In this document: positions 1-64,000 of the stretch, piece by piece
How the letters are laid out: each line of letters opens with the position of its first letter
Position numbering within the stretch: position 1 is the stretch's first letter
Assembly (NCBI GenBank): GCA_963677595.1
Contig: OY782041.1
Coordinates: 3,968,001-4,032,000 of the forward strand
Length of the DNA stretch: 64,000 nt
Direction: 5' to 3'
From: Spirochaetia bacterium
Lineage (GTDB): Bacteria; Spirochaetota; Spirochaetia; CAKZLE01
The notes under the pieces: model-generated
Databases searched by the model: none
What the model was told of the DNA's origin: nothing
The model's input: the letters and a program-made list of their open reading frames with translations, nothing else
Translations under genes and position numbers: made by a program

Positions 1-695
1 GATAACCCGATGATTCGTCTTTCAGTCTCTACTGAACGGACCACGGTCGGGCCAACGGCACCGAAGGTGAGCCTGATATCATCTATACGGCCGGCTTTCA
101 CTGAAGCCAGTCCGCAGAAGGATAATTTGGACAAGGCATTCGCCTTCCTCGTCCCAACTTTCCGGTACGATGCCGTGGTGAAGGATTCGATGGGGATGAT
201 GACGGCAGTCATCAGTTCATCCTCCGCGAGGTCCTTCCTCCCCGGCCCGGTTATGAAGTCCATGATCGGGATCTCCCGCTGTCCGCGCAGCGAACTCAGC
301 TGTACCTTCCCATTCAGGGCATAAAGCACGCTGATCGTATCACCGGCAGGAGATGCGTTGCAGATATTACCCGCGACCGTCCCGAGATTCCTCAGGGCAG
401 GAGCCGCCATCTGGCTGACAGCAGTCCTCAGCATCTTCGGTACCTGGGGATCGTGCTCCACCTCCGAGAGGGTCGCACCAGCCCCGATCATGAGCTCCTT
501 TCCCCTCACCTCGATGAACTTCAGTTCCCCCAGGTGGTTGATGAACAGGACCGGCCAGGGGAATCCCGGCAGGGTCCCGGCCAAGCTCCTGTACCGCACC
601 ATCAGGTCGGTCCCGCCGGCGAGCGGCACCGCATGTGTCGCTTCCCGGATCTTCAGGGCCTCTTCGAGCGTCTGTGGTCTATAGGTCTCTACCAT
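1..695 (-). CDS. xdhB: Xanthine dehydrogenase-family FAD-binding subunit (partial, runs off window start)
   Basis: Minus-strand translation from ATG 695: MVETYRPQTLEEALKIREATHAVPLAGGTDLMV..., with later RNLGTVAGNICNASPAGD. Overlaps the stop of the FeS subunit gene. Not in the ORF track. Confidence 0.88.
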   Translation of the reverse strand, partial: MVETYRPQTLEEALKIREATHAVPLAGGTDLMVRYRSLAGTLPGFPWPVLFINHLGELKFIEVRGKELMIGAGATLSEVEHDPQVPKMLRTAVSQMAAPALRNLGTVAGNICNASPAGDTISVLYALNGKVQLSSLRGQREIPIMDFITGPGRKDLAEDELMTAVIIPIESFTTASYRKVGTRKANALSKLSFCGLASVKAGRIDDIRLTFGAVGPTVVRSVETERRIIGL

Positions 696-1162
696 ATGCT
701 GTCCCCCCGCTCCGATGCGAGCTGGACTCCCTTGATGATCATGTCGTAGCCGGTACACCTGCAGAGGTTCCCGGACAACCCGACCTTGATCTCATCGACC
801 GTCGGATGGGGGTTCGCTCTCAGCAGGGCAACGGAAGCCATGACCATCCCAGGGGTGCAGAAACCGCACTGCACCGCCCCGGAGTCGGCGAAGGCTTCGA
901 TGATGCATCGCCCCTCGTCAGTCTCACGGAGTCCCTCGAGGGTCTCGATGGTCGAACCGTGCACCGTGCCGATCGGCACCATGCAGGAGTTCACCAGGCA
1001 GCCGTCCTTCAGGACGGAACAAGCCCCGCATTCACCCTCGCCGCAGCCTTCCTTGACACCCGTGAGCCCGAGGTCCTCCCTGAGCACGTCTAGCAGCCGC
1101 ATCTCGCCGGGACCGGTCACGGTTGTCTCCTTGTTGTTGAGTATGAACGTCACGTCATGCAC
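689..1162 (-). CDS. xdhC: Xanthine dehydrogenase-family [2Fe-2S] subunit
   Basis: GVKEGCGEGECGAC, QCGFCTPG and GNLCRCTGY motifs. Confidence 0.93.
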   Translation of the reverse strand: MHDVTFILNNKETTVTGPGEMRLLDVLREDLGLTGVKEGCGEGECGACSVLKDGCLVNSCMVPIGTVHGSTIETLEGLRETDEGRCIIEAFADSGAVQCGFCTPGMVMASVALLRANPHPTVDEIKVGLSGNLCRCTGYDMIIKGVQLASERGDSIW

Positions 1163-3296
1163 GACTCTTCACCTCCATGATGTATTCCGGGGTCACCGGT
1201 ATCCTGTAGAGGTTCTTCCCGATCGCATGTTCCACCGCATCGGCGAATGCCGCTGCAGCACCGTCGAAGACGAGCTCCCCGAGCCCTTTCGCCCCGTAGG
1301 GGCCGTTCTCATAGGGGTTCTCTACCAGATGGCTGTGCATCATCGGGAAATCCATCGAAGTCGGGATGATGTAGTCCGCCAGCGTGTTCTGCACGAAACG
1401 TCCGTCCCGGTATTCCAGCTTCTCCAGAGACCCGTAGCCCAGGGCCTGGACGACACCGCCGTTCACCTGGCCGTGCACGATCATCTCGTCGATCGCGACC
1501 CCGATATCATGGGCAGTCCAGATGCCCTTCGTCTCCACCTCGCCGGTAGCCGGGTCCACCTCGACCTCGATGACGCATACGCCCCAGCCGAAGGCGGGGT
1601 AGGCATCACCCTGGAGGGTCTCCTGATTCCAGCTAAGGCCTTCGGGATGGACATAATGCACCGTGACCTCGACCTCTTCACCCTCTTCCCACTGGGCCTT
1701 GAGCTTGAGCGAAGCACGCTCCACGAGCTTGCCCACGACCATCAGCGACCGTGATGCCACGGTCGGCCCGGAATCCGGGACTACCGATGTGTCAGGGTTG
1801 TCGCAGGAGATCTTCTCGATCGGGATCCCCAGCACGGCTGCCGCGATCTTCGGGAAGGTGGTCTGGAGTCCCTGCCCCATCTCCACATTCGAGAGGAGGA
1901 TCTCAACCGTGCCGTCCTTATGCTTGCGCATCTTCAGTTCGGCCTTGATGATCTCCTGTTCGCCGTTCCCAGTGAAACCGGCTCCATGCTGGTAGAAGGC
2001 GATGCCGATCCCCTTCCCCTTGCCGGGGGTGTATGATCCAAGTTTCCTGATGAATCCTGAATCTTCATCGACAACATCCACCATCTCCTCGAGCTTCACG
2101 ATGTCATGCATGATGCCGTTGGTGATGGTAGTATCGCCCTGCTTCATGAAGCGCTGCCGCTTGTACTCGAGCGGGCTGATCCCGAGGGATCGTGCTATAT
2201 GGGACATGTGCATCTCTGCGAGGAAGATCCCCTGCGGGGCACCGAAGCCCCGGAAGGCATCAGAGGGGAAGCAGTTGGTCGCCACCGACCGGCCCCTCAC
2301 ATGGACGTTCTCTATATTATAGACGCTGTTGATGGAGAAGATCGCCCGCTGCAGCACGATGTTGGAACAGCTCATATAGGCACCGGCGTTGATGGTCACA
2401 TCGACCTCCATCGCCACGATGTTCCCGTCAGCATCGAGGCCTGTCCTGAATCTTCCCCGGCTCGGGTGCCTCTTGGCCGTGAAGCTTATATCCTCTTTCC
2501 GGTCGAAGACCACCTGGATCGGCTTTCGCACCTTGTTCACCGCGACCACGAGCGGGGCGGCGATGATGTCCGGGAAGTGCTCCTTCCCGCCGAACGCCCC
2601 GCCTGTCACGGCCTGGCGCACGACTATCCGCTTCTTGTCGATGTTCAGCACGTTCCCCACTGCCTTCCGCAGATAGAAGGGACACTGGCATGAGGCGACG
2701 AGCACGAACCGGTCCTCATCGTCATAGTAGCCTACGATCCCCTGGGGTTCCATGTAGACATGCTCCTGGTAGCCGGTGGTGATCTCATCCTCGAAGATCG
2801 TGACGGCCTTCTTGAAGCCTGCTTCCACATCGCCCTTGTTCAGGTCGTAATCACCGAAGGTGTTGTGTTCACCGAAGATCTTCCCGCTCTTGAGAGCGAG
2901 GCCCTCGTCTATGGTGAGGGCGGGAAGGAGGTCCTCATACTCGATCTCGATCTGGTCCTCGAGCTCAAGGATCGTCTGGCGATCCGGTCCCACGAGCATC
3001 CCGACCGTCTCACCGTAGAACATCACCTCGTCGGCGACGAAGACCGGCCAGTCGTTCCCAATCTGCTGGATCTCGTTCCTGCCGCCTGCGGGTATATCAT
3101 CCTTGGTGATGAAATAGTACCCCTCCGGCAGGTCAGGGCAGCTGATGCTCCTGATCCTCGCATGAGAGCGCAGGGCACGGACCAGCCGGCCGTATTGAAG
3201 ATCCTCGAACCCCATGTCCGAGAGATACTTCGTCACACCGCCGGCCTTGTCCACTGCATCGACTCTGCGGATAGATTCACTGATTCTCTTCTTCAT
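1155..3296 (-). CDS. xdhA: Xanthine dehydrogenase-family molybdopterin-binding subunit
   Basis: QEHVYMEPQG, GGAFGGKE, AFRGFGAPQ, EMGQG and GAKGLGE motifs. Start moved to MKKRISES (3296) behind a GGAGG SD. Confidence 0.9.
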   Translation of the reverse strand: MKKRISESIRRVDAVDKAGGVTKYLSDMGFEDLQYGRLVRALRSHARIRSISCPDLPEGYYFITKDDIPAGGRNEIQQIGNDWPVFVADEVMFYGETVGMLVGPDRQTILELEDQIEIEYEDLLPALTIDEGLALKSGKIFGEHNTFGDYDLNKGDVEAGFKKAVTIFEDEITTGYQEHVYMEPQGIVGYYDDEDRFVLVASCQCPFYLRKAVGNVLNIDKKRIVVRQAVTGGAFGGKEHFPDIIAAPLVVAVNKVRKPIQVVFDRKEDISFTAKRHPSRGRFRTGLDADGNIVAMEVDVTINAGAYMSCSNIVLQRAIFSINSVYNIENVHVRGRSVATNCFPSDAFRGFGAPQGIFLAEMHMSHIARSLGISPLEYKRQRFMKQGDTTITNGIMHDIVKLEEMVDVVDEDSGFIRKLGSYTPGKGKGIGIAFYQHGAGFTGNGEQEIIKAELKMRKHKDGTVEILLSNVEMGQGLQTTFPKIAAAVLGIPIEKISCDNPDTSVVPDSGPTVASRSLMVVGKLVERASLKLKAQWEEGEEVEVTVHYVHPEGLSWNQETLQGDAYPAFGWGVCVIEVEVDPATGEVETKGIWTAHDIGVAIDEMIVHGQVNGGVVQALGYGSLEKLEYRDGRFVQNTLADYIIPTSMDFPMMHSHLVENPYENGPYGAKGLGELVFDGAAAAFADAVEHAIGKNLYRIPVTPEYIMEVKSRA

Positions 3297-3327
3297 ATAT
3301 TTCAGTTCCTCCGCATCTTCTAATATA

Positions 3328-4548
3328 CTAATTCTTCCCCTCCAGCGAATAGGGCAGCATCGCATAGAATGCCGCACAGATCTCCAGGTCATCTACCCGG
3401 TTGATCTCATTCGGTGCATGTGCCTGGGCCTCGTCCCCGGGGCCGAACCCGATTGCGGGGATCTTGTGCCGTCCGGTCGTTGCCACGCAGTTGGTCGAGA
3501 AGGTCCACTTGTCCACGACCGGCTCCTTCCCGAAGAGGGCCTGGTAGGATTCGACGCCTGACTCGACGAGATAGTGATCTGCAGGGATCTTCCAGGTCGG
3601 GAAATAGAGTTCCTGCCCGTAATCGGTGCCTTTCCAGCCCCGTTTCGTATACTCCGGCATGATGACCTTGATCGATTCTTCCGATTCCCCGATCGCCTTG
3701 GACATATACTGCTTCACCTGGCTGATGGCCAACTCTGCATCCTCGCCCCAGGTCAACCTGCGGTCAAGGTAGATCATCGCCTGGTCAGGTACGGCACACT
3801 GGGACGGGCCCTTCACGTCGATCTGGGAGACGACGATCGTCCCCTTCCCGAGGAAGTTGTCATCATCGGGCTTGAGGTCGGCATTGAGTTGCTCCATAGC
3901 CAGGGTGGCTTTCGCAGCCTTGTAGGCAGCGCTCACTCCCCGCTCCGGGGCGGAACCATGGGAAGATACGCCCTTGATGAAGGCCTGGATCTCCATCCTT
4001 CCCCGATGCCCGCGGTAGATCCTGCAGGAGGTCGGTTCGGTAGAGACCACGAGATCCGGCTTGAAGCCCTCTTCCTCGATCAGGTACTTCCAGCACATCC
4101 CGTCACAGTCCTCTTCCATGACCGTGAAGGTGAAGTAAACACTGTACTCGCCGCCGTAACCGAGTTCCTTGAGGATCCTTCCGGCAGTGATCATGGAAGC
4201 CGCACCGCCCTTCTGGTCGGAGGTCCCCCTTCCGAGCACCAGGCCGTCCTTGATCGTCCCGCAGAAGGGATCGAATTCCCACTGGGACGGGTCACCGACC
4301 TCGACCGTGTCTATATGGGCATCGAAGGCGATCGCCTTCGGGCCGTACCCGACCCTGCCGACGACGCTGCCAAGCCCGTCGATTCGCACCTCGTCGAAAC
4401 CAGCCTCCTCACAGAGGGTGACGATGAGACGGCAGACCTCTTCCTCCTTACTGCTGTAGGATTTGGCCTGTACCATCTTCGAAAGGTTGATCGCGGTATA
4501 ATCGCGGTACTTCTTCGCAAGTTCTGAAATCTGTTTCTGCATCTCCAT
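3328..4548 (-). CDS. ygeY: YgeY-family M20 hydrolase (purine/Se-linked cluster)
   Basis: FDAHIDTV, GRGTSDQKGG, EEDCDG, WTFSTN and GFGPGDEAQAHAPNE motifs. Syntenic with ssnA and ygfK. Confidence 0.9.
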   Translation of the reverse strand: MEMQKQISELAKKYRDYTAINLSKMVQAKSYSSKEEEVCRLIVTLCEEAGFDEVRIDGLGSVVGRVGYGPKAIAFDAHIDTVEVGDPSQWEFDPFCGTIKDGLVLGRGTSDQKGGAASMITAGRILKELGYGGEYSVYFTFTVMEEDCDGMCWKYLIEEEGFKPDLVVSTEPTSCRIYRGHRGRMEIQAFIKGVSSHGSAPERGVSAAYKAAKATLAMEQLNADLKPDDDNFLGKGTIVVSQIDVKGPSQCAVPDQAMIYLDRRLTWGEDAELAISQVKQYMSKAIGESEESIKVIMPEYTKRGWKGTDYGQELYFPTWKIPADHYLVESGVESYQALFGKEPVVDKWTFSTNCVATTGRHKIPAIGFGPGDEAQAHAPNEINRVDDLEICAAFYAMLPYSLEGKN

Positions 4549-4608
4549 CCTATATCTCTCCTGATTCTGTTATATTGTTATAGTCACGTATGACGTTACG
4601 TCCATCTG

Positions 4609-5943
4609 TTACACCAGTGAATCCACCCGTTCCCAGACTCTTTCAGCTGACTGTGCGGCATCCGCATAGACCTTCTTCACATCGAAGGGGAACTCCCTGT
4701 TTCTCATGACGAACCTCCCGTTCACCATCACGCTGTTCACACTACCGGACCCGAGCCCGAATGCGATATGACCCGCGATGTTATCAGCGACGATCGGGGT
4801 CGGTGAGGCGTAGTCGCTGAGCACCAGGTCTGCCTTGTACCCCGGTGCGACCCGCCCGAAGCTCGATCCAAAATAACGCTTCAGGATCTCGTTGCCGCGA
4901 GTCAGGGCTGTGAGGAAGTCTCCCGGCCACCAGGGGCCGCCTGCATCGCGGTGCTTGAAGAAGGCGAACTTGAGCTCCTCGAACATGTCAGCCCCGATCC
5001 CGTCGGTTCCGAGGACCAGGTTCCTGATCTTCGGGAGGTTCCTGTTGTAGCCGACATGGTTGTTCATGTTCGACCTCGCGTTATGGGCAAGGAATGCATC
5101 CCGCTCATTGAACAGGGCTATCTCATCTTCTGAGAGGAAGATCCCGTGAACGAGGATGGTCTTGTCATCAAGGAGCCCGAACTCATCGAGCCGCCTCACG
5201 ATATCCTTCCGGTACTGGTGGTGTGACCAGGAGACATCATAGAGGTCTTCTGCAACATGGAGGTGCATGCCCCTACCTGTCTCCTTCACCGCTCCTGCCA
5301 TCAGCTCGAGCCCCTCATCCGAGATCGTGAAGGGTGCGTGGCCGCCGATTGCTGCCTCGACGAGATAGGGACTCTTGGGGTCGTTCCGGTCAGCCTCGAC
5401 CTCACGGGCGAAGGCGATGTTCTCCTCGACCCCGGCCTTCAGCTCTGCTGAACCGCCGTTGCGGTCGGTCACCTCATAGCAGGTCATGCCGCGCAGGCCG
5501 GTCTCCTCGAACCCCCGCTTGATCTGGTGCAGGGATCCCCGGATGTAGTTCGGGCTTGCATGATGGTCGATCACGGCAGTGGTACCGGCCTTGATCGCGT
5601 CGATGGAGCAGATCATCGAGGAGTAGTAGGTCGACTCCTCATCGAGGGCCCGGTCCATCCTCCACCAGAGGTTCTGCAGTGTGGAGATGAAATCAGGGGA
5701 CGGCGGTATGGATGCCGTGATCCCCCTCGAGAGACCTGAATAGTAGTGATGGTGGGAACAGACCATGCCAGGATGCACGATCCTCCCACCCGCTTCGATA
5801 AGCTCATCAGCTTCCACCCCTGCACCGGCACCCGGACCGACAGCGGTGATGAGGTCATCGTCAATGACGATATCTACAGCCTCTGTCACTGAACAGGGGG
5901 AGAACTCCACCAGGGTAGCATTTCTAATTACTGTCTTTGCCAT
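4609..5943 (-). CDS. ssnA: SsnA-family amidohydrolase
   Basis: CSHHHYYSGLSRG, DHHASP, HNARSNMNN and GTDGIGADM motifs. Confidence 0.9.
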   Translation of the reverse strand: MAKTVIRNATLVEFSPCSVTEAVDIVIDDDLITAVGPGAGAGVEADELIEAGGRIVHPGMVCSHHHYYSGLSRGITASIPPSPDFISTLQNLWWRMDRALDEESTYYSSMICSIDAIKAGTTAVIDHHASPNYIRGSLHQIKRGFEETGLRGMTCYEVTDRNGGSAELKAGVEENIAFAREVEADRNDPKSPYLVEAAIGGHAPFTISDEGLELMAGAVKETGRGMHLHVAEDLYDVSWSHHQYRKDIVRRLDEFGLLDDKTILVHGIFLSEDEIALFNERDAFLAHNARSNMNNHVGYNRNLPKIRNLVLGTDGIGADMFEELKFAFFKHRDAGGPWWPGDFLTALTRGNEILKRYFGSSFGRVAPGYKADLVLSDYASPTPIVADNIAGHIAFGLGSGSVNSVMVNGRFVMRNREFPFDVKKVYADAAQSAERVWERVDSLV

Positions 5944-5944
5944 A

Positions 5945-8900
5945 TCACTCTCCTACGGGACCGAGCAGGAAGCCGTAGTACCCGATGATCGTCTCGACCA
6001 GGGCGGCAGCCTGCTCCTCGATATCTGCATCGACCCTGCCGTCAGGGCCTATCCCTGCCTGGGAGACCTCTCCAGCGAGTCGCAGCGTCAGGACTCCGTT
6101 TTCCAGGAGCATCCCGTCATTCTCCGAGCTGCGGAAGTCATCCTCCCTGCTGAAGACCGTGAACTTATCGGTATAGGGACGTCCTTCCCAGGGGCAGAAG
6201 GTCGCACAGTTCCCGCACTCATTGCAGTAGGCGTCGATATGGACGATCTGGTAGGGGTTATCGAAGAGCCCGGTTTCCCGGACATCGATCGCCATGTTCG
6301 CCCGGTTCGGGCATACTTCCACGCACTTGTTGCAGATATAGCTGCATTCGAGGCAGCGTCTTGCCTCGATCCGGCCGAACTCCGCATCACTGATGCCAGG
6401 CCCGGCTGCTTCCAGGAGCACACCCTTCTTTTCCGTGATCTCACCGAAGAAGGCATCCTCAGCCTCCTCGATCCCGGCAGCCTCTTCTTCGGAGAGTTCC
6501 TCGAACTCATCTTCATGATCGTGATCGTGATCATGCTCCTCCTCAGGACCAAGGATGCTGTCTATGGCAGCTTCCACCGCCTTCCTGGCACTTGCGATGC
6601 ACTGTACGACGGTCGAGGGACCGCTCTGTGCGTCACCGATCATGTAGACCCCTTCTGTCTCTGTCTGGAGGGTATCGTCATCGACGATCGCCCATCCCTT
6701 GGGATTCACCGATATGCCCATTCCTTCGAGTGCGGCCGTATCGACATGTTCGCCGATCGCGGTGATCATGGTATCGACATGCAGGGAGACCGTCTTCTCT
6801 GTCGGTACCGGTCTCCTCCTGCCGCTGGAATCGGGCTCCCCGAGCTCCATCACCCTGCAGGTGAGCTCACCATCGGGGGTGAGGGATTCTGGGTTCGTGA
6901 GGAAGCTGAAGACCGCACCGTCTGAGATCGCGTTCTCATACTCCTCGAGGTCTGCGGGCATCTCCTTCTTCGTCCTCCGGTAGAGGACGTTCACGCTCTC
7001 CACCCCGTCGATCGTGAGGGCTGCCCTCGCACTGTCCATGGCAGTGTTGCCGCCGCCGATGACCGCTACATGCTTCCCGAGGCTCAGGGATGAAGGGTCC
7101 TTCCGGTAGGTCCCCAGGAGATCGAGGGCCTCGATGACCCTGCTCCTATCGCCTTCGAGCGGGATGGGGTTATCCTTCTCCGCACCCACGGCTACGAAGA
7201 TGTGGTCGAAGCCCTTTCCCTTGAGGGAACTGATGGTGATCTCCTCAGGTTCTGCCCCGAAGACGAAATTCACGCCATGTTTCCTGATGAACTCTATATC
7301 GGCCTCGATGGCCTCGACCGGGAGCCTGAAGCCCGGGATCACATGCCGTACGACACCCCCGGCACTCTCCTCACGCTCGAAGACAGTGACGACGAACCCG
7401 GCCCGTGCCAGGAAGTAGGCTGCGGAGAGCCCGGCGGGACCTGCCCCGATCACCGCAGCCTGGAAGTCACTCTTGAACGGTGCTTCCCAGCTCTCGATAT
7501 ACTCCTCGAATCCGTTGTCCACGGCGATGCGCTTCATCTCACGGATCTGCACAGCCCCCTCGTAATCGAGCCTGGTGCAGTTGTACATGCACTGGTGGTC
7601 GCAGATGTGACCGGTGATGTTCGGGAGCGCGTTCTTGTCATAGATGACCGACAAGGCCTGGGCATAGTCTCCCTCACCCACGAGGTAGAGGTATTCCGGT
7701 ACGTCCTGCCCGATCGGGCAGGCAACCGTGCAGGGTGCGACATAACAGTCGAACAGCGGCAGCGGTGCCCCGGTCGTGATCCTGTCGGTACCCCGGTAAT
7801 CCTTCGTAGCGTAATCGGCACTCACGGCTTCCGATGCGAGGGCTTCGAGCTTCACGAGGTCTATCGAATCCGCATCCCAGCCTTCGGCGGCCTCGCAGAT
7901 CTCAGCGATCTGCTTCATGCGCACATATCCGCCGGGCTTGAGCATCTCCGTGGCCATGGTGATCGGGTGGATCCCCGTCTCGAAGAGCTTCTGTATGTTC
8001 CCGGCATTCGCACCACCGGAATAGGAGATCGGCAGGCTGCCGTCAAATTCACAAGAAAGTTTGTATGCGAGGTTGACGCTCAGCGGGAAGAGGGCCCTTC
8101 CCGACATGTACATCTCCTCACCCGGGAGTTCACCCTGGTCATTCACTGAGCCGAGGGTATTGGTCAGCTTGACACCGAACTTCCGCCCCTGCTCCTTCGC
8201 AAGTGCTCTGAGACGTGTCAGCATAGCGACCGCATCGGGGTACTGCAGGTCATGATCGAAGGACTCCCTCTTCAGGTGGAGGTACTCATAGCCGAGACCG
8301 TCGAGGGTCTCCCTGACGAAGTCATACCCCAGGAGGGTCGGGTTCAGCTTCACGAAGGTGTCGATCTGCTTCTCTGCAAGCATGTAGGAGCAGATGGCCT
8401 CGATCTCGGCAGGGGGGCACCCATGCATGGTGGAGAGGGTCACTGACGGTGAGACCGTCCGGCTGATCCGGCTGCCGATACCCTTCAGGAGGGCATAATC
8501 TATCCCCTCACCCATCCCGTCGAGGAACTCCCCCTCACCGATGAGCTGCTCGAGCTCCTCTATATAGGAAGAGAACAGCTCATTCTTCGATGAGTCGAGC
8601 ATCGAGTCGATATAGGTCTGCATCTTAGCCGTCTTGATCCCCTCGAGGTCATAGCCAACGCTCATGTTGAAGATGAAGGAGGGCTCGGCTACCTGCTCCC
8701 CGGTAAGTACCTCTTCTAAGAGGTGGAGGATGATCCACGCCTTGATATACTCATCATACGCCTTCTCAAGGGTGTACTCGGTGGACCATTCCACATTATA
8801 CGCCTCATCCCTGGCATCGATGCACGGCTTGTCGATCTCAAGGGTATCAAGCTTCTGGACGGTCTTCAGTTCCATGAACCGACCGCCTGCAAGATAGGAT

Positions 8901-9112
8901 GTGATGATATTCTGTGCCAGCTGGGTATGGGGACCCGCAGCAGGACCTACCGGGGTGGAACAGTGCTGGTTGAGTACCTGTACCTTCCGTCCCGTCGTCT
9001 TCTCGAAGAACTGTTCCCTGTCGATACCGAAGATCGATTGGTTAGCCATGAACTCGGCACTCATCCTGCCGATCAGTTCCCGGAAAGGGACAGGTCTCAT
9101 ACTATCACCCAT
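5945..9112 (-). CDS. ygfK: YgfK flavin/FeS oxidoreductase (putative selenate reductase / purine-pathway reductase)
   Basis: GPAAGPHTQLAQNI, DEAYNVEWSTE, STMHGCPP and GEEMYMSG motifs, a GAGPAG Rossmann fold and a C-terminal ferredoxin (CNECGNC). Start at MGDSMRP behind a GGAG SD. Confidence 0.93.
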   Translation of the reverse strand: MGDSMRPVPFRELIGRMSAEFMANQSIFGIDREQFFEKTTGRKVQVLNQHCSTPVGPAAGPHTQLAQNIITSYLAGGRFMELKTVQKLDTLEIDKPCIDARDEAYNVEWSTEYTLEKAYDEYIKAWIILHLLEEVLTGEQVAEPSFIFNMSVGYDLEGIKTAKMQTYIDSMLDSSKNELFSSYIEELEQLIGEGEFLDGMGEGIDYALLKGIGSRISRTVSPSVTLSTMHGCPPAEIEAICSYMLAEKQIDTFVKLNPTLLGYDFVRETLDGLGYEYLHLKRESFDHDLQYPDAVAMLTRLRALAKEQGRKFGVKLTNTLGSVNDQGELPGEEMYMSGRALFPLSVNLAYKLSCEFDGSLPISYSGGANAGNIQKLFETGIHPITMATEMLKPGGYVRMKQIAEICEAAEGWDADSIDLVKLEALASEAVSADYATKDYRGTDRITTGAPLPLFDCYVAPCTVACPIGQDVPEYLYLVGEGDYAQALSVIYDKNALPNITGHICDHQCMYNCTRLDYEGAVQIREMKRIAVDNGFEEYIESWEAPFKSDFQAAVIGAGPAGLSAAYFLARAGFVVTVFEREESAGGVVRHVIPGFRLPVEAIEADIEFIRKHGVNFVFGAEPEEITISSLKGKGFDHIFVAVGAEKDNPIPLEGDRSRVIEALDLLGTYRKDPSSLSLGKHVAVIGGGNTAMDSARAALTIDGVESVNVLYRRTKKEMPADLEEYENAISDGAVFSFLTNPESLTPDGELTCRVMELGEPDSSGRRRPVPTEKTVSLHVDTMITAIGEHVDTAALEGMGISVNPKGWAIVDDDTLQTETEGVYMIGDAQSGPSTVVQCIASARKAVEAAIDSILGPEEEHDHDHDHEDEFEELSEEEAAGIEEAEDAFFGEITEKKGVLLEAAGPGISDAEFGRIEARRCLECSYICNKCVEVCPNRANMAIDVRETGLFDNPYQIVHIDAYCNECGNCATFCPWEGRPYTDKFTVFSREDDFRSSENDGMLLENGVLTLRLAGEVSQAGIGPDGRVDADIEEQAAALVETIIGYYGFLLGPVGE

Positions 9113-9154
9113 AATCACTCCTCCATAACCGTAATTCAATAAACCCTATCCTTC

Positions 9155-9182
9155 ATTGTACTGTCAAAAGAACTTCTGTCAA
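9155..9182 (-). promoter_or_regulatory. Sigma70-like promoter of the ygfK-ssnA-ygeY-xdh operon
   Basis: Minus strand TTGACA-16 bp-TACAAT. Confidence 0.6.
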
Positions 9183-9371
9183 TAAAAAGTTGCAACAATC
9201 TGCAACAATTGATATATTTGCATAAAATAAATATTGACTTTACAACCCAATTGGTGTAAAAGGTAAGAATTGGTGGAATATTCTACGTATTCGTAAATAT
9301 TCTATTTCATATTTGGTTTTTTACGAAATCGTAATATAATAAAAACTGATATCTGAATTGGAGGAGAAGTT

Positions 9372-10835
9372 ATGATAGATCTGACCATGCATGAGGAGAT
9401 CCGAGAGAAGAACATCCAGCGCTGCCGAGAGAAAGGGATCATCTATCCCACGTTCGCACAGATGAAGGACCCGTCACTGATCCCGACCCAGCTTGAGGAG
9501 AAGCTCCACAGCACCGGGCTCTGGGATGTCGATCCCGTGAACCTCTTCAGGATCACCTGGAAGAACGAGCCCGCCGACCAGGGCGGACGGCACCACGGGG
9601 TAAACTACCTCGAGGTCCCCAGGGAGATCACCGGCACGAAGGCACGGATCTTCGCACTCGTCGGGAAATGGTTCCCCACCGGTGCCCACAAGGTTGGAGC
9701 GACCTACGGCTGTCTTGCACCCGCACTCACGACCGGTAACTTCGACTCGACCACACAGAAGGCTGTATGGCCCTCGACCGGTAACTACTGCCGGGGCGGC
9801 GCCTACAACTCAGCCCTGCTCGGCTGCGACTCGATCGCCATCCTTCCCGAGGAGATGAGCAAGGAACGGTTCGAGTGGCTCAAGTCTGTAGCCGGCGAGG
9901 TCATCGCTACCCCGGGCTGCGAGAGCAACGTCAAGGAAATCTTCGACAAGTGCCATGAGCTCGATGCTGAGCGAGGGGACAACATCGTCATCTTTAACCA
10001 GTTCGACCAGTTCGGCAACTACCTGTGGCACTACTCCGTGACCGGTTCAGCGATCGAGGAGTTCCTCACCGCTGAAGGGATCACTGCCGGCCAGCTCAAG
10101 GGCTATGTCTCAGCTACCGGTTCAGGCGGTACGCTCGCTGCAGGGGATTACCTCAAGCAGAAGTACCCGGAAGTCAAGATCGGCGCAGCCGAGGCACTCC
10201 AGTGCCCGACCCTGCTGCGCAACGGGTTCGGCGGCCACCGGATCGAGGGCATCGGCGACAAGCATGTCCCCTGGATCCATAACGTGAAGAATACCGACAT
10301 GGTCCTCGCCATCGATGATAACGACTGCATGGACCTCCTGAGGCTCTTCAACGAGGAGAACGGCCAGAAGGAACTTGCAGAGGACGGCGTGACCAAAGAG
10401 TTCATAGAGAAACTGGACCTCTTCGGCATCTCGGGCATCGGCAACCTGCTCGGCGCCATCAAGATGGCCAAGTTCTACGAGATGGAAGAGGATGACGTGA
10501 TCGTTACCGTCCTGACCGACTCTGCCGAGATGTACGTCTCCAGGCTCGCAGAGATGAACGAGGCACGGGGCGAGTTCACGGTCAAGGATGCTGCAGGCAC
10601 CTACCAGGCGTCCCTGATGCACCAGACGATGGAGAATGCCAAGGAACTCGGGTACTATGACCGACTCGCGATCCACAACCTCAAGTACTACACCTGGATC
10701 GAGCAGCAGGGCAAGGAGATCGATGAGATCAACGCACAGTGGTATGACCGGGAGTACTGGACACGGATCCAGGCCCTCGAACCGCAGATCGATGCACTCA
10801 TCAATGAGTTCAACGAGAAGGTAGGACTTCTCTAG
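9372..10835 (+). CDS. PLP-dependent fold-type II enzyme (cysteine synthase/Trp synthase beta-like, uncharacterised subfamily)
   Basis: FPTGAHKVGA (Schiff-base Lys), PSTGNY, ATGSGGT and HRIEGIG motifs. GAGGAG SD. Confidence 0.85.
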   Translation: MIDLTMHEEIREKNIQRCREKGIIYPTFAQMKDPSLIPTQLEEKLHSTGLWDVDPVNLFRITWKNEPADQGGRHHGVNYLEVPREITGTKARIFALVGKWFPTGAHKVGATYGCLAPALTTGNFDSTTQKAVWPSTGNYCRGGAYNSALLGCDSIAILPEEMSKERFEWLKSVAGEVIATPGCESNVKEIFDKCHELDAERGDNIVIFNQFDQFGNYLWHYSVTGSAIEEFLTAEGITAGQLKGYVSATGSGGTLAAGDYLKQKYPEVKIGAAEALQCPTLLRNGFGGHRIEGIGDKHVPWIHNVKNTDMVLAIDDNDCMDLLRLFNEENGQKELAEDGVTKEFIEKLDLFGISGIGNLLGAIKMAKFYEMEEDDVIVTVLTDSAEMYVSRLAEMNEARGEFTVKDAAGTYQASLMHQTMENAKELGYYDRLAIHNLKYYTWIEQQGKEIDEINAQWYDREYWTRIQALEPQIDALINEFNEKVGLL

Positions 10836-10856
10836 GGAAGCACGCAAACCATGAAG

Positions 10857-10884
10857 GACCGGGCAGAGACTGCCCGGTCTCTTT
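10857..10884 (+). terminator. Stem-loop, probable intrinsic terminator or attenuator
   Basis: gaccgggcag-aga-ctgcccggtc followed by tcttt. Confidence 0.6.
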
Positions 10885-10905
10885 CGTTGTAAGGAGACGA
10901 GACAA

Positions 10906-12126
10906 ATGAGATTCAGCTACAGGTGTTCGGACTGCGGCACACGGTATGAGACAGAGGAGCTCATGTATCGCTGCCCCGCATGTGATACAGACCCGGGAGA
11001 CAGGTTCCAGAGCGGGAACCTGATCGTCGAACTCGAGCTAAAGGGACTGCGGGAACTCGCGAAGAAGGACCATGTGACCCCCTTCGACTTCTTCCCCTAC
11101 ACCGTTCCCTCCCCGGAAGCCTATCCCGTCGGGAACACCCCCCTTTCAGTATCACCACGGCTCTCCGCGGCTTACGGCTTGAAGAACCTTCGGTTCAAGC
11201 TCGAGGGGCAGAACCCTTCAGGGTCCTTCAAAGACCGTGCCTCCCAGCTCATAGCAGCCCAGGCACAGGCCCTCGGGGAGCAGAAGGTCGTACTCGCCTC
11301 AACCGGGAATGCAGGATCCGCCATGGCCTGCGCCGGGGCAGCCTACGGGTTGGAGATCGTGCTCTTCGTACCGGCATCAGCCCCGGTGAACAAGCTGATG
11401 CAGTCGGTCCTCTACGGCGCCCATGTGATCCCGGTGAACGGGACCTATGATGATGCCTTCGCCCTCTCTATCGCCTATTCGCAGGAGTTCGGCGGGATCA
11501 ACCGGAACACGGCCTACAACCCCATGACCATCGAGGGCAAGAAGAGTGTGAGTATCGAGCTGTTCGAGCAGCTCGGCAGGCGACTGCCGGATGCGGTCTA
11601 TGTCCCGGTCGGGGACGGGGTCATCCTCTCCGGCGTCTACAAGGGGTTCAAGGACCTCATGGATGCCGGCATCACCGATCACGTCCCTGCCATCATCTGC
11701 GTGCAGTCCTCGGGAAGTGACGCGATCAGCCGAGCCTGGAGTACCGGTGAGTTCAAGTCCCTCAAAGAGGCAACCACGACCGCCGATTCCATCTCGGTCG
11801 CCTCCCCTGCGAACGGCAGGATGGCTGTGGATTATATCAAGGCCTCGGGAGGCTGGGCGACGGTCATCAGCGATGAGGACATCTCCGAAGCACAGCTCGA
11901 GTTGGCGCATGATGCGGGCATGTTCGCAGAACCTGCAGCATCCGCTGCCTGGGCCGGTGTCCGTGCTGACAGGGAGAAGCTCCTCGAGACCTTCGGCCCC
12001 GAGGCTGAGGTCACGGTCCTGCTCACCGGTACGGGGTTCAAGGACATGAAGTCCTTCGACGGCAAGGTGTCCATCCCCCCTTCGATCGAACCGACAGTCG
12101 AGGCCATGCGGGTCTATATGAAGTAG
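10906..12126 (+). CDS. Threonine synthase-family PLP enzyme
   Basis: N-terminal CxxC..CxxC, NPSGSFKDR, ASTGNAG, VPVGDG, EPAASAA and LTGTGFKD motifs. Confidence 0.85.
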   Translation: MRFSYRCSDCGTRYETEELMYRCPACDTDPGDRFQSGNLIVELELKGLRELAKKDHVTPFDFFPYTVPSPEAYPVGNTPLSVSPRLSAAYGLKNLRFKLEGQNPSGSFKDRASQLIAAQAQALGEQKVVLASTGNAGSAMACAGAAYGLEIVLFVPASAPVNKLMQSVLYGAHVIPVNGTYDDAFALSIAYSQEFGGINRNTAYNPMTIEGKKSVSIELFEQLGRRLPDAVYVPVGDGVILSGVYKGFKDLMDAGITDHVPAIICVQSSGSDAISRAWSTGEFKSLKEATTTADSISVASPANGRMAVDYIKASGGWATVISDEDISEAQLELAHDAGMFAEPAASAAWAGVRADREKLLETFGPEAEVTVLLTGTGFKDMKSFDGKVSIPPSIEPTVEAMRVYMK

Positions 12127-12135
12127 TAACACTAT

Positions 12136-12167
12136 ACGGACCGGCAATGACTGCCGGTCCGTTTCTT
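12136..12167 (+). terminator. Intrinsic terminator
   Basis: acggaccggca-atgac-tgccggtccgt followed by ttctt. Confidence 0.7.
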
Positions 12168-12248
12168 ACTCTCTCTGATAGTTGTATGTGCTTCGCCATC
12201 ATGATATAGTGTAGGTACAAAATCCAACACGTTGATGGAGAGAACCAT

Positions 12249-12746
12249 ATGGAACTGTTTCTGATCGGTCTCGGAATAGGACTGCTCCTGTGCATCATAT
12301 CATTGATCAATACGGCCCGGGTCAAGAGCAAGTACAAGAAAGAAATTCAGAAGATAAAGAACATCGTCTCACAGAAGCTCGATATAGAGTCTGACTCACT
12401 CACATCCATGAAGCAGGAGATCAAGGACCTGAAGGAACAGAACGAGAACCTCCGGGTGAGCATCCGTTCCATGGCCGGGAAGACCACCAAGAAGGAGATG
12501 ACGAGGTTCCAGGTCTATGACCGGGCGATCGAGATCATGTCCCTGAAGGCTCCCGGATTCGCCCCTGCCTGGCAGACAGCCCTGCGGGAGAGCGAGGAGG
12601 AGATGGACAAGGTATTCCTCGGCTTCAAGCCCTTCATGAGGAAGGCTGTATCAGGGAAGATCGCTGACAAGTCAGACGCGGCACTCCGTATCGAGGATGT
12701 CACACCCCAGCCAGAGGTCAAGCGCATCAGCGAATCGAATGAATAG
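12249..12746 (+). CDS. Hypothetical membrane-anchored coiled-coil protein
   Basis: N-terminal hydrophobic helix, coiled coil and APGFAPAW segment. GGAG SD. Confidence 0.75.
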   Translation: MELFLIGLGIGLLLCIISLINTARVKSKYKKEIQKIKNIVSQKLDIESDSLTSMKQEIKDLKEQNENLRVSIRSMAGKTTKKEMTRFQVYDRAIEIMSLKAPGFAPAWQTALRESEEEMDKVFLGFKPFMRKAVSGKIADKSDAALRIEDVTPQPEVKRISESNE

Positions 12747-13707
12747 ATCGGTCCTGGCTCTCGGGGATGTCAATCCTGATATCCTGCTCCCCCTCAAGAA
12801 CGCAGACGGGACTCCCCTGCGGGCGTCCGTCTCCGGGGGAGGGACTGTTGCCAATGTCGCCAGCGGCCTCGCCCGCCTCAGGATCCCTGTCTCCTTCTGC
12901 GGGAGGACTGGGGAGGATGCCTACGGACACCTGATGGAAGGGTTCCTGAGAGAAGACGGGGTGGACACCACCCGCCTCCTCTTCGAGAAGGACTGCTTCA
13001 CGAACATGGCCTTCGCGGTCATCGACCCGGACGGCGAACGGACGATCTTCATCTGGCCCCCTGAGGGAGCCGCACAATCGCGTCTCACCGTCGACGACCT
13101 CCAGTTCGATATTTCACCCTATTCACTGCTTCACATCTCCACGATCAACCTGCGGGAGGAACCGTCAGGAGAGGCGATCTTATCGATGGCAGAGAGGTTC
13201 TGCGACAGCGGGAAGCCTGTTACCTTCGACATGAACTTACGCATGGAGTTCTTCGAGGAGAGTCCCCGATTCCAGCGCAATCTCGAACGCGCCCTTGATG
13301 CTGCCGATATCATCTTCGGGTCTGCCGAGGAGGAGATCATGCCGTTGACGGGTATAGGCGACCCGGAGAAGGCTTCACGGGTCCTTGCCCCGTCAAAGAT
13401 AGTCATCGCCCGCATGGGGCCGGAGGGGGTCCTCTGTGTGAGGCCTGCCGGGACTACCCATATCCCCGCCTACCCGGTCGAACCTGTGAACACCATCGGT
13501 GCCGGTGATGCCTTCGACTCCGGATTCATCGCAGGTCATATCCTCGGGCTCGATACCCGGGATGCTGCCATATGGGGTAATGCCTGTGCGGCAGTGAGCA
13601 TAACCCGCCCCGATGCCAGAAGCTGCCCGACGAGGGATGAGCTGTACGCATTCCTTAGGTCCAACCACCCTGAGGCGGAACTGAAGGAGCTGCTCAATGT
13701 GGACTAA
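12739..13707 (+). CDS. PfkB/ribokinase-family carbohydrate kinase
   Basis: GGGTVANVA, FDMNLR and NTIGAGDAFDSG motifs. Start overlaps the previous stop. Confidence 0.88.
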   Translation: MNRSVLALGDVNPDILLPLKNADGTPLRASVSGGGTVANVASGLARLRIPVSFCGRTGEDAYGHLMEGFLREDGVDTTRLLFEKDCFTNMAFAVIDPDGERTIFIWPPEGAAQSRLTVDDLQFDISPYSLLHISTINLREEPSGEAILSMAERFCDSGKPVTFDMNLRMEFFEESPRFQRNLERALDAADIIFGSAEEEIMPLTGIGDPEKASRVLAPSKIVIARMGPEGVLCVRPAGTTHIPAYPVEPVNTIGAGDAFDSGFIAGHILGLDTRDAAIWGNACAAVSITRPDARSCPTRDELYAFLRSNHPEAELKELLNVD

Positions 13708-14293
13708 CCTGCCAATCCGAAGATTCTTCCTCATCGGACTCCTCTGCCTCATCGCAGTGAATGCTGCAGGAGAGGATAATTCCCCGTTATCGATCGCTAC
13801 AGATTCATGGGATATCGAGATGTATCATGAAGATCAGGATACCATCTCGACGGTAACGACGCTTGCTTCGCTGGCAATGCCGCTGGCCCTCTATGCGGAG
13901 GGCCAGGAGGAGATCACACGGTTGCCCGTCTCCTACGGCCTGTCGATCGGTACAACCTACCTTGCAAAAGAACTGCTCAAGGGACTCATAGACAAGAGGC
14001 GGCCTGATGCCTATATCGCTGAGTTCGGGATAGAGGATGAGGATGCCTTCGACTCGTTCCCGTCAGGTCATACCGCCTTGAGTTTCGCCGCAGGCACGTT
14101 CCTCGCGACCGCTTACGCCAAGGACCACCAGAACTCCCCATTGGCAGTGCCGGTGAGTATCGTGACGTTAGGTATGTCTTCTCTCACCGGTGTCCTCAGA
14201 TATACGTCGGGATCCCACTACCCCGTCGACATCTTCGCCGGGGCGCTTCTCGGGATCCTCATCGGTGGAGCCGGGGCTTTACTGCTGTACTGA
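13697..14293 (+). CDS. PAP2-family phosphatase
   Basis: KxxxxxxRP, SFPSGH and RxxxxxHYPVD motifs. Confidence 0.88.
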   Translation: MWTNLPIRRFFLIGLLCLIAVNAAGEDNSPLSIATDSWDIEMYHEDQDTISTVTTLASLAMPLALYAEGQEEITRLPVSYGLSIGTTYLAKELLKGLIDKRRPDAYIAEFGIEDEDAFDSFPSGHTALSFAAGTFLATAYAKDHQNSPLAVPVSIVTLGMSSLTGVLRYTSGSHYPVDIFAGALLGILIGGAGALLLY

Positions 14294-14304
14294 GTCTGCC
14301 GTCC

Positions 14305-14823
14305 CTATTTCGGGGCTATCGAGAAGGTCAGGGTGTCTGTGTAGTATCCTGATTCCAGCTCTACGGCAGTGCCGTCGTAGGAGATCGAGACGGTCTTCGA
14401 GATCCCCGCACTTACCTCGGTGGTGGAGTTGGTGACGATAGCCTTCCCTTCGGTGTCGAAGACGATCTCTACCCCGTCATAATAGATGGTATACTCCAAC
14501 CCGGTCGTGTTCGTCGGGTCCTCAGGAATGAGGAAGGGCTTCCCGGTGCCGACAGCACCGAGCGAAGAGACCTCGACAGAATAGCCCGTCTGGGAATTGG
14601 CGACTTCCTGTACAGATCCCACGGTAATATTGACTGCCTTCTGGGTCAGGTTCAACAGCCCGACGTCCCGGTTAGCCGTGACGGTGATCTCCACGAGATT
14701 CGGTACGTATGCCTCGAGCCTGAGCGTGCCTGTCTCTGCAGCTGATCCCGTACTGCAGGCAAGCAGGAGCAGCACGATCGCCGCGACTGTTGAGCGAAAC
14801 TTCGATGTTATGATTCTTCTCAT
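14305..14823 (-). CDS. Exported beta-sandwich protein (pilin/SCPU-like)
   Basis: Signal peptide, alternating beta-strand pattern and C-terminal SGYYTDTLTFSIA. Confidence 0.65.
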   Translation of the reverse strand: MRRIITSKFRSTVAAIVLLLLACSTGSAAETGTLRLEAYVPNLVEITVTANRDVGLLNLTQKAVNITVGSVQEVANSQTGYSVEVSSLGAVGTGKPFLIPEDPTNTTGLEYTIYYDGVEIVFDTEGKAIVTNSTTEVSAGISKTVSISYDGTAVELESGYYTDTLTFSIAPK

Positions 14824-14984
14824 CTTTCCTTCCGTAAACTTACTTTTTTAAATTATAATATCAATATAGTATGTTCTGTGAAAATAGTCAAAGTTACAGA
14901 CCTGTATTTACTACATTTTTGTGCTATGGCAGAGTGATTCAGTTGTTTTCTGATGCTATTGTTTTATAATCAAGGAGTTCCTCT

Positions 14985-15575
14985 ATGAAACGAATCCGTA
15001 GGCTGTTCTTATCCGGCCTTCTTGCGATCATCCCCATCGCTATCACCTTCTACCTGCTCTTCTGGCTGCTTCGGAGTGCCGACAACATCCTCCGTAACCC
15101 GATCGAGCACCTGCTCGGAACCTACTACCCGGGCATGGGCTTCGCATCCCTGCTGATAATCATCTTCCTGATCGGGCTCTTCACCAACAACGTGCTCGGC
15201 CGCTGGTTCATGAACCTCATCAACACGATCCTCAACCGGGCCCCCCTCATCAACAGCATCTACGGTTCTGTCTCCCAGATCATGAAGACTTTCGCCTCCG
15301 ACAAGAACCGGAGCTTCTCGAAGGTCGTCCTCGTCGACTTTCCCAATCCCGATACCAAGTCGATCGGGTTCATCACCAATGAGGACATCACCTTCTCCGG
15401 CAGCCAGCTGGTCTCTGTCTTCATCCCTACCACGCCGAACCCCTCGAACGGGTTCCTCATCATGGTGAGGGCTGACCAGTACACCGAGGTGGACATCCCG
15501 GTAGACCAGGCGCTCAAGATGGTCGTCTCCATGGGGACGCTCCTGCCCGACCACCTGCAGCCCGAAGTCTCCTAA
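14985..15575 (+). CDS. DUF502 family membrane protein
   Basis: PLINSIY, VFIPTTPNPSNGF and ALKMVVSMG motifs. Confidence 0.88.
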   Translation: MKRIRRLFLSGLLAIIPIAITFYLLFWLLRSADNILRNPIEHLLGTYYPGMGFASLLIIIFLIGLFTNNVLGRWFMNLINTILNRAPLINSIYGSVSQIMKTFASDKNRSFSKVVLVDFPNPDTKSIGFITNEDITFSGSQLVSVFIPTTPNPSNGFLIMVRADQYTEVDIPVDQALKMVVSMGTLLPDHLQPEVS

Positions 15576-15605
15576 GAAGCAGGGTCTTCCGGCTTCACCC
15601 GGGAC

Positions 15606-15647
15606 ATAAAAGAGGGCCGGGTTCCCTCTTCCAAGATCACCCGGCCC
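15606..15647 (-). terminator. Intrinsic terminator of the aldehyde dehydrogenase-CoA ligase-DASS operon
   Basis: gggccgggt/acccggccc stem followed on the minus strand by tctttt. Confidence 0.6.
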
Positions 15648-15676
15648 CAACACCTATATACACACACTTTATAAGG

Positions 15677-17140
15677 TCAGTATAGTCCCGTCCCCAACCC
15701 GACGAGGTAGACGACGCCGGAGAGGATGATCGTCCCGAACAGCGTCATGAGCAGTCCCGACTTCGCAAAGTCCGCGATCGAGAAGTAGCCTGCCGAATAG
15801 GGAATGACGTTCGTCGGTGAGGAGGTCACCAGGATGAACGCAAGCGATGCCACCAATGAGGCCGGAAGGGCCACGGAGAGCACCGGCAGTCCCAAGGCGA
15901 CGGCCAGCTCGATCATGATCGGGATGATGATCGTCGCCGTGACCGTGTTGCTCGAGAAGACGATCTTCAACAGCGAGATCATCAGCACGATCACGAACAC
16001 CATCACGTACGACGGCAGGCTCCCGATGCCTGAGAGCAGTACCACCGACAGCCATCTTGCCGCCCCCGACGTGTAGAGCATCATACCAAGCGAGATCCCC
16101 GTCACGATCAGGATGATCCCGCTCCACGATACCTGCGGCTCGATCTGCTTCCACGGAATACGCGAGACCTTCGGCAGGAAGAACAGACAGGCGGTGAACA
16201 TCACCGGCATCGAGATCGGGATGCTGATCCCCAGCCACTTCCCGAGCACCGGCGAACCGAGCCACAGCACCACCGTGATCAGGAAGAGCACCATCGTGAT
16301 GATCTCTTCCCGTCCCATCGGCGGCAGGTCCTTCGACTCTTGCTTGAGCTCTTCCTTCGTCTTCGACAGATGACTCATCTCCGGCTTGAAGAAGATCATC
16401 AGCGTCACCCATGAGGCCGGGATCATCAACAGTGCCGCCGGCACCCCGTAGAGCATCCACTGCCCGAAGGTCACGTCATAGCCTGCCATATCCTTCAGGA
16501 ACCCGATCGCCAGCGCGTTCGGTCCCGCACCTGAAGGCGTCGCGATCCCCCCGATGATCGACCCTTGCGCACACGCGATCAGCAGGGCACGCCCGAAGTT
16601 GCTCTCCAGCGGCTTGATCCCTTCCTCTTCCAGGATCGCCACCGCCAACGGCATCAGCATCGCCGCTACCGCCATGTTCGTGATCCACATCGACAGCAGG
16701 CCACCTGCCAGCAGGAACCCGAAGAGGATACTCTTCGTCGAGTTCCCCGTCTTCGAGAGGATCAGCACACCGATGCGCTTGCCCAGCCCAGACGTCGTGA
16801 TGAACGCTGAGAGGATCAGGACCCCGATGAAGAACGTCACCGTGTTCGACCCGAACCCCTCTTTCACGATCACCTTATAGGTATCTACCCGGAACAGCGT
16901 CAGCAGCACGATCGACAGCATCCCCGTCACATGGAACGGGATCGCCTCGGTCATCCACAGCACCAGCGCGAAGACCAGTACCCCCATCGCTGCCTGTCCG
17001 GTCACCGTCAGCTCCGCACCCCCCACGATCCGTACCGAATCGGCGATCGGCATACTCTTCACCACCACCATCAGTACTGCCGCCAGTACGAAGTACAGCA
17101 TCTTCTTCGCATCTATCTTCTGTATCTCATTCAGGCTCAT
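15677..17140 (-). CDS. DASS/SLC13-family anion transporter
   Basis: WMTEAIP, SMWITN, IATPSGAGPN, SSNTVT and SSPTN motifs; multi-pass membrane protein. Confidence 0.88.
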   Translation of the reverse strand: MSLNEIQKIDAKKMLYFVLAAVLMVVVKSMPIADSVRIVGGAELTVTGQAAMGVLVFALVLWMTEAIPFHVTGMLSIVLLTLFRVDTYKVIVKEGFGSNTVTFFIGVLILSAFITTSGLGKRIGVLILSKTGNSTKSILFGFLLAGGLLSMWITNMAVAAMLMPLAVAILEEEGIKPLESNFGRALLIACAQGSIIGGIATPSGAGPNALAIGFLKDMAGYDVTFGQWMLYGVPAALLMIPASWVTLMIFFKPEMSHLSKTKEELKQESKDLPPMGREEIITMVLFLITVVLWLGSPVLGKWLGISIPISMPVMFTACLFFLPKVSRIPWKQIEPQVSWSGIILIVTGISLGMMLYTSGAARWLSVVLLSGIGSLPSYVMVFVIVLMISLLKIVFSSNTVTATIIIPIMIELAVALGLPVLSVALPASLVASLAFILVTSSPTNVIPYSAGYFSIADFAKSGLLMTLFGTIILSGVVYLVGLGTGLY

Positions 17141-17154
17141 CGAGCTCTCCTCTC

Positions 17155-18039
17155 TCAGTCTTCCAGCAGTTCCTTCAGCAGCTCACCCACGAACCGCGGC
17201 CGTTCAGCCACCAGCCCGCCGGCTTCCGTCAAGGCCGCGATCTTCCCCTCGACCGTGCCTTTACCACCGGTCACGATCGCTCCCGCATGGCCCATCCGCT
17301 TCCCTTTCGGGGCCGTCCGGCCACCTAAGAATGCCACCACCGGCTTCGTGAAGCTTCCGTCTGCCATCGCTTCGGCCACTTCCTCTTCCATCGTCCCGCC
17401 AAGCTCCCCGATGATCACCACCGCGTCGGTCGCCTCATCGGCCTCATAGAGCGGCAGCATCTCGGCAAACCGCGTCCCCGGCACCGGGTCGCCCCCGATC
17501 CCGATGAGCGAGCTCACCCCAAAGCCTGCGGCGACTACCATCGCCGTCACCTCATTGGTCAGTGACCCGCTTCGCGTCATGACCCCGATCCGTCCCGGCT
17601 TGTACACCCGGTCGATCCAGTAGGGGAACATCCCCATCATCGCTGACCCCGGGCTGATCACCCCGGAGGTGTTCCCCCCGACGACCATCGCCCCGCAGCT
17701 CTTCGCTGCAGCACGGATCTCTACCATCTCATGCAGCGGGATCCCGTCTGCGATCGTCACGATCTTTTTGATCCCGCCATCAAGTGCCTCGAAGACCGCA
17801 TCTTTGGTAAACCGCGGCGGCACGAACAGCATCGCCGCATCCACCTCATGCTCTGCCACTGCCCGTCTCACCGAGTGGTAGACCGGCTTCCCGCAGACTT
17901 CTTGGCCTTCCTTCCCAGGCGTCACCCCGCAGGTCACCTGTGTCCCAAGATCTATCATATGGCCTGTCCAGAAGCTCCCCTCTTTCCCGGTGATCCCCTG
18001 CACGAGTACCTTCGTATCCCTGTCTATGAATATGCTCAT
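17155..18039 (-). CDS. ADP-forming acyl-CoA ligase alpha subunit (SucD-like; possibly sulfoacetate-CoA ligase)
   Basis: VLVQGITGKEG, RSGSLT, IGIGGD and GKRMGHAGA (phospho-His) motifs. Start at MSIFID. Confidence 0.88.
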   Translation of the reverse strand: MSIFIDRDTKVLVQGITGKEGSFWTGHMIDLGTQVTCGVTPGKEGQEVCGKPVYHSVRRAVAEHEVDAAMLFVPPRFTKDAVFEALDGGIKKIVTIADGIPLHEMVEIRAAAKSCGAMVVGGNTSGVISPGSAMMGMFPYWIDRVYKPGRIGVMTRSGSLTNEVTAMVVAAGFGVSSLIGIGGDPVPGTRFAEMLPLYEADEATDAVVIIGELGGTMEEEVAEAMADGSFTKPVVAFLGGRTAPKGKRMGHAGAIVTGGKGTVEGKIAALTEAGGLVAERPRFVGELLKELLED

Positions 18040-18044
18040 CTCTC

Positions 18045-19163
18045 TCAAGCTCCCTTCGCGATCGCCACGGCTTTCCGTACGGCCTCTTCCGTATCGAACA
18101 GCGGCTCGAGTCCTGCAGCTTGCAGGATCCTCACGGCCTCTTCCTCGTTCGTCCCACGGATGCACGTCACGATCGGCCGGTCCGGCTTCAGCTTCTGCAT
18201 CGCTTCCACGATCCCCTCTGCCATCACGTCCGCCCGCGCGATCGTCCCGAAGGTCACCATCAGGATCACCTTCGACTCATTCTGCAAACACAGTTCCATC
18301 GCCCGCATCGCCTTCCGGTAGTTCGGCCCCCCGAACTCCAGGTAGTTCGCGACCTTCCCACCTTCGTAGTTGATCAGGTCGTATACCGTCGTCGTCAAGC
18401 CTGCCCCCGCACACATCAGCGAGATGTCCCCGTCGAACTGCAGGTACGGGATTCCCTCACGCGCTGCCTCGAACTCCATGTCGCTCTCGTAGTACTCACG
18501 GGTCCGCTCATACCCGGGCTGCCGATCCATCGAGTTCTCATCGATACTGAGCTTCCCGTCTCCTGCAACCACCTGCCCCTCGGTTGTGATGAACAGCGGG
18601 TTGATCTCTGCCAATTCCGCATCACAGGTGGAGAAGACCTCGTAGAGCTGCATCACGATCTTCTTCACCTGCTTCGCTGTCGTCCCCTCGCAGCCGAGCC
18701 GGTAGGCAAGGTCCCCTGCCTGGTAGGGCTGCAGCCCCGCGGTGATCTCCACCGGCTCCTGGATGATCTTCTCAGGATCGGTGACCGCCAAGCTCTCGAT
18801 CTCCACCCCGCCTTCTGCGCTCGCGATGATCAGTGCAGACGGGGCCACCGGGTCGATCGTCACCGACAGGTAGATCTCACGGTCAATAGACACCGCTTCC
18901 TCTACCAGCAGCTTCTTCACCCCATGCTCGGAGGCAAACAGCCGCTCGGCTTCCGATTTCGCTTCCTCTGCCGTCCTCACGAACGGGATCAGCCCCGCCT
19001 TCCCGCGCCCGCCCCGCAGTACCTGCGATTTCAGCACGCAGGGAAGCCCGACCTCCTCGATCGCTGCGAGCACCTCTTCTACGCTCTCGGCCAATACGCC
19101 TTTCGGCGTCTTGATCCCGTGGGTCCGGAAGACCTCTTTCGCCTGGTATTCGAATAGTTTCAT
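18045..19163 (-). CDS. ADP-forming acyl-CoA ligase beta subunit (SucC-like; possibly sulfoacetate-CoA ligase)
   Basis: MKLFEYQAK, KSQVLRGGRGKAG, EGGVEIE, EINPL and GAGL motifs. Confidence 0.88.
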   Translation of the reverse strand: MKLFEYQAKEVFRTHGIKTPKGVLAESVEEVLAAIEEVGLPCVLKSQVLRGGRGKAGLIPFVRTAEEAKSEAERLFASEHGVKKLLVEEAVSIDREIYLSVTIDPVAPSALIIASAEGGVEIESLAVTDPEKIIQEPVEITAGLQPYQAGDLAYRLGCEGTTAKQVKKIVMQLYEVFSTCDAELAEINPLFITTEGQVVAGDGKLSIDENSMDRQPGYERTREYYESDMEFEAAREGIPYLQFDGDISLMCAGAGLTTTVYDLINYEGGKVANYLEFGGPNYRKAMRAMELCLQNESKVILMVTFGTIARADVMAEGIVEAMQKLKPDRPIVTCIRGTNEEEAVRILQAAGLEPLFDTEEAVRKAVAIAKGA

Positions 19164-19168
19164 TGCTC

Positions 19169-20581
19169 TTACTCCCCGTACTTCTCTATGAATGCACCGA
19201 ACATCTCCTCATCACTCGGCTTCGACGGTGTGATCGGCTTCGAGAGCCACGTCACGTTGAGGAAGTGCTTGTAGTTGATGTTCTCCGTCGTGATGTTCCC
19301 GCCCCACGTACCGCAGCCAAGGGTGACCGTAGACGGCATCCCGTTGAAGAAGTTCCCCCCGTTCGCCGGGGCCTGCGGCTGGTTCACGATGATCCTCGAG
19401 GACTTCATATGGGTCCCGAGGTAGTCGATGTATGCCTCGTTCTGCGTGAAGATCCCGCAGGAGTGGCCTGTCCCGTTGTTGTCCGTGATCTCTTTGAGCA
19501 GCGTATACCCCTCTTCGAAGTCTGTGTACTTCCATACCGTGAGCACCGGAGAGAGCTTCTCCTTCGCATACCGGTCTTCGGTGATCGGCCTCTTCCCCTC
19601 TACCACGAGCATCCGCTTCTCTGCAGGGATCGAAAGCCCTGCGTCAGCGGCGATCACCTGCGCCGACTTCGCCACGATCCCCGGGTTCAGCGCCCGGTAC
19701 CCGTTCTTGTTCTCTATCCACATCCACTGCTCTAACGTCTGCTTCTCTTCAGCCGAACACAGGTATCCGCCTTCAGCTTCCAGGAGTCGCATGAACTCGT
19801 CATAGATCGACTCATGCACGATCACGGAGTTCTCTGACGAGCAGCTCGTCGCGTTGTCGAAGCACTTGCTCAAAGCTACCTTCGCTGCCGCGTCGGCTAC
19901 ATCGGCATCCTCGGCAATGATCTGCACCGAGTTCCCCGGCCCTACCCCGTAGGCTGGCGTGCCTGAGGAGTAGGCGGCCTTCACCATCGCACCGCCTCCG
20001 GTCGCCAAGACCAGGTCCACCTTCGCCATGAGTTCCCCCGTTGCCGGGATCGATGGTTCTGCAATGATCTGGATGAGGTCCTCAGGCGCCCCCACCTTCT
20101 TCAAGCCGGCACGCATGTACTCCACGGCCAGTGAGGAAGCGGCCTTCGACCGCGGGTGCGGTGCGAAGATCACCGCGTTCCGCCCTTTGAGCACGCTCAC
20201 CGCGTTGCTTCCCGGCGTCGCTGTCGGGTTCGTCACCGGCGTCAATGCCCCGATGACCCCAACGGGCTTGGCATACTTGAAGATCTGCTTCGCCTCATCG
20301 GTCTCGATGAGCCCCACAGACTTCGCGCCTGGGTCCATCACGTCCTTCAGTACCCCGAGGATCTTCCCCTTATGCTTCTTCACCTTGTCCTCGTAGTTCC
20401 CCATCCCCGTCTCCTCGACGGCTAATGCGGCTAACTTCTCGATGTTCTCGTCCTTATACACTTCCCACCCGATCGCTAAACACACCTCGTCGATCTGCTC
20501 CTGGGTGTAGTCGGCTACCTGGGCCTGCGCGGCTCGAGCCTTCGTGATCAATATATCGATTGCTGTATCTGCAGTTTCCAT
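19169..20581 (-). CDS. CoA-acylating aldehyde dehydrogenase, SauS/SqwD (sulfoacetaldehyde dehydrogenase)-like
   Basis: PVTNP, GVGPGN, SKCFDNATSCSSENS, EKLSPVL, GHS and GCGTWGGN motifs. The DNATSCSSENS active-site segment matches SauS as I recall it. Confidence 0.85.
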   Translation of the reverse strand: METADTAIDILITKARAAQAQVADYTQEQIDEVCLAIGWEVYKDENIEKLAALAVEETGMGNYEDKVKKHKGKILGVLKDVMDPGAKSVGLIETDEAKQIFKYAKPVGVIGALTPVTNPTATPGSNAVSVLKGRNAVIFAPHPRSKAASSLAVEYMRAGLKKVGAPEDLIQIIAEPSIPATGELMAKVDLVLATGGGAMVKAAYSSGTPAYGVGPGNSVQIIAEDADVADAAAKVALSKCFDNATSCSSENSVIVHESIYDEFMRLLEAEGGYLCSAEEKQTLEQWMWIENKNGYRALNPGIVAKSAQVIAADAGLSIPAEKRMLVVEGKRPITEDRYAKEKLSPVLTVWKYTDFEEGYTLLKEITDNNGTGHSCGIFTQNEAYIDYLGTHMKSSRIIVNQPQAPANGGNFFNGMPSTVTLGCGTWGGNITTENINYKHFLNVTWLSKPITPSKPSDEEMFGAFIEKYGE

Positions 20582-20613
20582 AGAACCTCCGTCATGATAA
20601 AAAGTAATGCTCT

Positions 20614-20625
20614 TTGTCTATACAA
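20614..20625. promoter_or_regulatory. Probable GntR/HutC operator 1
   Basis: TTGTCTATACAA near-palindrome abutting a minus-strand TTGACA(20652-20647)...TGTAAT promoter. Confidence 0.7.
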
Positions 20626-20686
20626 TTACACATTGATTTACGAATTTGTCAAGAGTTAATAGTGGAAAAACTTCTATAGATAACAC

Positions 20687-21475
20687 TTAGGAGGCTGAGA
20701 CTGTCCGCTTCTTCTTCCTTTTACGCTTGCTGCTGAAGAGGTACTTGCCCGAAGTCGCCTTGAACCGGTAGCGGTCCCCCCGATAGAAGGAATAGAGGAC
20801 TTCAACAGGGATCTCGTCAGCATCGTAGATGGTGCTCTCGAGCATCATGCAGGGTTCCGGTTCTGTTATCTCGAAGATAGCAAGCTCATCAGGTCCGGGA
20901 AGGACTGCCTGGAAGATCTGTGTGGAGTGGTGAAGCTCGACCCCGAACTTCTCCACGAGGAGGTGGTAGAAGGAATCTGTGATCTTCATATCGAGAAGCT
21001 TCTTGAACTCATCATAGGAGATATAGCTCTTCTCGATGAGGACCGGCTCATTCTCTACCCGTTTCACGCTGATGGTGAGGATAGCCTGCTGCTCTGGCCC
21101 GAGTTCCAGTAGGTTCGCCGTCCGCTCGTCGGGGGTCACGACCTCCATGGACAAGGTCTCATGGATCGGGATGATCCCATGGAGTTCCATGTCGTCATCG
21201 AAGGCGGAGATGTTCTCGAGGCCGTAGATGTATCCCCGCGGCTTGGTGGAGACCAGGATGGTCCCCTCTGCCCGCTTCCGTACGATCATCTTCTCGAGTA
21301 CGAGTTCTTCTAATGCCTGCCGGACGGTCATACGGTTGACGCCGAACTTCTCGGCGAGCTCCTCCTCGGTCGGCAGTCGGTCGCCCACCTGGATCCTTCC
21401 CCGGTTGATCATACCGAAGATCCATTGCCTGATCTGGAGATATTTAGGGACTTTACTTGTAGGATCCAATGCCAT
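20687..21475 (-). CDS. GntR-family (HutC/UTRA) transcriptional regulator
   Basis: PKYLQI, GDRLPTEEELAEKFGVNRMTVRQAL and a C-terminal UTRA domain ending YRGDRY. Confidence 0.92.
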   Translation of the reverse strand: MALDPTSKVPKYLQIRQWIFGMINRGRIQVGDRLPTEEELAEKFGVNRMTVRQALEELVLEKMIVRKRAEGTILVSTKPRGYIYGLENISAFDDDMELHGIIPIHETLSMEVVTPDERTANLLELGPEQQAILTISVKRVENEPVLIEKSYISYDEFKKLLDMKITDSFYHLLVEKFGVELHHSTQIFQAVLPGPDELAIFEITEPEPCMMLESTIYDADEIPVEVLYSFYRGDRYRFKATSGKYLFSSKRKRKKKRTVSAS

Positions 21476-21556
21476 GTGTACACCTCTGCGTTGGATAAAG
21501 TCTATCACCATGGGTCTGGAAGGTCAATATAATGTATAGTTTGTATATCTGTATGT

Positions 21557-21568
21557 TTGTATAGACAA
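21557..21568. promoter_or_regulatory. Probable GntR/HutC operator 2
   Basis: TTGTATAGACAA, the exact reverse complement of the site at 20614, between gntR and the aminotransferase. Confidence 0.7.
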
Positions 21569-21634
21569 ACACCATTTTCAATGATATCCTATTACAAAAA
21601 TACTCAAAAATACTGCCTTTCACAGGAGAAGTAG

Positions 21635-23002
21635 ATGGAACGATACAAATCTGTACCAAACGAGAAGATCAATCTCGATACCTATGAACTCGAGAATATT
21701 TACCAGTCATGGTGCTACCAGCCGGTAAACCCGCCCAACCGGGTCGTGTCGGCAAAAGGATTGCGGTTCACCACTGAGGACGGCCGTGAACGGCTCGACT
21801 TCAGTTCCTGCTTCGTCAGCCACAACATCGGGCACCAGGACCAGCGGGTGGTCGACGCGATCTGCCGCCAGGCGAACAAGCTCACCTCTTTCGCCCCGAG
21901 TTTCTCGACTGAGCCGAGAGCCCTGCTCGGGAAGATCCTGGAAGATATAACCCCCGGGGACCTGGGGACTTCCTTCATCTCCCTCGGCGGTACCGAGGCG
22001 AACGAAGCTGCGATCAAGATCGCCCAGCAGCATACCGGCAAGCGGAAGATCATCGGGCGCTACAGGAGCTACCATGGAGGGACCGGTGCAGCCATGTCGG
22101 TCTCCGTCGGGGACCCGAGGAGCTGGGCAGTCGTCTCAGGCAAGACGGAGGTGGTCGCCGTACCGCAGCCCTACTGCTACCGGTGCATGTTCGGCCAGGA
22201 ATACCTTTCCTGCAAGATGCAGTGCCTGAAGTACACCGAAGAGGTCATCCAGCTCGAGGGCGGGGATGATATGATCGCAGGGATGATCTGTGAGCCGGTT
22301 ACCGGTGCGAACGGCATCATCGTCCCGCCGCCTGAGTACTTCCCCATGCTTCGGGAGATCTGCGACAAATACGGGATCATGCTCATCGCCGATGAGGTCA
22401 TGAGTGGGTTCGGCAGGACCGGTAAGTGGTTCGCCGTTGACCACTGGGATGTCGTCCCAGACATCCTCAGCGTTGCGAAGGGCCTGACCTCAGGCTATTT
22501 CCCGCTTGGTGCCACGATCACGAAGAAGGATGTCGGCAAGTCCTTCCAGGAGAAGATGTTCAGCCACGGTGCGACCTATGCCGGCCATGCACTCGGCTGC
22601 GCGACCGCCATCGAGGTGGTGAGCATCTATGAGAAGGACAACCTGATCGAAAACTCAGCTGTCCTCGGCGAGTACCTCAAGCAGAAGGCCCTTGAACTGA
22701 AAGAGAAACACCCGGTCATCGGGGATGTCCGAGGTCTCGGCCTCTTCGTCGGTCTCGAGCTGGTCAAGGACCGGGAGACCAAGGAACCGATCATCCCGAT
22801 CAAGGCAAAGATCCAGAAGGGACTCAACCCGAAACTGGAACTGGCAAAGAGACTCGGGGAACTCGGCATGATGGTCATGGCCGCAAACCCAAGCAACGTC
22901 GTTGGTCTTGCACCGGCACTCATAGCAACCAAAGATGACATCGATGAGGGCATGGCTATCCTTGACGAGGCATTGGAGGTTCTAGGAAAATACACAGTAT
23001 AG
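21635..23002 (+). CDS. Class III (omega-amino acid) aminotransferase, taurine/beta-alanine:2-oxoacid type
   Basis: GGTEANE, YRSYHG, DEVMSGFGRTG, AKGLTSGY and HGATYAGH motifs. Confidence 0.88.
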   Translation: MERYKSVPNEKINLDTYELENIYQSWCYQPVNPPNRVVSAKGLRFTTEDGRERLDFSSCFVSHNIGHQDQRVVDAICRQANKLTSFAPSFSTEPRALLGKILEDITPGDLGTSFISLGGTEANEAAIKIAQQHTGKRKIIGRYRSYHGGTGAAMSVSVGDPRSWAVVSGKTEVVAVPQPYCYRCMFGQEYLSCKMQCLKYTEEVIQLEGGDDMIAGMICEPVTGANGIIVPPPEYFPMLREICDKYGIMLIADEVMSGFGRTGKWFAVDHWDVVPDILSVAKGLTSGYFPLGATITKKDVGKSFQEKMFSHGATYAGHALGCATAIEVVSIYEKDNLIENSAVLGEYLKQKALELKEKHPVIGDVRGLGLFVGLELVKDRETKEPIIPIKAKIQKGLNPKLELAKRLGELGMMVMAANPSNVVGLAPALIATKDDIDEGMAILDEALEVLGKYTV

Positions 23003-23006
23003 AAAC

Positions 23007-23040
23007 AGAGGGGTGAGCAGCATCTGCTTGACCCCTCTTT
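23007..23040 (+). terminator. Intrinsic terminator
   Basis: agaggggt...acccctct stem followed by a T-run. Confidence 0.7.
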
Positions 23041-23047
23041 CTATATA

Positions 23048-23073
23048 GGAAGTGATTTCACGAAATCACTTCC
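23048..23073. promoter_or_regulatory. Perfect 12-bp inverted repeat (candidate operator)
   Basis: ggaagtgatttc-ac-gaaatcacttcc. Confidence 0.5.
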
Positions 23074-23138
23074 AAAGCCAGACTTAAAAATACCTATCTT
23101 TTTACGTCTGGATATACACACACATTTAGGGGGTATCT

Positions 23139-23861
23139 ATGAACACCGAAACCAATTTGGTGGCGAACTCAGGGCTGATGTTCATCCTGTGTCTCATCCC
23201 GATCGTCATCATCGCGATCCAGGCAGTCGTCTTCCTCATCCGGGCCTACCGTGAAGCAGGCAATATGGGGATCACAGCCGCTACCAGGAAGAAAGTCATC
23301 ATCAACAGCGCGGTCTTCTCGATCGTGCCGACCCTGCCGATCATCCTGATCATGGCCGTACTCATGCCGGCACTCGGCAAGTACCTGCCCTGGCTGAGGC
23401 TCTCGGTCATCGGGTCAGCATTCTATGAGAACATGGCTGCCGACATGGCTGTCAAGGCATTCGGCCTGACCGGTATCGCCGACACCGGTATGACGCCGTC
23501 GATCTTCATCAGTGTCGCCTGGGTCATGACCCTTGGAGTCCTGATGTACCCGCTGGCTAATATCTTCTTCCTCAAATCCCTGGACAAGGGCTTCAAGAAG
23601 ATGAAGAGCAAGGGCGGCTTCCTCGCGAAGATCACACCGGCTATGTTCCTCGGCCTCATGGCTGCCTACGGCGGTTCCTATGTCGCGAACTACCAGAACT
23701 ATCTCTCCATCGTGGCGATCCTGACCAGTGGGGTCCTGATCTTCCTGTTGGGTGCGATCGCAAAGAAGAGCGGGCAGAAGTGGCTCAATGACTTCTCCTT
23801 CCCTCTCGCCCTCATCGGCGGTATGGCAGCAGCCATCATCGTATCGTCCATAGCAGCATAA
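23139..23861 (+). CDS. DUF5058-family membrane protein
   Basis: PWLRLSVIGSxxYE motif and multiple TM helices. Confidence 0.8.
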   Translation: MNTETNLVANSGLMFILCLIPIVIIAIQAVVFLIRAYREAGNMGITAATRKKVIINSAVFSIVPTLPIILIMAVLMPALGKYLPWLRLSVIGSAFYENMAADMAVKAFGLTGIADTGMTPSIFISVAWVMTLGVLMYPLANIFFLKSLDKGFKKMKSKGGFLAKITPAMFLGLMAAYGGSYVANYQNYLSIVAILTSGVLIFLLGAIAKKSGQKWLNDFSFPLALIGGMAAAIIVSSIAA

Positions 23862-23873
23862 GGAGGAACGAAC

Positions 23874-24587
23874 ATGAGTAAGAAAGAACACACGAAAATA
23901 GAGCTCTCACCATACCAGAAGCAGCTCCATACCTTCGGCAGGACTACCAATGTCATCGCAGTCATCGCCCTCGTGGCAGTACCGCTGGTACTCACCATGG
24001 TATCAGGGGTACCTATCGACATCGGGCTCACGCTCCGCGGCCTCGTTGGTATCGGGTCCCTCATGATGGTCATGGTCATCGTAGAGTTCATGAGCTATGC
24101 ACCGATCCTCGGTGCAGGTGCGACCTACCTGACCTTCATCACCGGTAATACCGGTAACCTGAAGCTCCCGGCAGCGAAGAGCTCGATCCGGCTCGCAGAA
24201 GTCGAGGACGGGTCAGCAGAGGCTGAGATCATCTCGACCATGGCTGTCGCCGTCTCCTCGCTCGTCACCATCGTCATCCTCTTCATCGGTCTCTTCGGGC
24301 TGAGTTTCCTCATCCCTGTCCTGCAGAACCCGACCCTCAAACCAGGTTTCGACAACCTGATGCCGGCCCTCATCGGGGCCATGGGTATCCCGGTACTGAT
24401 CATGAGCCCGAAAGAGGCATCCCTCCCGGTCATCGTGGCGATCATCCTGACGCTCATCATCGGGTACGCGATGTTCATGCAGATGGTCTCCATGGCCCTG
24501 CCGGTCTTCATGCTGCTCTCGATCGGCTGGTCATATGTGCTCCATAGAAGGGATGAGAAGAAGAACGCTGCAGCTGATGCAGAATAG
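23874..24587 (+). CDS. Membrane protein, partner of DUF5058 (probable two-subunit permease)
   Basis: YAPILGxGATYLTFITGNxxNLKLP motif and multiple TM helices. AGGAGG SD. Confidence 0.75.
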   Translation: MSKKEHTKIELSPYQKQLHTFGRTTNVIAVIALVAVPLVLTMVSGVPIDIGLTLRGLVGIGSLMMVMVIVEFMSYAPILGAGATYLTFITGNTGNLKLPAAKSSIRLAEVEDGSAEAEIISTMAVAVSSLVTIVILFIGLFGLSFLIPVLQNPTLKPGFDNLMPALIGAMGIPVLIMSPKEASLPVIVAIILTLIIGYAMFMQMVSMALPVFMLLSIGWSYVLHRRDEKKNAAADAE

Positions 24588-24597
24588 GAAAGGAATC

Positions 24598-26232
24598 ATG
24601 AAAAAGATCTATACGAATGGAACAATCATCACCGTCGATGACGACATGCCCCAGGCTGAGGCAGTCGTCGTCAGTGACGGGAAGATCGTCTTCGTCGGCA
24701 GCAGTGAAGGCGCTGCAGCCTACAAGGATGATACGACAGAACTCATCGACCTGGAGGGCAAGACGATCCTCCCGGGCTTCATCGACGGCCACAGCCACTA
24801 CTTCATGGCTGCCAACACGGCGAACATGGCTTCAGTCGCGGCACCCCCGATCGGGAACGTCCACTGTATACCAGATATCATCGCCATACTCAAAGATGAC
24901 ATCGCCAAGAAGGACTATGGTCCAGAAGACATCGTCATGGGCTGGGGCTACGATGAGTCCCTGCTTGATGAAGGCAGGGTCCCGACCAACAAGGAGCTCG
25001 ATGAGATCTCCGAGGAGCTCTCGATCTATATCGCGCATGCCTCAGGCCATAAGGGCGTTGCCAACAGCGCGTTCCTGAAGCGCTTTGGGATCGACGAGAA
25101 TTCCGTGGACCCAGAGGGCGGCCACATCGGGCGGTACCCGGGGACGATGATCCCCAACGGGACGCTCGAGGAACAGGCCATGATGCCGATCATGATGAAG
25201 ATGTTCGGCAAGCCTAATGAGGCGACCCTCGTTGCCAATCTCAAGGCTGTCGGCGAGCTCTATGCCAGCAACGGTATCACGACCGCACAGGATGGCGGCT
25301 GGCAGGAAGCGGTCATCGGGCTGGCACGGATGGCTGACAAGCAGGGACTGGTCAAGATCGACGTCGTCGGCTACCCCTTCGTGGACAGCCCGGAAGCCTT
25401 CGCCCTCATCGACAAGAACGAGGTCGGTCCCTATGACGGCCACATCAAGGTCGGTGGGGCGAAGCTGATCCTCGACGGGTCCCCACAGGCGAAGACTGCC
25501 TGGCTCTCCAAGCCGTACCATGTGACACCTCCAGGTGAGGACGCCTCCTACCGGGGCTACCCCTTCCATAACCATGATGAGCCGGTCATCGCTATCATCG
25601 AGGAGTGCCTCAAGCGGAATATCCAGCTGCTGACCCATACCAACGGCGACCAGGCATCCGAACAGCTGATCACCTGCTATGAGCAGGCACAGAAGAACAC
25701 CGGGATCACCGGTGACTTCCGTCCGGTCATGATCCATGCACAGACAGTGCGTGACGACCAGCTCGACCGGATGGTCCCGCTGCACATGATCCCGTCGTTC
25801 TTCCAGTGCCATACCTTCTTCTGGGGCGACTGGCACATGGATTCAGTGTTAGGACCTGTACGCGGGGCACACATCAGCCCGGTACGGGCTGCGATAGACC
25901 GGGGCATCACCTACACGCTCCACCAGGACACACCGGTCGTGCCGCCCCAGATGATATTCACACTCTGGACAGCGGTAAACCGTAAGACACGATCCGGAAG
26001 ATCGATCGGGGCTGATCAACGGGTCACTATCATGGAGGCGATCAAGGGTATCACGATCAACGGCGCCTACCAGTATTTCGAAGAGGACTCCAAGGGGAGT
26101 ATCACCACAGGGAAACGGGCTGACATGGTCATCCTCGACAAGAACCCACTCGAAGTCGAGCCTGATGCGATCAAGGATATCCAGATCCTCGAGACCATCA
26201 AGGATGGCCAGACCATCTACACGAAGGCTTAG
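24598..26232 (+). CDS. YtcJ-like (amidohydrolase 3) metallo-amidohydrolase
   Basis: PGFIDGHSH, DGSPQ, HTNGD, HAQ, HQDTPV and GKRADMVIL motifs. Start at MKKIYTNG. Confidence 0.9.
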   Translation: MKKIYTNGTIITVDDDMPQAEAVVVSDGKIVFVGSSEGAAAYKDDTTELIDLEGKTILPGFIDGHSHYFMAANTANMASVAAPPIGNVHCIPDIIAILKDDIAKKDYGPEDIVMGWGYDESLLDEGRVPTNKELDEISEELSIYIAHASGHKGVANSAFLKRFGIDENSVDPEGGHIGRYPGTMIPNGTLEEQAMMPIMMKMFGKPNEATLVANLKAVGELYASNGITTAQDGGWQEAVIGLARMADKQGLVKIDVVGYPFVDSPEAFALIDKNEVGPYDGHIKVGGAKLILDGSPQAKTAWLSKPYHVTPPGEDASYRGYPFHNHDEPVIAIIEECLKRNIQLLTHTNGDQASEQLITCYEQAQKNTGITGDFRPVMIHAQTVRDDQLDRMVPLHMIPSFFQCHTFFWGDWHMDSVLGPVRGAHISPVRAAIDRGITYTLHQDTPVVPPQMIFTLWTAVNRKTRSGRSIGADQRVTIMEAIKGITINGAYQYFEEDSKGSITTGKRADMVILDKNPLEVEPDAIKDIQILETIKDGQTIYTKA

Positions 26233-26286
26233 AGTACCCTCACCTGCCGTATGCAGGAACCGTTCGTGATTGGCGGTAATGTCTCC

Positions 26287-26321
26287 GTAGAGCCCTCTGC
26301 AACTCAGGGGGCTCTACCTTT
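26287..26321 (+). terminator. Stem-loop terminator
   Basis: gtagagccctctg-caact-cagggggctctac followed by cttt. Confidence 0.6.
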
Positions 26322-26405
26322 ATAAAACAGACAAACAGCAGATTCGCTCTGCAGCAGTATATATTCCATGGTATAATGAACAAGCTATGAAGCATAGGAG
26401 GAGTC

Positions 26406-28037
26406 ATGAAGGACACGATCTATATCAACGGGGAAGTGGTCACCGTCAACGATAAGCAGCCGGAGGCAGAGGCGGTAGTCGTCAGGAAGGGGAAGATCGC
26501 CTTCGTCGGCTCGACCAAGGAAGCATTACAATACCGGAAAGGTAGTACCAGGGTGATCGACCTTGCGGGGAAGACCCTGCTCCCGGGATTCATCGACCCG
26601 CACAGCCATTTCCTCATGGCGACGCTCACCTCCGATTTCGTCGTCCTCTCCTCCCCGCCCATCGATACCATCGAGACGATCGATGATATCATCGGTCGGC
26701 TCAAAGACCGGATCACTGAGCGAAAGCTCAAGCCCGGGACGACCCTGGTAGGCTGGGGCTTCGATGACTCGCTGCTCAAGGAGGGTCGTATCCTCACCAA
26801 CCGTGACCTCGACCTGGTCTCGACCGAGCACCCGGTGCTCACCATGCACCAGTCCGGCCATATCGGGGTGGTGAACAGCAGCGCCCTCGAGCTCTTCGGG
26901 ATAACCGCCGACACGCCTGACCCCGAAGGCGGCCATATCGGGCATTGGGAGGACGGCACACCGAACGGACTGCTCGAGGAGGCTGCACTCATGAACCACC
27001 TCATGTCGATCTTCCCGAAACCGTCACTGGGGACGGTCATCAGCTCGTTCAAGAAAGGCACGAAGCTCTATGCCCAGTACGGCATCACCACCGCACAGGA
27101 CGGTGGGACTACGGACCAGATGCTCATGCTCGTGAAGCTCGCACGGATCCTGCGCCTCTTCAAGATAGATGTGGTAGGCTATTACGGTATATCAGAGGAG
27201 GGGTTCAGCAAGCTTGACTGGGTCAAGGAGCAGAACCGGTATAAGGGTGGCTTCAGGCTCGGGGGCGTGAAGTTCCTCCTCGACGGCTCCCCCCAGGCAA
27301 AGACAGCCTGGCTCTCGAAACCCTATTTCAAGCCACCAGAGGGTCAGCCTGCCGATTACTGCGGCTATCCCATGCATGAGGACACCGATTTCGTCGACCG
27401 GGTCTATGAGGAGGCCCTGAAGCGCGACATCCAGATCCTGACCCATACCAATGGGGACCAGGCTTCCGAGCAGCTGATCACCAGCTTCGAGAAGGCGAAG
27501 AAGAAGACCGGCAGCACCGCTGATACCCGCCCGGTCATGATCCATGCCCAGACGGTCCGGGACGACCAGCTCGACCGGATGGCACCGCTGAACATGATCC
27601 CCTCCTTCTTCCACGACCATACCTTCTACTGGGGTGACTGGCATATACACTCGGTCCTCGGTAAGGAGCGTGCCTACCGGATCAGCCCTATCCAGTCCGC
27701 GATCAAGCGGGGCATCACCTACACCCTTCACCAGGACACGCCGGTCGTCCCGCCGAACATGCCGTTCACCCTCTGGACTGCCGTGAACCGCAAGACCCGC
27801 AGCGGGGAAGTCATAGGAGCTGACCAGCGTGCTTCGAGGATCGAGGCACTCCGGGGCATCACGCTCAACGGTGCCTACCAGTACTTCGAGGAGGACTCGA
27901 AGGGGAGCATCGAGGTCGGCAAGCGGGCGGACCTCGTGATCATGGACGGCAACCCGATGACCGTCGATGCTGATGCGATCAAGGACCTGAAAGTCCTCGA
28001 GACGATCAAGGACGGCAAGACCATCTACCGGAGATAA
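26406..28037 (+). CDS. YtcJ-like amidohydrolase (paralog of the upstream gene)
   Basis: Same motifs; long identical peptides shared with 24598..26232. Confidence 0.9.
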   Translation: MKDTIYINGEVVTVNDKQPEAEAVVVRKGKIAFVGSTKEALQYRKGSTRVIDLAGKTLLPGFIDPHSHFLMATLTSDFVVLSSPPIDTIETIDDIIGRLKDRITERKLKPGTTLVGWGFDDSLLKEGRILTNRDLDLVSTEHPVLTMHQSGHIGVVNSSALELFGITADTPDPEGGHIGHWEDGTPNGLLEEAALMNHLMSIFPKPSLGTVISSFKKGTKLYAQYGITTAQDGGTTDQMLMLVKLARILRLFKIDVVGYYGISEEGFSKLDWVKEQNRYKGGFRLGGVKFLLDGSPQAKTAWLSKPYFKPPEGQPADYCGYPMHEDTDFVDRVYEEALKRDIQILTHTNGDQASEQLITSFEKAKKKTGSTADTRPVMIHAQTVRDDQLDRMAPLNMIPSFFHDHTFYWGDWHIHSVLGKERAYRISPIQSAIKRGITYTLHQDTPVVPPNMPFTLWTAVNRKTRSGEVIGADQRASRIEALRGITLNGAYQYFEEDSKGSIEVGKRADLVIMDGNPMTVDADAIKDLKVLETIKDGKTIYRR

Positions 28038-28078
28038 CCGGGCATAAAGAGAGCAATTGTTGTCAAACACACCCATGT

Positions 28079-28107
28079 TTGACAACAACCCCTACAACCC
28101 GTACAAT
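28079..28107 (+). promoter_or_regulatory. Sigma70 promoter of the GGDEF gene
   Basis: TTGACA-17 bp-TACAAT. The -35 box lies inside a 13-bp inverted repeat (28057-28088). Confidence 0.75.
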
Positions 28108-28256
28108 TTCACAAGAGAACCCGTTATTGAGGATCGCAGCCGGCTCTTTAGGCTGCCTTCCTGTCTTGTGGGGGCAAACACGGGTTCCCGGTCTCTCGTT
28201 CTCCGGCAGGGGGACAGCATGTGCATGCCCCTGAGCTGATACAAGGATTGGGGAAC

Positions 28257-29930
28257 ATGGGAAACAAGGCTGGGATACATCTATTTGACACGATTCTCTT
28301 TTTGGCAGTGGTGATCGGTGCCATCGTGTTCTCGATCTTCTCCTCCTCGCTCGCGACTGAGGGCTATGGGCTCAATATTCAGCCTGTCACGGTACTTGAC
28401 GATGGATGGACGGTCTCCTATGGGGACGTGAGGCATACTGACCTCAGCCTGCCGCTCACCCTCGACCTGCCGGCAGGGACACCCGTGACCATCGAGCGTG
28501 AGATAACCGATTTCTTCCTTGATAACCGCGTCATGCGGATTCGCTCGTCGATGATGGACCTTCTGGTCACAATCGGGTCAAAAGAGATCTACCGTTCACA
28601 AGTCACTCCGCAGGAGGGCTGGTTCCATGACCCCTACCCGAGCACCTGGCATTTCGTCCATATCCAGGGCAATGATATCATAGGGAAGACCCTCAGGGTC
28701 ACCTTCACCTCCCCTACGAACGAGTTCTCCGGCTATATGCCGTCCATCGCCTTCGGTACCGGGATCCCGTTGCTGCTGAGCCTGATCAGCAGCAACCTCG
28801 TCACCATCATCGCGTCTATCGTGCTCTTCGTCTTCGGGCTGCTCTTCATCGCCCTGATGCCCTGGCTCTACCGGCTCGGTGCAGACAGGCGCTTCCTCTA
28901 CATCGGGATCTTTCTCGTATCGATCGGCATCTGGATCCTCTCGGAATCGAACATCCTCCAGTATATCGTGCCGAACCGTTTCATACTCGGGAGCACCACC
29001 TACATCATGAACCTCATCATGCCGATCATCATAGCACTCTATACCCGTGATATCATCCTTATAGGCTTCAGGAAGACGGTGAACAGCTTCATCTACGGCA
29101 TGTTCGCCCTCATCTTCCTTGAACTTGCCCTCCAGGTCCTCGGGATCTTCACCTATATATCCATGACGAGAGTTTCCCTCATCACCATCGGCCTCTTCGC
29201 GTTCACCTTCATGGGGATCCTCCGGTATGAGTCGAAGAAGCTCAATAACGGAGATGCTGCGGACTTCCTGCGATTCTTCCTCCATTTCTTCGGCCTCCTG
29301 CTCATCCTCATCGTCATGTTCGCTGTCGGGTTATACCATGACTTCGGCTATGTCCTGGCTATCGGGTCCCTCTTCCTCTTCATCATCCTCTTCAGGCGCT
29401 CCTATGCCTATATCGCGGGACTCCTGGCCGCGAAGAACGAGGCGGTCATCTTCCGTGAACTCGCTTCCACGGACCACCTGACGAAGGGACCGAATCGGTC
29501 CGCCTTCGATGAGGATGTCGACAGGCTGCTCGAGAGAGGGCTCCCCTTCCGCCTGGCCCTCCTCGACATGAACGACCTGAAGGGGATCAATGACACCCTC
29601 GGCCATACCGAGGGCGACCATGCGATCATCGACGCCTATACGAGCATTGCCGATGTCTGTGGTGTGAAGGGGAAGGCCTACCGGATCAGCGGGGATGAGT
29701 TCTCGGTCATCCTTGAGGACACGGATGAGACCCTCTGGGGTTCGATGAGCCTGCAGCTCGCGAACAGGCTCAGGACCCGTTCGGTCGACACGCCCTATGA
29801 CCTCTCGATCGCTGTCGGATCTGCGGTCTTCGAAGCCCGCGGGTACCATGAGTTCAAGGAGTTCTACCGTGAGGTGGACCAGATGATGTATGAGCACAAG
29901 CAGGGGATGAAGGACAGCAGCCAGGGTTGA
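28257..29930 (+). CDS. Membrane-bound GGDEF-domain protein (diguanylate cyclase-like) with extracytoplasmic and multi-TM sensor
   Basis: DHLTKGPNR, DMNDLKGINDTLGHTEGD and YRISGDEF motifs. Confidence 0.88.
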   Translation: MGNKAGIHLFDTILFLAVVIGAIVFSIFSSSLATEGYGLNIQPVTVLDDGWTVSYGDVRHTDLSLPLTLDLPAGTPVTIEREITDFFLDNRVMRIRSSMMDLLVTIGSKEIYRSQVTPQEGWFHDPYPSTWHFVHIQGNDIIGKTLRVTFTSPTNEFSGYMPSIAFGTGIPLLLSLISSNLVTIIASIVLFVFGLLFIALMPWLYRLGADRRFLYIGIFLVSIGIWILSESNILQYIVPNRFILGSTTYIMNLIMPIIIALYTRDIILIGFRKTVNSFIYGMFALIFLELALQVLGIFTYISMTRVSLITIGLFAFTFMGILRYESKKLNNGDAADFLRFFLHFFGLLLILIVMFAVGLYHDFGYVLAIGSLFLFIILFRRSYAYIAGLLAAKNEAVIFRELASTDHLTKGPNRSAFDEDVDRLLERGLPFRLALLDMNDLKGINDTLGHTEGDHAIIDAYTSIADVCGVKGKAYRISGDEFSVILEDTDETLWGSMSLQLANRLRTRSVDTPYDLSIAVGSAVFEARGYHEFKEFYREVDQMMYEHKQGMKDSSQG

Positions 29931-30014
29931 GTGCCTGCAGCCTGGCTATGACAAACCCCGACTTGTATGGTATCCTGCCCTCAGGCTGGCAGGAAAGCCT
30001 CAGGGAGTATACTG

Positions 30015-30593
30015 ATGGATTACGAGCATATATACGATTTTCTCATTGAACTCGACCGGCTGAAGGGTGTCTACCGGAAGTCATATCTCTCAGACGGCTC
30101 ACGGCATGAGAACTCAGCTGAACACAGCTGGCATCTCGTTGTGGTCATCATGATGATGAAGGATGAGTTCCCCGATGATCTGGACTTCCTTAAGACCTTC
30201 AAGATGGCCCTCGTCCATGATGTCTGCGAGATCGGTGCCGGCGATATCTCGGTCTACGATGCAGGGAGGGCCCTGATCCAGTCTGAGGAGCGGGCATATC
30301 TCGAGGAACTCACAAGGAGGTTCCCCGGCCGGTTCACCGATGAGCTATACTCCCTCTGGGAGGAGTATGAGGCTCAAGACTCACCTGAGAGCCAGTGGGT
30401 GAAGGTCTTCGACCGTCTCCTGCCTTTTTGCATGAACCTGGCTACCGAAGGCCGTTCCTGGAAGGAACAGCAGGTACGTAAACACCAGGTCCTCGCGATC
30501 CACGAGCCGATACGCAGGCAGGATCCGAAGATGTACGAATGGGTCAAGCGCAAGACCGAAGCTGCGGTTGCCCGCGGCTGGCTGGTCGAGTAG
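30015..30593 (+). CDS. HD-domain hydrolase (HD_3/YfbR-like)
   Basis: ENSAEHSW, LVHD and DRL motifs. Promoter ATGACA-17-TATCCT at 29948-29976 supports the later start. Confidence 0.85.
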   Translation: MDYEHIYDFLIELDRLKGVYRKSYLSDGSRHENSAEHSWHLVVVIMMMKDEFPDDLDFLKTFKMALVHDVCEIGAGDISVYDAGRALIQSEERAYLEELTRRFPGRFTDELYSLWEEYEAQDSPESQWVKVFDRLLPFCMNLATEGRSWKEQQVRKHQVLAIHEPIRRQDPKMYEWVKRKTEAAVARGWLVE

Positions 30594-30645
30594 GCTGAAT
30601 CAGCAGCAAAACAGATATTTCCCACTGTGGCAGTACCCTGGACTT

Positions 30646-30674
30646 TTGACAAACACCCTGTTCCATGGTACATT
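30646..30674 (+). promoter_or_regulatory. Sigma70 promoter upstream of the riboswitch
   Basis: TTGACA-17 bp-TACATT with an extended -10 TG. Confidence 0.7.
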
Positions 30675-30691
30675 TCCCATACACAACCTAT

Positions 30692-30786
30692 TACTCCGAG
30701 TCGTTTCTCCTACAGCATATGCCATGGATTTGCGACCGATAGGGTACAGCAGGAAACGACTGTACCTCCCGTATTGGAAAGGAGAC
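30692..30786 (+). ncRNA. Moco RNA motif riboswitch, P3-less (Tuco/tungsten-cofactor-associated) variant
   Basis: P1 ctcc/ggag sequesters the SD; P2 gtcgt/gcgac; P4 gggtacag/ctgtacct with GGAAAC in the loop; hallmark 3' CCTCCCGTATTGGAAAGGAG. No P3 between P2 and P4. Confidence 0.85.
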
Positions 30787-30789
30787 CGT

Positions 30790-31224
30790 ATGAAGAATCA
30801 CCGAAAGACCATGGTAGTGCTGATCTGTATCGCCCTGCTGTGCAGTATGCCCCTCTTCGCAGGAGGCAAGCCCCTGCAGATCTCTGCATCAGACCCTGCA
30901 GACTGCGGATCAGGCGTTGCCCTGAATGGCGTCATATCCCTGACATTCTCGAACAATGTCGTGAACTTCTCCGTGAGTGAGTCGAACAAGGCCTGCATCA
31001 CGCTGCAGACCACCTATGGGGAACCGGTACCGATAGAGATCCTCATGGCTGATGACCAGGTCGAGCCCGAGAAGAAGCGTGATGTCACCGTCAAGCCCCT
31101 GGAGAACCTGAAGGCATTCACCTCCTATGAGCTGGTCATCTCTGGTGCGTTCCAGGCAAAGAACGGCTCAGCTCTCGAGACTGACCAGGTCATCTACTTC
31201 ACGACCGGGTCCAAGACCCAGTAA
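30790..31224 (+). CDS. Exported Ig-like (Big_5/SbsA-type) domain protein
   Basis: Signal peptide, SDPAD..V.LN..ISLTFSNNV, VKP..NL...TSYELVIS and terminal YFTT motifs. ATG directly follows the riboswitch. Confidence 0.8.
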   Translation: MKNHRKTMVVLICIALLCSMPLFAGGKPLQISASDPADCGSGVALNGVISLTFSNNVVNFSVSESNKACITLQTTYGEPVPIEILMADDQVEPEKKRDVTVKPLENLKAFTSYELVISGAFQAKNGSALETDQVIYFTTGSKTQ

Positions 31225-31226
31225 CC

Positions 31227-32252
31227 ATGAAAGCCAGTCCCCGCGTCAGGGCAGTCGCGCTGCCGGTCATCTTCATCAGTCCCCTGCTCTGTGTGCTTGC
31301 GGCACTCTTCTGGGGGCGGTATCCTCTTTCCCCAGCTGAGGTCCTGGCTGTCCTCATGCGGCACCTGCCTTTCGTAGACTCGTCGGGCCTCAAGGAGACG
31401 ACCATCGCCGTGGTCGAGATCATACGATTTCCCCGGGCGATCTTCGCGGTCCTTGTCGGCGGGTCCCTCGCGGTCTCAGGGGCTGCGTTCCAGGGCCTCT
31501 TCCGGAACCCACTCGTCTCTTCAGGCATGCTCGGGGTAAGTTCCGGGGCAGGCTTCGGGGCAGCACTGGCCATCCTGCTGTTCAACCAGGGGTACCTGGT
31601 CTATGTCTTCGCCTTCGTCTTCGGGTTCGGGGCTGTAGGCCTTGCCTACATGATCGGCCGCATCTACCATACCACGACCTCGGTCACCCTCGTGCTCGGC
31701 GGGGTGGTCATAGGGTCCATCTTTTCCGCCCTCACCTCCTTCGCGAAGTTCGTCGCTGACCCCTATAACCAGCTGCCGACCATCGTGTTCTGGCTCATGG
31801 GATCCCTGGCATCCGCACAGCGCATGCAGATCCTCATCGCCGCGATTCCCATGCTGGTCGGCACCATCGGGCTGATGCTCTTCCGCTGGAGACTGAACAT
31901 CCTCTCCATGGGGGAGCGTGAGAGCCAGGCCATGGGCATCAACCTCCATGCGAACCAGCTGTTGATCGTCTTCTTCGCCACCTTGGCTACCGCAGGGGCG
32001 GTCAGCCTTGCAGGGGTGATCGGATGGGTCGGACTGATCATCCCCCATATGGGGCGCATGATCGTCGGAAGCGACAACCGCATCCTCATTCCCGTGAGCT
32101 TCTGCCTCGGGGCCTCCTTCCTCATCCTCGTCGACAGCCTCGCACGGACCCTGGTAGGCAGCGAGATCCCGCTCGGCGTCCTTACCGCCCTCGTCGGCGG
32201 CCCCTTCTTCATCTACCTGCTCAAGGAGACCAAGGCAAGGGGGTGGCAATGA
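31227..32252 (+). CDS. FecCD/BtuC-type ABC transporter permease
   Basis: IRFPR, QGLFRNPLVS, GVSSGA, FWLMGSL, GWVGLIIPH and EIPLG motifs. Confidence 0.92.
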   Translation: MKASPRVRAVALPVIFISPLLCVLAALFWGRYPLSPAEVLAVLMRHLPFVDSSGLKETTIAVVEIIRFPRAIFAVLVGGSLAVSGAAFQGLFRNPLVSSGMLGVSSGAGFGAALAILLFNQGYLVYVFAFVFGFGAVGLAYMIGRIYHTTTSVTLVLGGVVIGSIFSALTSFAKFVADPYNQLPTIVFWLMGSLASAQRMQILIAAIPMLVGTIGLMLFRWRLNILSMGERESQAMGINLHANQLLIVFFATLATAGAVSLAGVIGWVGLIIPHMGRMIVGSDNRILIPVSFCLGASFLILVDSLARTLVGSEIPLGVLTALVGGPFFIYLLKETKARGWQ

Positions 32253-33067
32253 GCCCGCTGCTCGCGATGGAGAACGGTTCCTTCTCCTATACTCCTCAGA
32301 AGAGGATCTACTCACAGCTCAGCTTCTCGGTGGAACCGGGAGAGGTGCTCTGTATCCTCGGCCCGAACGGCTGCGGGAAGACCACCCTGCTTGACAACCT
32401 CCTCGGGTATTACCCGCTGGATGAGGGGAGCATCCTGATCGACGGCGTAGATTCCTCCGCGATGAGTGCCCCGCAGCGAGCCCGGAAGATCGCCTATGTC
32501 CCCCAGATACACCAGAAGACCTTTCCCTATACCGTCGAGCAGGTGATCCTCATGGGCAGGACACCGCACCTGCCGTTCCATACCGGGCCGGTTCGGTCAG
32601 ACATAGAGAAAGTGAATGAGGTCATCGACCTGCTGAACCTCGAGAGGCTCCGTCACCAGGAGTATACCCGTCTCTCCGGGGGAGAGACCCAGCTGGTGCT
32701 GATCGCCAGGGCCCTCGTACAGGAGAGCCAGGTGCTGGTCATGGACGAGCCGACCAACCACCTCGATTATACCAACGAGCTGATCATCCTTGAGACTATG
32801 AAAGGGTTGATACGGGATCGCGGCCTGTCCATCATCATGGCGACCCATGTCCCGAACCATGCTTTCTTTTTCGAGAACCATGCCATTCCCGTCGTGGTCG
32901 CCCTGATGCAGCAGGACAGGGGATTCCGCTGTTACGGCTCTCCCGAAGCGGTACTGACGCCTGAGAACCTCGGGGAGGTCTATCATGTGGATACCTGCAT
33001 ACTCGAGTATGCGGGTATTAGTACAGAACAGCAGCTGCGGCACATCGTTCCGCTGCGATTGAGGTAA
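32249..33067 (+). CDS. ABC transporter ATP-binding subunit (FecE/BtuD-type)
   Basis: GPNGCGKT, LSGGE and MDEPTNHLD motifs. ATGA overlap with the permease. Confidence 0.92.
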   Translation: MSPLLAMENGSFSYTPQKRIYSQLSFSVEPGEVLCILGPNGCGKTTLLDNLLGYYPLDEGSILIDGVDSSAMSAPQRARKIAYVPQIHQKTFPYTVEQVILMGRTPHLPFHTGPVRSDIEKVNEVIDLLNLERLRHQEYTRLSGGETQLVLIARALVQESQVLVMDEPTNHLDYTNELIILETMKGLIRDRGLSIIMATHVPNHAFFFENHAIPVVVALMQQDRGFRCYGSPEAVLTPENLGEVYHVDTCILEYAGISTEQQLRHIVPLRLR

Positions 33068-33073
33068 CTATCC

Positions 33074-34162
33074 ATGCACAGAACACGAATATTGATCATA
33101 CTAACCGCATTCATTTTCTCCCTTTCCCTGGTATCTGCCCAGGGCCAGGTTGAAGGAAGCCTACTGCCGGTACAGGCCGAACGGACGGTCATCGACTGCT
33201 TCGACCGTACCGTCTCCCTGCCTGAGACCATCGACCGGGTAGCCTGTCTCTATGCCTTCAGCACGCATGTCATGACGATGCTCGGGGAGGATGACAAGAT
33301 CGTTGCCGTGGTGGAGGGCTCCAAACGAGATATGCTGCTTAACGAGGTCTCTCCTTATATCGGGGAGGCAGCGACCCCCTCGGACAGCGGCATAATCAAC
33401 ATCGAGGAGCTCCTTGCCACTGACCCTGACCTCGTATTCCTGAAAGGAGAGACTGCCCTGCTGGCCGAGGAGACCGCCAAGCTCGAGCTCTTCGGCATCC
33501 CCTACGTTGTGATCGACTTCACCACCATAGCCGAGCAGATGCGGGCGATCGAGGTCATTGGGGATGTGATGGGCGAAAGCGATAGAGCTGCAGCGTACCT
33601 CAGGTATTACCAGCGAATCATCGATGAGACGCTTGCACGGACGAGCAGCCTGTCAGAGGATGAGAAACACCGGGTCTACCATTCGGTGAACGAGGCGACC
33701 CGTACCGACGCGGCAGGCACCCTCACCGCGGAGTGGACGCAGATCGCGGGAGCGATCAACGTCTCGGTGGGTTCTGACCTTCGGGTCTATGAGAACAAGT
33801 TCTATGCCTCCATCGAGCAGATCCTGCTCTGGGACCCGGAGATCATCATCTGCAACGAGTACGGCGTGGATGGGTATATCATGAATAACGAGAAGTGGCA
33901 GACGATCCAGGCAGTGAAGGACCAACTGGTCTTCAAGATCCCTACCGGCATCTCACGGTGGGGCCATCCCGGCGGGATGGAGACACCCCTGGCGATCCTT
34001 TGGACGGTGGGGACGCTCTATCCGGAACTCAGTGAGGATATAGACATGTTCGGGATCACCAATGACTATTACAACGATTTCTTCGACTACCAGATCAGCG
34101 ATGAGCTAGTTGAACGCATGCTCTCAGGCGGGAGGATGCGGATGGCCAAGGAGGATATGTGA
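33074..34162 (+). CDS. Helical-backbone (Peripla_BP_2) substrate-binding protein
   Basis: Signal peptide, INIEELLATDPDLV, SIEQILLWDPEII and AVK motifs. Confidence 0.88.
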   Translation: MHRTRILIILTAFIFSLSLVSAQGQVEGSLLPVQAERTVIDCFDRTVSLPETIDRVACLYAFSTHVMTMLGEDDKIVAVVEGSKRDMLLNEVSPYIGEAATPSDSGIINIEELLATDPDLVFLKGETALLAEETAKLELFGIPYVVIDFTTIAEQMRAIEVIGDVMGESDRAAAYLRYYQRIIDETLARTSSLSEDEKHRVYHSVNEATRTDAAGTLTAEWTQIAGAINVSVGSDLRVYENKFYASIEQILLWDPEIIICNEYGVDGYIMNNEKWQTIQAVKDQLVFKIPTGISRWGHPGGMETPLAILWTVGTLYPELSEDIDMFGITNDYYNDFFDYQISDELVERMLSGGRMRMAKEDM

Positions 34163-34163
34163 G

Positions 34164-34901
34164 ATGAGAAGATTCTTACTCTGCATCGATGATACCGACA
34201 ACCTGGGCACTCCCGGCAGCGGCCATATCCTCAATGATATCTGCCTGCACCTCCAGGAGAGGGGATTGGCCCGTGGATCGAGGATCAGCCGGCACCAGCT
34301 CTTCGTGCATCCCGATGTGCCCTATACCAGCCACAACTCCTCTATGTGCACGATCCTCACCGGCATCCATGACGAACAGGCGGTGATCTCCGAGGTCGAG
34401 ACGGAACTTCGCGAACGGGCTGCGGAGGGTTCGGATCCCGGGATCTGCTTCACTGCCTGGGATCAGATCCGCAGTCCTGAGCTGCTCATCGATTACGGGC
34501 GCAGGGCAAAGCGAGAGGTCCTCTCCAAGGGAATAGCCTATGAGACGGCGAAGGAATGCGGCCTCTACCTGAACGAACTCGGCGGCACGGGGGACGGCGT
34601 CATCGGGGCTGTCGCCGGCATCGGCCTGCGCCTCAGCGGGACTGACGGAAGGTTCAGGGGGAAGCTCCCCTTCTCCGCTGCCGGACAGCCCTGCAGAGCT
34701 GGCGACTTCGTATGCCTCGATGAGGTCGATGAACTGCGGTGCGCGGTTACAGGAAAACTCCTGGACGAGAGCGACCTGGTCACCTGGCTTCCCGAGATCA
34801 AGACCGTCTTATATGGCCATAAGTCAGTGCTCCCGGTCCTGCCGGATGGAGATCACTGGCGGGTCATGGACAGGGTGGAACTGAAGGCACGGTACAACTA
34901 G
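34164..34901 (+). CDS. TiaS/DUF1743-like catalytic-domain protein lacking tRNA-binding domains
   Basis: CIDDTD, RHQLFVHPDVPYTSHNSSMC, EGSDPG and GGTGDGVIGAVAGIG motifs resemble the TiaS N-terminal ATP-binding domain. Confidence 0.7.
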   Translation: MRRFLLCIDDTDNLGTPGSGHILNDICLHLQERGLARGSRISRHQLFVHPDVPYTSHNSSMCTILTGIHDEQAVISEVETELRERAAEGSDPGICFTAWDQIRSPELLIDYGRRAKREVLSKGIAYETAKECGLYLNELGGTGDGVIGAVAGIGLRLSGTDGRFRGKLPFSAAGQPCRAGDFVCLDEVDELRCAVTGKLLDESDLVTWLPEIKTVLYGHKSVLPVLPDGDHWRVMDRVELKARYN

Positions 34902-35305
34902 AGAAGCTCCCGCAGACCAAGCAGCGTCTCATCCTTCATAGCCTCCAGGAACTCACGCAACCCCTTGAATGCAGACTCCCGGTCCTTGCCCTCCACGGCG
35001 AGGAAGAGAATCGAGTCGTTCCTGTCGATCGTACCGATCGCGTGGACCGCATAGAGGCTGTTCAGGTCATACCGTTCAGCTATCTCCACGGCTTTCGAGG
35101 TGAGAATCGCTTCCGCATCGGGCTGCACCTTGTACAGCTCGATCCTGCTGTAGTCTGCGACCTGCTTCCCGGGGTACTTCGCCTTCCCGTGGTGGACGAG
35201 GATGGTCCCGGTCGAATCAGCCGGTGATTCGTGGAATGCCCTATACAGCTCGACATGGTCGAACCCCTCTGCAAGCTGAAATGATACCTTCTGCCTTGTT
35301 TCCAT
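34898..35305 (-). CDS. Divergent MoaE-like (molybdopterin synthase large subunit-like) protein
   Basis: Aligns by eye to MoaE (G.ILVHHG.AK, VH.IG.I...DSILFLAV...DRESAF...FLE.MK). Confidence 0.65.
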   Translation of the reverse strand: METRQKVSFQLAEGFDHVELYRAFHESPADSTGTILVHHGKAKYPGKQVADYSRIELYKVQPDAEAILTSKAVEIAERYDLNSLYAVHAIGTIDRNDSILFLAVEGKDRESAFKGLREFLEAMKDETLLGLRELL

Positions 35306-35466
35306 GGTCTTCTATTCCCTCCTTTACTGGTTACCAACTATACCCCGTATACGTGCGTTTCTCAACAGGGATCATGGCTCTTGCCGTTTGCCGTGAGATC
35401 GGTCCATGAATTTTGCATTTGACAATCCAATTCCGGTAACTTATCCTGATGCTAAGGGGGTACGCC

Positions 35467-35634
35467 GTGCGTGTTGATGATATCCTCGTCATTGTGATCC
35501 TCATCCTTGCCTATGCCGTAACCTGGGTCCTCTTCTTCGAATCGCTCCATGTCATAAAGACGATACACAAGGAAAAGCTGCTTGACCTCGACAGCATCAA
35601 GAGACGGATCCTGCGATGGAGCAGGCCCTCATGA
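35467..35634 (+). CDS. Small single-TM membrane protein
   Basis: GTG start after a G-rich SD and promoter TTGACA-17-TATCCT (35419-35447). Hydrophobic helix with a basic tail; overlaps the permease start. Confidence 0.55.
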   Translation: MRVDDILVIVILILAYAVTWVLFFESLHVIKTIHKEKLLDLDSIKRRILRWSRPS

Positions 35635-37886
35635 GCCCGGAGATACGCCCGGAACTCTCCCGGGAGATGTCCCTCTTCCAGATCACCATGATGGGGGTCG
35701 GGATGATGATCGGGGCTGGTGTCTTCGTTGCCACGGGCATCGGGATCGGTATTGCCGGCCCGGGCGGGATGCTGCTGGCCTTTGCTCTCAACGGCCTGCT
35801 GGCCTTCTTCTCGGTCATGACCTATGCGGAACTCGGCTCCGCCCTGCCGAAGGCAGGCGGCGGCTACAGCTACGTCCAGGAGAGTTCGGGCAGCCTGACG
35901 AGTTTCATCACGGGCTGGATCTCCTGGTTCGGTCACTCGGTGGCCGGGAGTCTCTACGCGATCACCTTCGCGAAATACACGATCCATTTCCTTACCCAGC
36001 TCGAGGTCATCAAGCTGGAAGGGACAGCCCTGGAATACGTTGAAAAAGCTGTCGCCGTCGGGCTCGCACTCACGTTTCTTCTCATCAACTACCGCGGGGC
36101 GAAGGAGACCGGAAAGGCCGGGGCGGTGATCGCCATAGGCCAGACGATCGTACTCCTGCTCATCGGGGTCGGCGGGCTGATCTTCGCAGGTTTGAACCCT
36201 GAACGGTTCTCAAACTTCTCCCCGATGCTCTCAGAGGGCTGGGGAAAGGTCTTCGTCGTCATGGGGTTCAGTCTCATCGGTTTCGAGGGCTACGAGGTCA
36301 TCTCCAATACCGCTGAGGAGGTCATCGATGCACGGAGGAATGTCCCCAAGGGGATCTTCCTCGCTGTCATCATCGTGGTGACCACCTACCTGCTGGTAGC
36401 CTGTACCGTCATCATCGGCGGCGGAGCTGCCGGTATGTCGCTTCCCGACTGGTTCTCCTCACGGGGTGCGACAGGGTTCGCCGATGCACTGGTCAATATA
36501 CTACCGGCAGGCGGTCTCCTGGCTGCCCTGGCAGCGATCTTCGCCAGTACTTCCGCCCTGAATGCCACGATCTTCTCCTCCACGCGGGTGTCCTTCGCCC
36601 TCGGCCGGGACGGTCACCTCCCCGCCATGTTCGAGCATATATCAGAGAAGACGCGTATCCCTGATGTGGCCCTCCTCTTCTCCGGCAGCATCACCATCCT
36701 GGTCGTGGTCCTCTTCGATGTGGAGACCGTCATGGCCGGGGCCAGCCTCTTCTTCATCTTCCTCTTCAATATTGTGACCTTCTCCGGTATGAAGATCAGG
36801 ATCGAGCGTGGGCATGAACTGACCTACGGCTACATCATCCCGCTGTTCCCCGTCATCCCGGTCATCTCCATCATCGGGAGGACCCTGATCGGCCTCTTCC
36901 TCCTCGATATGTCCCTCAGTGCCTATATCATCGCGGCGGTATGGCTGCTGCTGGGGTTCACCTATTATATAATCAAGCCGGCCCGGGAAGTGAAGTCACC
37001 ATTCCATCGTGAACAGACATTCTCTACCGAGGAGGAGAACGGCAAGGGACGCCACCAGGTCGTCGTCGCCCTGGCTAATCGGGAGACAGCTCCCCACCTC
37101 ATCCGCTACGCCTCGATCCTTGCTGAGTCGAAGGACCTGGGGCTTACATTGTCCACGGTCGTGAAGGTCCCCTACCAGACACCGATCGAGGAAGCCTCCC
37201 GCTTCACCGATGAAGCAGAGAAGCTCCTTACCGGTGATTTCAAGGAGTTGAAAGACGGGATCCCCGTGACCCGCCGCCTCCGATTCGCCCACAACACGGC
37301 ACAGGGGATCATCCAGTCGGTACGCACCCATACCACCGACCTGCTGGTCATGGGATGGACCGGCTTCGGTTCTCACAGGAATTACCGCATGGGCAGTACC
37401 CTCGATCCCGTGATCGAGAAGGCCTCCTGCAACCTCATCGTCATCAAGCCGGGAACCGACGAGCCAGAGAAAGAGATCAAGAAGATCCTCTGCCCCACGA
37501 AGGGTTTGAGTGCCCATGGAAAACTGACCTGGGAAGTCGCACGGATACTCGCTGCCCATTACGATGCCGCTATCACGGTCTTCCATGTGACGCCGATGGA
37601 CAAGTCGGGGGAGATCCCAGAACTGCTCCAGGATGAGATGTCTGTCGAGCAGGAGGGCATGCAGTATACCGTCAAGCTCCTCCAGAGCAGGGACCCTGCC
37701 GGCAGGATCTGCAAGGAGGCCGAGGATTACGACCTCGTTGTGATCGGGGCTTCTGAGACCTCACTCTTCGGGCGGTTCCTCTTCGGCCTGAAGCCGATGA
37801 AGATCGCAGAGGGCTGCTCCTGCCCGGTCATCATGGTCAGGAGGAACACCGGTATCAGGTCCTGGTTCAAACGATGGTTCATCTGA
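35616..37886 (+). CDS. APC-family amino acid permease fused to two universal stress protein (USP) domains
   Basis: GMMIGAGVF, YAELGSALPKAGGGY, GFEGYE and RDGHLP motifs; two C-terminal USP domains (DLLVMG, DLVVIG...CPVIMVR). Confidence 0.9.
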   Translation: MEQALMSPEIRPELSREMSLFQITMMGVGMMIGAGVFVATGIGIGIAGPGGMLLAFALNGLLAFFSVMTYAELGSALPKAGGGYSYVQESSGSLTSFITGWISWFGHSVAGSLYAITFAKYTIHFLTQLEVIKLEGTALEYVEKAVAVGLALTFLLINYRGAKETGKAGAVIAIGQTIVLLLIGVGGLIFAGLNPERFSNFSPMLSEGWGKVFVVMGFSLIGFEGYEVISNTAEEVIDARRNVPKGIFLAVIIVVTTYLLVACTVIIGGGAAGMSLPDWFSSRGATGFADALVNILPAGGLLAALAAIFASTSALNATIFSSTRVSFALGRDGHLPAMFEHISEKTRIPDVALLFSGSITILVVVLFDVETVMAGASLFFIFLFNIVTFSGMKIRIERGHELTYGYIIPLFPVIPVISIIGRTLIGLFLLDMSLSAYIIAAVWLLLGFTYYIIKPAREVKSPFHREQTFSTEEENGKGRHQVVVALANRETAPHLIRYASILAESKDLGLTLSTVVKVPYQTPIEEASRFTDEAEKLLTGDFKELKDGIPVTRRLRFAHNTAQGIIQSVRTHTTDLLVMGWTGFGSHRNYRMGSTLDPVIEKASCNLIVIKPGTDEPEKEIKKILCPTKGLSAHGKLTWEVARILAAHYDAAITVFHVTPMDKSGEIPELLQDEMSVEQEGMQYTVKLLQSRDPAGRICKEAEDYDLVVIGASETSLFGRFLFGLKPMKIAEGCSCPVIMVRRNTGIRSWFKRWFI

Positions 37887-37894
37887 GATCGAAG

Positions 37895-37937
37895 CAGAGG
37901 TGCAGATTTCAAGTTGAACTTGGAAATTGCACCTCTG
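37895..37937. repeat. Imperfect inverted repeat (terminator and/or operator) upstream of ATPase 1
   Basis: cagaggtgca...tgcacctctg with inner aagtt/aactt. Confidence 0.6.
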
Positions 37938-37953
37938 TGGTGTATGATGAACT

Positions 37954-39111
37954 ATGATGATCAAAAGAGCTCTATCAGCAGAGCTGACTGCAGCAAGCAG
38001 GTTCTTCCCAGTCGTCACCCTGACAGGACCGAGGCAATCCGGGAAGACCACGTTGGTGCAGGAGTGTTTCCCTGAACACACCTACTGCAATCTTGAGAGT
38101 CCTGAGATCCGAATGCTTGCTGCTTCTGATCCCAGGACGTTCTTTCATACATATACTCCACCCATGATCATCGATGAGGTCCAAAGGGTTCCTGAACTGT
38201 TGTCCTGGATCCAGGTCTTCTCAGATGAGCATCAGCGTAAAGGACAGTATATCCTGACAAGAAGCAGCCAGCCCCAGCTGAACGAGGCAGCCTCCCAGTC
38301 CCTTGCAGGACGGACAGCAGTGTATCAGCTGCTGCCGCTGTCCCTCGGGGAACTGCAGGCCCATTACCATGAAACACCAATGAAAGAAGAAGTCATGGTG
38401 AACGGGTTCCTGCCCAGACTTTACCATGACAACATCCCGGCAGGCATGGTCTATTCCAGCTATTTCAGGACATATATCGAACGTGATGTCCGTTTGCTGA
38501 GTACTATAAAGAACCTCTCCCAATTTGAGCAATTCATCAAACTACTTGCCGGTAGGATCGGGCAGCTGGTGAATCTTTCTTCTTTATCCAATGACATAGG
38601 AGTATCTTCAACCACCCTTGCTTCCTGGCTATCGGTCCTTGAGGCATCGTTCATCATCTACCGGCTGCCACCGTATCACACGAACAGGAGAAAACGGCTG
38701 ACACGCTCCCCCAAGCTGTATTTCACCGAAACCGGGCTGGCAGCTTGGCTTCTCGGTATTGAGACCCCATCCCAATGCTTGAGGGATCCCCTGCTGGGCA
38801 GCCTGTTCGAGAATATGGTCGTGATGGATGCCGTGAAGCAGCAATTGAGCAGGGGGAAGGTACCCCAGCTCTCGTTCTACCGCGATGCAAAAGGCCATGA
38901 AGTAGACCTCATACTTGAGAAGCAGCGTGTACCATACCCCATTGAGATCAAGTCGGCCATGACCTGGCACGACCATTTCGCAAAAGGGATCACCTGGTTC
39001 CAGTCTGCTGAGCCTGCATCAGGCAGGGGATCTGTGATCTATTCAGGCGATCTGGAGTTCGACAGGGAATCGTATAGTATCAGGAACTTCAATTCCGAGC
39101 TCAGTGTATAG
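37954..39111 (+). CDS. AAA_14/DUF4143 ATPase
   Basis: GPRQSGKT, IIDEVQ, SLAGR, TYIERDV, PKLYF, FENMV and EVDL..IEIKS motifs. Confidence 0.9.
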   Translation: MMIKRALSAELTAASRFFPVVTLTGPRQSGKTTLVQECFPEHTYCNLESPEIRMLAASDPRTFFHTYTPPMIIDEVQRVPELLSWIQVFSDEHQRKGQYILTRSSQPQLNEAASQSLAGRTAVYQLLPLSLGELQAHYHETPMKEEVMVNGFLPRLYHDNIPAGMVYSSYFRTYIERDVRLLSTIKNLSQFEQFIKLLAGRIGQLVNLSSLSNDIGVSSTTLASWLSVLEASFIIYRLPPYHTNRRKRLTRSPKLYFTETGLAAWLLGIETPSQCLRDPLLGSLFENMVVMDAVKQQLSRGKVPQLSFYRDAKGHEVDLILEKQRVPYPIEIKSAMTWHDHFAKGITWFQSAEPASGRGSVIYSGDLEFDRESYSIRNFNSELSV

Positions 39112-39124
39112 GTACTATGTGACT

Positions 39125-39367
39125 ATGAAGATCTTCTTATCAATTCCGGATAACGTATGCAAAGAAGCGGAAAGGACTGCCAGGCAGCTTGGTCTTACGA
39201 GAGACCAGCTGTACATCAGGGCTGTCAAAGAGTTCGTTGCCCATCATCAGCGAGACACCATAACAGAGATGCTCGATAGCATCTATGCAGATAGGCCTCA
39301 AGAAGATCCTGTATCAGATTCGGGATTAGAGGCCATGAGAGAGGCAGCAGAACATGATTCTTGGTAG
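39125..39367 (+). CDS. ChpI/MazE-like ribbon-helix-helix antitoxin (orphan)
   Basis: MKIFLSIPD..AE..A..LG..R.QL...AVKEF....ITEMLDSIY and C-terminal DSW, as recalled for Leptospira ChpI. Confidence 0.75.
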   Translation: MKIFLSIPDNVCKEAERTARQLGLTRDQLYIRAVKEFVAHHQRDTITEMLDSIYADRPQEDPVSDSGLEAMREAAEHDSW

Positions 39368-39390
39368 AATCTGGTAAGCGAACCCAGTAG
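39354..39390 (+). pseudogene. Relic of a ChpK/MazF-type toxin 5' end
   Basis: Overlapping ATG gives MILGRIW*ANPV, resembling MIRGEIWW of ChpK/MazF. Premature TAA; the rest is absent. Confidence 0.55.
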
Positions 39391-39410
39391 TTAGAGCAAT
39401 ACATTCATGG

Positions 39411-40628
39411 TTAAAACAGACTGGTATCAAGCAGGAATCGACGAAGGGATACATGCCGGACTCCAGAGATGGTATCAGTGAAGTCAGGGTCCATCGTTAC
39501 CACGAATTTGGGATAGGAATCCCTGATCCGTAGAAGTGGGGAGAACTCCCTTTCAATGGTGGTCTCGTTCTCCAGCTTATATGCGACCTGGATATAGACT
39601 AGCTGATCTCTTCGCTCTGCTACGAAATCCACTTCCAACTTTCCTAGCTTTCCGATGTATACAGCGTATCCTCGTCTCACCAGTTCGAGGTAGACGATAT
39701 TCTCCAGGACACCGGATATATGATGGTCCCGATAGCCGAACAGGGCATGCTGCATACCTTGATCTGCCAGGAAATACTTCTCCTGCGTCTTGAGGATCTC
39801 TTTCCCCTGTATATCATACCGCTGTACCTTGCGAAGGATATAAGAACTGACAAGGGCATCCAGGTAGGTATAGATAGTACTGATATCAACGGACCGGTAT
39901 TGACTTTTGAAATAATCAGCGATCTTCTTCGCAGAGATCGTATGACCGATAGATTCTATGACGAATCTCATGATCCTGTTCAGGAGATCAATGTCCCGGA
40001 TCTTATAACGATGCACCACGTCCCGAAGGACGATAGAATCATAGGTATCACGCAGGATGGTATATACCACCTCTTCTTCATACTCACCCACATGGATCGC
40101 GGGAAACCCGCCTCGCCTGATAAACTTCCAAAGCAGCTCATCAGAAACCTCCTGCTCCGCTGTGCTGCGTTGGAAGTCGAGCATCTCCCGAAATGAGAGC
40201 ACCTGAATCTCTATCCGAATAAAGCGACCCGTAAGGAGGGTCGAGAGTTCAGAGGATAGGAGATGGGAGTTCGACCCACTGATGAAGATATTGACCTGAA
40301 AATCTACCATCAGGGAATTGACAGCTTCTTCCCATGAATCGACGATCTGTATCTCATCAAAGAACAGGTAGACCATCTCAGTGCGTGAGGCAAGCATGTT
40401 CGCAACATATGTATACAATGAATGTGCATCACGAAGACTGTAGTATTTCATACTCTCGAAATTGATCGATACGATCTGGTCTTCCCGAATCCCATTATCG
40501 CGCAGGTACTGCTGGGTAAGAAGCAGTAATGTGGATTTCCCACATCTACGAACTCCTGTGATCACTTTGATGAAAGGAGTTTTGATACATTGTCTGATCT
40601 TTTCCGTGTATAAAGGCCTCTCAATCAT
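39411..40628 (-). CDS. AAA_14/DUF4143 ATPase
   Basis: GVRRCGKS, FFDEIQ, SGSNS, LLTGR, GGFP, LENIVYLEL and EVDFVA..YIQVAY motifs. Confidence 0.9.
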   Translation of the reverse strand: MIERPLYTEKIRQCIKTPFIKVITGVRRCGKSTLLLLTQQYLRDNGIREDQIVSINFESMKYYSLRDAHSLYTYVANMLASRTEMVYLFFDEIQIVDSWEEAVNSLMVDFQVNIFISGSNSHLLSSELSTLLTGRFIRIEIQVLSFREMLDFQRSTAEQEVSDELLWKFIRRGGFPAIHVGEYEEEVVYTILRDTYDSIVLRDVVHRYKIRDIDLLNRIMRFVIESIGHTISAKKIADYFKSQYRSVDISTIYTYLDALVSSYILRKVQRYDIQGKEILKTQEKYFLADQGMQHALFGYRDHHISGVLENIVYLELVRRGYAVYIGKLGKLEVDFVAERRDQLVYIQVAYKLENETTIEREFSPLLRIRDSYPKFVVTMDPDFTDTISGVRHVSLRRFLLDTSLF

Positions 40629-40840
40629 ATATCGAACCTCTTTATATGATTATACTCCCAAAAACTTGAATACTATAGTACTTTGTATGGTTATACCCAT
40701 ACAAAATATGATTTTCAGTTCTATGCATCCAGTTCCAGACAGGTTATGCAACACCATACACCCCATCCACAACCTCTATGAGGAATGCCCCTTCAGGCTG
40801 GAGATGACAAATCCTGCAGACCGTAGACTCCCTTGCCTGC

Positions 40841-42127
40841 TCAGTCCCTGAGGCAGCCTATGGGGACGACCTTGACCCCATCAGGTCGGGTATAGGCGAT
40901 CTCTCCACCGGTTATGATGATCAGGGCTCCAGGTTCCCTGATAGCAGTTCCTCCCTTCTGCTGATTCACCTTACGTATGAGCCTTTCTACTTTCAGGAGA
41001 TGGGAAGCTCCTTCCTCGATCCCCCTGCTTCCCAGCTTGAATTCGATCAGGGCATATCTCCCATCGTCCAGGTGCAGGACAGCGTCAACCTCCAGGTTGG
41101 TCCGATCATGGTAATATGACAGTCTGCCTCCTGAAGAAGCTGCATATGCAGAGAGATCTCTCATACAGAGATTCTCAAAGATGAAACCGAAGGTCTCGAA
41201 GTCCTGCAGCAGCGCCTCCGGACTCAATCGAAGTGAGGCAGTCATGATGGACGGGTCTATGAACATCTTCTTTGTCGTACTGCGCATCGCTGTCTTTGAG
41301 CGAATCGCAGGATTCCAGGCGGGAACATCAGATATCACGAACAGGCGGTTCAAGGCACTCACATATTCATAGAAAGCAGATTGTGAAAGCCTGTTATTGG
41401 CATTGATATCTTCTAGAATCGTCTTATTCGAAGCGAGTGTACCGATATTCCTTGCATATGATCTCAATACGCTCTGGACCTTTCCGGGATCCCTTCTGGT
41501 ATGGTCAATCGAGGATATATCACTCTCAATGATCGAATCAACATAAGCCTTTGATACCAGCAGCTTCGCTTTATCACTGGTCTTACTGAGACTTGCAGGC
41601 CAGCCTCCCCTGCATGCAGCAAAGACCAGGTTCTCGATACTGAGTCCTGACAAGCTGCCATCTATATCATACTGCTCATCATACATGAGTTCATGTAAGG
41701 AAATAGTACCATTCGATTCCCCAGACTCGAACAGACTCATCGGGAGCATCTGAAGCCTTGCGATCCTACCTGTCCCTGAATGCATGATCTTAGATTCATC
41801 TACAGTCGTTGAACCAGTAAGGATAAACAACCCTTCCTGTCCAGCTGAATCGATGAAACTCCTCACTGCATCCCATAAAACTGGTGCCATCTGCCATTCA
41901 TCTATCAATCTCGGATATGACCCTTTCAAGAGGAGCGATGGTTTTATCTCAGCCGTGGCCAGATACCTGCTGGAAGTGTCCGGATCCTGCAGCTTCACCA
42001 TACTCTTTGCCTTCTGGCTTGCACTTGTGGTCTTGCCGCACCACTTTGGTCCTGTCAGCAAGACTGCTCCGAAAGCTTCAAGATAATCATCCAATATCGT
42101 GTCGATAATCCGCGGCAGATAGTTCAT
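40841..42127 (-). CDS. AAA/DUF4143 ATPase
   Basis: GPKWCGKT, LIDEWQ, ILTGS, HSGTGR, RGGWP, FENL and EVDAV..LIEFKLG motifs. Confidence 0.9.
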   Translation of the reverse strand: MNYLPRIIDTILDDYLEAFGAVLLTGPKWCGKTTSASQKAKSMVKLQDPDTSSRYLATAEIKPSLLLKGSYPRLIDEWQMAPVLWDAVRSFIDSAGQEGLFILTGSTTVDESKIMHSGTGRIARLQMLPMSLFESGESNGTISLHELMYDEQYDIDGSLSGLSIENLVFAACRGGWPASLSKTSDKAKLLVSKAYVDSIIESDISSIDHTRRDPGKVQSVLRSYARNIGTLASNKTILEDINANNRLSQSAFYEYVSALNRLFVISDVPAWNPAIRSKTAMRSTTKKMFIDPSIMTASLRLSPEALLQDFETFGFIFENLCMRDLSAYAASSGGRLSYYHDRTNLEVDAVLHLDDGRYALIEFKLGSRGIEEGASHLLKVERLIRKVNQQKGGTAIREPGALIIITGGEIAYTRPDGVKVVPIGCLRD

Positions 42128-42179
42128 CAGCATCCTCCCCTGTATGTAGTATACATCAGAATGCTATTCCATCAAACAG

Positions 42180-42268
42180 TAAAAGAGAGATTTGTCATAT
42201 TTTAAAAGAGAGATTTGTCATATTTTAAAAGAGAGATTTGTCATATTTTAAAAGAGAGATTTGTCATT
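42180..42268. repeat. Perfect 23-bp tandem repeat, about 3.8 copies
   Basis: aaaagagagatttgtcatatttt starting at 42181, 42204 and 42227, plus a partial copy at 42250. Confidence 0.97.
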
Positions 42269-42314
42269 TAAATAAAAAGTTGACGATAAAATCTCCTGAG
42301 ATTTATAATTATCC

Positions 42315-44453
42315 ATGAGTAAAAAGTTACTGGCCCTGGTACTGCTCTTCCTGTCAATGATGTCCTTTACTTTCCCGGATGATGAGAGACCGGTTGTAGC
42401 CCTCGTACTCTCAGGGGGAACCCTCGGGCTGGCCCAGATCGGGGCGTTGGAGGTCATCGAAGAGGTCGGGATACCGATCGATATGGTGATCGGGACCAGT
42501 ATCGGGTCGCTGATCGGCGGGCTCTACGCTTCCGGGTACTCCCCCGGGGAGCTGAAGACGATCGTCGACGCGATTGACTGGCTCGATATCGTCTCTGGCT
42601 CGGTAAGCAGCGGCGATGCCCACGAGAAGCAGTTCTCCTTCGGCTTTGGCCGTCAGGTATTCGGCAGGCAGATGGGACTCATCCCTGACCAGGCATTCCT
42701 CAGTACGCTCTCAAGACTCTTCCTTCCGGTCTCCGGTACCCGCGATTTCGACGATCTCCCCATCCAGTTCCGGTGCGTCGGCACAGACCTGATCACCGGG
42801 GAGACGATCGTGTTCTCTCACGGGAGGATCGTCCAGGCTGTACGCGCCTCGATCGCGTTCCCAGGGGTCATATCTCCCTACCCCATAGACGGCGTCTACT
42901 ACTTCGATGGCGGGATCACGGCGAACCTTCCCGTGGAGATCGCACGGAAGATGGGAGCCGATATCATCATAGCGGTGGAGAACCTCACACCCCCGCTGCA
43001 TGCGGTCGATGATTTCAGCTTCTTCGGTGAAGTGCCGATACAGGCCACGATCTTCATGCTCCAGCGTACAGAGGAGGAAGCCCTCAAAGAGGCAGACCTG
43101 GTCATCCAGCCTGATTTCGAAGGACTGGCCTGGAGTGACGTCTGGAAAGTGCATGAGACCATCGAACGAGGCAGGCTTGCTGCCGAACAGATGAGTGGCC
43201 CACTCGAGGACCTGGCAGCCCGGATCAGTGAGACCCGTCCCCTGGAAGTAAAGGATCCTCACAGAAGGCTGCTCACAGCTGGCTCTCCTGAAGCTATAAC
43301 CCTAGGGATTGATACAGAAGCCGGTAGGGATCAGGATCTTCCTGCTGCACTCTTCGCAGGAATCGACGGATGGCTGCTTGATGATGTGCACCTGACCCTG
43401 CTTGATGCGAGGATCAAGCGGACCGTTTCCGTGCTGCCGTTCGAGTCGATCGGGTACGGACTCACAGCTGGAGATGCTGGTCAGGCCACACTTGAGTTCT
43501 TCCCGGTACCGCAGGCAAAGGGGCTGCACAGCATCGGGACCGCCATGGGGTTCAGCACAGCTATCAATCCGATCTCCGGGGCTTTATCCTTCTCCCCGGT
43601 CTTCCTCAATTCCATGGAGCTCACCGGTATCACGACAGAAGGTTCAACTCTTTCTGTAGATGTTGACCTGCAGCAGGACATAACGATCTCCCTCGGGTTC
43701 AGGCAGCCGGTTTGGGAGGGGTTCTCCCTTGCTCCCCATATCAGCTACGGGCAGGAATACAGCTTCGTCACGGGTGCGAGTATCAACCATGCCTTCGAGT
43801 GGGGGATCAGTGCGGTATATGAGATACCGCTCATCCTCACTGCCGGGATAGATTACACCACTGCAGATCTCTGGGAAGATGCGTTGTCTGGAGTTACATC
43901 GGACCATATATCCATCCTGTCTCCCTTCCTCACCTGGGATACAGCCTACCGGTCCGTGTTCAGCCACCAGGGTGCAGCTGGCAGGTTCTCTGTATCATTC
44001 CCGCTTTCAGGAGGTTCTTCCTGGTATTACCACATAGCGGCAGAGCACCACCAGTACCTCCCGGTCTCCCCTGAGGGGACTCTCTTCCTCGATCTCAGGC
44101 TCAACTCCTACCAGGGGAGTATCCTCTACCCGGACTTCCTGCTTGATGCCGGGGGATGGGACGGCATCCCGGGCTATATGCCTGGGGAACTCCCCGGCAC
44201 GCATGCCCTCCTCATCGGTGCCGGGTACCGGCACAGGCTGCCAAGCGTATCACGGACCATCGGCATGGACAGTTTTCTCATTGCTGGGATAGGGGCAGGC
44301 AACGGTTATACTGGTTTCCCCGGCTGGGATGCCCTCTCCCTCCGCTACGGCGGTGTTGTGGGGATCGGTATCGATACCCCGGCAGGGAATATCATGAGCG
44401 GGTTCGGGCTTAACGACCAGCTGGGTTTTTCCTGGTACCTGGTATTCAACTGA
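42315..44453 (+). CDS. Patatin-like phospholipase with C-terminal beta-barrel-like domain (PlpD-like)
   Basis: Signal peptide, VALVLSGG, GTSIG (nucleophile Ser), RASIAFPG and DGG motifs; aromatic-rich C-terminus. Confidence 0.82.
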   Translation: MSKKLLALVLLFLSMMSFTFPDDERPVVALVLSGGTLGLAQIGALEVIEEVGIPIDMVIGTSIGSLIGGLYASGYSPGELKTIVDAIDWLDIVSGSVSSGDAHEKQFSFGFGRQVFGRQMGLIPDQAFLSTLSRLFLPVSGTRDFDDLPIQFRCVGTDLITGETIVFSHGRIVQAVRASIAFPGVISPYPIDGVYYFDGGITANLPVEIARKMGADIIIAVENLTPPLHAVDDFSFFGEVPIQATIFMLQRTEEEALKEADLVIQPDFEGLAWSDVWKVHETIERGRLAAEQMSGPLEDLAARISETRPLEVKDPHRRLLTAGSPEAITLGIDTEAGRDQDLPAALFAGIDGWLLDDVHLTLLDARIKRTVSVLPFESIGYGLTAGDAGQATLEFFPVPQAKGLHSIGTAMGFSTAINPISGALSFSPVFLNSMELTGITTEGSTLSVDVDLQQDITISLGFRQPVWEGFSLAPHISYGQEYSFVTGASINHAFEWGISAVYEIPLILTAGIDYTTADLWEDALSGVTSDHISILSPFLTWDTAYRSVFSHQGAAGRFSVSFPLSGGSSWYYHIAAEHHQYLPVSPEGTLFLDLRLNSYQGSILYPDFLLDAGGWDGIPGYMPGELPGTHALLIGAGYRHRLPSVSRTIGMDSFLIAGIGAGNGYTGFPGWDALSLRYGGVVGIGIDTPAGNIMSGFGLNDQLGFSWYLVFN

Positions 44454-44569
44454 GGAGGGGGTTGCGTGTTCCTCACTCGATCCCCTGGGGTTTTCCTATG
44501 GGTTTTTCTTGTAAAACCCTATAGGGTGGATGTATAATGAGTTAACGTACACGCACGAGGTCCCTGTCT

Positions 44570-45586
44570 ATGATCCATGATTCAAAGCATATATGGAAGC
44601 TAATCAGTATACTCCTTATCATCATGCTCACCTGTCTCGTAACCGGGTGCAGGGCACAGAGAGCCAATACCTCACAACCAGAGGATGACGGAATCATCGT
44701 GGGGTTCTCCCAGATCGGTGCAGAGAGCGCCTGGAGGAACTGCAACACCCGATCAGTCCAGGATGCAGCGGCTGAACAAGGAGTACAGCTGGTGTATGCC
44801 AATGCCGAGCAGAAACAGGAGAACCAGATACAGGCACTCCGCTCCTTCATCGCCTACCAGGTCGATGTGATAGCCTTCGTGCCGATCGTCACGGACGGCT
44901 GGGACAATGTCCTGCAGGAAGCCCGGGATGCCGGGATCCCGGTCCTGGTCACTGACCGGAAGATCGAGGTCGCCGACCCGTCACTCTATGCTGGGTTCAT
45001 CGGCACCGACAGCCTGAAGGAAGGCAGGAATGCAGCTCTGTTCCTCCTCGAGAAGTTCGCAGACGAGATAGAGCGGTTCGCAGAGACCGGGGAGTTTATC
45101 AACGTCGTGGAACTAGTCGGAACGGAAGGCTCATCTGTTGCCATAGGCCGTGGGGAAGGTTTCAGGGAAGTCCTCGATGAGCACCCTGAGTTCAAGATCA
45201 TCTACAGCGAATCGGGGGATTTCCTCCGCTCGAAAGGCTACGAGCTCGCGGTCGACTTCCTCGATGCCTATGATGATATAGACGTCATCTTCTCCCACAA
45301 TGACGGCATGACCCTCGGTGCCATCGAGGCCATGGAGGAGAAGGGAATCAAACCTGGTTCGGACATCGTGATCGTCACGATCGACGCACAGCAGGCAGCC
45401 ATCGATGCGCTGCGCGAGGGCAAGGTAAACTGCGTCATAGAGTGTAACCCAAAGACCGGCCCCGACATCATGAAACTCGTCGAGAGACTGGCAGCCGGGG
45501 AGAACATCCCGAAACTCCAGTACGTCAAGGAAGAGGTCTTCTATGAGACCGACGACCTCTCCCTCATCGCGCCGCGCGGGTATTGA
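44570..45586 (+). CDS. Sugar-binding lipoprotein (YtfQ-like), probably the sensory partner of the kinase
   Basis: VTGC lipobox, GFSQIGAESAWR, HNDGM and IECNP motifs. Confidence 0.88.
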   Translation: MIHDSKHIWKLISILLIIMLTCLVTGCRAQRANTSQPEDDGIIVGFSQIGAESAWRNCNTRSVQDAAAEQGVQLVYANAEQKQENQIQALRSFIAYQVDVIAFVPIVTDGWDNVLQEARDAGIPVLVTDRKIEVADPSLYAGFIGTDSLKEGRNAALFLLEKFADEIERFAETGEFINVVELVGTEGSSVAIGRGEGFREVLDEHPEFKIIYSESGDFLRSKGYELAVDFLDAYDDIDVIFSHNDGMTLGAIEAMEEKGIKPGSDIVIVTIDAQQAAIDALREGKVNCVIECNPKTGPDIMKLVERLAAGENIPKLQYVKEEVFYETDDLSLIAPRGY

Positions 45587-45587
45587 G

Positions 45588-47060
45588 ATGAAGAGCGATA
45601 GATCGATCATAGACAGGATATTCTCCGTCTTCAACAGCTCGAGCATCAAGGAGAGGATAAAGATCTCCTATGTGATCATCATCCTCCTGATGATCACGCC
45701 CCCGGTCATCACGGTCGTCTCCTTCGTCGTCCAGATGGTCCGCTACGACCTCATCATCACCAATGTCAGCAAGACGAACCGCCTCAACCAGACGGTCAAG
45801 ATGGATGTCTCCAACGAGATCTGGGACATCGTGGCCGGGAACAAGAAGTTCGATGAAGGCAGCCAGTACGAGATCATCGACGGCATAAACGAGAGCCTCG
45901 ATGACATCATGCGGACTACCGACGTGAGGAAGAACCGCCAGATGCTCGAGGTGGCAGGCCGGGCAGTCGAGACCCTGAAGCGCAATGTGGACCGGCTCGG
46001 CATCCAGATGGCGAACCAGTCGCTGGTGAGTGAGAACGAGGAGAGTCTTGACGAGATCAGGGGGGTATCTGCCCTGATCTCGGATATCCTGCAGGACTTC
46101 ATCGTCCTCGAGATCGAATCTGCGACAGTCACGAATGAACACAACAAGCGGGTGACGCTCGTACTTACGGTCATACAGGTCTTCACCGTCTTCTTAGTCA
46201 CCATCTTCGCCGTGTTCACCCAGCGGTCGGTTACCGCAAGCATCAACCAGCCGATCAAACGGCTGGAGAACCTCTCCACCCGGATCGCTGAGGGGGATTT
46301 CACCGCCAGGGTGAGATTGCCCCAAGTGAGCGAGCTCGACGGCCTGACTGACAACCTGAACATCATGGCAGTCAAGATCCAGGAACTGATCGCGGAGAAC
46401 ATCAGGGAACAGCAGAACCTCCAGAAATCGGAGATGAAGGCCCTCCAGGCGCAGATCACGCCCCACTTCCTCTATAACACCTTCGACACAATCGTCTGGC
46501 TTGCCGAGGAGAAGAAGAATGACCAGGTCATCGACATTACACGGGCCTTCTCGAGCTTCTTCAGGATATCGCTCAACAAGGGGAAGGATTACCTGACCGT
46601 CAGGGAGGAGTTCGAGCATGTCAGGAGCTACCTCACCATCCAGAAGATCCGCTACCGCGATATCCTGGATTATGACATCACCTACGAGCCGGAGATGGCC
46701 GACCGTGAGATCCTGAAGCTGGTACTCCAGCCGCTGGTGGAGAATGCCCTCTACCATGGGATAAAGAACAAGCGGGGCCGCGGCCTGATCACCGTCAAGG
46801 GCTGGCGAGAGGCAGGACGCCTCTGCTTCTCTGTCGAGGACAACGGCATAGGCATGACCGAAGATCAGCTTGCCAACATCACCAAGCAGATCAGAAGCAC
46901 GGCTGACCCGGTGGGGCTGAGCACGGTCTACGGTCTGTACAATGTAAACAAGCGCCTTGAGCTCTATTATGATGCGAGCACGAGGCTAAAGATAACCAGC
47001 CGGTATAAGGTAGGCACGACCGTCACGTTCAGCGTGCCTGAGGTAGAGGCCAATGTATAA
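45588..47060 (+). CDS. YesM/LytS-type sensor histidine kinase
   Basis: Two TM helices, HAMP, ALQAQITPHFLYNT, QPLVENALYHG and VEDNGIG motifs. Confidence 0.92.
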   Translation: MKSDRSIIDRIFSVFNSSSIKERIKISYVIIILLMITPPVITVVSFVVQMVRYDLIITNVSKTNRLNQTVKMDVSNEIWDIVAGNKKFDEGSQYEIIDGINESLDDIMRTTDVRKNRQMLEVAGRAVETLKRNVDRLGIQMANQSLVSENEESLDEIRGVSALISDILQDFIVLEIESATVTNEHNKRVTLVLTVIQVFTVFLVTIFAVFTQRSVTASINQPIKRLENLSTRIAEGDFTARVRLPQVSELDGLTDNLNIMAVKIQELIAENIREQQNLQKSEMKALQAQITPHFLYNTFDTIVWLAEEKKNDQVIDITRAFSSFFRISLNKGKDYLTVREEFEHVRSYLTIQKIRYRDILDYDITYEPEMADREILKLVLQPLVENALYHGIKNKRGRGLITVKGWREAGRLCFSVEDNGIGMTEDQLANITKQIRSTADPVGLSTVYGLYNVNKRLELYYDASTRLKITSRYKVGTTVTFSVPEVEANV

Positions 47061-48642
47061 GGTATTCATCGTAGAAGACGAGATCGTGGTACGGGAGGGA
47101 CTGCGCAACAGCGTACAGTCCGGGGGAGGTCCCTTCGTCCTCGCGGGAGAGGCCTCGGATGGGGAGATGGCCCTGTCGATCATGAAGGACGTGAAACCCG
47201 ACATCCTCATAACCGATATAAAGATGCCCTTCCTTGACGGCCTTACCCTCTCGAGGATCATCAAGAAGATCCTTCCCTGGATCAAGATCATCATCATCTC
47301 AGGCCATGACGAGTTCCAGTACGCCCAGGAAGCTATCTCGATCGGGGTTGACGAGTACATTCTCAAACCCGTCTCTGCCGCTGACATGCTTTCAACCCTC
47401 AACAAGCTGGTTGAGACGATCGAGCAGGAGAAGCTGAACCTCTCAAGCATCGAGAACCTGAGGCTGCAGGCCCAGTCAAGCTCGGACCTGCTCAAGGAGC
47501 GCTGGCTCTGCGACCTGGTGACCGGGATCGTCAAGACGGAGGATGCCCTTGAGAAGGGCCGTGATATGGCCGTCGACCTCATAGCCCACGCATACCTCGT
47601 CGCGATCATCAAGCTGTCCGCCCCTGCCGGGAACTATGCCGACCTGATCTCTGCAAAGCTGAAGATCAACAGCCTTGTAGACAACCAAGAAGATATCATC
47701 TGCTTCTCCCAGAGCAGGGATACGATCATCCTGCTGTTGAAGCAGCTTGGGGGCGAATCGAGCGAGGAGACAGCGTATACGCTTGGCCAGGCGATAAAGT
47801 ACGAGGTCGAACGGAACACGGACTGCATGGCAGCGATCGGGATCGGTTCTGCAGTCGAAAGGATCGGGGGCCTGCCCCGGTCCTATGCTGATGCGGAGAA
47901 GGCCATACGGTTCCTCGTGAGGACCGGGCAGAAACTGATACTCAGTCACCATGACCTGAACTCCTTCTCAGAGATCGATTTCCTGAAACTTGACGGGAAC
48001 CCCATCTCGGAACAGCTGAAATACGTGAAGCGGTCTGGTATCGATGAGATCATCGCCGATTATATCAGGAGGATCGGGGACACCCCCTTCCAGGCCACGC
48101 TCATCGGCTACTACCTGCTGTGTGACCTGATCGTGGCAATATCGAAGATCATCGAGGAACTCGGCGGCGATATCGCCGAAGTCATACCCTCGCTGTCACA
48201 GAAGACCCAGCTCTCGGAGATAGCCGGGTCGAAGGAGACCTTCTGTGACGGGGTCCGTCTCATCCTCGATACCTTCATAACCTTCCGGGAATCAAGGGCG
48301 GCGGGTAAATACTATTCCATGATCCAGAAGGCAAAGCAGCATATTAACAGCCATTTCGCTGACCAGGATATCTCCCTGCATTCCGTGGCATCGGTCGTGC
48401 ATGTCAGCCCCAACCATTTCAGCACCATCTTCTCCCAGGAGACGGGGGAGACCTTCATCGAATACCTCACCCAGGTCCGTATCAGCAGGTCGAAAGACCT
48501 GCTGCTGTCAACAAACTTGAGGAGCGCTGATATAGCCTATGATGTAGGATTCGGGGACCCCCATTACTTCAGCTTCATCTTCAAGAAGACCACAGGCATC
48601 TCTCCTAGGGAATTCAGGGCTGGAGGCACCTGCCTGTATTGA
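47053..48642 (+). CDS. YesN-type response regulator (REC plus AraC HTH)
   Basis: VEDE, ITDIKMPFLDG and YILKP motifs; C-terminal AraC (YFSFIFKKTTGISPREFR). Confidence 0.92.
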   Translation: MYKVFIVEDEIVVREGLRNSVQSGGGPFVLAGEASDGEMALSIMKDVKPDILITDIKMPFLDGLTLSRIIKKILPWIKIIIISGHDEFQYAQEAISIGVDEYILKPVSAADMLSTLNKLVETIEQEKLNLSSIENLRLQAQSSSDLLKERWLCDLVTGIVKTEDALEKGRDMAVDLIAHAYLVAIIKLSAPAGNYADLISAKLKINSLVDNQEDIICFSQSRDTIILLLKQLGGESSEETAYTLGQAIKYEVERNTDCMAAIGIGSAVERIGGLPRSYADAEKAIRFLVRTGQKLILSHHDLNSFSEIDFLKLDGNPISEQLKYVKRSGIDEIIADYIRRIGDTPFQATLIGYYLLCDLIVAISKIIEELGGDIAEVIPSLSQKTQLSEIAGSKETFCDGVRLILDTFITFRESRAAGKYYSMIQKAKQHINSHFADQDISLHSVASVVHVSPNHFSTIFSQETGETFIEYLTQVRISRSKDLLLSTNLRSADIAYDVGFGDPHYFSFIFKKTTGISPREFRAGGTCLY

Positions 48643-48657
48643 CAGTCTGCGGGATGT

Positions 48658-49749
48658 CTATCCCTGGTCCCCGGTCTTCTGGCTGCCTGGGAACCGCAGC
48701 CAGGGCGGCAGTGAAAGGCTGAACTCCCTCCTGTCACGCAGCGACATGACCACACTCTGCAGCACGATGAAGAGGTAGAGCAGGAGGCCGCTCACGATCG
48801 CCTGGAAGTTCGACTGTACACCTGCCGCACGGATCAGTTCATTGATCACCAGGAGGGTCAGCGTGCCGATCGGCGCACCGAGCAGGTTCCCTACCCCGCC
48901 GTTGAGCAGCGTACCTCCTATGATGGCGGAGGCGATCGCCTTCATCTCAGCCCCTGCAGCGTTACCGACATTGCCGGCGCCTGTCGTCATGATATAGACG
49001 AACCCCGCGATGCCGGCAGTCAATCCGCATATCACGTAGGTGAGGAATATCGTCTTCTTCACATTGATGCCAAGCATCATGGCGCTGCTGCTGTTCCCGC
49101 CGACCGCATAGACGTTACGCCCGAAGCGCGACCACTTCATCAGCAGAGCAAGGAGGATGAGGAGGATTACCACGACGATGACCCCCGGCTTGATCTCACA
49201 GGGGATGAAGACGCCAAGCCGGTTCTTCGTGCCGAGCCAGGGGATCACGATATCGAAATCCCTCAAGCTCACGAACGAAGGCATGGTCACATTGATCGGG
49301 TCCTTGTGCAGGGTCGTCAACAGCCCCTGAGCCAGGAACAGCCCTGACAGGGTGATGATGAACGGCTGGATCTCAAGGTAGGCGATGAGGTAGCCCTGCA
49401 GGATACCGAATGCCAACCCTATGCCAAGGGCAACGAGTACCGCCCCACCGATGCTCCCCATCTTTGATTCCAGCATGACCGCACAGGCCATGGTCACCAG
49501 TCCGCATACGGCACCGATGGAGATATCGATGCCGCCCCCGATCATGACGATACACAACCCAAGTGTCATGATGATGAGCGGGGCATTGAGGTTGAAGAGG
49601 TCGATGAAGGTCTGGAACTGCAGGAAACTGTTCGGGAAACTGATGATCGCAAAGAGGTACATCAGCACGAATATGACTGCAGCTATGAGGAAGAGCAGAT
49701 TCGAATTGGATAGTCTCGTCTTAGGTTTTGTTATGTTCACCTTTCCCAT
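48658..49749 (-). CDS. Sugar ABC transporter permease (YjfF-like)
   Basis: GGIDISIG, IQPFIITL, FGRNVYAVGGN and AIIGGTLL motifs. Confidence 0.9.
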   Translation of the reverse strand: MGKVNITKPKTRLSNSNLLFLIAAVIFVLMYLFAIISFPNSFLQFQTFIDLFNLNAPLIIMTLGLCIVMIGGGIDISIGAVCGLVTMACAVMLESKMGSIGGAVLVALGIGLAFGILQGYLIAYLEIQPFIITLSGLFLAQGLLTTLHKDPINVTMPSFVSLRDFDIVIPWLGTKNRLGVFIPCEIKPGVIVVVILLILLALLMKWSRFGRNVYAVGGNSSSAMMLGINVKKTIFLTYVICGLTAGIAGFVYIMTTGAGNVGNAAGAEMKAIASAIIGGTLLNGGVGNLLGAPIGTLTLLVINELIRAAGVQSNFQAIVSGLLLYLFIVLQSVVMSLRDRREFSLSLPPWLRFPGSQKTGDQG

Positions 49750-49750
49750 C

Positions 49751-50830
49751 CTACTCCTCCTTAGTTCCCGGTGTGGTTGAACCTGCGGCCACTGCAGCCT
49801 GCATGGGCCTTCGCCGGCCCCGAATCCTCTCGAGGATCTTCCCTGCATAGGCCCTGACTACCGGTGACGCTACTACCATGAGGATCATGATGAAGACAGC
49901 CTTGAAGACCTTGATCATCGCAGGCTCGATCTCCAGGCGGAGAAGGGTCCTGTTGAGCATCTCGATCGTGTACGCACCGATGATCGAGCCGGTGATGCTG
50001 AACTTCCCTCCGCCGAGCGAGTTCCCGCCTATTGCCACGGCAAGGATCGCGTCCATCATGATGAGCTTGAGCAGGTTCACGCTGTCGTGGCGTCCCGCCT
50101 TGTTGACTGCGATGAAGCCTGCTACTGCGGAACAGACTCCCAAGATGAGGAAGGTCAGGAATATGATCTTCTTCGGATTGATGCCGTTCAGTCGCGCTGC
50201 ATTCGGGTTGATCCCCACCGACTCCACATAGAGCCTGAGGTTGGTGACCTTGAACAGGATAGCTACGATCACGATGAATACGACAGTCAGGATGATCGGG
50301 GTCTGCACCGGCACCCCGGGGATGACCGTGCCGATCTGGTTCGAAATGTCGTTGGCCAGGATGGGCGAGAGCTTGCCGTCGATCATGAAGGCAATTGACC
50401 GCCCTCCCGTGAACAGGATAAGCGACGCGACCATCGGCTGGACCTTGAATACCGAGACCAGAGTCCCGTTGAAGGCCCCGAGGAGAAGCCCTGCTAAGCA
50501 GCTCACAAGGAAACCGGCCACGATGGTCAGCAGCGTGACTTCCCCGGCGTGCAGGACGAACATGACGAATACTGCAGAGGTGATGGTGGCCACCACCCCT
50601 ATGCTTATGTCCTGGCCCTGTGAAGCTGCAGTGACCAGGGTCATACCGATCGACAGGATGACCAGTTCCGAGGCCCCGAACAGGATGTTCGGTATGTTCC
50701 CGTACAGGGCACCGTTGACCACGGTGATGCTGAAGTAATCAGTACCCTTGATCAGGTTGATGACGATGAGCAGCACCATGACCGAGATGGGGAGGAACAG
50801 GTGTGATACGTTCAGTCTCTTTGTACTCAT
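49751..50830 (-). CDS. Sugar ABC transporter permease (YtfT-like)
   Basis: GMTLVTA..GQDISIG, VQPMVASL and DAILAVAIGGNSLGGG motifs. Confidence 0.9.
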   Translation of the reverse strand: MSTKRLNVSHLFLPISVMVLLIVINLIKGTDYFSITVVNGALYGNIPNILFGASELVILSIGMTLVTAASQGQDISIGVVATITSAVFVMFVLHAGEVTLLTIVAGFLVSCLAGLLLGAFNGTLVSVFKVQPMVASLILFTGGRSIAFMIDGKLSPILANDISNQIGTVIPGVPVQTPIILTVVFIVIVAILFKVTNLRLYVESVGINPNAARLNGINPKKIIFLTFLILGVCSAVAGFIAVNKAGRHDSVNLLKLIMMDAILAVAIGGNSLGGGKFSITGSIIGAYTIEMLNRTLLRLEIEPAMIKVFKAVFIMILMVVASPVVRAYAGKILERIRGRRRPMQAAVAAGSTTPGTKEE

Positions 50831-50832
50831 GA

Positions 50833-52332
50833 TCACTCTCCTCCCTGGGCTATCATCTGCATGACATCGCTTTCCGTCATATTCGCTCCCCTCAGTTCCC
50901 CGACGATCTCGCGGTCCTTCATGACGATCAGCCGGGAACAGGTCCGGAGCATCTCCTCGATCTCAGAGGAGATGAAGGTCAGGCTCATACCGGCCTCGGC
51001 AAGCTTGATCACGAGTTTCTGGATCTCCACCTTGGTCCCAACATCGATCCCCCGGGTCGGTTCATCAAGGATCAGGTACTCGGGATTGGTCAGCAGCCAC
51101 CGTGCAAGGATCACCTTCTGCTGGTTGCCCCCGGAAAGCGACCTGATCGGTGTGGCTGTCGTCGGTGTCTTGATACTCAGCTTCTCGATATACTCGTCTG
51201 CAAAGGCTTCCGCCTGTTTTACCGAGAACGGCTTGAAGAAGCCGTTGAGGACCTGCAGGGCCAGGATGATGTTGTCGCGAACCGAGAGGTCAGCGATGAT
51301 GCCGTCCCCCTTCCTGTCTTCCGGCAGATACCCGATCCCCTGCTTCATGGCATGCAGCGGTGTCCTGACCTTCACGGGTTTCCCGTTCATCCGGACTTCC
51401 CCGCCGGTGACCTTGTCTGCGGCGAAGATAGCACGGACGCTCTCGCTGCGACCGGAACCGAGGAGACCGGCGAACCCGTTCACCTCCCCTCTCTGTATCG
51501 TGAAGTCGAACGGCCGAACCCCTGCGGCACTCGAAAGTCCTGAACCCGCGAAGACCGGGACGCTCTCCTCAGAGGAGGGAAGTTCGTGTTTCTGTATCTG
51601 CGTGACATCATCAAGGTTCTTTCCCATCATCTTCGAGATGAGCTCGATCTGGGGAAGCGAGGATGTCTCGTATTCCCCTATCAGCTTCCCGTTGCGAAGC
51701 ACCGTGATCCTATCGCTGATCTCATACACCTGCTCGAGGAAGTGGGTGATGAAGATGATCCCCACGCCCCTGCCCTTCAACTCACGCATGAGCCTGAAGA
51801 GCTTATTGACCTCATCCTCATCGAGTGATGATGTCGGCTCGTCGAGGATGAGGATCTTGCAGTCCATATCGACCGCACGTGCGATCGCGATCATCTGCTG
51901 TACAGCCAGCGAGCAGCTGGTAAGCTCCTGAGTCGGGCTTGCCGGTATTCCGAGGGATTCGAGCAGTTGGGAGGCCTTCCCGTTCATCTGTCTCCAGTTG
52001 ACGAAGGTCCCACGGTCTCGACCGATGAACATGTTCTCGGCCACCGTCAGGTTCGGGCAGAGGGTTATCTCCTGGTAGACCGTACCGATCCCCTTGTTCT
52101 GTGCCTCCTGCGGCGACTTGAAGTGGATCGACTCCCCATCTAAGGTGATCACGCCGCCCTCTTTCTCGTAGACCCCGGTTATGACCTTGATCAGGGTCGA
52201 CTTGCCTGCCCCGTTCTCGCCCATGAGGGCATGGATCTCGCCTTTACGCAGCTTGAAATCAACAGTATCCAGGGCTTTCACCCCGGGAAAGGACCTGCTG
52301 ATACCCTGCATCTCGAGTATGGTTTCTGACAT
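50833..52332 (-). CDS. Sugar ABC transporter ATP-binding protein (YtfR-like, two NBDs)
   Basis: GENGAGKSTL, LDEPT, PEDRK, LSGGNQQK and DEPTRGIDVG motifs. Confidence 0.93.
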   Translation of the reverse strand: MSETILEMQGISRSFPGVKALDTVDFKLRKGEIHALMGENGAGKSTLIKVITGVYEKEGGVITLDGESIHFKSPQEAQNKGIGTVYQEITLCPNLTVAENMFIGRDRGTFVNWRQMNGKASQLLESLGIPASPTQELTSCSLAVQQMIAIARAVDMDCKILILDEPTSSLDEDEVNKLFRLMRELKGRGVGIIFITHFLEQVYEISDRITVLRNGKLIGEYETSSLPQIELISKMMGKNLDDVTQIQKHELPSSEESVPVFAGSGLSSAAGVRPFDFTIQRGEVNGFAGLLGSGRSESVRAIFAADKVTGGEVRMNGKPVKVRTPLHAMKQGIGYLPEDRKGDGIIADLSVRDNIILALQVLNGFFKPFSVKQAEAFADEYIEKLSIKTPTTATPIRSLSGGNQQKVILARWLLTNPEYLILDEPTRGIDVGTKVEIQKLVIKLAEAGMSLTFISSEIEEMLRTCSRLIVMKDREIVGELRGANMTESDVMQMIAQGGE

Positions 52333-52370
52333 CGATCGAAGCTCTCCTTTTGCTGGTATACTACAGACTG

Positions 52371-52398
52371 GCTGCAGCACGGGAGACCGTACTGCAGC
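52371..52398. other. Intercistronic stem-loop after the SBP gene (probable mRNA stabiliser)
   Basis: gctgcagcacgg-gaga-ccgtactgcagc with no U-tail on the coding strand. Confidence 0.5.
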
Positions 52399-52424
52399 GA
52401 AAAGCATGGTGTTGGTGATTCGAG

Positions 52425-53414
52425 TTATCTGGTGATCACACCCTTGCCCGGGTCGGCATTGATGCCCCAGTTGTTGATGTCTTCATCGGTGATCGTGTCA
52501 GTGGTGAAGAGCAGTTCTTCCTGGTAGACGATACCGCTCGGGAGGTTCCCGCTCTTGATCCACCTGGAGATCTCTGCTGCCTGTCTCGGGTTGCACTGCA
52601 TGTCGGCGTCCCAATACCCGGCCTGTACGTTCCTGAGTGCGAACCTGTTGAAGTCGAACCCGATGACCTTGACCTTGCCGCCCTTGCCATGGCTGATGCC
52701 GGCTGCCTCGAGGGCCTGTACAGCACCCTGTGCCATACCGTCATTCTCGGCATAGATGACATTGAAATCCTTGCCTGCAGCGATCGCTGCCTCGACGACC
52801 TTTCGGGCTTCCTCGAGACTCCAGCTATCCCCGCCGGTCCCGTCTGCCACGATGGTGAGTTTCCCCTCTTCTGCAGCCTTGAGCACTGCGGCACTTCGGC
52901 CGATCTCGGCTGCGGAACCCATCTGGCCGCGGATAAGGATCAGGTTGATCTCCGGTAAACCAAGGCCAAGTACCCAATCCACTGCGGTATCGCCCTCATA
53001 GGCCATATCGGAGAGGAGTGCTGCCTGGAAGTTGGATGCAGCCGTGTCGATCCCTCGATCGAAGAGGATGACTTTGATACCTGCGTCCTTTGCGGACTTC
53101 AGGGTGTCGTCCCAACCGGATGCGTTTGCGGCTGAGAGCAGGAGATAGTCCACGCCATCCCTGATATAGCCTTTCGCTGCAGCGATCTGCTCGCTGTTAA
53201 CGCCGGTGTTGGTCTGCTTTGCGTCATAGCCGTTCGCCTCTGAGAAGACATCGTTCATGGCCTCGACATTGGCCTGGCGATAGCCTGACTCTTCCGGCGG
53301 CAGGTTCACGATACCGACCTTGATCAGGCCTGATTCCTGCTGTCCTGCGGCAAACAGGACACCGGTACCCAGTACCAGCATGAGAACTATCAGTACGCTA
53401 AGTATTTTTTTCAT
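52425..53414 (-). CDS. Sugar ABC transporter substrate-binding protein (YtfQ-like)
   Basis: Signal peptide FAAGQQE, ESGYR, LFDR, AENDGMA and MQCNP motifs. Confidence 0.88.
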   Translation of the reverse strand: MKKILSVLIVLMLVLGTGVLFAAGQQESGLIKVGIVNLPPEESGYRQANVEAMNDVFSEANGYDAKQTNTGVNSEQIAAAKGYIRDGVDYLLLSAANASGWDDTLKSAKDAGIKVILFDRGIDTAASNFQAALLSDMAYEGDTAVDWVLGLGLPEINLILIRGQMGSAAEIGRSAAVLKAAEEGKLTIVADGTGGDSWSLEEARKVVEAAIAAGKDFNVIYAENDGMAQGAVQALEAAGISHGKGGKVKVIGFDFNRFALRNVQAGYWDADMQCNPRQAAEISRWIKSGNLPSGIVYQEELLFTTDTITDEDINNWGINADPGKGVITR

Positions 53415-53647
53415 GTATCCCTCCTTTTGGGAATCTATAGAAATGATGAGTCTGCTGCGGCTACGCCGCATCGTTACTGAAAGCTTATAATCGGGAGTTC
53501 CAGAAGTACATGAAGGAATTTATCGAGTTTGGTATGATATTTTACGCGAATGTAAGAAATCTTTGGAAATGAGTGAAAAGGTTGATTATCTTATGGGAAA
53601 CGTTCGTTTTCTTCCGGTAACGGATGTGAAGCGGGGATGTAGGAGTA

Positions 53648-54214
53648 TCAGCCTGTCAGATGTGAGATAAGAATCCTGATCCCGATCCCGATCAATATGA
53701 CCCCTCCAAGTATCTCTATCCGGTTACTGAAGATGTCCCCGAATTTGCTGCCGATCCAGACACCGGCCAGTGAGAGGACGAAGGTGACGACCCCTATCAT
53801 GGCGGCACAGTAGAAGATATCGACATCCAGGACAGAGAAGGTGATCCCTACCGCCAGGGCGTCGATACTCGTGGCAATAGCCAGCACCAATATGACGAGG
53901 AGGCTCTCGTAATCCTGGTCCTTCTCCTTAGACTCATCTGCGAGGAAGGTTGATTCACCGATCATCTTTACCCCGATGAACAACAGCAGCCCGAAAGCAA
54001 CCCAGTGGTCAAACTGCTGTATATATGCACGGAAGGATGAGCCTGCCAGGTACCCGAGCAGGGGCATCACCGCCTGAAAGCCCCCGAAGAAGAGTGCTGT
54101 CCGTAAGGCACTGCGCAGTTTCAGTCTTTTTGCAACACAGCCGCTGGTGATCGAGACGGCAAATGCGTCCATCGCCAACCCGAATGCGATGACCAGTAAT
54201 GTGGTGTGGTCCAT
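53648..54214 (-). CDS. mntP: Manganese efflux pump MntP
   Basis: LAMDAFAVS, FGGFQAVMP and LAIATSIDALAVG motifs. Confidence 0.92.
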   Translation of the reverse strand: MDHTTLLVIAFGLAMDAFAVSITSGCVAKRLKLRSALRTALFFGGFQAVMPLLGYLAGSSFRAYIQQFDHWVAFGLLLFIGVKMIGESTFLADESKEKDQDYESLLVILVLAIATSIDALAVGITFSVLDVDIFYCAAMIGVVTFVLSLAGVWIGSKFGDIFSNRIEILGGVILIGIGIRILISHLTG

Positions 54215-54364
54215 GTATCCCAATCTCCCTGTTCCAGCCTATGTGTGCACCAATCTACCACAGGGGTGTCACAGTTTCAAGATTATGAGATGTCGGTACT
54301 GAGATTCACTACAGGCATATCGTCATATAGACCGGTAGGAAGAGGATATCATCCTGTACATGTG

Positions 54365-54436
54365 CACGTTATTTGGATTAATATCCTTCTGTTTTGACAC
54401 GTTATTTGGATTATTATCCATCTATTTTGACACGTT
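54365..54436. repeat. 33-bp tandem repeat, about 2.2 copies
   Basis: cacgttatttggattaatatccttctgttttga / cacgttatttggattattatccatctattttga / cacgtt. Confidence 0.9.
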
Positions 54437-54438
54437 TT

Positions 54439-55212
54439 TTACTTTAACGCCAATTCCCACAGGACCAGTCCTGTCTCCAGGACCACCGTGAACCCGATCA
54501 GCAGGGCATCCCGCTTCCTGAAACGGATCTCCTTGACATAGGTCCTCTCCGATGCGAAACCGAAAGCCCGGCACTCCAGGGCATCGGCGGTACTCTCCGC
54601 CTTCCGCAAGCCGTTGATGAGGATGGTGAAGATGTAGCGCTGCCACAGGATGATGCGGTGCTTCAGGCTGGTCCCTGCAGCCCGTCCCCTGATGGCATGG
54701 GCTGCCTTGACTGACTCGACTTCCCGCTGGATGAGGGGAAGGAAGCGCAGGGCAAGGAAGACCGTGTAGGCGTAGCGGTAGGGCATGCCGGCCTTTACCA
54801 GGGACTGCATGAGGTCCCGGGTGTCCGTTGTCCAGATGAGGATGAAGCTTGCCAGCACCACCCCGGAGAGGCGGAAGAAGAACACAGGCCCCTGCTGCAG
54901 GCCATAGTCTGAGACCTTCAGGATGCCGAAGGACCAGACGGTCTCGCCCGGGTCGATGAGGAAGTGGAAGATCATGAGCAGGAAGCCCAAGCCGAAGACG
55001 ACCAGGCCGCTCTTCAGGATCTCCACAGGCCGCATCTTTCCCATGAACAGGGCCATCCCCAGGACGAAGAGAAAGACGATCATGCCGGAGAGCGGCTGCT
55101 TGAAGACGAACAGCCCCACGGCGATCAGGAAGACCCAGATGAGCTTCACCAAGGGGTAGACCCGGTTCAGTGAAGATCCCTTGTCCTTGTAACTCAGGTT
55201 ATGCTCAGCCAC
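54439..55212 (-). CDS. ECF transporter transmembrane T component
   Basis: LALRFLP, AIRG and ALECRAF motifs. Confidence 0.9.
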   Translation of the reverse strand: MAEHNLSYKDKGSSLNRVYPLVKLIWVFLIAVGLFVFKQPLSGMIVFLFVLGMALFMGKMRPVEILKSGLVVFGLGFLLMIFHFLIDPGETVWSFGILKVSDYGLQQGPVFFFRLSGVVLASFILIWTTDTRDLMQSLVKAGMPYRYAYTVFLALRFLPLIQREVESVKAAHAIRGRAAGTSLKHRIILWQRYIFTILINGLRKAESTADALECRAFGFASERTYVKEIRFRKRDALLIGFTVVLETGLVLWELALK

Positions 55213-56950
55213 GGGACACCTCCCTTCCCTCGAGCAGCAGGCTCATGAAGGATTCCGTGCTCGGTATATTTCCCTGGCAGGTAACGCCCCCCTCACCCAG
55301 AGCCTTGAGGATCTGGAAGAGCAGCGTTGGCTGCAGGCTTGCTGACCCCAGGATCTCTGCTTTGTCGAAGAGTTCGGTGGGATTACCATCGAAGTGCTTG
55401 AGTCCTTCGCTCATGACCACTACCCGGTCTGCGTATTCCGAGACCAGGCGCATATCGTGGCTGATCATGACCACGGCGATACCCCTGTCCCGGATCCCCT
55501 GCAGCAGATTCATCAGGGTTCGTGTCATCTCCCTATCCTGACCGTAGGTCGGCTCGTCCACGATGAGCACTTTTGGGTTCCCGACCAGCATGGTCGCCAC
55601 ACCCAGACGGCGCTTGTTCCCGGCACTCAAGGTAAAGGGATGCCTCCCCGCTTCCCCTGAGAGCCCCAGCTGTTCGAGCATCTTCTCTCGCTCCCCTGCC
55701 ATGAGCTCCGGATCGTTCATCCCCTTGGACTGGAGGCTGTAGTCTATCTCATCAGCCACAGTGTCGGTGAGGAACTGGTGCTCCGGGTTCTGGAACACCA
55801 GGGAAATATGGTTCGCCAGGTCGGGGACCTTCCATCTGCGGGAATCCTTCCCGAAGAGTTCCAGGGATCCCTCACGGCAGGTGTTCAGGCCGATGAGCAG
55901 TTTCGCCAGGGTACTCTTGCCCGCACCGTTACGTCCTACGATGGCCAGCATCTCCCCGGGATGGACGGCGATATCCACTCCCTTCAGGGCGTAGAGCCCT
56001 GCCCCATAGGAGTAGCGGATCGCTTTCCCGTCTATGAGAGGAGCAGTATCTTTCTGTACGGCAGCTGCCTCATTCCCAGAGAACACCGTCCCATCGGGTA
56101 CGAGGTCCAGGCTGCGAAGCAGCTCCAGTGCTTCGTTCACCCGGATGGGGATCCTCTCCACGGGGAAGCCCTGTCGACGAAGTCCCAGGCCGATCTCCAC
56201 CGTCTCCGGCAGCCAGACGCCCCGCTGTTCAAGGTCGTCGCCATGCTCAGACAGGATCCCGTAGGGCTCCCCGCTGTAGAGCAGCTTCCCCTCATCCAGG
56301 ACAAGGAGCTGGTCTGCCTCTGAGAGGAACTCGTCCAGTTCCCTGGTGACGAGCAGGACCGTCATGCCCTGCTCGCGCAGGGAGAGGATCAGTTCATGCA
56401 CCTGGGAGGTGGAAGCCGGGTCGAGGTTGGCGGTGGGCTCATCGAGGATGATGAGCTTGGGTTCCATGGCCAGGACAGAGGCCAGTCCCAGTTTCTGGAT
56501 CTGCCCGCCCGAGAGGTTCCAGACCAGGTTGTGGCGATAGGTCCCGATACCCGTCAACTCCAGGAGACGTTCCACGTTCTCCCGGATCTTATCCCTGCCC
56601 TGCAGGAGGTTCTCCGGCCCGAACGCGATCTCGTCCTCCACGGTCAGGGTGGCGAACATGGTCTCCGGGTCCTGGAATACCGAACCAACGCTGCAGGAGA
56701 TGTCCTTCATCTCAAGCTCAGCTGTGGATTGTCCTTCCAGGAGGACATCACCTGTCAGCTCGCCTTTCAGCAGATGGGGTATCCTCCCATCCAGGATCCG
56801 GCAAAGCGTAGATTTCCCGCTCCCTCCCGGTCCGACCAGGATGGTGAAGGTCCCCTGCTCCAGGGAGAGGGATATATCCTCCAGTACCGGGTCGTCCTTC
56901 CGGCGGAAGCGATAGCTCAGGTTCTTACATTCAATGAGGGAACGGGACAT
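55205..56950 (-). CDS. ECF transporter fused double ATPase (YkoD-like)
   Basis: GPGGSGKST, FQDPE, LSGGQ, GRNGAGKST, FQNPEHQF and DEPTYGQD motifs. Confidence 0.92.
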   Translation of the reverse strand: MSRSLIECKNLSYRFRRKDDPVLEDISLSLEQGTFTILVGPGGSGKSTLCRILDGRIPHLLKGELTGDVLLEGQSTAELEMKDISCSVGSVFQDPETMFATLTVEDEIAFGPENLLQGRDKIRENVERLLELTGIGTYRHNLVWNLSGGQIQKLGLASVLAMEPKLIILDEPTANLDPASTSQVHELILSLREQGMTVLLVTRELDEFLSEADQLLVLDEGKLLYSGEPYGILSEHGDDLEQRGVWLPETVEIGLGLRRQGFPVERIPIRVNEALELLRSLDLVPDGTVFSGNEAAAVQKDTAPLIDGKAIRYSYGAGLYALKGVDIAVHPGEMLAIVGRNGAGKSTLAKLLIGLNTCREGSLELFGKDSRRWKVPDLANHISLVFQNPEHQFLTDTVADEIDYSLQSKGMNDPELMAGEREKMLEQLGLSGEAGRHPFTLSAGNKRRLGVATMLVGNPKVLIVDEPTYGQDREMTRTLMNLLQGIRDRGIAVVMISHDMRLVSEYADRVVVMSEGLKHFDGNPTELFDKAEILGSASLQPTLLFQILKALGEGGVTCQGNIPSTESFMSLLLEGREVSRG

Positions 56951-56958
56951 AGCTTACC

Positions 56959-57594
56959 CTATTCAGCAGACCGGACAAGCCCGGTCTTCGCAACTTTCGT
57001 TGCAAGGAAATACCCCAGGAGACCTGAGAAGATCGCACCTGAGATCATATTGATGGGTACTGCCATCCAGACGTCCTTTGAGTAAGCCGGGTCCCAGCCA
57101 TAGAAGACGGAACTCCACAGGGTCCCGAACTGGGAAGAGGCAATACCTGCCATGATCGCTGTCACGACGCCAAACCGGCTGTATGCACAGATGAGGATGA
57201 CCGCCTCGATCGCGAGGCCCTGGGAGATACCCCAGCCGAGGGTCCCGATGCCGGCTGCATTGCCGAGCAGGACTTCCGTGGCTGCTTCGATGACACCGAA
57301 GGCCAGTGCGACACCAGGCTTCCTGACAAGGAATACCGCCAGGATGTAGGCCCACATGAACATCCCCTGGATCAATGCCCCGCCAAGAGGCCCGAGTGAG
57401 GTGTTTGCCAGGTACCAGAGGTTCCCGATACCGGTGTTGATAACTCCGGCGATGGCTGCAAGGACAGCGACGACTACCAGGTTCCGCGTGGAGTAGCCTC
57501 CCTGTTCCCGGTCGATCACTTTCTTGTCGGTGAAGCGCGCGATCAGTCCCAGGATGACGACGACCGCTACATTGAATGCAGTGTAGATTCCCAT
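56959..57594 (-). CDS. ECF transporter S component (YkoE-like)
   Basis: LVRKPG.AL, E.LLG and QGLAIE motifs; multi-TM. Confidence 0.8.
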   Translation of the reverse strand: MGIYTAFNVAVVVILGLIARFTDKKVIDREQGGYSTRNLVVVAVLAAIAGVINTGIGNLWYLANTSLGPLGGALIQGMFMWAYILAVFLVRKPGVALAFGVIEAATEVLLGNAAGIGTLGWGISQGLAIEAVILICAYSRFGVVTAIMAGIASSQFGTLWSSVFYGWDPAYSKDVWMAVPINMISGAIFSGLLGYFLATKVAKTGLVRSAE

Positions 57595-57617
57595 ACTATT
57601 TCTCCCTTGTAATAGTT

Positions 57618-58988
57618 TTAAAGGGGCAGACCCAGCAGGGTCAGCTCCTTCTTTACTTCTTCATAGAGCACTTCCCACTCTGGGATGGGGGTAAGCGTCT
57701 CCTGTTCATAGGCATCCTCGAACGGAAGCCCGGGATTCCCCCCTTCCCGCTCGAAGACCTCTTCGTATTTCGGCAGGAGCTCTCCGATGATCCGGTCGGC
57801 CTCCTCCATTGTCATACCCGAGGCTGCAGCGGCATGTCCCACTTCTCCCATGAGGCGAACCTCCAGCCCCGTGCCGTGAGGCAGGCTGCCGTCTGCGGAA
57901 CCGACCCCTTCCAGATGGCCCCCGCTCACCGTGATGGCCAGGGCATTGGCAGCTACTTCGTAGAGGAGTTCCTTCGTCACAGCACCGCTCTTGGGGTAGA
58001 TATCGCAGACGATGTTCGCAGGGGCGTTACGTGCCATGGCCTGGCAGACCAGGCTCTGGAGCCACATGCACCCCCGTGCGGAGGTGGCGACATACCTGAT
58101 ATGGATGGGGTGGCACAGATGGTAATCAGCCAGGCAGACCACGTTGGCAGCCAGGAAGGAGGCGACCTGCACCAGGGCGGCCCCAGGGGCGTCACCGGCA
58201 AGGCCTCCTACCATGACCGTTGCCAGTGAAGCATTAGCCATACCGTAGTAGAGGGAATTTGCCGCCCGTACCAGGTTGCCGTTGTCTATCATGAGTTCAT
58301 TGAAGAGGGCGACGAGGTGTGCATCACAGGGGCGAAGCAACTCTGGATGGGTCGCTGCCAGATCCCCGATCTCAGTGACGCTGCTCTCCGCGGCGAGCAT
58401 GCCCATACCGGGCCTGCCCACCTCTTCACGGACTTCCCTCAGGTAGGTCAGTTCCCTACGGGATGCGATAACTTCCGTCACGGAGGCTGACTCAACCATC
58501 ATCCCGTCCACGTCGATGAGGGAACCGCAGGTGATCAGGTCCACGACCGGTTCCTTGGCCCAGCTCTTCACCGTGTTCTTGAATATCTTCTCAGGAGTGG
58601 GGACCCCGGGGTTCCCGGCCCAGACCGCAGGGGGACGGCTGTCCACTACTGTTCGGGGCACCAGCTCGAACCGGTCGGCCCCTTCCCCAAGGACGATAGC
58701 CCGGTTCATCCGTTCGATCCCCCGGTCGACCTCTTCCTCGGTCAGTCTCAGGACCTTCCCGGTGGAGAGGTTATAGATGCCGATGTCAAGGATCAGCTCC
58801 TTCCCGGCGGTGAAGATCCGGTCCGCCAGGTCCCCGTCATCGGGACAGATTCGGTTCTGATCCCAACGCAACTCATATTTCTCAACCAGGGCACGGACCT
58901 TGTCTATGATGAGGAAGTCCCAGTCTTCCTTCGAGAGACTCTGCCCGTTACCCATCCTGTCCATCAGGGCCAGGAACTGCTTTTCCAT
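57618..58988 (-). CDS. Monomethylamine:corrinoid methyltransferase (MtmB) homolog without pyrrolysine
   Basis: 456 aa; EDWD, DLADRIF.AG, GRPGMG, NELMID, VGGLAG and GTGLEVRLMGEV motifs; C-terminal TP..EW..LY. AGGAG SD. Confidence 0.82.
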   Translation of the reverse strand: MEKQFLALMDRMGNGQSLSKEDWDFLIIDKVRALVEKYELRWDQNRICPDDGDLADRIFTAGKELILDIGIYNLSTGKVLRLTEEEVDRGIERMNRAIVLGEGADRFELVPRTVVDSRPPAVWAGNPGVPTPEKIFKNTVKSWAKEPVVDLITCGSLIDVDGMMVESASVTEVIASRRELTYLREVREEVGRPGMGMLAAESSVTEIGDLAATHPELLRPCDAHLVALFNELMIDNGNLVRAANSLYYGMANASLATVMVGGLAGDAPGAALVQVASFLAANVVCLADYHLCHPIHIRYVATSARGCMWLQSLVCQAMARNAPANIVCDIYPKSGAVTKELLYEVAANALAITVSGGHLEGVGSADGSLPHGTGLEVRLMGEVGHAAAASGMTMEEADRIIGELLPKYEEVFEREGGNPGLPFEDAYEQETLTPIPEWEVLYEEVKKELTLLGLPL

Positions 58989-59365
58989 AGCGATACTCCT
59001 CGACTCGCCGCCGGGGAAGAGTGGTATCATGTTGTTTAGGGGGTATTCCATGCAACAGTGATCCACAACCTGCCAGGCGTGTCTCATACTATTTCAGCAG
59101 TGCGACCCCGGTACCGTGTAGTACGATCAGGCTTCCCGTCCTCAATGTCTGCACATGGAATTTTCATAGGAAGATGACTATCTTGTCATCCTTGGATTAT
59201 TTTATGCAGAGAATCGGAAAAAACGCAAGGGACAGATTGGAGTCTGCCATGCATTTTACCTCTCCATTCGCACTATTCCCGGTGCTGGTCATGCGTTTGT
59301 ACGTATCACACCTCTTGAGTCGCCCCATGCTCTATGCTACATTCACAATCAGTATGGCAGATGGT

Positions 59366-59860
59366 ATGAGACTTGAATACAGGAAGGCAGCACAAGAAGA
59401 CCTCCCCTTCATGAAGCGGATGCTCTACGAAGCGGTATACTGGAGGACCCCGGATACCCGGCCCTCCTTCGAGGAGGCTATGGGCATCCCCGGGATCGCG
59501 AAATCTCTGGCTGGCTGGGGAGAACGACCCGGTGATACCGGCGTCATAGCCTGGGCAGACGGCACACCGGCAGGTGCGGCCTATGTTCGGTTTTGGCATG
59601 ATGAGCTATACGACCGGGGCTACATCAATGAGGATATTCCCGTCCTGGTGATCGCTGTCGCCGCTGGGTTTCGCCGGAGGGGTATCGCTTCTGCCATGAT
59701 CACGCAGCTCGCAGCCTTTGCAGCCCAACAGGGGATACCGCAGATAAGCCTCATGGTCGCCAAGGACAATGTTGCCCTGGCCCTGTACAGGAAAGAGCAG
59801 TTCACCATGTATGAAGACCGGGACACGGACCTCATCATGATCCGGGACAGCTCACGATAA
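59366..59860 (+). CDS. GNAT-family N-acetyltransferase
   Basis: MLYEAVY, IAVAAGFRRRGIA and N.ALALYRK motifs. Exact start uncertain (59354 or 59366). Confidence 0.85.
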   Translation: MRLEYRKAAQEDLPFMKRMLYEAVYWRTPDTRPSFEEAMGIPGIAKSLAGWGERPGDTGVIAWADGTPAGAAYVRFWHDELYDRGYINEDIPVLVIAVAAGFRRRGIASAMITQLAAFAAQQGIPQISLMVAKDNVALALYRKEQFTMYEDRDTDLIMIRDSSR

Positions 59861-59894
59861 CGGTATTATTCACACGAGGTAAGGAAGGGAACCA

Positions 59895-60782
59895 TTGGTA
59901 CTACAGATATTCATCATCATCCTGCCGCTGCTGGTCGTGGTCGCGGCAGGCTACGGGATCTCCACCATCCATAAGATCGACCCCGATTCGATGACTCGGG
60001 CACTCACTGACCTGTTCCTGCCCGCGATGGCCTTCGAATCCCTCTATACCTCAGAGATCGTCTTCACCGATACAGCCAGGCTCTTCGGTGCGGTCATCCT
60101 CGCGCTGTTGCTGCTTGCCCTGATAGCCTATATCTATGCACGGGTCAGCAGGACCTCCTTCTACGAGATGGCCCCCTCAGTCTGCTTCATGAACACCGGT
60201 TTCCTCGGGATCCCCCTCATGGCCCTGTGGGGTGGAGCATATGCGGTGAATGTGGAAGTGCTCATCGACCAGGTCCAGAATATTTTCATCTTCAGCGTCG
60301 GCTTGATGATGGTTACCGGCGGTTTCAATCGCAGGAGCTTCCACGAGATGCTGAAGGCCCCCATCCTCTGGGCGATCATCGCGGGGTTCCTCTGCAATGC
60401 GTCAGGGATCCAGCTGCCCCCTGTGATCATAGAGACAGCCCAGTTCACCGGTTCCGGGGTGATGCCCCTCGCAGCCTTCCTCGTGGGCGCCTCGATAGCG
60501 GGCAAGCCGATGGTATTCAACCGGCACCTGATTGCGGGTTTGAGTCTCAGGTTCCTCGGAGGGTTCGCTGCAGGTGTGATCGGGGCTGTCGTACTTGGGC
60601 TCCAGGGGGACATGAGGACGGTCTTCATCATGGCCATGAGCCTGCCTTCGGCAGTCTTCACCTACGTCCTGCCCCTGCGGTACGGCAGGGATGCAGAACT
60701 TGCCGGCAGTATCCTGATCGTGTCGACGATCCTCGGGATTCTCACCATCCCTGCCACGATCTACCTGACAGGGCTGCTGTGA
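59895..60782 (+). CDS. AEC (auxin efflux carrier)-family transporter
   Basis: NTGFLGIPL, PILWAII and LPSAV motifs; TTG start. Confidence 0.88.
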   Translation: MVLQIFIIILPLLVVVAAGYGISTIHKIDPDSMTRALTDLFLPAMAFESLYTSEIVFTDTARLFGAVILALLLLALIAYIYARVSRTSFYEMAPSVCFMNTGFLGIPLMALWGGAYAVNVEVLIDQVQNIFIFSVGLMMVTGGFNRRSFHEMLKAPILWAIIAGFLCNASGIQLPPVIIETAQFTGSGVMPLAAFLVGASIAGKPMVFNRHLIAGLSLRFLGGFAAGVIGAVVLGLQGDMRTVFIMAMSLPSAVFTYVLPLRYGRDAELAGSILIVSTILGILTIPATIYLTGLL

Positions 60783-60824
60783 ACAAACGAGCCTGCAAGA
60801 ACAGCAGTCCTAACAGATGATCGT

Positions 60825-63281
60825 TTACCGGTAATCAGGCAGGATATACCCATGCTTCTTGAGCAGGTTCCTGACCGTTGAATACCGGCTCGTCGCGATG
60901 AAGACCCGGTCTCCCTCTGCGATCCTCACATGCTCCCCGAGCTTCCCGTCTTCTGCTATGACCTGACGCACCTTCTCATCAACGATCAGCGAGATATAGG
61001 GCTGGTACTCGATCTCGAGGACCTGGTTCTTATCGAGGATCTCGGCGAAGAAGGACTGCCAGATCGGGGGAAGCCCCTGCGCCCCGAAGAGCCCGATGAA
61101 GCTGTTCACCTTGTCGTTAAGCTCCTCGGGGGTACTGCAGTCCTTGGTGAAACTCTTCGCATCGATGACATAGAAGATCTCCCCGACTCTCTTCCCTACC
61201 TTCTCCAGGAAGATCTTCCTGATGGGGTCCTCTCCCTTGAGGGTGACCAGGAGCATATGCTCATCGAGCAGGCTGAGTGTGTCATCCTCCTGGACCTCCT
61301 CCTCATACTCATCACTCAGCCCCAGGACCTTGAGCCCGAGACTTGTGAGCCTGAAGCCGGAGATACCGTCAAAACCAGTCAGGTAGTACTTGTTCTTGAG
61401 ATGGTACTCGTTCTCAGTGAACGTAAAGCAGAGATCGAGGATCCCGATGGTATTGAGCAGGAAGAGCACCATCTCCACAAACGGTTTCTGGACTACCTGC
61501 CGATAGTTCGACGTCGTCACGACGAGCTTTCCCCGGTGGTAGGAATCGCTCGAGGGGCCCTCTCCCGAGCAGAAGAGCTCCCGCCATAAGAGGGGACCAT
61601 AATAGGGGGTCCCCAGGAGGTCTACCGATACCAGGTGGGAGATCATCTCTTCGACGCTGTACCACCGTCCCTCCTTCATCCGGGAGATGAGGATGGCGAT
61701 CCCGCATGCCGGATTCAGGAATCCATGGTAATCGAAGTCTCGTTCCGGGATCATATTGAGGTGCGGAAGCAGTGACTCGATCTCAGCCGCCTCGGGGATA
61801 TAGGGGGAACATATCTTGCGGTAGAGTTCCTCTATAAGCTCAAGTCCCTGGGAAGCTTCCGGGTGGATGAGCTCGAGCATCTTGAGTACCAGTTCTGTCC
61901 GCAGGTGATCAAGTTTGCTGTCCGACCCGAAAGGTTCCGGGATCGACCCGACCTGCCGGAACTCCTTAAGGGTGGACTTGAGGACATTCTTCCCGCTCTT
62001 CGAGTATTTCACCCCAACCGACTGGTGATACCCCACCAGCAGGCTGTGGACCTGCATATAGGATTCGAAGCCTTCGACCACGATATCGGAGGCCGGTTGG
62101 TCTGAGCTGCTCAAGGGGCGCAGCGTATCATCGGCAAAACTCCTCCTGAGTATCGGGACGAGACTTGAAGGATAGGAGCAGGTCTCATTATCAGTGGTAT
62201 CCCAATAATAGGAGCTATAGTAGACCAGGAGGGGGAAATGTTTCTTCATGAACAATTGCCTCTGGTATGTGTCCTTCGGCATCCTGGCGTTCTTGACGGA
62301 GAGATCCCTCACAAACCCATGGCCGCTCCCGATGAGGAGTTCAGGCAGCATCTTCTGCAATGCTGGGGGCAGTTTCGGTACTGCAGCCTTGAAGAGTGCC
62401 GGGATGGTGAATACATAGCCGAGGACCTGGCAGAGATCATTCTTCGCCGTCATGGACCCTCCACGCAGCAAGGGGGTGAGATACCGATTCACCTCACCCT
62501 TGATCGGGTTCGCATAGCGCATATAGATCCTCTTGATATCCTCAGACCTATACTGGCTATCAAGCTTCCGTGCCAGCATCTGAGCCTGGATATCAAAGAA
62601 GAGTTCGAGGTCACTCCTGTCCTCTCCCATATGTGTCAGTGCATGATCGACCCAGTCGATCAGCTCAAAGGGGGTGTAGCGGGAGATCAGGACCCCGTCT
62701 ATGTCACGTGCGAAGGTCGAGACATAGTCAGCCCCGACATGCTCCCTCACGGCCTCCACGACGAGCCGGGTCTCCGGCGATTGGGGGGCACAGCTCAAGA
62801 GGACAAGCAGGGCATACCGGGAGAACTGGATAGGGTCATATCTCGTCATATCTGCAGCTATCTCCCCTATCATGGAGATCAGGACCGCTGCTGCCTCTTT
62901 CCGGAATTGCAGGAGGAGTTTCATACTGAGATAGATGAGCTGCCTCTTCAGCGGGTGGGAAAGCCGCTCTGCGAGCTGCCGGCCTATGGTTCCCAGCACG
63001 GGAACCAACTCATCCGGCGGGATCCTTTCGATAAGCTGCTGGTTCAGGAGCATCCCGTACCGCAGTTCGACTGGTTGGGATGCCGTGAAACGGCTTGCTA
63101 ACTTATTGCCGGAGATCTCCTCCCTGAGGATCTGGGTCCCCTCGCTTCCCAGCATGCGGTTGAGGCATCGGATGCAGATATGCTTACCATTCTGGGACAG
63201 CAGGACCCGGTAGGATCCCTGACCGCAGTACGAGCAGGTCGCAGGGTGTGTAGTTTTCTTCCATTCCCGTATCGTGATCAT
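60825..63281 (-). CDS. Large hypothetical protein with N-terminal Cys4 zinc-finger-like motif and C-terminal helicase-associated-like region
   Basis: CSYC..CIRC near the N-terminus; 4-bp overlap with the SNF2 gene; 818-aa uninterrupted ORF. Confidence 0.7.
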   Translation of the reverse strand: MITIREWKKTTHPATCSYCGQGSYRVLLSQNGKHICIRCLNRMLGSEGTQILREEISGNKLASRFTASQPVELRYGMLLNQQLIERIPPDELVPVLGTIGRQLAERLSHPLKRQLIYLSMKLLLQFRKEAAAVLISMIGEIAADMTRYDPIQFSRYALLVLLSCAPQSPETRLVVEAVREHVGADYVSTFARDIDGVLISRYTPFELIDWVDHALTHMGEDRSDLELFFDIQAQMLARKLDSQYRSEDIKRIYMRYANPIKGEVNRYLTPLLRGGSMTAKNDLCQVLGYVFTIPALFKAAVPKLPPALQKMLPELLIGSGHGFVRDLSVKNARMPKDTYQRQLFMKKHFPLLVYYSSYYWDTTDNETCSYPSSLVPILRRSFADDTLRPLSSSDQPASDIVVEGFESYMQVHSLLVGYHQSVGVKYSKSGKNVLKSTLKEFRQVGSIPEPFGSDSKLDHLRTELVLKMLELIHPEASQGLELIEELYRKICSPYIPEAAEIESLLPHLNMIPERDFDYHGFLNPACGIAILISRMKEGRWYSVEEMISHLVSVDLLGTPYYGPLLWRELFCSGEGPSSDSYHRGKLVVTTSNYRQVVQKPFVEMVLFLLNTIGILDLCFTFTENEYHLKNKYYLTGFDGISGFRLTSLGLKVLGLSDEYEEEVQEDDTLSLLDEHMLLVTLKGEDPIRKIFLEKVGKRVGEIFYVIDAKSFTKDCSTPEELNDKVNSFIGLFGAQGLPPIWQSFFAEILDKNQVLEIEYQPYISLIVDEKVRQVIAEDGKLGEHVRIAEGDRVFIATSRYSTVRNLLKKHGYILPDYR

Positions 63282-64000
63282 TGGGCACCTCCAGAGAGGA
63301 TGAATTCCACATCCGCGGCATCAAGCTGCTTCAGGGCTGCCCCATCACTCTTGATGAGGGCATCGATGAGTTCCTTCTTCTCCTGCTGCAGCTGGAGGAT
63401 CTTCTCCTCGATCGTATCCTTGACGATCAGTTTGTAGCTGAAGACCGGTTTGTCCTGCCCGATCCGGTGGGTACGGTCAACTGCCTGCTGCTCTGCTGCG
63501 GTGTTCCACCAGGGATCGTAGATGAAGACATAATCGGCTTTCGTGAGGGTAAGCCCCACCCCTCCGGTCTTCAGGGTGAGGATCAGTACCTGGTAGGCAT
63601 CCTGCTGCTGGAACCCGTCTATGATACCCTGGCGGTCATGGGTGGACCCGGTGATCGTCCCGAAGGTGATCGCCTGCTCCTCGAGGGCTTCCTCGATGAG
63701 GGCGACCGCATTCAGGTACTGGGCGAACACCAGCACCTTATGCCCGTTCCCCACGGCCTCTGTCAGGGATTCCATGAGCAGTTCTATCTTCGGGCTGGCG
63801 ACCATCTTCTCAGAATAATCCTCCGGTATCGATGCGATCTGCCTGAGTTCGGAGAACGCCTGGAGGATCGACATCCGGGAGGGGGCGAGCCCCTCCTCAA
63901 CGATCTGGTTCGTGATTGCCTTCTGGAAGAACTTCCTTCGTTCCTCATAGATCCGGGCGTGTTCCGGGCTCATGGGGACATAGAGTACCTGTTCGTTCTT
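63278..64000 (-). CDS. SNF2-family helicase C-terminal part (partial)
   Basis: LRQIA, SPKI, HKVLVFAQY, LKTGGVGLTLT, DPWWN, QAVDRTHRIGQ and TIEEKI motifs. Confidence 0.93.
   Translation of the reverse strand, partial: KNEQVLYVPMSPEHARIYEERRKFFQKAITNQIVEEGLAPSRMSILQAFSELRQIASIPEDYSEKMVASPKIELLMESLTEAVGNGHKVLVFAQYLNAVALIEEALEEQAITFGTITGSTHDRQGIIDGFQQQDAYQVLILTLKTGGVGLTLTKADYVFIYDPWWNTAAEQQAVDRTHRIGQDKPVFSYKLIVKDTIEEKILQLQQEKKELIDALIKSDGAALKQLDAADVEFILSGGAQ

Follow-up and report, generated by a model that had tools for sequence, protein, structure and literature searches.

Organization and regulation of the gene cluster

The window, i.e. the whole stretch of DNA analysed (64,000 nucleotides from a Spirochaetia bacterium), contains a ten-gene cluster at positions 15677-28037. 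The minus strand encodes a DASS-family anion transporter (15677..17140; TIGR00785, 235.8 bits, above the cut-off of 198.6), the alpha subunit (SucD-like, 294 aa; 17155..18039) and the beta subunit (SucC-like; 18045..19163) of an ADP-forming acid-CoA ligase, a CoA-acylating aldehyde dehydrogenase (19169..20581) and a GntR/HutC-type (UTRA) regulator (20687..21475; PF00392 and PF07702), the ATG of the ligase alpha gene lying 6 nt past the beta stop codon. On the plus strand, a class III (omega) aminotransferase of the PRK06062 family (21635..23002) is followed by two membrane proteins, namely a DUF5058 protein with about 5 hydrophobic segments (23139..23861; PF16481, 215 bits) and a partner with about 6 hydrophobic segments and no Pfam family (23874..24587), then by two Amidohydro_3 metallo-hydrolases, A (24598..26232; PF07969, 317 bits) and B (26406..28037; PF07969, 333 bits). 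A sequence-only reading had placed a transaminase, a GntR regulator, an acylating dehydrogenase, a ligase and a DASS transporter in one divergon. All five gene types are indeed present with intact open reading frames, but the layout had to be corrected: the GntR gene shares the minus strand with the dehydrogenase arm, the divergent arm is the transaminase arm only, and the plus-strand arm extends beyond the earlier end point at 23002.

The identical ten-gene order is found in Spirochaeta sp. UBA9216 (L001), with 63-83% identity, and the linkage occurs in four spirochaete genomes (that of the window, L001, L031 and L251). The edges of a duplicated block described below coincide with loose contig ends (15681 and 20545) in two public runs from two studies, where the sequence matches the flanks of the second copy. 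Given the gene order in L001 and these contig ends, the arrangement is neither chance nor misassembly.

A palindromic 12-mer precedes both arms, as TTGTCTATACAA (20614..20625) upstream of the dehydrogenase arm and as TTGTATAGACAA (21557..21568) overlapping the -35 box of a predicted sigma-70 promoter (21562-21590) on the transaminase side. It occurs five times in the genome, against 0.32 expected, and two of the five are in this cluster. An equivalent site lies upstream of the L001 dehydrogenase, and the transaminase-arm site is identical in L251 and present as a variant in L001; the 12-mer is not present upstream of the second copy of the block. The GntR protein (81% identical to its L001 counterpart, 62% to that of L251) would be a repressor of both arms acting through this common palindrome, a putative operator.

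A probable sulfoacetaldehyde-to-sulfoacetate module duplicated from a sulfoquinovose cluster

The dehydrogenase, ligase and DASS genes form a block of 4,863 bp (15681..20543, from about codon 13 of the dehydrogenase to the DASS stop codon) with a second copy at C1:1460105-1464967, 94.8% identical in nucleotides (254 mismatches, no gaps). Protein identities between the copies are 96-99% (dehydrogenase 96%, ligase beta 96%, ligase alpha 99%, DASS 99%), the four genes are intact and the nucleotide differences are mostly at third positions (189/256). The second copy is located inside the sulfoquinovose (SQ) transketolase (sulfo-TK) cluster of the genome, which also encodes YihQ (752.6, above the cut-off of 553), an SQ-isomerase-like protein (216.8, below the cut-off of 700), a split transketolase, RpiB and a sugar ABC transporter. 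Sulfoquinovose itself is a sulfur-containing sugar of plants. Since the block is a 94.8% copy of one inside this cluster, the window genes very likely constitute, by context, an SqwD/SqwKL module converting sulfoacetaldehyde to sulfoacetate, the DASS protein being the predicted sulfoacetate exporter.

The dehydrogenase carries FDNATSCSSENS at residues 241-252, with the catalytic Cys247 aligned with the DNGIICSSEQS motif of PDB 8CEI. In the tree it nests among SQ-linked proteins, in the SqwD clade. Among 80 relatives, 52 have at least one SQ marker within the fetched stretch and 45 have both transketolase halves; these relatives include members of the Spirochaetes, Firmicutes and Acholeplasmataceae, from which SqwD/SqwKL have been reported. 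Of the columns conserved at 95% or more in SQ-linked orthologues, the dehydrogenase keeps 181/182 (50 orthologues) and the other three proteins 112/112, 136/136 and 133/134. A match to the SauS profile does not discriminate, however: the window dehydrogenase falls below the cut-off (NF047625, 532 bits versus 600), and the SqwD clade (515-540) is outscored by pyrimidine-linked relatives (568-587). A sister clade adjoins PydD-type transaminases (L300, L301 and L210; in L301 also PreA and a dihydropyrimidinase), and the pairing of a transaminase with an acylating dehydrogenase therefore occurs in a beta-alanine setting too.

In the ligase, the GHAGA phospho-histidine motif of the alpha subunit is intact. 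The alpha subunit reads TRSGSLTNE where succinyl-CoA synthetases (SCS) have SRSGTLTYE (66 of 67 ORFs carry the former), and the beta subunit reads VTFGTIARAD versus NIFGGIV/TR (69/70 ORFs and 30/30 further loci). The combination is thus N with TIA, whereas that of SCS is Y with GIV and that of HpfYZ is H with GIN (signatures from PMC11489063). By this motif comparison, both the succinate and the 3-sulfopropionate signatures are absent, and each subunit is below the cut-off of its SucC or SucD profile. The replaced succinate-binding Tyr and GIV, together with the 96-99% copy in the SQ cluster, favour the earlier view of a SauCD/SqwKL-like rather than a SucCD ligase. The ligase is encoded in six of the eight genomes with the transaminase clade described below and in 54 of 393 others, kin not being independent. 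L251 has the ligase, DASS, transaminase and amidohydrolase, and in this 97%-complete genome no SqwD-clade dehydrogenase was found, the best match being a 57% sister-clade gene.

Transaminase and amidohydrolases

The transaminase scores 436 with PRK06062, versus 218-245 with GABA-transaminase models, and is assigned to the Toa/PydD family. It belongs to a clade of its own (26 rows, SH-aLRT 100), apart from the pyrimidine-linked paralogue of the genome. Orthology with Toa is rejected: against Toa (6JIX) the pyrimidine-cluster paralogue reaches 382 bits and the window protein 273. A Trp and an Arg are shared with Toa by both paralogues and are therefore non-discriminating. The JGI label "taurine-2-oxoglutarate transaminase" is an automatic annotation. 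Members of the clade adjoin Xsc above cut-off in L098 and L278, an IslA-like glycyl radical enzyme and an Fe-ADH in L091 (best PDB matches of the radical enzyme: 5YMR, 1381 bits, and the isethionate sulfite-lyase 7KQ3, 1296 bits), and in L090 the clade member lies near TauA above cut-off, in a TauABC context; for 6 of the 26 members the neighbour is sphingosine-1-phosphate-lyase-like in place of a known sulfonate gene. On this basis, the window enzyme is predicted to be a taurine transaminase.

In both amidohydrolases, the residues S149 (A) or S150 (B), Q297, N349 and H405 align with S143/Q290/N337/H393 of a clostridial homologue, through which the mapping was made and whose numbering nearly equals that of the metallo-bile-salt hydrolase (mBSH) of B. 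massiliensis (S144/Q290/N337/H393). These four residues are reported as sulfonate-binding in taurine-selective mBSHs (PMC13081988). All four are kept in 8/8 clostridial homologues at 36-42% identity and in 0/5 at 28-32%. The set may mark a subfamily and not bile-salt specificity, since it is present in 118 of the 120 nearest homologues, from many phyla. Because of these active-site residues and the conserved linkage, we consider it somewhat more probable than an even chance that both enzymes release taurine from N-acyl-taurines, e.g. taurine-conjugated bile salts. A DUF5058 gene comes after the transaminase in L001, L089 and L251; its product is a candidate importer subunit. The nearest family-bearing Atlas cluster of the partner is a 463-aa DUF5058 protein (0.84), a lead only towards a relationship with DUF5058.

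Proposed pathway

From gene content, duplication, residues, operator sites and linkage, from which each reaction is deduced, it appears probable that N-acyl-taurine is converted via taurine into sulfoacetate, with ammonium, ATP and reducing equivalents as further products. The DUF5058 pair might import taurine or a taurine conjugate, and the two metallo-amidohydrolases would free taurine. The transaminase, judging from its clade context, would produce sulfoacetaldehyde by passing the amino group of taurine on to 2-oxoglutarate or pyruvate. Given their identity to the SQ-cluster copies, the SqwD-clade dehydrogenase would then very probably form sulfoacetyl-CoA and NAD(P)H, and the SqwKL-type ligase sulfoacetate and ATP; DASS would export sulfoacetate, the end product of the SQ pathway, with the GntR repressor governing both arms. 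Provided that the acceptor is recycled by glutamate dehydrogenase, the net reaction would be taurine + ADP + Pi + 2 NAD(P)+ -> sulfoacetate + NH4+ + ATP + 2 NAD(P)H.

The core of the sequence-only reading, i.e. ATP-yielding conversion of taurine to exported sulfoacetate, is thus supported by the sulfo-TK origin of the module, the Xsc, IslA-like and TauABC neighbours of the transaminase clade and the taurine-conjugate-type residues of the amidohydrolases. Its claim that the C-S bond is left uncut also agrees with the host genome (95% complete), in which no C-S lyase was found: no match to Xsc exceeded its cut-off, none of the glycyl radical enzymes surpassed 35% against the IslA-like query, and neither a SarD orthologue (best 278, cut-off 700) nor dsrA turned up. 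A self-balancing fermentation does not hold, as two reducing equivalents arise per taurine and no carbon is released. Because the electrons must reach H2 or a co-substrate, the pathway is an oxidative nitrogen-plus-ATP side branch needing an electron sink; the host genome encodes two ELFV-family dehydrogenases and five [FeFe]-hydrogenase-family matches. All the enzyme types are already known, but no such combination came up in the literature searched. If the proposal is correct, a second copy of the SQ end module serves taurine breakdown with ATP gain and an intact C-S bond.

Alternative explanations

The main rival is the conversion of beta-alanine, released from N-acyl-beta-alanine, via malonate semialdehyde and malonyl-CoA to malonate with ATP formation and DASS export, or a promiscuous cluster for taurine and beta-alanine. 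It draws on the Toa/PydD family of the transaminase, the PydD-type partners of sister dehydrogenases in pyrimidine clusters, a third SauS-like gene of the genome next to IolD-like and carboxyltransferase genes, an MMSDH-like gene (447.6, cut-off 448.5) adjoining the clade transaminase in L090 (a similar fragment is in L094), and the 7% activity of Bilophila wadsworthia SauCD on malonate (PMC10413351). We hold it to be unlikely: the module keeps the conserved columns and 96-99% identity of the SQ copy, the pyrimidine cluster already has its own transaminase and Fe-ADH, Xsc, IslA-like and TauA genes are linked to members of the transaminase clade, beta-alanocholate is disfavoured by mBSHs with S/Q/N (PMC13081988), and it would be wasteful to give up the carbon of malonyl-CoA as malonate. 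Another aminosulfonate (homotaurine, cysteinolate or a substituted taurine) giving 3-sulfopropionate or a related acid is improbable. Although SauCD has 20% activity on 3-sulfopropanoate (PMC10413351), CuyC/HpsN-like genes lie near clade members in L090, L095 and L097, and the transaminase clade is uncharacterised, the ligase lacks the H/GIN signature, the module is a copy of a C2 sulfo-TK module, the Xsc and IslA neighbours use C2 substrates, and homotaurine is termed non-natural (PMC11489063).

Operation in reverse, with sulfoacetate imported by DASS, reduced with ATP and NAD(P)H to sulfoacetaldehyde and transaminated to taurine as an osmolyte or electron sink, seems distinctly improbable. 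Every step is reversible in principle, and in B. wadsworthia SauCD/SauS work reductively with SauI as the proposed importer of the sodium:sulfate-symporter family (PMC10413351). Here, however, DASS shares 99% identity with its counterpart in the SQ cluster, whose pathway ends in sulfoacetate, and the amidohydrolases imply taurine release. HutC-type repressors, moreover, usually control catabolic operons. Very improbable is a transaminase arm serving nitrogen supply only, the module being incidental and sulfoacetaldehyde being removed without ATP by an aldehyde:ferredoxin oxidoreductase or a general reductase. The dehydrogenase is indeed missing in L251, in L186 and L185 an aldehyde:ferredoxin oxidoreductase accompanies the clade transaminase, and the host genome has six such genes (26-33%); yet the common operator precedes the dehydrogenase arm in the window and in L001, and all four module genes have stayed intact with mostly third-position changes. 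Finally, GABA (or 5-aminovalerate), which had been listed as a possible substrate, would lead via succinate semialdehyde and succinyl-CoA to succinate and ATP. In the PDB, the dehydrogenase is matched best by the acylating succinate-semialdehyde dehydrogenase 8CEI (352 bits), the ligase is SucCD-like in a genome with no SucCD other than the SqwKL-type copies, and DASS carriers often move dicarboxylates. This route is nevertheless extremely improbable in view of the SQ-linked relatives of the dehydrogenase scoring 720-1025 bits, well above 8CEI, the sub-threshold SucC/SucD scores and replaced Tyr and GIV of the ligase, and the low GABA-transaminase scores.

Comparison with known systems

The proposed taurine pathway most resembles the oxidative sulfo-TK variant of Acholeplasma sp. 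(SqwD and SqwKL, with SqwE; Chu et al. 2023, as described in PMC11659671, PMC11489063 and PMC12890257), sharing the predicted conversion of sulfoacetaldehyde to sulfoacetate with ATP and, by context and tree, a common clade; the host genome also holds a full SQ version. Here, however, a transaminase and not a transketolase would supply the aldehyde, control is GntR/UTRA instead of ROK, the carrier is DASS and not the MatC/CitMHS type of Acholeplasmataceae loci, and amidohydrolases and a DUF5058 pair are attached. The B. wadsworthia system (SauS-SauCD-SauI-SauXYZ-TauF-IseGH) likewise combines an acylating dehydrogenase, an ADP-forming ligase and a sodium:sulfate-symporter-family carrier, but that route is reductive, costs ATP and leads finally to C-S cleavage and the respiration of sulfite (PMC10413351); its TauF/SarD orthologue, IslA, TTT importer and dsrA were not found in the host genome. 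HpfX-HpfYZ of Enterococcus gilvus also yields ATP and a sulfo-acid through such a dehydrogenase and ligase, from a C3 substrate formed by DHPS dehydration (PMC11489063), and its H/GIN signature is missing here.

Taurine nitrogen assimilation to sulfoacetate via SafD in Rhodopseudomonas palustris and Neptuniibacter caesariensis likewise keeps the nitrogen, releases sulfoacetate and leaves the C-S bond intact (PMC10413351, PMC12625764). Against the SafD model, the window dehydrogenase reaches 45 bits. SafD itself is non-acylating, and its route conserves no ATP, unlike the pathway proposed here. Assimilation to isethionate in fermenters (TauABC-Toa-IsfD/TauF) also starts with a transaminase and exports a sulfonate by-product, but its end is reductive, consuming NAD(P)H with no ATP (PMC6616044), and the window transaminase forms a clade separate from its Toa. 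The mBSHs, metal-dependent and taurine-selective, share with the window amidohydrolases the Amidohydro_3 family, the metal ligands, the S/Q/N/H set and the link to taurine genes; in the sections covered of the preprint (PMC13081988), the contexts are Tpa-SarD, IslA or Xsc, without sulfoacetate or ATP formation, whereas both are proposed here, and the family includes Spirochaetota.

Organization and regulation of the gene cluster

The genes from which the sequence-only reading had assembled its pathway are all present and intact. The minus strand encodes a GntR/UTRA regulator (20687-21475), an acylating aldehyde dehydrogenase (19169-20581), the beta (18045-19163) and alpha (17155-18039) subunits of a ligase and a DASS transporter (15677-17140); the plus strand, divergently from the GntR gene, encodes a class III aminotransferase (TRANSAMINASE; 21635-23002), followed by a DUF5058 protein, another membrane protein and a pair of Amidohydro_3 enzymes, with which this arm ends at 28037. 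The ten-gene order recurs, together with an M20 peptidase, in the Spirochaeta sp. UBA9216 locus (L001). The cluster is real and probably encodes an ATP-yielding route from taurine to sulfoacetate.

Both arms share a putative GntR operator. The element TTGTCTATACAA is found before the dehydrogenase gene (20614) and, inverted, before the transaminase gene (21557), where it lies over a predicted -35 box. The degenerate 12-mer occurs at 5 sites in the genome versus 0.32 expected, is kept in L001 and in another transaminase-bearing locus, L251, and is not present before the second, sulfoquinovose (SQ)-linked copy of the module described below; it presumably resembles the sites of the HutC family. 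A promoter and terminator scan returned 11 promoter-like sites versus 5.7 +/- 2.3 in shuffled sequences, from which only the site overlapping the operator was used.

The dehydrogenase-ligase-DASS module and its sulfoquinovose copy

A tblastn search of the genome revealed a second copy of the dehydrogenase, of both ligase subunits and of the DASS transporter (96, 96, 99 and 99% identity, respectively), neighboured by a YihQ-type glucosidase (above cut-off), an SQ-isomerase-like gene (below cut-off), a split transketolase, RpiB, a sugar ABC transporter and a ROK regulator. This arrangement is that of the oxidative sulfo-TK pathway, in which SqwD and SqwKL convert sulfoacetaldehyde to sulfoacetate with ATP formation (PMC11659671; PMC11489063; PMC12890257). 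By sequence comparison, the window module is a copy of the terminal module of the sulfoquinovose pathway of this same genome. Among 80 related loci, many on short contigs, at least one SQ marker is present in 52, both transketolase halves in 45, the ligase beta subunit in 71 and the transaminase in two. The window proteins keep 181/182, 112/112, 136/136 and 133/134 of the columns whose conservation among SQ-linked orthologues is 95% or more.

The kinship with SauS/SqwD suggested for the dehydrogenase agrees with its grouping among SQ-linked proteins of SqwD context: in a FastTree of 63 chosen rows, characterised enzymes not being among them, it is nested within a 41-row clade of support 99. 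It has the catalytic Cys247, retains 181/182 conserved clade columns and is 64-70% identical to putative SqwD proteins of Acholeplasmataceae/Izemoplasma SQ clusters. It is thus placed by sequence in a clade encoded in sulfo-TK clusters, with a predicted activity on sulfoacetaldehyde. Its score against the SauS equivalog NF047625 (532 bits) is below the cut-off of 600, as are those of its SQ-linked relatives; since pyrimidine-linked relatives score higher (568-587), this profile says nothing about the substrate and was dropped as a substrate test.

The ligase is of the two-subunit ADP-forming type, contains the phospho-His and adjoins the acylating dehydrogenase. The motifs TRSGSLTNE and VTFGTIARAD, derived here from gene context and not from the literature, are common to SQ-linked ligases (66/67 and 69/70 ORFs). 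Two other identities were considered. Compared with the succinyl-CoA synthetase SucCD, the enzyme misses both NCBIfam cut-offs (332 < 336; 335 < 370) and has Asn and TIA in place of the succinate-binding Tyr (alpha) and GIV (beta). Nor does it match the 3-sulfopropionate-CoA ligase HpfYZ, the His160 (alpha) and GIN (beta) of that enzyme being absent and Asn and TIA standing instead. Layout and motifs fit a SqwKL/SauCD-type ligase, for which sulfoacetate is the predicted substrate.

The two copies share a block of 4,863 bp, 94.8% identical and with zero gaps, which extends from about 13 codons into the dehydrogenase to the DASS stop, and third positions hold 189/256 of the coding differences. 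An assembly artefact was rejected: the 254 mismatches are scattered and mostly in third positions, loose contig ends at 15681 and 20545 carry the other copy's flanks in two public runs from two studies, and the order in L001 is identical. Between L001 and the window, identities are 75-83% for the regulator, the transaminase, the DUF5058 pair and the amidohydrolases and 78% for the ligase alpha subunit, but only 63-73% for the dehydrogenase, the ligase beta subunit and the DASS transporter. The congener of this Spirochaetia host has a single, SQ-linked module copy, in a locus (L062) that is 85% identical, and the clade transaminase described below is absent from its genome. In the simplest reading, the cluster would be old, and recombination with the native SQ copy would have replaced the module it originally carried; this would imply that both copies do the same job.

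The transaminase

The best solved relative of the window transaminase is Toa (6JIX; 273 bits), the taurine:2-oxoglutarate aminotransferase of the B. kashiwanohense type. A paralogue encoded in this genome's reductive pyrimidine cluster (locus L083) scores higher against it (382 bits); therefore the window enzyme is not the Toa orthologue, and the best PDB match was dropped as a substrate test. Its W26 and R162 align with the Toa Trp and Arg, which we take to be active-site residues; the paralogue has both too. A quick IQ-TREE analysis, which took in 57 loci and comprised 63 rows, characterised enzymes not among them, places the window transaminase in its own clade of 26 rows (61-83% identity to the window protein; SH-aLRT 100), with members across Spirochaetota and Desulfobacterota. 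Of the affinities envisaged beforehand, Toa orthology did not stand, and a grouping with the beta-alanine transaminase PydD was not seen, the clade being separate from L083 with its PreA, dihydropyrimidinase and carbamoylase genes.

The neighbourhoods of the 26 clade rows were read from an annotated subset of ORFs, and the JGI product names, which are automatic, were not counted as evidence. Sulfoacetaldehyde-consuming neighbours were found in 12/26 rows: (i) an Xsc above cut-off directly adjoins the transaminase in two (L098, L278), (ii) an IslA-like glycyl radical enzyme with its activase and an Fe-ADH stands beside it in one (L091), where the transaminase has the position of Tpa in the Bilophila route, (iii) an SqwD-sister dehydrogenase is near it in five (L090, L095, L096, L097, L099) and (iv) the SqwKL module accompanies it in four (window, L001, L031, L251). 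A TauA above cut-off is encoded in L090, so that markers independent of the SqwKL module are available in four rows (L090, L091, L098, L278). Six further rows have a sphingosine-1-phosphate (S1P)-lyase-like gene beside the transaminase, and the remaining eight have transporters or other genes only. An MMSDH-like gene beside the clade transaminase in L090 and L094 speaks for beta-alanine as the substrate. By its context among sulfoacetaldehyde consumers, the window enzyme is predicted to be a taurine transaminase.

Of 401 sampled Spirochaetia genomes, eight have the clade and 60 the ligase; both genes are present in 6/8 clade genomes versus the ligase in 54/393 others (p = 2e-4, a value that assumes that both searches drew the same 401-genome sample and in which kin are not independent). 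The five further genomes from the host's order lack the clade transaminase at E <= 1e-140. L251 has no SqwD-clade dehydrogenase, an absence that the route proposed below does not account for; the best match in its genome is a 57% identical sister-clade gene in a nucleobase-type locus.

The glycyl radical enzyme of L091 (5115-7634) is labelled HpsG by NCBIfam NF048011 (1557 > 1000). This label was rejected in favour of isethionate lyase on PDB scores, a call that presumes the identities of 5YMR and 6LON, and the NF048011 model may not separate the two enzymes. The S1P-lyase-like gene (L182, L183, L184, L185, L187 and L249, e.g. L249:272-3356) scores 392 bits to solved S1P lyases and is often accompanied by DUF819 together with either an aldehyde:ferredoxin oxidoreductase or a fatty acyl-CoA ligase. 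Its product might cleave capnine, a sulfonolipid base, by a retro-aldol reaction to taurine and a fatty aldehyde; alternatively, it could release phosphoethanolamine from sphingolipids. No lyase of this kind was found among the literature matches listed. On contigs of Desulfobacterales and similar metagenomes (L090, L095, L099, L067, L071, L073), the SqwD-sister dehydrogenase is linked to an Fe-S flavoprotein and a 2-oxoacid:ferredoxin oxidoreductase, and the ligase is absent within the stretch.

Amidohydrolases and the DUF5058 pair

According to a 2026 preprint, Amidohydro_3 enzymes termed mBSH act on taurine-conjugated bile acids only, and their S144, Q290, N337 and H393 bind the sulfonate (PMC13081988). 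Both window enzymes belong to PF07969, with five metal ligands (H66/H68/H347/H380/D444), and carry S149/150, Q297, N349 and H405, which align to S143/Q290/N337/H393 of a clostridial homologue; the match to mBSH was made through clostridial homologues with matching numbering rather than its reference sequence. Among 14 loci (one without a usable ORF), all four residues are kept in 8/8 clostridial homologues at 36-42% identity to the window enzymes versus 0/5 homologues at 28-32%. The set is also present in 118/120 nearest homologues, so it marks a broad subfamily and does not fix the acyl group. In L251, a different amidohydrolase (36%) with the same four residues directly precedes the transaminase, and the amidohydrolase-transaminase pairing thus recurs.

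For the DUF5058 pair, an ESM Atlas search gave no usable function and a literature search found no paper on DUF5058. A second pair (L083:15645-18515; genome C1:1775644-1778514) follows an amidase-signature enzyme; DUF5058 pairs are therefore associated with two families of amide hydrolase that are unrelated to each other.

Proposed route and its significance

In the genome (95.4% complete), neither an Xsc above cut-off (the top score, 339 against 676, belongs to an acetolactate synthase) nor dsrA was found, the best SarD score is 278 of 700, and the four glycyl radical enzymes are only 34-35% identical to the IslA-like query, without a close IslA-like gene; the genomes of L001, L031 and L251 likewise have no Xsc or close IslA-like gene. 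Sulfoacetaldehyde is thus left without an evident exit except oxidation. The genome also encodes two ELFV-family dehydrogenases and gave five hits to the [FeFe]-hydrogenase family, and H2 is a plausible electron sink.

In the proposed route, taurine would be converted to sulfoacetaldehyde, with nitrogen released via glutamate or alanine, sulfoacetaldehyde to sulfoacetyl-CoA, and sulfoacetyl-CoA to sulfoacetate and ATP, and DASS would export the sulfoacetate. We regard this taurine core as likely, and a preceding conversion of N-acyl-taurine to taurine as having slightly better than even chances. In the full proposition, non-sulfidogenic spirochaetes would possess a complete and co-regulated route that starts from bile salts or other N-acyl conjugates of taurine and ends in sulfoacetate, with ATP made at the substrate level. 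It would run via a new taurine-transaminase clade and a DUF5058 importer, and recombination would keep its ATP module interchangeable with that for sulfoquinovose. This proposition is advanced tentatively, its chances falling a little short of even. The ATP-conserving path to sulfoacetate proposed in the sequence-only reading is retained, and its standing as a self-sufficient fermentation is not: the route gives zero carbon and two reducing equivalents, and would therefore supplement sugar or amino-acid fermentation.

The SqwD/SqwKL branch works in the same way and would here be fed by a transaminase; the SafD route has the same input and output, but the window route would conserve the thioester. 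As had been surmised, the combination does not appear as a described pathway: no paper on a transaminase coupled to SqwD/SqwKL was found in a literature search that most subscription papers lay beyond. To our knowledge, the described non-desulfonating uses of taurine, by reduction to isethionate or by non-acylating oxidation to sulfoacetate, give nitrogen only. Taurine is an abundant osmolyte of animals and algae. If the route is true, no earlier case of taurine catabolism would have conserved energy with the C-S bond intact; one ATP would be gained per taurine, and fermenting anaerobes unable to respire sulfite could gain energy from taurine and from taurine conjugates. A sulfoacetate producer would thereby also be identified, feeding Bilophila-type sulfide producers; the source of sulfoacetate in anoxic and host-associated communities is an open question, as has been stated for sponges (PMC12625764). 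Testable roles follow for the transaminase clade, DUF5058 and environmental mBSH-like enzymes, and the five soluble enzymes could be expressed and assayed by published methods.

Other loci

A third SauS-like acylating dehydrogenase (47%; L085:6581-12667, genome C1:1839581-1845667; L303:6620-9718) adjoins IolD-like, IolG-like and MmdA-like carboxyltransferase genes, possibly for a route from inositol via malonate semialdehyde to malonyl-CoA and its decarboxylation. In L301 (3751-10626), L300 (6974-9720) and L210, a PydD-type transaminase is paired with a SauS-like acylating dehydrogenase and not with MmsA, a possible variant leading from beta-alanine to malonyl-CoA; L301 also carries reductive pyrimidine genes. 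The sulfoquinovose cluster of the genome, a complete oxidative sulfo-TK one (L081/L082; genome C1:1452761-1472050), contains additional NagB-like, Gfo/Idh/MocA, Amidohydro_2 and DUF4867 genes; those of the NagB-like and Gfo/Idh types are also present in L033, L039 and L062.

Elsewhere in the window, positions 1-12126 encode xanthine-dehydrogenase-type subunits, an M20 peptidase, an amidohydrolase, YgfK (1425 > 835) and two PLP-dependent lyase-like proteins, which we take to be a cluster of the purine-degradation type with no apparent connection to the taurine finding. An MtmB-family methyltransferase (57618-59087, minus strand; 318 bits) is encoded in a single 489-aa frame with no internal stop and is therefore a non-pyrrolysine homologue. 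Finally, three adjacent AAA_14 + DUF4143 genes (37954-42133) lie in a stretch of lower GC content (47-50% versus about 57%).

Follow-up and report, generated by a model that had tools for sequence, protein, structure and literature searches.

A five-gene operon in the window, the whole 64-kb stretch of DNA analyzed here, lies behind a riboswitch of the Moco/Tuco family and combines a type II ABC importer with an exported Ig-like protein and a predicted small-molecule kinase. We judge the chances to be about even that this cassette imports a tungsten- or molybdenum-pyranopterin, and so salvages extracellular tungsten (or molybdenum) cofactor. Capture would fall to the substrate-binding protein together with the exported Ig-like protein, their ligand being a cofactor already trimmed and probably without its phosphate. 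Import would be the task of the type II ABC pump, and the TiaS-type enzyme, a predicted kinase, would re-add the terminal phosphate. The observations beneath this proposal are the riboswitch, the gene set, its conservation, the protein folds and the pairing of the kinase gene with three kinds of importer.

The riboswitch and the operon behind it

30646..30674, + strand: sigma70-type promoter candidate with extended -10 (TTGACA-17-TACATT with TG; consensus match only)
30682..30801, + strand: Moco/Tuco riboswitch, P3-less tungsten-associated type (Rfam RF01055 via cmscan)
30790..31224, + strand: exported Big_5 Ig-like protein, 144 aa (domain match)
31227..32252, + strand: type II (FecCD/BtuC) ABC permease, 341 aa (domain match; best solved relative MolB HI1471)
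32249..33067, + strand: ABC ATPase, 272 aa (domain match)
33074..34162, + strand: helical-backbone substrate-binding protein (Peripla_BP_2), 362 aa (domain match)
34164..34901, + strand: stand-alone TiaS kinase-domain protein, 245 aa, predicted small-molecule kinase (profile and fold)
34898..35305, - strand: divergent MoaE-like protein, 135 aa (PF02391, E 1.5e-15)

Gene calls and domain matches confirm the order given in the first-pass annotation, in which a promoter and the riboswitch precede genes for an Ig-like protein (Big_5), a FecCD permease, an ATPase, a binding protein and a TiaS-like enzyme. The five genes are separated by gaps of -4 to +6 nt, and the FecCD permease, ATPase and Peripla_BP_2 protein constitute a type II ABC importer encoded in one operon. 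The aptamer starts ~8 nt after the promoter candidate; with 4 promoter-like sites observed against 2.2 ± 1.5 in shuffled sequence, the candidate is credible only because of its position right before the aptamer.

Using cmscan, RF01055 matches at 72.1 bits (E 1.8e-15; gathering score 36), covers model positions 1-135 and is the sole Rfam match within the window. The cmscan alignment leaves just a few bases of the P3 hairpin, as in the P3-less (Tuco) type, and the GGAG (30781-30784) of the Shine-Dalgarno sequence AAGGAG (30779-30784), 5 nt upstream of the ATG at 30790, forms the 3' strand of P1. The earlier reading of a P3-less Moco riboswitch with its Shine-Dalgarno sequence in P1 is thus borne out, and in its full-length match, missing P3 and ribosome-binding site within P1 the element resembles the known type. 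MFE folding fails to reproduce the aptamer (z -1.35). The Shine-Dalgarno position predicts a translational OFF switch with ligand bound, through which plentiful cofactor would shut the operon off. In the available part of its text, Regulski 2008 (PMC2408646) links the P3-less type to tungsten users; a response to the tungsten cofactor is a prediction here, the tungsten link being a genomic correlation. Moco RNAs commonly control oxyanion transport, and the same part of that source places moa, mod, tup and Mo/W-enzyme genes downstream of RF01055, the present cassette not being among them.

A FecCD/Peripla_BP_2 annotation invites an iron reading, and one has been published. In the accessible part of PMC11725836, tungsten-type riboswitches precede the FecCD importers fetABC1 and fetABC2 of Eubacterium limosum, which are read there as iron uptake; on that view the present unit would likewise take up iron, under the control of the tungsten cofactor, for Fe-S-rich tungstoenzymes. 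Iron- and nickel-binding proteins do occur among the PDB relatives of our binding protein, and the two cases share a P3-less riboswitch before a FecCD-type importer as well as the proposed sequestration of the Shine-Dalgarno sequence (for fetABC2). We nevertheless consider an iron importer very improbable. A Shine-Dalgarno-in-P1 switch would stop iron uptake just when cofactor is plentiful, the accessory genes are of Moco type, and the promoter contains no Fur-like box (best 9/19 matches to a Fur consensus). The E. limosum operons also differ, running SBP-permease-ATPase with one ending in xdhC; no Big_5 or TiaS-like kinase gene is listed in the accessible part of that report, which there gives the iron reading without a ligand test. 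For fetABC1 under tungsten limitation it states both no significant change and up-regulation, and the columns of its Table S4 are ambiguous, so its tungsten-limitation data were left out of the comparison. Within the present genome, 4 other FecCD operons carry no Moco RNA. The earlier view that the unit is linked to W/Mo and does not import iron is therefore supported, and the unit is conserved, with a riboswitch leading 22/34 cassette loci (see below) and no Fur-like box. An RF01055-type riboswitch before a FecCD importer was already known (PMC11725836, accessible part). Our literature search turned up no description of the cassette or its kinase, and the portions of PMC12584684, PMC13397572 and PMC6313347 available contain nothing on the family under study.

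Convergent with the kinase gene, and overlapping it by 4 bp, lies the MoaE-like gene, which has a separate promoter candidate (35365-35337). Its product is the sole MoaE match in the genome and scores 57 bits against ~130 for canonical copies; its 57.8 bits in Pfam lie above the cut-off of 23.4, with 22 versus 175 bits at the NCBIfam equivalog. The degenerate moaE on which the unit was previously said to converge thus exists as a divergent, convergent gene but is no member of it, since none of the 41 cassette loci has such a gene beside the cassette; it is a gene of the same metabolism outside the conserved cassette. A missing canonical moaE is likewise ruled out as the driver, because canonical moaE occurs in 4/50 hosts against an equally low phylum baseline (10/201).

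The importer proteins and the kinase-domain protein

The best PDB match of the permease is MolB (E 2.6e-65), followed by HmuU (3e-47), and the binding protein matches MolA best by single sequence (E 9e-29) and second by profile. The nearest solved relatives of both are thus probably parts of MolBC-A (HI1470-1472), the type II molybdate/tungstate importer of Haemophilus influenzae, and this counts against pterin import. Together with the frequent control of oxyanion transport by Moco RNAs (PMC2408646, available part), it would suit a second route for free tungstate or molybdate, with the enzyme acting at a separate step of cofactor assembly. We regard such an oxyanion importer as improbable. 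The MolA residues K221, R264, Y114 and Y301 named in a 2026 preprint align to T216, a gap, E126 and H298, so that 0/4 are identical (sequence alignment, +21 offset); MolB is likewise the first match (E 7e-58) of another FecCD permease in the genome, one that has no riboswitch; and the kinase gene adjoins the binding-protein gene in 15/17 loci, which free oxyanion import leaves unexplained. Hosts mostly possess TupA already, with TupA-like proteins in 45/50 of them and both tupABC and modABC in this genome. The cassette differs from MolBC-A, moreover, in its added capture protein and kinase and in its riboswitch control. The binding protein forms its own subfamily with conserved R85, E207, R210, N261, S294, R295 and H298. 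Its R295 could substitute for a MolA pocket residue.

The Big_5 protein carries the conserved motifs FxKNV..N, ADDQ and KxG, and most of its homologues add a linker and a membrane anchor; its profile has no significant match in the PDB. A natural Big_5-SBP fusion occurs at one locus (L220), and a complex of the two is predicted at 0.60 against 0.01 for the best control, with 86% of contacts shared between runs and partner pLDDT of 92+. The prediction is weak support, because 18/157 solved complexes, and likewise 2/2 passing mismatches among 215, reached this mark with a value of 0.60 or less. We infer that the Big_5 protein serves as a capture or relay protein.

The kinase-domain protein has no Pfam match and weak matches to the Mmp11 C-terminal region (E 7e-13) and TiaS (E 3e-4), and its fold matches the TiaS kinase domain (Z 21.7, rmsd 2.1 over 156 residues). 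It shares DDTD, the residue aligned to TiaS Thr18, N, PG and GxIGA with archaeal TiaS (agmatidine synthetase) and Mmp11; its motifs are DDTD, T/S19, RHQL, TSHNS, DPG and GxIGA, the DDTD-type motif being present in 80/84. The resemblance to TiaS noted earlier is therefore real but confined to the N-terminal kinase domain. Residues 1-157 align, and the protein falls short of full-length TiaS (245 versus about 420 aa; 19.5 versus 600 bits, NCBIfam) and of Mmp11 (TIGR03280, 48 versus 256 bits, model positions 132-282 only). Some 260 residues of TiaS, the tRNA-binding domains among them, have no counterpart in it, and on this domain content a role in tRNA modification is rejected; it differs also in being bacterial and importer-linked and in having its own C-terminal domain. 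That 83-aa domain (pLDDT 86) finds no Foldseek match at E<=0.001 (best Z 2.2, PDB), which is not proof of a new fold.

Kinase activity and its small-molecule substrate are predictions. Among longer homologues, 15/18 are fused to a glycerol-3-phosphate oxidase-like (GlpO-like) flavoprotein, an arrangement that suits an alcohol kinase; a 4-Cys domain also takes part in such fusions (singleton fusions P0121 and P0122 were excluded as possible gene-calling artefacts). Judging by its flavoprotein fusions, the enzyme might have a role in other pathways than W/Mo metabolism. In the ESM Atlas, a homologue used as query finds only hypothetical or 'DNA-binding' clusters, with TiaS_TCKD on 13-17% of members; a plasmid collection yields 3 distant matches with uninformative annotation. 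Relatives of this genome rarely encode the kinase (2/61, itself included), and in a quick tree with a poorly resolved backbone the importer type switches 16 times.

Conservation and gene company among anaerobes

Across several phyla of anaerobic bacteria, the kinase gene and a FecCD importer occur together in 41/80 GTDB loci, in identical order in 29. The riboswitch heads 22/34 cassette loci with upstream DNA and 10/17 in the sample found through the binding protein, and it lies directly upstream of the kinase gene in 11/80 loci; 67/68 RF01055 profile matches have no length excess at the P3 position. A detectable riboswitch is missing at 12/34 cassettes, and regex searches for ModE-type boxes before riboswitch-less cassettes match in 2/29 regions.

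The neighbors of the kinase gene vary in kind. Besides the 41 FecCD importers, the 80 loci include 14 with an ECF module, 5 with an S-component and 2 with a TonB receptor alone, and 18 have no importer nearby. The gene is thus repeatedly paired with three unrelated importer kinds; ECF and TonB systems mostly transport vitamins and chelates. Exported lipoproteins with the Moco-binding sulfite-oxidase fold (Oxidored_molyb, PF00174) but without its Cys are present in 13/196 kinase or binding-protein loci, often heading the cassette in place of Big_5, although they may not bind pterin because the matches are partial and the metal-binding Cys is missing. The window's own cassette has neither this lipoprotein nor a pyrophosphatase. 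The third Moco RNA of the genome controls a member of the PF00174 lipoprotein family (E 4e-18) together with another ABC importer. In one clostridial clade (6 loci), a single operon joins the cassette to a YkoE-type ECF S-component, homologous to a deltaproteobacterial one, and to an exported lipoprotein of the nucleotide pyrophosphatase/phosphodiesterase family (PF01663, E 1e-16), with an FMN_bind lipoprotein at its head and the riboswitch in 2/2 loci with Rfam-checked upstream DNA. As one clade, it counts as one event. Importer pairings, PF00174 lipoproteins and pyrophosphatase all fit the earlier suggestion of a bulky organic cargo with a co-encoded processing enzyme.

The same surveys bear on a cargo of another sort. 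Tungsten or molybdenum might enter in a bulky non-pterin form beyond the reach of TupA and ModA (a chelate, thiometallate or polyoxometallate), from which an ATP-using enzyme would free or activate the metal for de novo synthesis. TonB receptors suit chelates, the Arg/Lys/His residues conserved in Big_5 and the binding protein agree with an anionic ligand, the kinase gene lies inside moa/moe clusters at three loci (L006, L043, L110), and its neighbors include a Mo-storage-like kinase-fold protein (10 loci), TupA (14 loci), MOT1 and DUF364 'heavy-metal chelation' proteins. Such an import would also explain why moaC is present in 50/50 hosts. We think it unlikely, if the most serious of the alternatives: vitamin-type S-components, sulfite-oxidase-fold lipoproteins and the exported pyrophosphatase would have no obvious role, and no chelator-synthesis genes recur among the neighbor clusters.

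Fusions to the 4-Cys domain and the GlpO-like flavoprotein, the YkoE-family S-component and the FMN_bind lipoprotein would agree with another organic precursor as cargo: cPMP or what it breaks down to, a different pterin, or a vitamin of flavin or thiamine type that W/Mo enzymes require. Once imported, it would be phosphorylated and, in certain hosts, also oxidized. Rfam scans find no cassette led by an FMN, TPP or folate-type riboswitch, and the hosts make cPMP themselves; this is a slightly poorer prospect than free oxyanion import.

Proposed salvage of a pyranopterin cofactor

Whether hosts of the cassette lack de novo genes had been raised earlier, and they do not: moaC is found in all 50 of them against 146/201 in the phylum sample, and this genome encodes moeA-moaA-moaC-MOSC-mogA. 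The binding protein occurs in 0/15 AOR+ moaC- genomes versus 11/106 with both (Fisher p 0.36, low power). Auxotroph rescue finds no support in these counts and is rejected. Because the hosts retain de novo synthesis, the cassette would supplement it and save costs in cells rich in W/Mo enzymes; this genome has 9 AOR-family genes.

For pyranopterin salvage, the closest parallels are the modules for cobamide (BtuB/BtuFCD/CobU), NAD (NadN/PnuC/NadR) and heme capture (Isd, Shr). The clostridial operon is laid out like a module for salvaging NAD or cobamide. Surface capture, an optional exported hydrolase, an importer, a cytoplasmic kinase and a cofactor-sensing riboswitch would be common to both sides, although the parts are not orthologues, and it is for these parts (capture, trim, import, re-phosphorylate) that we liken the cassette to vitamin salvage. 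An importer and a predicted kinase stand here under the cofactor's own riboswitch. Against salvage, free Moco is unstable, and a 2021 review (PMC9026282) states that only C. elegans can acquire Moco as a nutrient, through a route that the review calls unknown. Our literature search found no description of a salvage module for Mo/W-pyranopterin.

More broadly, and somewhat short of an even chance, W/Mo pyranopterin may be a community vitamin of anaerobic bacteria in at least five phyla, captured by Ig- or sulfite-oxidase-fold proteins, trimmed from dinucleotide forms by a pyrophosphatase, imported through interchangeable type II ABC, ECF or TonB systems and restored by a TiaS-type kinase of a new small-molecule kinase family. 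The TiaS kinase fold, possibly that of Mmp11 too, likely has a role apart from tRNA, and the published iron reading of tungsten-riboswitch importers is called into question. Salvage, if true, would give bacteria a second route to a cofactor for which de novo synthesis has been taken to be the only source, and candidates for bacterial Moco uptake can now be named: binding protein, S-component, receptor and kinase. Even if only metal is carried, the cassette would be an unrecognized W/Mo supply route, annotated as iron transport, that would serve syntrophs, sulfate and metal reducers and gut clostridia.

A conserved riboswitch-led cassette

The sole Rfam RNA in the window is a match to the Moco family with P3 deleted (RF01055, 72.1 bits, E 1.8e-15), a form that the accessible text of Regulski 2008 links to tungsten.

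30682-30801: Moco RNA
30790-34901: cassette of five closely packed genes for a Big_5 protein, FecCD permease, ATPase, Peripla_BP_2 binding protein and 245-aa protein
34164-34901 (+): the 245-aa protein, a predicted TiaS-like kinase with no Pfam match

The ribosome site, GGAG, is the 3' strand of P1 and lies five bases upstream of the ATG at 30790; a promoter-like site, weak taken alone, ends about 8 nt upstream of the riboswitch. A divergent MoaE-like gene converges on the five genes. The first-pass annotation had described a P3-less Moco-family riboswitch with its Shine-Dalgarno site inside P1, this gene order and the converging degenerate moaE-like gene; the Rfam match bears out the first, and the gene description is accurate. 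Divergent MoaE-like genes also occur in or beside riboswitch-led units at L011, L012, L016, L020 and L034 (Desulfuromonadia-type), and a tungsten-linked, non-canonical MoaE group is suggested.

Among the best 80 of 544 confirmed kinase loci in GTDB (about half of the collection scanned; biased toward close relatives and not independent), a FecCD importer adjoins the kinase gene in 41, and 29 of these have the window's five-gene order, one ended by a contig edge. Other loci place it beside an ECF module (14/80), an S-component (5/80) or a TonB receptor alone (2/80); no importer lies beside it in 18/80. Cassette hosts belong to Bacillota, Spirochaetota, Thermodesulfobacteriota, Atribacterota and Sumerlaeota. 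With a nucleotide profile started from Rfam matches, a Moco RNA is found in 37 of the 80 loci, directly 5' of the kinase gene in 11. Rfam confirmed 10/10 profile-positive and 0/8 profile-negative loci, and was positive in 7/9 loci of an unscreened subset. How often the unit follows a Moco RNA, a survey the earlier reading proposed, can now be stated: the riboswitch leads 22 of 34 cassettes after removal of 7 loci cut upstream.

Two further samples agree with this picture. The binding protein is present in 23 of 301 genomes; in the 19 stretches analysed, 15 of 17 core loci have the kinase gene next to it, and 10 of 17 are riboswitch-led. The kinase is found in 13 of 399 Clostridia, with the cassette's importer beside it in 10 of 11 new loci and a Moco RNA in 5 of the 11, several being cut short. 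These layouts recur among 80 metagenome loci, where a TonB receptor together with FecCD is also seen. We conclude that the cassette is a real, conserved W/Mo-linked import-and-processing module.

The predicted TiaS-like kinase

The AlphaFold model of the 245-aa protein (pLDDT 93.5) convincingly matches TiaS only (Foldseek E 8e-10; Z 21.7, rmsd 2.1 over 156 residues). The profile alignment to TiaS, which stops at residue 157, keeps the DDTD, Asn, PG and GxIGA motifs and Thr/Ser at TiaS Thr18. Available text of PMC11938285 attributes to TiaS a dual RNA/protein kinase domain; unlike TiaS, the window protein lacks the tRNA-binding part, whose place is taken by an 83-aa domain that matches nothing in the PDB. 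The simplest reading is that the last gene would encode a small-molecule kinase.

There are at least 1135 homologues; of the best 120, those that carry a name are annotated as hypothetical proteins. The nearest is a Spirochaeta MAG protein (52%), which makes a spirochaete the probable host. A glycerol-3-phosphate oxidase-like flavoprotein is fused to the kinase in 15 of 18 longer homologues, bridged by a 4-Cys domain in both fusions inspected (n=2). This domain is also a free-standing neighbour in 7 GTDB loci.

P0123-P0137 (homologous proteins): recurrent fusion of kinase, small 4-Cys domain and type 2 glycerol-3-phosphate oxidase-like flavoprotein
L076:6181-8452, L077:8995-11310: kinase paralogues in a tandem run of three, of which one has altered motifs, then XdhC
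L185:4797-8411: distant haloarchaeal plasmid kinase homologue, divergent from an adjoining FecCD-type operon

Host setting and candidate cargoes

In the host genome (G000, 4.3 Mb) there are 9 matches to the AOR family, 11 to the XDH family and one to the DMSOR family, together with a moeA-moaA-moaC-MOSC-mogA cluster, modA, and three Moco RNAs, two of them beyond the cassette.

C1:1016090-1018791 (L087): second Moco RNA with tupABC-like genes downstream (TupA model 218 bits, below the 400 cut-off)
C1:271771-276794 (L086): third Moco RNA, controlling a CUT1 (sugar-type) binding protein, a 460-aa Cys-less PF00174-family lipoprotein and a double permease

The L086 system is a candidate second cofactor importer of another class. 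No Moco RNA precedes the four other FecCD operons of this genome, one of which has a cobalamin riboswitch. Despite its AOR- and XDH-family genes the genome has a single moeA match; the MoaA of its moa cluster is short (266 aa), a MOSC protein is encoded in that cluster, and modABC sits in an apparent nif cluster, judged by eye. Two further window regions were noted.

1155-12126: molybdoenzyme cluster lying 27 kb before the cassette, with what we take to be a xanthine dehydrogenase-family subunit and YgfK/SsnA/YgeY-like neighbours
37954-42133: three neighbouring ATPase genes, presumably AAA+/DUF4143-type

Across loci the importer type is swapped, with kinase and regulation constant. ECF S-components and TonB receptors carry mostly vitamins and chelates. 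In 13 of 196 loci there is an exported PF00174 lipoprotein that lacks the metal-binding Cys, often at the Big_5 position. Six related loci also carry a YkoE-type S-component, a homologue of the deltaproteobacterial one (E 1e-6 to 1e-8), together with an exported lipoprotein of the PF01663 pyrophosphatase family.

L234:2344-14001: long operon of FMN_bind and PF00174 lipoproteins, DUF364, cassette, ECF module and exported pyrophosphatase-family lipoprotein; this type also in L172, L233, L235, L236 and L241
L228, L229: sister type II importers without kinase, near Moco RNAs (with P3 in L228), with DUF364 and methyltransferase genes

One genome fuses Big_5 to the binding protein, and their predicted complex scores 0.60 versus 0.01 for the best control, weak support given that scores of 0.60 or less were also obtained by 18 of 157 solved complexes and by both of the mismatches that passed among 215. 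Read together, the swapped importers, PF00174 lipoproteins, S-component/PF01663 loci and Big_5 pairing suggest that a pyranopterin would be captured, trimmed, imported and re-phosphorylated; we give pyranopterin salvage about an even chance. A different organic precursor is quite improbable as cargo. The window cassette is without the two most telling accessory genes. Its binding-protein subfamily conserves R85, E207, R210, N261, S294, R295 and H298.

Hosts might have been expected to lack moaA, moaC or moaD, a question raised by the first-pass annotation. Instead, moaC is kept in 50/50 hosts tested (41 cassette and 9 other; 50 of 79 possible) versus 146/201 of the phylum sample, and G000 has moaA and moaC; AOR is present in 47/50 versus 121/201. 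The binding protein occurs in 0/15 AOR-positive, moaC-negative genomes versus 11/106 with both (p 0.36). The cassette therefore occurs alongside de novo synthesis rather than in its place, a pattern at least as compatible with metal supply as with salvage; a bulky metal form as cargo is rather unlikely.

A free oxyanion would agree with the nearest solved relatives, MolB for the permease and MolA for the binding protein. This kinship is weakened by a riboswitch-less FecCD paralogue whose first match is also MolB and by the loss, in sequence alignment only, of four MolA pocket residues described in the accessible part of a 2026 preprint; such a cargo is improbable. A TupA-like match exists in 45/50 hosts, none above the model's high cut-off. 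Searching with a Fur-box consensus, we found no Fur-like box upstream of the operon. Iron is a very improbable cargo.

Relation to described systems

In its available text, a 2024 E. limosum study describes P3-less Moco RNAs ahead of two FecCD importers, which it calls iron transporters; their gene order differs from that of the cassette, and neither a Big_5 nor a kinase gene is listed for them there. The accessible parts of a 2025 paper name Tup, Wtp and Mod, and no others, for W/Mo uptake, and those of a 2021 review state that Moco uptake does not occur outside C. elegans. Searches of open-licence PMC and bioRxiv gave no account of the cassette or kinase family, and the module is apparently undescribed so far. 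Its riboswitch and transporter class belong to known kinds, unlike the capture proteins, kinase family and likely cargo.

Follow-up and report, generated by a model that had tools for sequence, protein, structure and literature searches.

We describe a stand-alone bacterial relative of the kinase domain (TCKD) of TiaS, the archaeal tRNA(Ile2) 2-agmatinylcytidine synthetase (PDB 3amt, 3amu, 3au7, 4rvz, 5xob, 3u02; NF040849; Pfam PF22641 TiaS_TCKD), encoded last in an importer operon led by a Moco/Tuco riboswitch. We tentatively propose, with somewhat less than even confidence, that it is a salvage kinase rephosphorylating a pterin form of the tungsten cofactor after its import. The operon lies in a window of 64,000 nucleotides (the whole stretch of DNA analysed) from a Spirochaetia bacterium, and its features are collected in Table 1.

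Table 1. Features of the importer operon and its immediate surroundings, in window coordinates
Feature	Coordinates	Strand	Evidence or remarks
Putative promoter, sigma-70-like match TTGACA-17-TACATT	30646..30674	+	10/12 matches, just before the riboswitch
Moco/Tuco riboswitch RF01055 without stem P3	30682..30801	+	Rfam
Ig-like (Big_5) protein, N-terminal hydrophobic leader	30793..31224	+	Pfam E 4e-11
FecCD-type (type II) ABC permease	31227..32252	+	Pfam FecCD E 4e-83
ABC ATPase	32249..33067	+	Pfam ABC_tran E 3e-31
Class III substrate-binding protein	33074..34162	+	Pfam Peripla_BP_2
TiaS-kinase-domain (TCKD) homologue	34164..34901	+	245 aa: TCKD residues 1-157 and a C-terminal domain of ~88 residues
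moaE (molybdopterin synthase large subunit)	34898..35305	-	Pfam MoaE E 1.5e-15

Translation shows the TCKD gene to be a real open frame. IDDTD, PYTSHNSSMC, SDPG and GxGVIGAxAGIG, the motifs listed by an earlier, sequence-only reading, are all confirmed in it, the first three at residues 8-12, 53-62 and 90-93; residues 141-154 read GTGDGVIGAVAGIG. The ATG at 34164 is preceded by a ribosome site, AAGGAGGA, and lies 1 nt past the stop of the binding-protein gene; a signal peptide is not evident in the sequence of the product. The host genome has a single copy. Taken alone, the 245-aa query hit no Pfam family and, by phmmer against the PDB, nothing at E<=0.001 (weak matches to Xaa-Pro dipeptidase were dismissed as chance), while all clusters given by the ESM Atlas were either unnamed or had TiaS_TCKD on a minority of their members. 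The family itself is large, with 1135 relatives at E<=0.001 out of 1942 candidates and 413 representatives at E<=1e-30 in a library clustered at 50%; the median length among 281 stored members is 248 aa.

A profile of 119 family sequences and an AlphaFold2 model of the 245-aa protein (pLDDT 94) were compared with the PDB. The profile matched 3u02, 3au7, 4rvz and 3amt (E 5e-9 to 7e-8) over residues 1-157 only, Foldseek with the model gave 3amu (E 2.9e-9), and an unbiased VIA search of 48,161 chains found TiaS at Z 20.6 (rmsd 2.2 A, 155 aligned residues), with the next unrelated fold at Z 7.3. The structural likeness to TiaS expected by the sequence-only reading is present by all three routes and, as judged from the profile and the predicted model, homology of residues 1-157 to the TiaS TCKD is confirmed. 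HPPK, a pterin pyrophosphokinase, appeared at Z 6.5-7.5, inside the noise range of the tool, and was not counted as evidence. Among NCBIfam models, both TiaS (NF040849, 19.5 bits against a cut-off of 600) and methanogenesis marker 11 (TIGR03280, 48.4 bits against 255.8, E 6.6e-13) score below threshold, and the marker 11 match spans only model positions 132-282 of 292.

The last ~88 residues (160-245) form a separate, beta-rich part that is confidently modelled within the whole protein; folded alone from its single sequence it reaches pLDDT 38. A 66-sequence profile of this domain found nothing in the PDB (best E 0.98), and in Pfam no family was hit by more than one of the 66 members. Since the fold searches with the whole model were filled by the N-terminal domain, the C-terminal fold is not to be called new. 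The protein contains no CxxC and hence no zinc ribbon, as had been noted from sequence, and it is likely that these last residues do not form an OB fold either.

Within the kinase domain, D9, D10, T11 and D12 are invariant in the 119-sequence alignment, DDTD occurs in 274/281 family proteins together with a conserved pocket, and position 19, the counterpart of TiaS Thr18 in the alignment, is either T (98/119) or S (21/119). In TiaS we take Thr18 to be the phospho-acceptor and DDTD to bind Mg-ATP; the enzyme releases AMP and passes the phosphate on, and its FLD/OB region holds agmatine. Release of PPi by TiaS has been described (PMC13397572, in part), as has a dual RNA and protein specificity of its kinase domain (PMC11938285, in part). 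The substrate side is altered in the bacterial family. TRGN of TiaS is found in 0/281 proteins, and TS[HQ]N stands in 269/281 (TSHN in the query); GRG becomes G[DQG]G (GDG in the query), with GRG.[IV]GA in 3/281. An invariant RHQL motif is new relative to TiaS, and so are the invariant His44 and His57 and the near-invariant Cys62, which could equally bind metal. Further invariant residues, D161, G162, R163, G166 and K213, lie in the C-terminal part. By profile alignment two TiaS arginines, presumably phosphate or RNA contacts, are replaced in the family, and therefore the chemistry may differ. With DDTD and the hydroxyl kept and the substrate-side motifs altered, the nucleotide chemistry has likely been retained and the substrate changed.

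The family thus shares with TiaS the kinase-domain fold of ~155 residues, DDTD, the Thr18-equivalent hydroxyl, R of the PRL motif, PY, T and N of TRGN, PG, and G-x-G-hh-GA. It differs in length (245 aa against 420-440), with likeness ending at residue 157, in having TSHN for TRGN, G[DQG]G for GRG, RHQL and its own C-terminal domain, in lacking the zinc ribbon, and in its context of an importer, a riboswitch and a bacterial host with TilS. Methanogenesis marker protein 11 also has a TCKD-like domain and is the better HMM match of the two; unlike it, our protein is without the N-terminal ~130 model positions, has the C-terminal domain instead, and comes from a host that is not a methanogen.

The operon runs in the order riboswitch, Ig-like protein, FecCD permease, ABC ATPase, class III binding protein and TCKD gene; moaE converges on it as a separate transcript and is the only genomic copy found by tblastn with the query used. 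At 72.1 bits (E 4e-15) the riboswitch exceeds its gathering score of 36, and its alignment shows stem P3 deleted. The first gene has its ribosome site within this RNA, which also overlaps the start codon of that gene. By minimum free energy the leader folded no better than its shuffles (z -1.1), so the call rests on Rfam. The region has four sigma-70-like sites where shuffles give 2.2 +/- 1.5, and it is only the position of the putative promoter in Table 1 that argues for it. This riboswitch was absent from the sequence-only reading.

Moco RNAs without P3 have been tied to tungsten-cofactor metabolism (Regulski et al. 2008, PMC2408646, in part), and both features of this Tuco subtype are found here: P3 is absent, and the host has tungsten metabolism (a TupA match and nine AOR/WOR-family enzymes). 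In the parts covered, the supplement of the same study lists FecCD/FepC/TroA_e genes downstream of Moco RNAs in Desulfitobacterium, Moorella and Syntrophomonas and gives those transporters no function; a term search of it found COG1571 and TonB 0 times (PMC2408646). Import of B12 was also considered and rejected, as Rfam found no cobalamin riboswitch in the 30 + 15 sources scanned.

Beside the nine AOR/WOR-family enzymes the host genome has one DMSOR-family match, matches to moaA, moaC, moaE, moeA and mogA, and a TilS above its cut-off; ModA was not matched with the query used. Three P3-less-type Moco riboswitch sites were found, of which that in the window is one and a second leads tupABC. 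The third (L043:2772-7795; G000:C1:271771 onward) leads an ABC importer made up of an SBP_bac_8 protein, a Moco-fold lipoprotein whose only Cys is that of the lipobox, and a double permease; for this lipoprotein the ESM Atlas gave a lead-level Oxidored_molyb match (0.83, on 22% of members). This importer is a candidate second importer of cofactor or pterin. A moeA-moaA-moaC-MOSC-mogA cluster lies at G000:C1:1782884-1786237; the only MoeA in it is short (~320 aa matched) despite the nine AOR/WOR genes, and moaE is far from the cluster, next to the importer operon.

Carriers of the family have AOR/WOR genes without exception (45/45 genomes tested, among them all five Bacillus/Neobacillus carriers), against baselines of 72/301 in the phylum of the window and 26/251 in the order of Neobacillus. 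Of the genomes sampled in the phylum, 8/72 AOR-positive and 0/229 AOR-negative ones carry the family. This spread is patchy (8/301), and seven of the eight carriers belong to one family; among 250 other genomes in the order of Neobacillus there was no further carrier. Most carriers are anaerobes, where AOR is common. MoaC was found in 41/45 carriers, for which reason cofactor auxotrophy was rejected as the driver, and a TupA-like protein in 39/45.

For neighbourhoods we collected 38 genome loci, 80 metagenome loci (the best 80 of at least 554) and 7 from relatives in the phylum (four of them extended). Six extras from the host's own genome, the duplicate L115 and four short loci that have longer versions in the set were left out of the count, which came to n=125 including the window; 71 of these loci are at least 8 kb long. 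They cannot be taken as independent of one another: 11/38 are from Acetobacterium and the seven other phylum carriers are one family. An importer stands beside the gene at 82/125 loci (61/71 of the long ones); it is of the ABC type of our operon at 49/125 and an ECF importer at 25/125, with both together at 0/125. TonB systems occur at 24/125 loci, 13 of them with ECF and 3 with the operon's ABC type, and in L134 the TonB receptor is in the same gene run. Big_5 proteins are near the gene at 40/125, Mo/W genes at 41/125 and TupA/ModA/TupB/MOT1 genes at 18/125. Moco-fold (Oxidored_molyb-like) proteins stand beside it at 11/125, with Pfam E values of 1e-6 in L002 and 1e-9 in L132 and weak or absent matches in the others. 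A protein of the amino-acid-kinase fold, which we take to be MoSto-like, is found near the gene at 6/125 loci (L006, L084, L099, L107, L125, L126), usually with a mini-protein of ~80 aa. No marker at all was seen at 22/125 loci, and at 5/71 of the long ones.

Riboswitches were found at 35/125 loci and 27/71 long loci; the chance expectation per window of this size is ~1% in the host genome and higher in riboswitch-rich genomes. They were detected with a covariance model built from nine Rfam-found riboswitches, whose training set included the window and five loci, giving matches in 9/46 and 26/80 sources and none in the four extended loci. An independent Rfam scan recovered RF01055 in 15/15 hit loci, and P3 was absent in all 9 same-strand riboswitch matches among 10 Rfam alignments. 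Among the 34 related loci with a riboswitch, it lies upstream on the same strand in 26 and within 300 nt of the gene in 8. In 8/34 it is only downstream, and in the Acetobacterium loci L019, L028 and L033 it lies between gene and importer; control of the gene by the switch is therefore not universal. A link of the homologues to Mo/W genes, which the sequence-only reading had presumed, is borne out by the riboswitches, the Mo/W genes and the AOR/WOR co-occurrence; it is a link to tungsten more than to molybdenum.

A third operon type was seen at L002:2076-8741, L132:9291-16988 and L135:1711-8948, whose upstream genes encode a TonB receptor and Moco-fold, CcsA-like, ResB-like membrane and tetrapyrrole-methylase-like proteins; in L132 a metallophosphoesterase gene is added upstream of the TCKD gene. 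Cys-less Moco-fold proteins are known pterin binders (PruR; PMC13259868, in part).

The importer is a type II ABC system with a class III binding protein. Its nearest solved relatives are MolB/HI1471 for the permease (2nq2, E 3e-65) and MolA/HI1472 for the binding protein (3psa, E 9e-29), parts of the type II molybdate/tungstate importer MolBC-A (HI1470-72) of Haemophilus influenzae (PMC4245157, in part). This kinship is the strongest point for plain oxyanion uptake. The MolA ligand residues are K221 and R264 (bioRxiv 10.64898/2026.10.15.759412, in part). By pairwise sequence alignment K221 maps to T216 (S/T in 28/32 orthologues), R264 to a gap beside E262 (E/D) and Y301 to H298. R85, H203, E207 and R295 of our protein are invariant in 32 orthologues, and its pocket thus appears to differ from that of MolA. 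Close orthologues of the binding protein (E<1e-140) occur in 2/301 genomes, both adjoining a TCKD gene. MolBC-A and our operon have the importer class and the Mo/W link in common; ours differs in the two ligand residues and in what seems to be an invariant pocket of its own, and also in the Ig-like partner, the cytoplasmic enzyme, the riboswitch and, in some diderms, a TonB receptor. The typical cargo of ECF and TonB systems is a vitamin or a chelate and not a free oxyanion.

The Ig-like protein has a DDQ loop (D87, D88, Q89) invariant in 25/25 sequences. Its profile had no PDB match at E<=0.1, and a search with a longer form gave one unhelpful match. Complex prediction with the binding protein scored 0.68 against 0.00 for the best of 3 controls; the mark is reached by 116/157 solved complexes and 2/215 mismatched pairs, counts that are only a rough guide for runs with our own alignments. 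Contact agreement among runs was at least 88% and partner pLDDT at least 91, and in the predicted dock the DDQ loop sits at the conserved G82/R85/E207/R210 surface of the binding protein. The modelling supports binding of the Ig-like protein to the binding protein; in L096 the two are a single ORF.

It is common for a phosphorylated cofactor to enter the cell stripped of its phosphate and to regain it inside. On this pattern we suggest the following scheme. (i) When cofactor is low, the riboswitch would free the ribosome site, as extrapolated from Regulski 2008. (ii) The exported Ig-like protein, whose predicted docking site is the cleft of the binding protein, may hand over or cap the ligand, most probably dephospho-molybdopterin or a tungstopterin fragment. 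(iii) The type II ABC importer, elsewhere ECF with a TonB receptor, would bring this ligand in. (iv) DDTD would bind Mg-ATP, AMP would be released and, by homology to TiaS, phosphate would pass via Ser/Thr19 to the ligand. (v) The restored pterin phosphate could then go through MogA/MoeA to the nine AOR/WOR-family enzymes. AOR joins its two pterins via their phosphates and Mg (PMC10221389, in part).

What speaks for this salvage kinase is the predicted TCKD fold with kept catalytic and changed substrate-side motifs, the riboswitches and importers found with the gene, the AOR/WOR genes of all carriers tested, the predicted docking of the Ig-like protein, the metallophosphoesterase of L132, and the TupA-like protein already present in 39/45 carriers. 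Moco-fold proteins and ECF importers in sister loci suggest an organic ligand. Against it stand the plain molybdate or tungstate carried by MolA/MolB, the carriers' own moa/moe/mog genes (MoaC in 41/45; they are not cofactor auxotrophs), and the frequency of metal-handling neighbours (TupA/ModA/TupB/MOT1 18/125, MoSto-like 6/125). Loci with the riboswitch only downstream or with no marker at all, the dependence among loci, the commonness of AOR in anaerobes, the possible metal ligands His44, His57 and Cys62, and the two replaced arginines weigh against it as well. Part of this feeds a serious rival, which we consider rather unlikely: that the importer takes up tungstate or chelator-bound tungsten and the enzyme spends ATP on freeing the metal, activating it or passing it to MoeA or a MoSto-like store. 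Kinship to MolA/MolB, the metal-handling genes, retained de novo pterin synthesis, conserved His44, His57 and Cys62, and the control of host tupABC by a P3-less riboswitch all suit it, as do TonB receptors, which also carry metal chelates. It has to contend with the loss of MolA K221 and R264 (S/T216; a gap next to E/D262), with the TupA already in most carriers, and with the Moco-fold proteins and ECF importers that point to an organic ligand. The sequence-only reading is thus supported in part: a small-molecule kinase acting on an imported ligand such as dephospho-molybdopterin, which it had suggested, is our preferred reading as well, though a tentative one.

An improbable alternative is a ligase or repair enzyme with the two-step logic of TiaS, in which a carbonyl or hydroxyl of a damaged pterin would be phosphorylated and a nucleophile would displace the phosphate, together with an oxidoreductase. 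The invariant D161, G162, R163, G166 and K213 could form its second site, and a Cys-tailed subfamily (42/281), often fused to an FAD/[2Fe-2S] oxidoreductase, and the DAO and Fer2_BFD domains carried by 14/18 longer family matches, a pair that in L037 adjoins the TCKD gene, fit it as well. The agmatine-holding FLD/OB region has no detected counterpart, however, the window protein has neither tail nor oxidoreductase, and read-through may account for some of the long fusions (e.g. P0266, P0267). A regulator or cofactor carrier (autokinase or ATP-binding chaperone) in place of a metabolic enzyme is less credible again: it could draw on the kinase specificity of TiaS for both protein and RNA (PMC11938285, in part) and on the paralogue without DDTD or TSHN kept in L081 and broken in L124, but DDTD and its pocket are conserved in nearly the whole family, and the gene travels with unrelated importer types, not with one target protein. 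That TiaS is the only clear structural match would favour a bacterial TiaS modifying tRNA-Ile C34, alone or with a partner, and this we regard as highly improbable given the NF040849 score far below its cut-off, the missing zinc ribbon and TRGN, and the patchy spread in a tungsten-uptake context. TilS is present over its cut-off and the tRNA-handling part is missing, which supports the view of the sequence-only reading that the TCKD protein is not a tRNA enzyme.

The closest parallels to the proposed salvage kinase and its operon are vitamin salvage operons, such as cobamide BtuB/BtuFCD or ECF systems with CobU and thiamine importers with ThiK or thiamine pyrophosphokinase. These follow the same logic of a cofactor-sensing riboswitch, interchangeable ABC, ECF and TonB importers, a surface capture protein and a cytoplasmic ATP-using enzyme; our operon differs in its riboswitch class, in the TiaS-like fold of the enzyme and in its ligand, here a putative one. 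We conclude that the system would work like a vitamin-salvage operon and that it falls outside TiaS, marker 11 and, judged by its pocket, MolBC-A. As a wider and still doubtful proposal, it may be that anaerobes scavenge the W/Mo pterin cofactor or its dephosphorylated pterin from their surroundings as a shared vitamin. Proteins at the cell surface would capture it, ABC or ECF/TonB importers would take it in interchangeably, and a salvage kinase of TiaS fold would act on it, with the Tuco riboswitch controlling the whole set.

In the usual account, bacteria take up no more than molybdate or tungstate and make the pterin on their own. Among open-licence papers we found no description of the TCKD family or of bacterial Moco/Tuco salvage, and a term search of main-text passages of PMC3766115, PMC12584684, PMC13328260, PMC7694415 and PMC6313347 returned nothing on the family. 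If the proposal is correct, the tungsten cofactor would be a cross-fed nutrient like B12 among acetogens, syntrophs, sulfate and iron reducers and gut anaerobes, bacteria would have a Moco/Tuco uptake-and-salvage pathway, and the TiaS kinase fold would gain a second, small-molecule job. It would also offer a clue to methanogenesis marker 11, in which the domain recurs, and could help cofactor loading of the AOR/WOR enzymes used in gas fermentation. Under the metal-mobilising rival, too, this would be an undescribed tungsten-acquisition route. Three small soluble proteins are enough to put the question to a direct test.

We finally note some peculiar members and neighbours. (i) Tandem family copies occur at L081:7998-10386, L099:7998-9628 and L124:115-2160; between two intact copies L081 has a degenerate paralogue without DDTD or TSHN and L124 a broken one. 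A hetero-oligomer is possible at these three loci. (ii) An internally deleted gene copy at L036:236-577, near Fic and HipA genes, joins profile positions 1-68 to 199-246. (iii) The Cys-tailed subfamily (P0160, P0212, P0268-P0281; L037:7998-12104) has a tail of ~50 aa that bears the motif C...CxxCxxR[WL]...C, and it often adjoins, or is fused with, a DAO/BFD, Pyr_redox and DUF1667 oxidoreductase set; one member is fused to HdrA. (iv) Elsewhere in the window, two tandem paralogous Amidohydro_3 genes (24535-28037) are preceded by an aminotransferase-like gene and two membrane proteins, and the ORF list has three similar ATPase-like frames of 385, 405 and 430 aa in a row at 37954-42133.

Follow-up and report, generated by a model that had tools for sequence, protein, structure and literature searches.

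A gene for a pyrrolysine-free MtmB-family methyltransferase heads a four-gene operon on the minus strand of the window, the whole 64,000-nucleotide stretch analysed here, and is followed by the S, AA and T genes of an ECF importer (Table 1). The enzyme belongs to a tight clade with a pocket of its own, and we lean towards a reading in which it would carry out corrinoid-dependent N-demethylation of an imported methylated adenine, for salvage of both the purine and the methyl group. The spacings in the operon are 23 and 8 bp, and the start of the T gene overlaps the stop of the ATPase gene. The group I ECF set is complete, with S, T and two ATPase domains encoded within one operon. As the first-pass annotation had described, the ECF genes directly follow mtmB, and no corrinoid, activase or MtaA gene adjoins the operon, whose flanks encode GNAT, AEC-type transporter and MntP proteins. 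A scan for promoters and terminators was uninformative, with three promoter-like sites versus 2.1 expected and six terminator-like sites versus 2.7 expected.

Table 1. Features of the operon and its leader, in window positions.
Feature	Position	Strand	Basis
ECF T component (CbiQ family), 257 aa	54439..55212	-	PF02361
ECF duplicated ATPase (AA), 581 aa	55205..56950	-	TIGR04520/04521 above cut-off
ECF S component, YkoE-like, dedicated subfamily	56959..57594	-	PF09819, 88 bits
Non-pyrrolysine MtmB-family methyltransferase, 456 aa	57618..58988	-	ATG 58988 to stop 57618, no internal stop
CTC = Leu198 at the Pyl202 position	58395..58397	-	Alignment to M. barkeri MtmB
Predicted hairpin pairing with the Shine-Dalgarno region of mtmB	58995..59028	-	MFE fold only, without shuffle control
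Conserved 5' leader, candidate cis-regulatory RNA (riboswitch-like)	59045..59165	-	Comparative alignment

Fold and pocket of the MtmB-family enzyme

The protein scores 318 bits with the PF05369 profile against a cut-off of 25, with residues 8-454 covered. The fold was compared using an AlphaFold model (pLDDT 89.4), for which the top Foldseek matches are 1tv2, 1l2q and 1nth (TM 0.94, rmsd 1.9 Å, 30% identity), in agreement with the MtmB homology first proposed from the sequence. Like Methanosarcina barkeri MtmB (1NTH/1L2Q/1TV2; PF05369), it has the full-length TIM-barrel fold, the GRPGMG motif and equivalents of Glu205 and Tyr335. Leu198 aligns with Pyl202 (X in 1l2q, K in 1tv2; E 9e-59), and both the leucine codon and the uninterrupted frame reported in the first-pass annotation stand. 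This leucine is unchanged in 121 of 121 aligned proteins and is thus a trait of the clade, not a recent loss. In contrast to M. barkeri MtmB, Glu229 and Glu259, which we take to be active-site residues with a catalytic role, are lost; the former aligns with Leu225 and the latter with a non-acidic residue. Our literature search found no paper on the active-site role of these two glutamates. New residues are found instead at H293, D329, E360 and W123, and the clade enzyme is bacterial and linked to an importer, not to mtmC.

The clade pocket consists of W123, N126, C154, L198, E201, L225, N252, S254, H293, D329, Y331 and E360, and is common to members linked to ECF, BMP-type and permease importers. 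It is variable, with all 11 core residues matched in 30 of 67 sequences and E201Q as the main deviation. H293, D329 and E360 occur jointly in a single one of 128 full-length representatives of clusters at 50% identity, which is the clade's own; the family comprises at least 257 clusters at this identity. A paralogue in the genome of the window sits among genes for a BMP ABC importer and xanthine-dehydrogenase-like proteins. Four loci of other MtmB clades carry SSS permeases, MttB, or MtrH with a different ECF, and adeC was not found at these four.

The first-pass annotation knew of no characterised MtmB without pyrrolysine, a statement overtaken by MtqB of Methanococcoides methylutens Q3c, characterised in 2026. 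This non-Pyl MtmB homolog demethylates tetramethylammonium and choline and methylates cob(I)alamin, so the family works without pyrrolysine; its authors describe it as the earliest member lacking Pyl whose function has been demonstrated, and assign no function to the other non-Pyl clades (PMC13044021). Unlike the clade enzyme, MtqB is archaeal and has a cognate MtqC; its pocket is formed by Met, Cys and aromatic residues. The non-Pyl MttB enzymes MtgB, MtcB and MtyB are also reported to do without pyrrolysine, passing to a corrinoid a methyl group from a nitrogen that is already cationic; they are a different family (11-13% identity, TM ~0.5) with quaternary amine substrates. The mlp gene cluster, judged from the available part of its description (PMC10418091), is unrelated.

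The importer and the neighbourhoods of orthologues

The sole PDB match of the S component is YkoE (5edl; E 1e-15). Like group I YkoEDC of Bacillus subtilis (5EDL; PMC5037267), the system has S-AA-T components, a PF09819 domain, E77, Q95 and an aromatic residue at W49; these pyrimidine contacts (W49/E77/Q95) read F/E/Q in all 18 aligned S components. Unlike YkoEDC, the subfamily has lost the thiazole contacts, with Y46 replaced by Gln and D131 by Ser/Thr, and many members have an extra N-terminal segment. It also always lies behind mtmB, with 12 of 12 genome matches directly behind a clade gene, and it is at most 35% identical to 25 other YkoE-like matches in 301 genomes. No TPP riboswitch was matched at the window or in the 37 loci scanned, whereas the YkoE thiamine S component is presumably under TPP riboswitch control as a rule, and no thiamine gene occurs among the clustered or Pfam-scanned neighbours. 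The ligand of the S component is probably new. Adenine carries the same amidine edge as the aminopyrimidine of thiamine, so it could fit the retained Glu and Gln.

To characterize the surroundings of mtmB, 99 loci were surveyed and reduced to 65 non-redundant clusters, in which kin are not independent. ECF genes adjoin mtmB in 12 of the 65 clusters, and also in 10 of 38 and 2 of 301 genomes, adjacent every time; the linkage seen in the window is thus conserved elsewhere. Oceanispirochaeta crateris is a named source of both an mtmB match and an S-component match. A PnrA/BMP-type ABC importer adjoins mtmB in 12 further clusters and a 517-aa permease in eight, and members with these three importers are interleaved on the tree. 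The other 33 clusters are without an adjacent importer, and 23 of the 65 loci end close to mtmB. The best PDB matches of the linked BMP proteins are 3s99, in which adenine is modelled, and AtzT, which binds guanine and adenine with Kd values of 0.11 and 2.5 µM and pyrimidines with values of at least 620 µM (PMC6834077). As a lead, the 517-aa permease appears to resemble AzgA/xanthine-uracil permeases.

Regarding purine genes, an adenine deaminase gene lies within 6.5 kb of mtmB in 8 of 65 clusters, versus 0.1-0.3 expected. The linked deaminases form five lineages, mutually only 31-43% identical, and are mostly canonical, with HxH/DPHE/DD motifs; six of the eight pass the TIGR01178 cut-off. Escherichia coli AdeC is reported to be inactive on N6-methyladenine (PMC13296781), so the linked enzymes, if AdeC-like, would act on the demethylated product. 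At 4 of 37 loci scanned, all on a single tree branch, a purine riboswitch precedes ABC and adeC genes behind mtmB; given this position, mtmB is not under its control. No adenine deaminase was found in the stretch fetched for the 14 ECF-type loci (12 clusters, plus the Anaerolineae-class genomes G697 and G446), and in the genome of the window adeC lies 72 kb off, beside an AzgA-type permease gene.

Some neighbours point instead to pyrimidines or other N-methyl amidines. Two ECF clusters (L101 and L116) lie directly downstream of PsuG, PfkB, SIS and BtpA genes, and L116 also has genes of MtnA-like and class II aldolase type close by. Phosphorylase genes adjoin mtmB in L125 and L127, where uridine phosphorylase scores best, whereas those of L112 reach no type at the threshold used. 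A creatininase-family gene stands beside mtmB in four loci (L099, L111, L121 and L128) and an MnmA gene is present at four; the creatininase and MnmA neighbours were set aside as the synteny of a single branch.

The same corrinoid chemistry might act on a methylated pyrimidine nucleoside (3-methyluridine/cytidine or N-methylpseudouridine) or on a 2'-O-methyl nucleoside of any base. The PsuG islands and the uridine-phosphorylase-like genes argue for this, the E77/Q95 pair could recognize cytosine too, and a 2'-O-methyl substrate would account for purine and pyrimidine neighbours jointly. We nevertheless regard it as unlikely: the PsuG island belongs to one tree branch, compared with five separate recruitments of adenine deaminase, and the cargo of AzgA-like permeases and AtzT-like binding proteins consists of free purine bases and includes neither nucleosides nor pyrimidines. 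The first-pass annotation had proposed uptake and demethylation of a small methylated compound, which we retain as a prediction, and suggested a vitamin precursor as the cargo, which we do not. Salvage of a methylated thiamine/HMP derivative through a YkoEDC-like ECF draws on YkoE, the one relative of the S component with a solved structure, and on its retained Glu and Gln; the lost contacts at Y46 and D131, the distance from other YkoE-like proteins, the missing TPP riboswitch and thiamine-gene neighbours, and the purine bases indicated by the orthologues make it very improbable.

An amine would be a similarly poor candidate, be it methylamine that a deaminase has split off N6-methyladenine or, as with MtqB, a quaternary amine. 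Non-Pyl MtqB accepts tetramethylammonium, choline and, weakly, methylamine (PMC13044021), and certain members of the AdeC family are reported to liberate methylamine from N6-methyladenine (PMC13296781). Against this, the positions of MtmB Glu229 and Glu259 are replaced, most of the linked deaminases are canonical members of TIGR01178, and no BCCT or ProU-type importer is among the recurrent neighbours. Least probable of all is creatinine or another N-methyl cyclic amidine, suggested by the creatininase-family genes and by a hydantoinase-like gene, read by eye, that adjoins the second corrinoid cluster of the genome; the creatininase match scores 111 bits against a cut-off of 235 on a single branch, and the adeC genes and purine importers would be left unexplained.

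Candidate corrinoid partners and the predicted leader RNA

In G697 and G446, a corrinoid protein and its activase share the operon with mtmB. The gene order is RACo-corrinoid-mtmB-S-AA in the former and corrinoid-mtmB-S-AA-T-RACo-Hcy methyltransferase (PF02574)-URO-D in the latter. Among the 65 clusters, just two have a corrinoid or RACo gene next to mtmB. The genome of the window (G000) encodes two stand-alone corrinoid proteins (417521-418213 and 301916-302554), two RACo and 23 URO-D matches away from the operon, and the first of these corrinoid proteins is the closest match (42-45%) to the cognate ones of G697 and G446. Corrinoid protein and activase are likewise present in trans in 5/5 other carrier genomes, with RACo in 5/5 carriers versus 53/200 genomes of the phylum. 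The genome of the window (95.4% complete) yielded neither an MttB nor a pterin-binding methyltransferase standing alone, which leaves no evident route to a THF acceptor. The absence of adjacent partners had earlier been taken to suggest unusual chemistry; because the partners are co-operonic in two relatives and present in the genome itself, it is simpler to assume ordinary corrinoid chemistry acting in trans.

The leader upstream of mtmB is predicted to fold into an outer helix P0 around a covarying stem P1, which has an invariant core (GAGGACGGGAAGCCUG), and a hairpin P3 of variable sequence. In the alignment, 96% of cells are paired and 5 of 15 pairs are altered on both sides, compared with at most 49% pairing in slid controls. 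All 12 of its matches lie ahead of the clade mtmB, and each of the 12 carriers in one spirochaete order has it before the gene. Folded as a single sequence, the 186-nt leader does not outscore its shuffles (z -0.32), so the structural support is comparative only. RNAalifold recovers P1 and P3 and pairs the invariant core differently from a proposed P2 helix, which never varies and was rejected as unsupported. No Rfam family matched at E<=5-10 except by chance. Scanning 79 other loci, a by-eye variant in L114 among them, as well as G405, G410 and G697 gave no match to the leader model; the core pattern has two other matches in 200 phylum genomes, both apparently within reading frames, and is absent from the viral contigs searched. 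An open-access literature search found no paper on a riboswitch before mtmB. The leader is a candidate riboswitch-like RNA outside the catalogued Rfam families.

Proposed reaction and its significance

In the demethylation of adenine that we favour, the dedicated ECF would import an N-methylated adenine-type base (or nucleoside), held in the enzyme by W123/Y331 and H293/D329/E360. The likeliest substrate would be a ring-N-methylated adenine able to bear positive charge, with 1-methyladenine first, then the 3- or 7-methyl base, and N6-methyladenine less easily. With such a chargeable substrate held by these residues, no pyrrolysine would be needed. Co(I) would make an SN2 attack on the N-methyl group, with either corrinoid protein of the genome as acceptor and the RACo activase keeping the corrinoid reduced. 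The methyl group may then pass to homocysteine or another thiol via URO-D/MtaA-like or Hcy methyltransferases, and the released adenine would enter salvage via adenine deaminase. A related ligand may act through the leader to control translation.

Ndm N-demethylases are oxygen-dependent and N6-methyladenine deaminases release methylamine hydrolytically; neither places the methyl group on cobalamin. The N6-methyladenine deaminases Bh0637/YerA, Add and the Ndm enzymes are reported to bring methylated purines back into metabolism (PMC13296781). An open-access search found no cobalamin-dependent purine or caffeine demethylase. It is conceivable, if still doubtful, that the enzyme is the first cobalamin-dependent nucleobase N-demethylase, providing oxygen-free recovery of adenine and methyl from the methyladenines of RNA/DNA turnover in spirochaetes, Anaerolineae and gut Lachnospiraceae, together with the first ECF importing a modified purine and a riboswitch of a new class that senses this purine. 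The ligand of the leader RNA can be guessed from the same chemistry as the enzyme and the S component. If the substrate is a purine base, nucleobases would join amines and methoxy groups as donors in corrinoid methyl transfer, and modified adenines would gain a fate in anaerobes, including Blautia and Robinsoniella.

Sequence and predicted pocket of the MtmB-family protein

The first-pass annotation described the window protein as an MtmB homolog with leucine in place of pyrrolysine, and both parts of this description hold. The PF05369 profile for MtmB gives 318 bits, the AlphaFold model (pLDDT 89.4) superposes on 1tv2, 1l2q and 1nth with a TM score of 0.94 (Foldseek), and Leu198 aligns with pyrrolysine 202 of M. 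barkeri MtmB. The nearest relatives are from Spirochaetaceae (90%) and Oceanispirochaeta (72–73%), which makes a spirochaete the probable host. Leu198 is present without exception in the first 121 proteins of the clade formed with such relatives (at least 59% identity). A profile search of 1.84 billion 50%-cluster representatives gave 257 matches at E ≤ 1e-30, in which the clade's full-length representative scored 755 bits compared with 476 for the next full-length one. The combination of His293, Asp329 and Glu360 occurs in one of 128 full-length representatives, the clade's own.

Glu229 and Glu259 of MtmB have a role in methylamine catalysis. In the alignment with M. barkeri MtmB, Glu229 is replaced by Leu225 and Glu259 by a non-acidic residue, Gln333 and Ser365 become Asp329 and Glu360, and Glu205 and Tyr335 are retained. 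These residues appear to line the predicted pocket, as read from the strand pattern and not from coordinates. Pyrrolysine is the activator of neutral amines, and the substrates of non-Pyl relatives are cationic N-methyl groups, as established for MtgB-type enzymes and MtqB. The earlier statement that no non-Pyl MtmB had been characterized was wrong: MtqB is such a protein and methylates cob(I)alamin with tetramethylammonium, choline and methylamine (37, 42 and 11 nmol/min/mg, respectively), and its authors describe the function of the remaining non-Pyl MtmB clades as unknown (PMC13044021).

The window's own genome encodes a second non-Pyl MtmB, 28% identical and with a different pocket, in a complete cluster that is a candidate oxygen-free methylxanthine demethylation pathway. 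In the Spirochaetota family f19 (e.g. loci L190–L192), 15 of 17 genomes carry one to four other non-Pyl MtmB paralogues at 28–35% identity; several are in tandem, and several have MttB, corrinoid protein and SSS permease genes as neighbours.

Coordinates of the features discussed (G000:C1, contig of the window's own genome; L numbers, sampled loci)
Feature	Location	Strand	Description
Non-Pyl mtmB	window 58988 (ATG) to 57618 (stop)	-	456 aa, internal stops absent
Leu198 codon	window 58397-58395	-	CTC
Leader	window 59165-59045		ahead of mtmB
Tandem repeat	window 54365-54440		33 bp, 2.3 copies, 90% matches; directly 3' of the T gene
818-aa protein gene	window 60825-63281	-	no Pfam match; behind SNF2-type helicase gene
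Second MtmB cluster	G000:C1:411638-426411 (L038 = 404000-423999)		BMP ABC importer, RACo (corrinoid activase), MtmB, corrinoid protein, DUF1638, xanthine-dehydrogenase-like FAD and Mo subunits, URO-D methyltransferase
L039 cluster (partly by eye)	G000:C1:294967-304952		RACo, PocR-like regulator, corrinoid protein, URO-D methyltransferase, CobW-like gene; divergent from hydantoinase-, nucleoside hydrolase- and cytidine deaminase-like genes
Leader variant	L114:6715-6790		by eye; other stem sequences
Purine riboswitch	L086:3117-3219		between mtmB and ABC genes, as in L084, L087 and L088; apparently C74, with G for A at position 73 (by eye)
L116 island	L116:2765-16407		MtnA-like, PRAI-like, PsuG, PfkB, SIS, BtpA, mtmB-ECF and class II aldolase genes

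The ECF importer and the putative leader RNA

As first noted, the ECF genes lie directly behind mtmB: the substrate component S (PF09819), the duplicated ATPase and the transmembrane component T. The first two junctions are separated by 23 and 8 bp, and the last two genes overlap. The linkage is kept in other genomes, since ECF genes follow mtmB in 12 of 65 clusters (99 loci, L001–L018 and L071–L151, clustered at 90%). In one spirochaete order, covered by 38 genomes, the clade is present in 12; the S gene comes immediately after mtmB in ten of those, and all 26 clade-free genomes lack it. Of 301 genomes from the class to which the Anaerolineae genome G408 belongs, two have S matches above 50% identity, in both cases behind clade mtmB, and the 24 genomes with distant YkoE-like matches alone are without the clade. 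The ECF–mtmB link is real, and the S component is dedicated to clade mtmB. YkoE binds the thiamine pyrimidine by W49, E77 and Q95 and the thiazole by Y46 and D131 (PMC5037267). The pyrimidine-contact positions are F, E and Q in 18 aligned S proteins, which thus keep the Glu and Gln, whereas the thiazole contacts are missing, with Q at Y46 and no Asp at 131. A search for a TPP riboswitch at the window found none.

The leader is kept ahead of mtmB in seven spirochaete-type loci, and the DNA farther upstream is not conserved. In the structure model of eight sequences, 95.8% of cells are paired (at most 49% in slid controls) and five of 15 pairs are changed on both sides; RNAalifold recovers P1 and P3 of the model unaided. 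The model matches exactly the 12 clade carriers among the 38 genomes of the order, one copy each, about 150–200 nt ahead of mtmB; five of these matches coincide or nearly coincide with loci used to train the model, the other seven being new. Nine matches aligned to the model are 96.3% paired, in an alignment fitted to the structure, and the shuffle test is inflated by the relatedness of the sequences. An outer helix of 6–13 bp is possible in all 14 leaders, and 13 of 14 MFE folds, an uncontrolled count, have most of the Shine–Dalgarno region in base pairs. Neither a match in Rfam nor one outside spirochaetes was found. The leader is a putative RNA element and a candidate riboswitch. Searches of the open-access literature yielded no such leader. 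The L114 variant, ahead of an ECF-less mtmB, was not recovered by the model.

Corrinoid partners

The absence of a corrinoid partner gene beside the window mtmB was borne out, and such genes adjoin mtmB in only two of 65 clusters (L016 and L140). Two ECF-type orthologue operons of Anaerolineae-class genomes have the orders GntR-RACo-corrinoid-mtmB-S-AA (G697) and corrinoid-mtmB-S-AA-T-RACo-homocysteine methyltransferase-URO-D (G446). The proposed search for partners in the window's own genome located two stand-alone corrinoid proteins and two RACo activases, as well as MetH. The corrinoid protein adjoining the second mtmB is the best match there (42–45%) to the cognate corrinoid proteins of G697 and G446. 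RACo and B12-binding genes occur in five of five other carrier genomes, compared with RACo in 53 of 200 phylum genomes, although kin are not independent. Because partners are co-operonic in relatives and partner genes lie elsewhere in the own genome, the corrinoid partners are likely encoded in trans. Genome-wide, 23 URO-D/MtaA-like genes stand against just two stand-alone corrinoid proteins.

Substrate and proposed reaction

In clusters without ECF, its place is taken by a PnrA/BMP ABC importer (12 of 65; the L088 contig shows the ATPase alone) or a 517-aa permease (eight of 65). The three types interleave on the mtmB tree, which excludes sequences below 340 aa and represents L094 by L093 and L087 by L098. 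The pocket is common to all importer types except for E201Q, with 30 of 67 sequences fitting all 11 core residues, and we infer that it may bridge the purine-linked loci to the window locus. The two BMPs examined are nearest to 3s99 and AtzT, which are purine-base binders (PMC6834077). The permease is similar to AzgA-type proteins; in L004, L079 and L151 this AzgA-like family is without Pfam, NCBIfam or PDB match. In eight of 65 clusters an adenine deaminase gene is found no more than 6.5 kb from mtmB, against an expectation of 0.1–0.3 if each genome holds one or two copies. These deaminases form five lineages with mutual identities of 31–43%, about equally distant from an unlinked copy (34–52%); six of eight pass the TIGR01178 cut-off, L136 falls narrowly below and L078 carries an internal deletion. 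N6-methyladenine is not a substrate of E. coli AdeC (PMC13296781). Purine riboswitches, which look guanine-type by eye, precede ABC and adeC genes in four of 37 scanned loci, all of one branch and downstream of mtmB.

Several observations count against a purine substrate, however. adeC occurs in no ECF-type locus, PsuG, PfkB, SIS and BtpA genes occur in the ECF-type loci L101 and L116, and nucleoside phosphorylases occur in five clusters (uridine-like in L125, DeoD in L108). Creatininase-family genes turn up in a set of four related loci, MnmA genes likewise in four, and an importer was not seen in 33 of 65 clusters. The L116 island possibly serves the breakdown of modified nucleoside sugars. 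Searches of the open-access literature found no cobalamin-dependent purine demethylase.

On balance, and wholly by inference, we slightly favor a reaction in which the ECF-fed clade MtmB demethylates an N-methylated adenine onto corrinoid Co(I), with salvage of both methyl group and adenine. The first guess for the substrate would be 1-methyladenine or its nucleoside, since demethylation of a protonatable ring-N-methylated adenine would have neutral adenine as its leaving group; 3- or 7-methyladenine would come next, and an N6-methyl group would be harder. The methyl group would be taken by Co(I) of a corrinoid protein, which RACo would reactivate, and would pass onward to homocysteine or another thiol, and the freed adenine would enter salvage.
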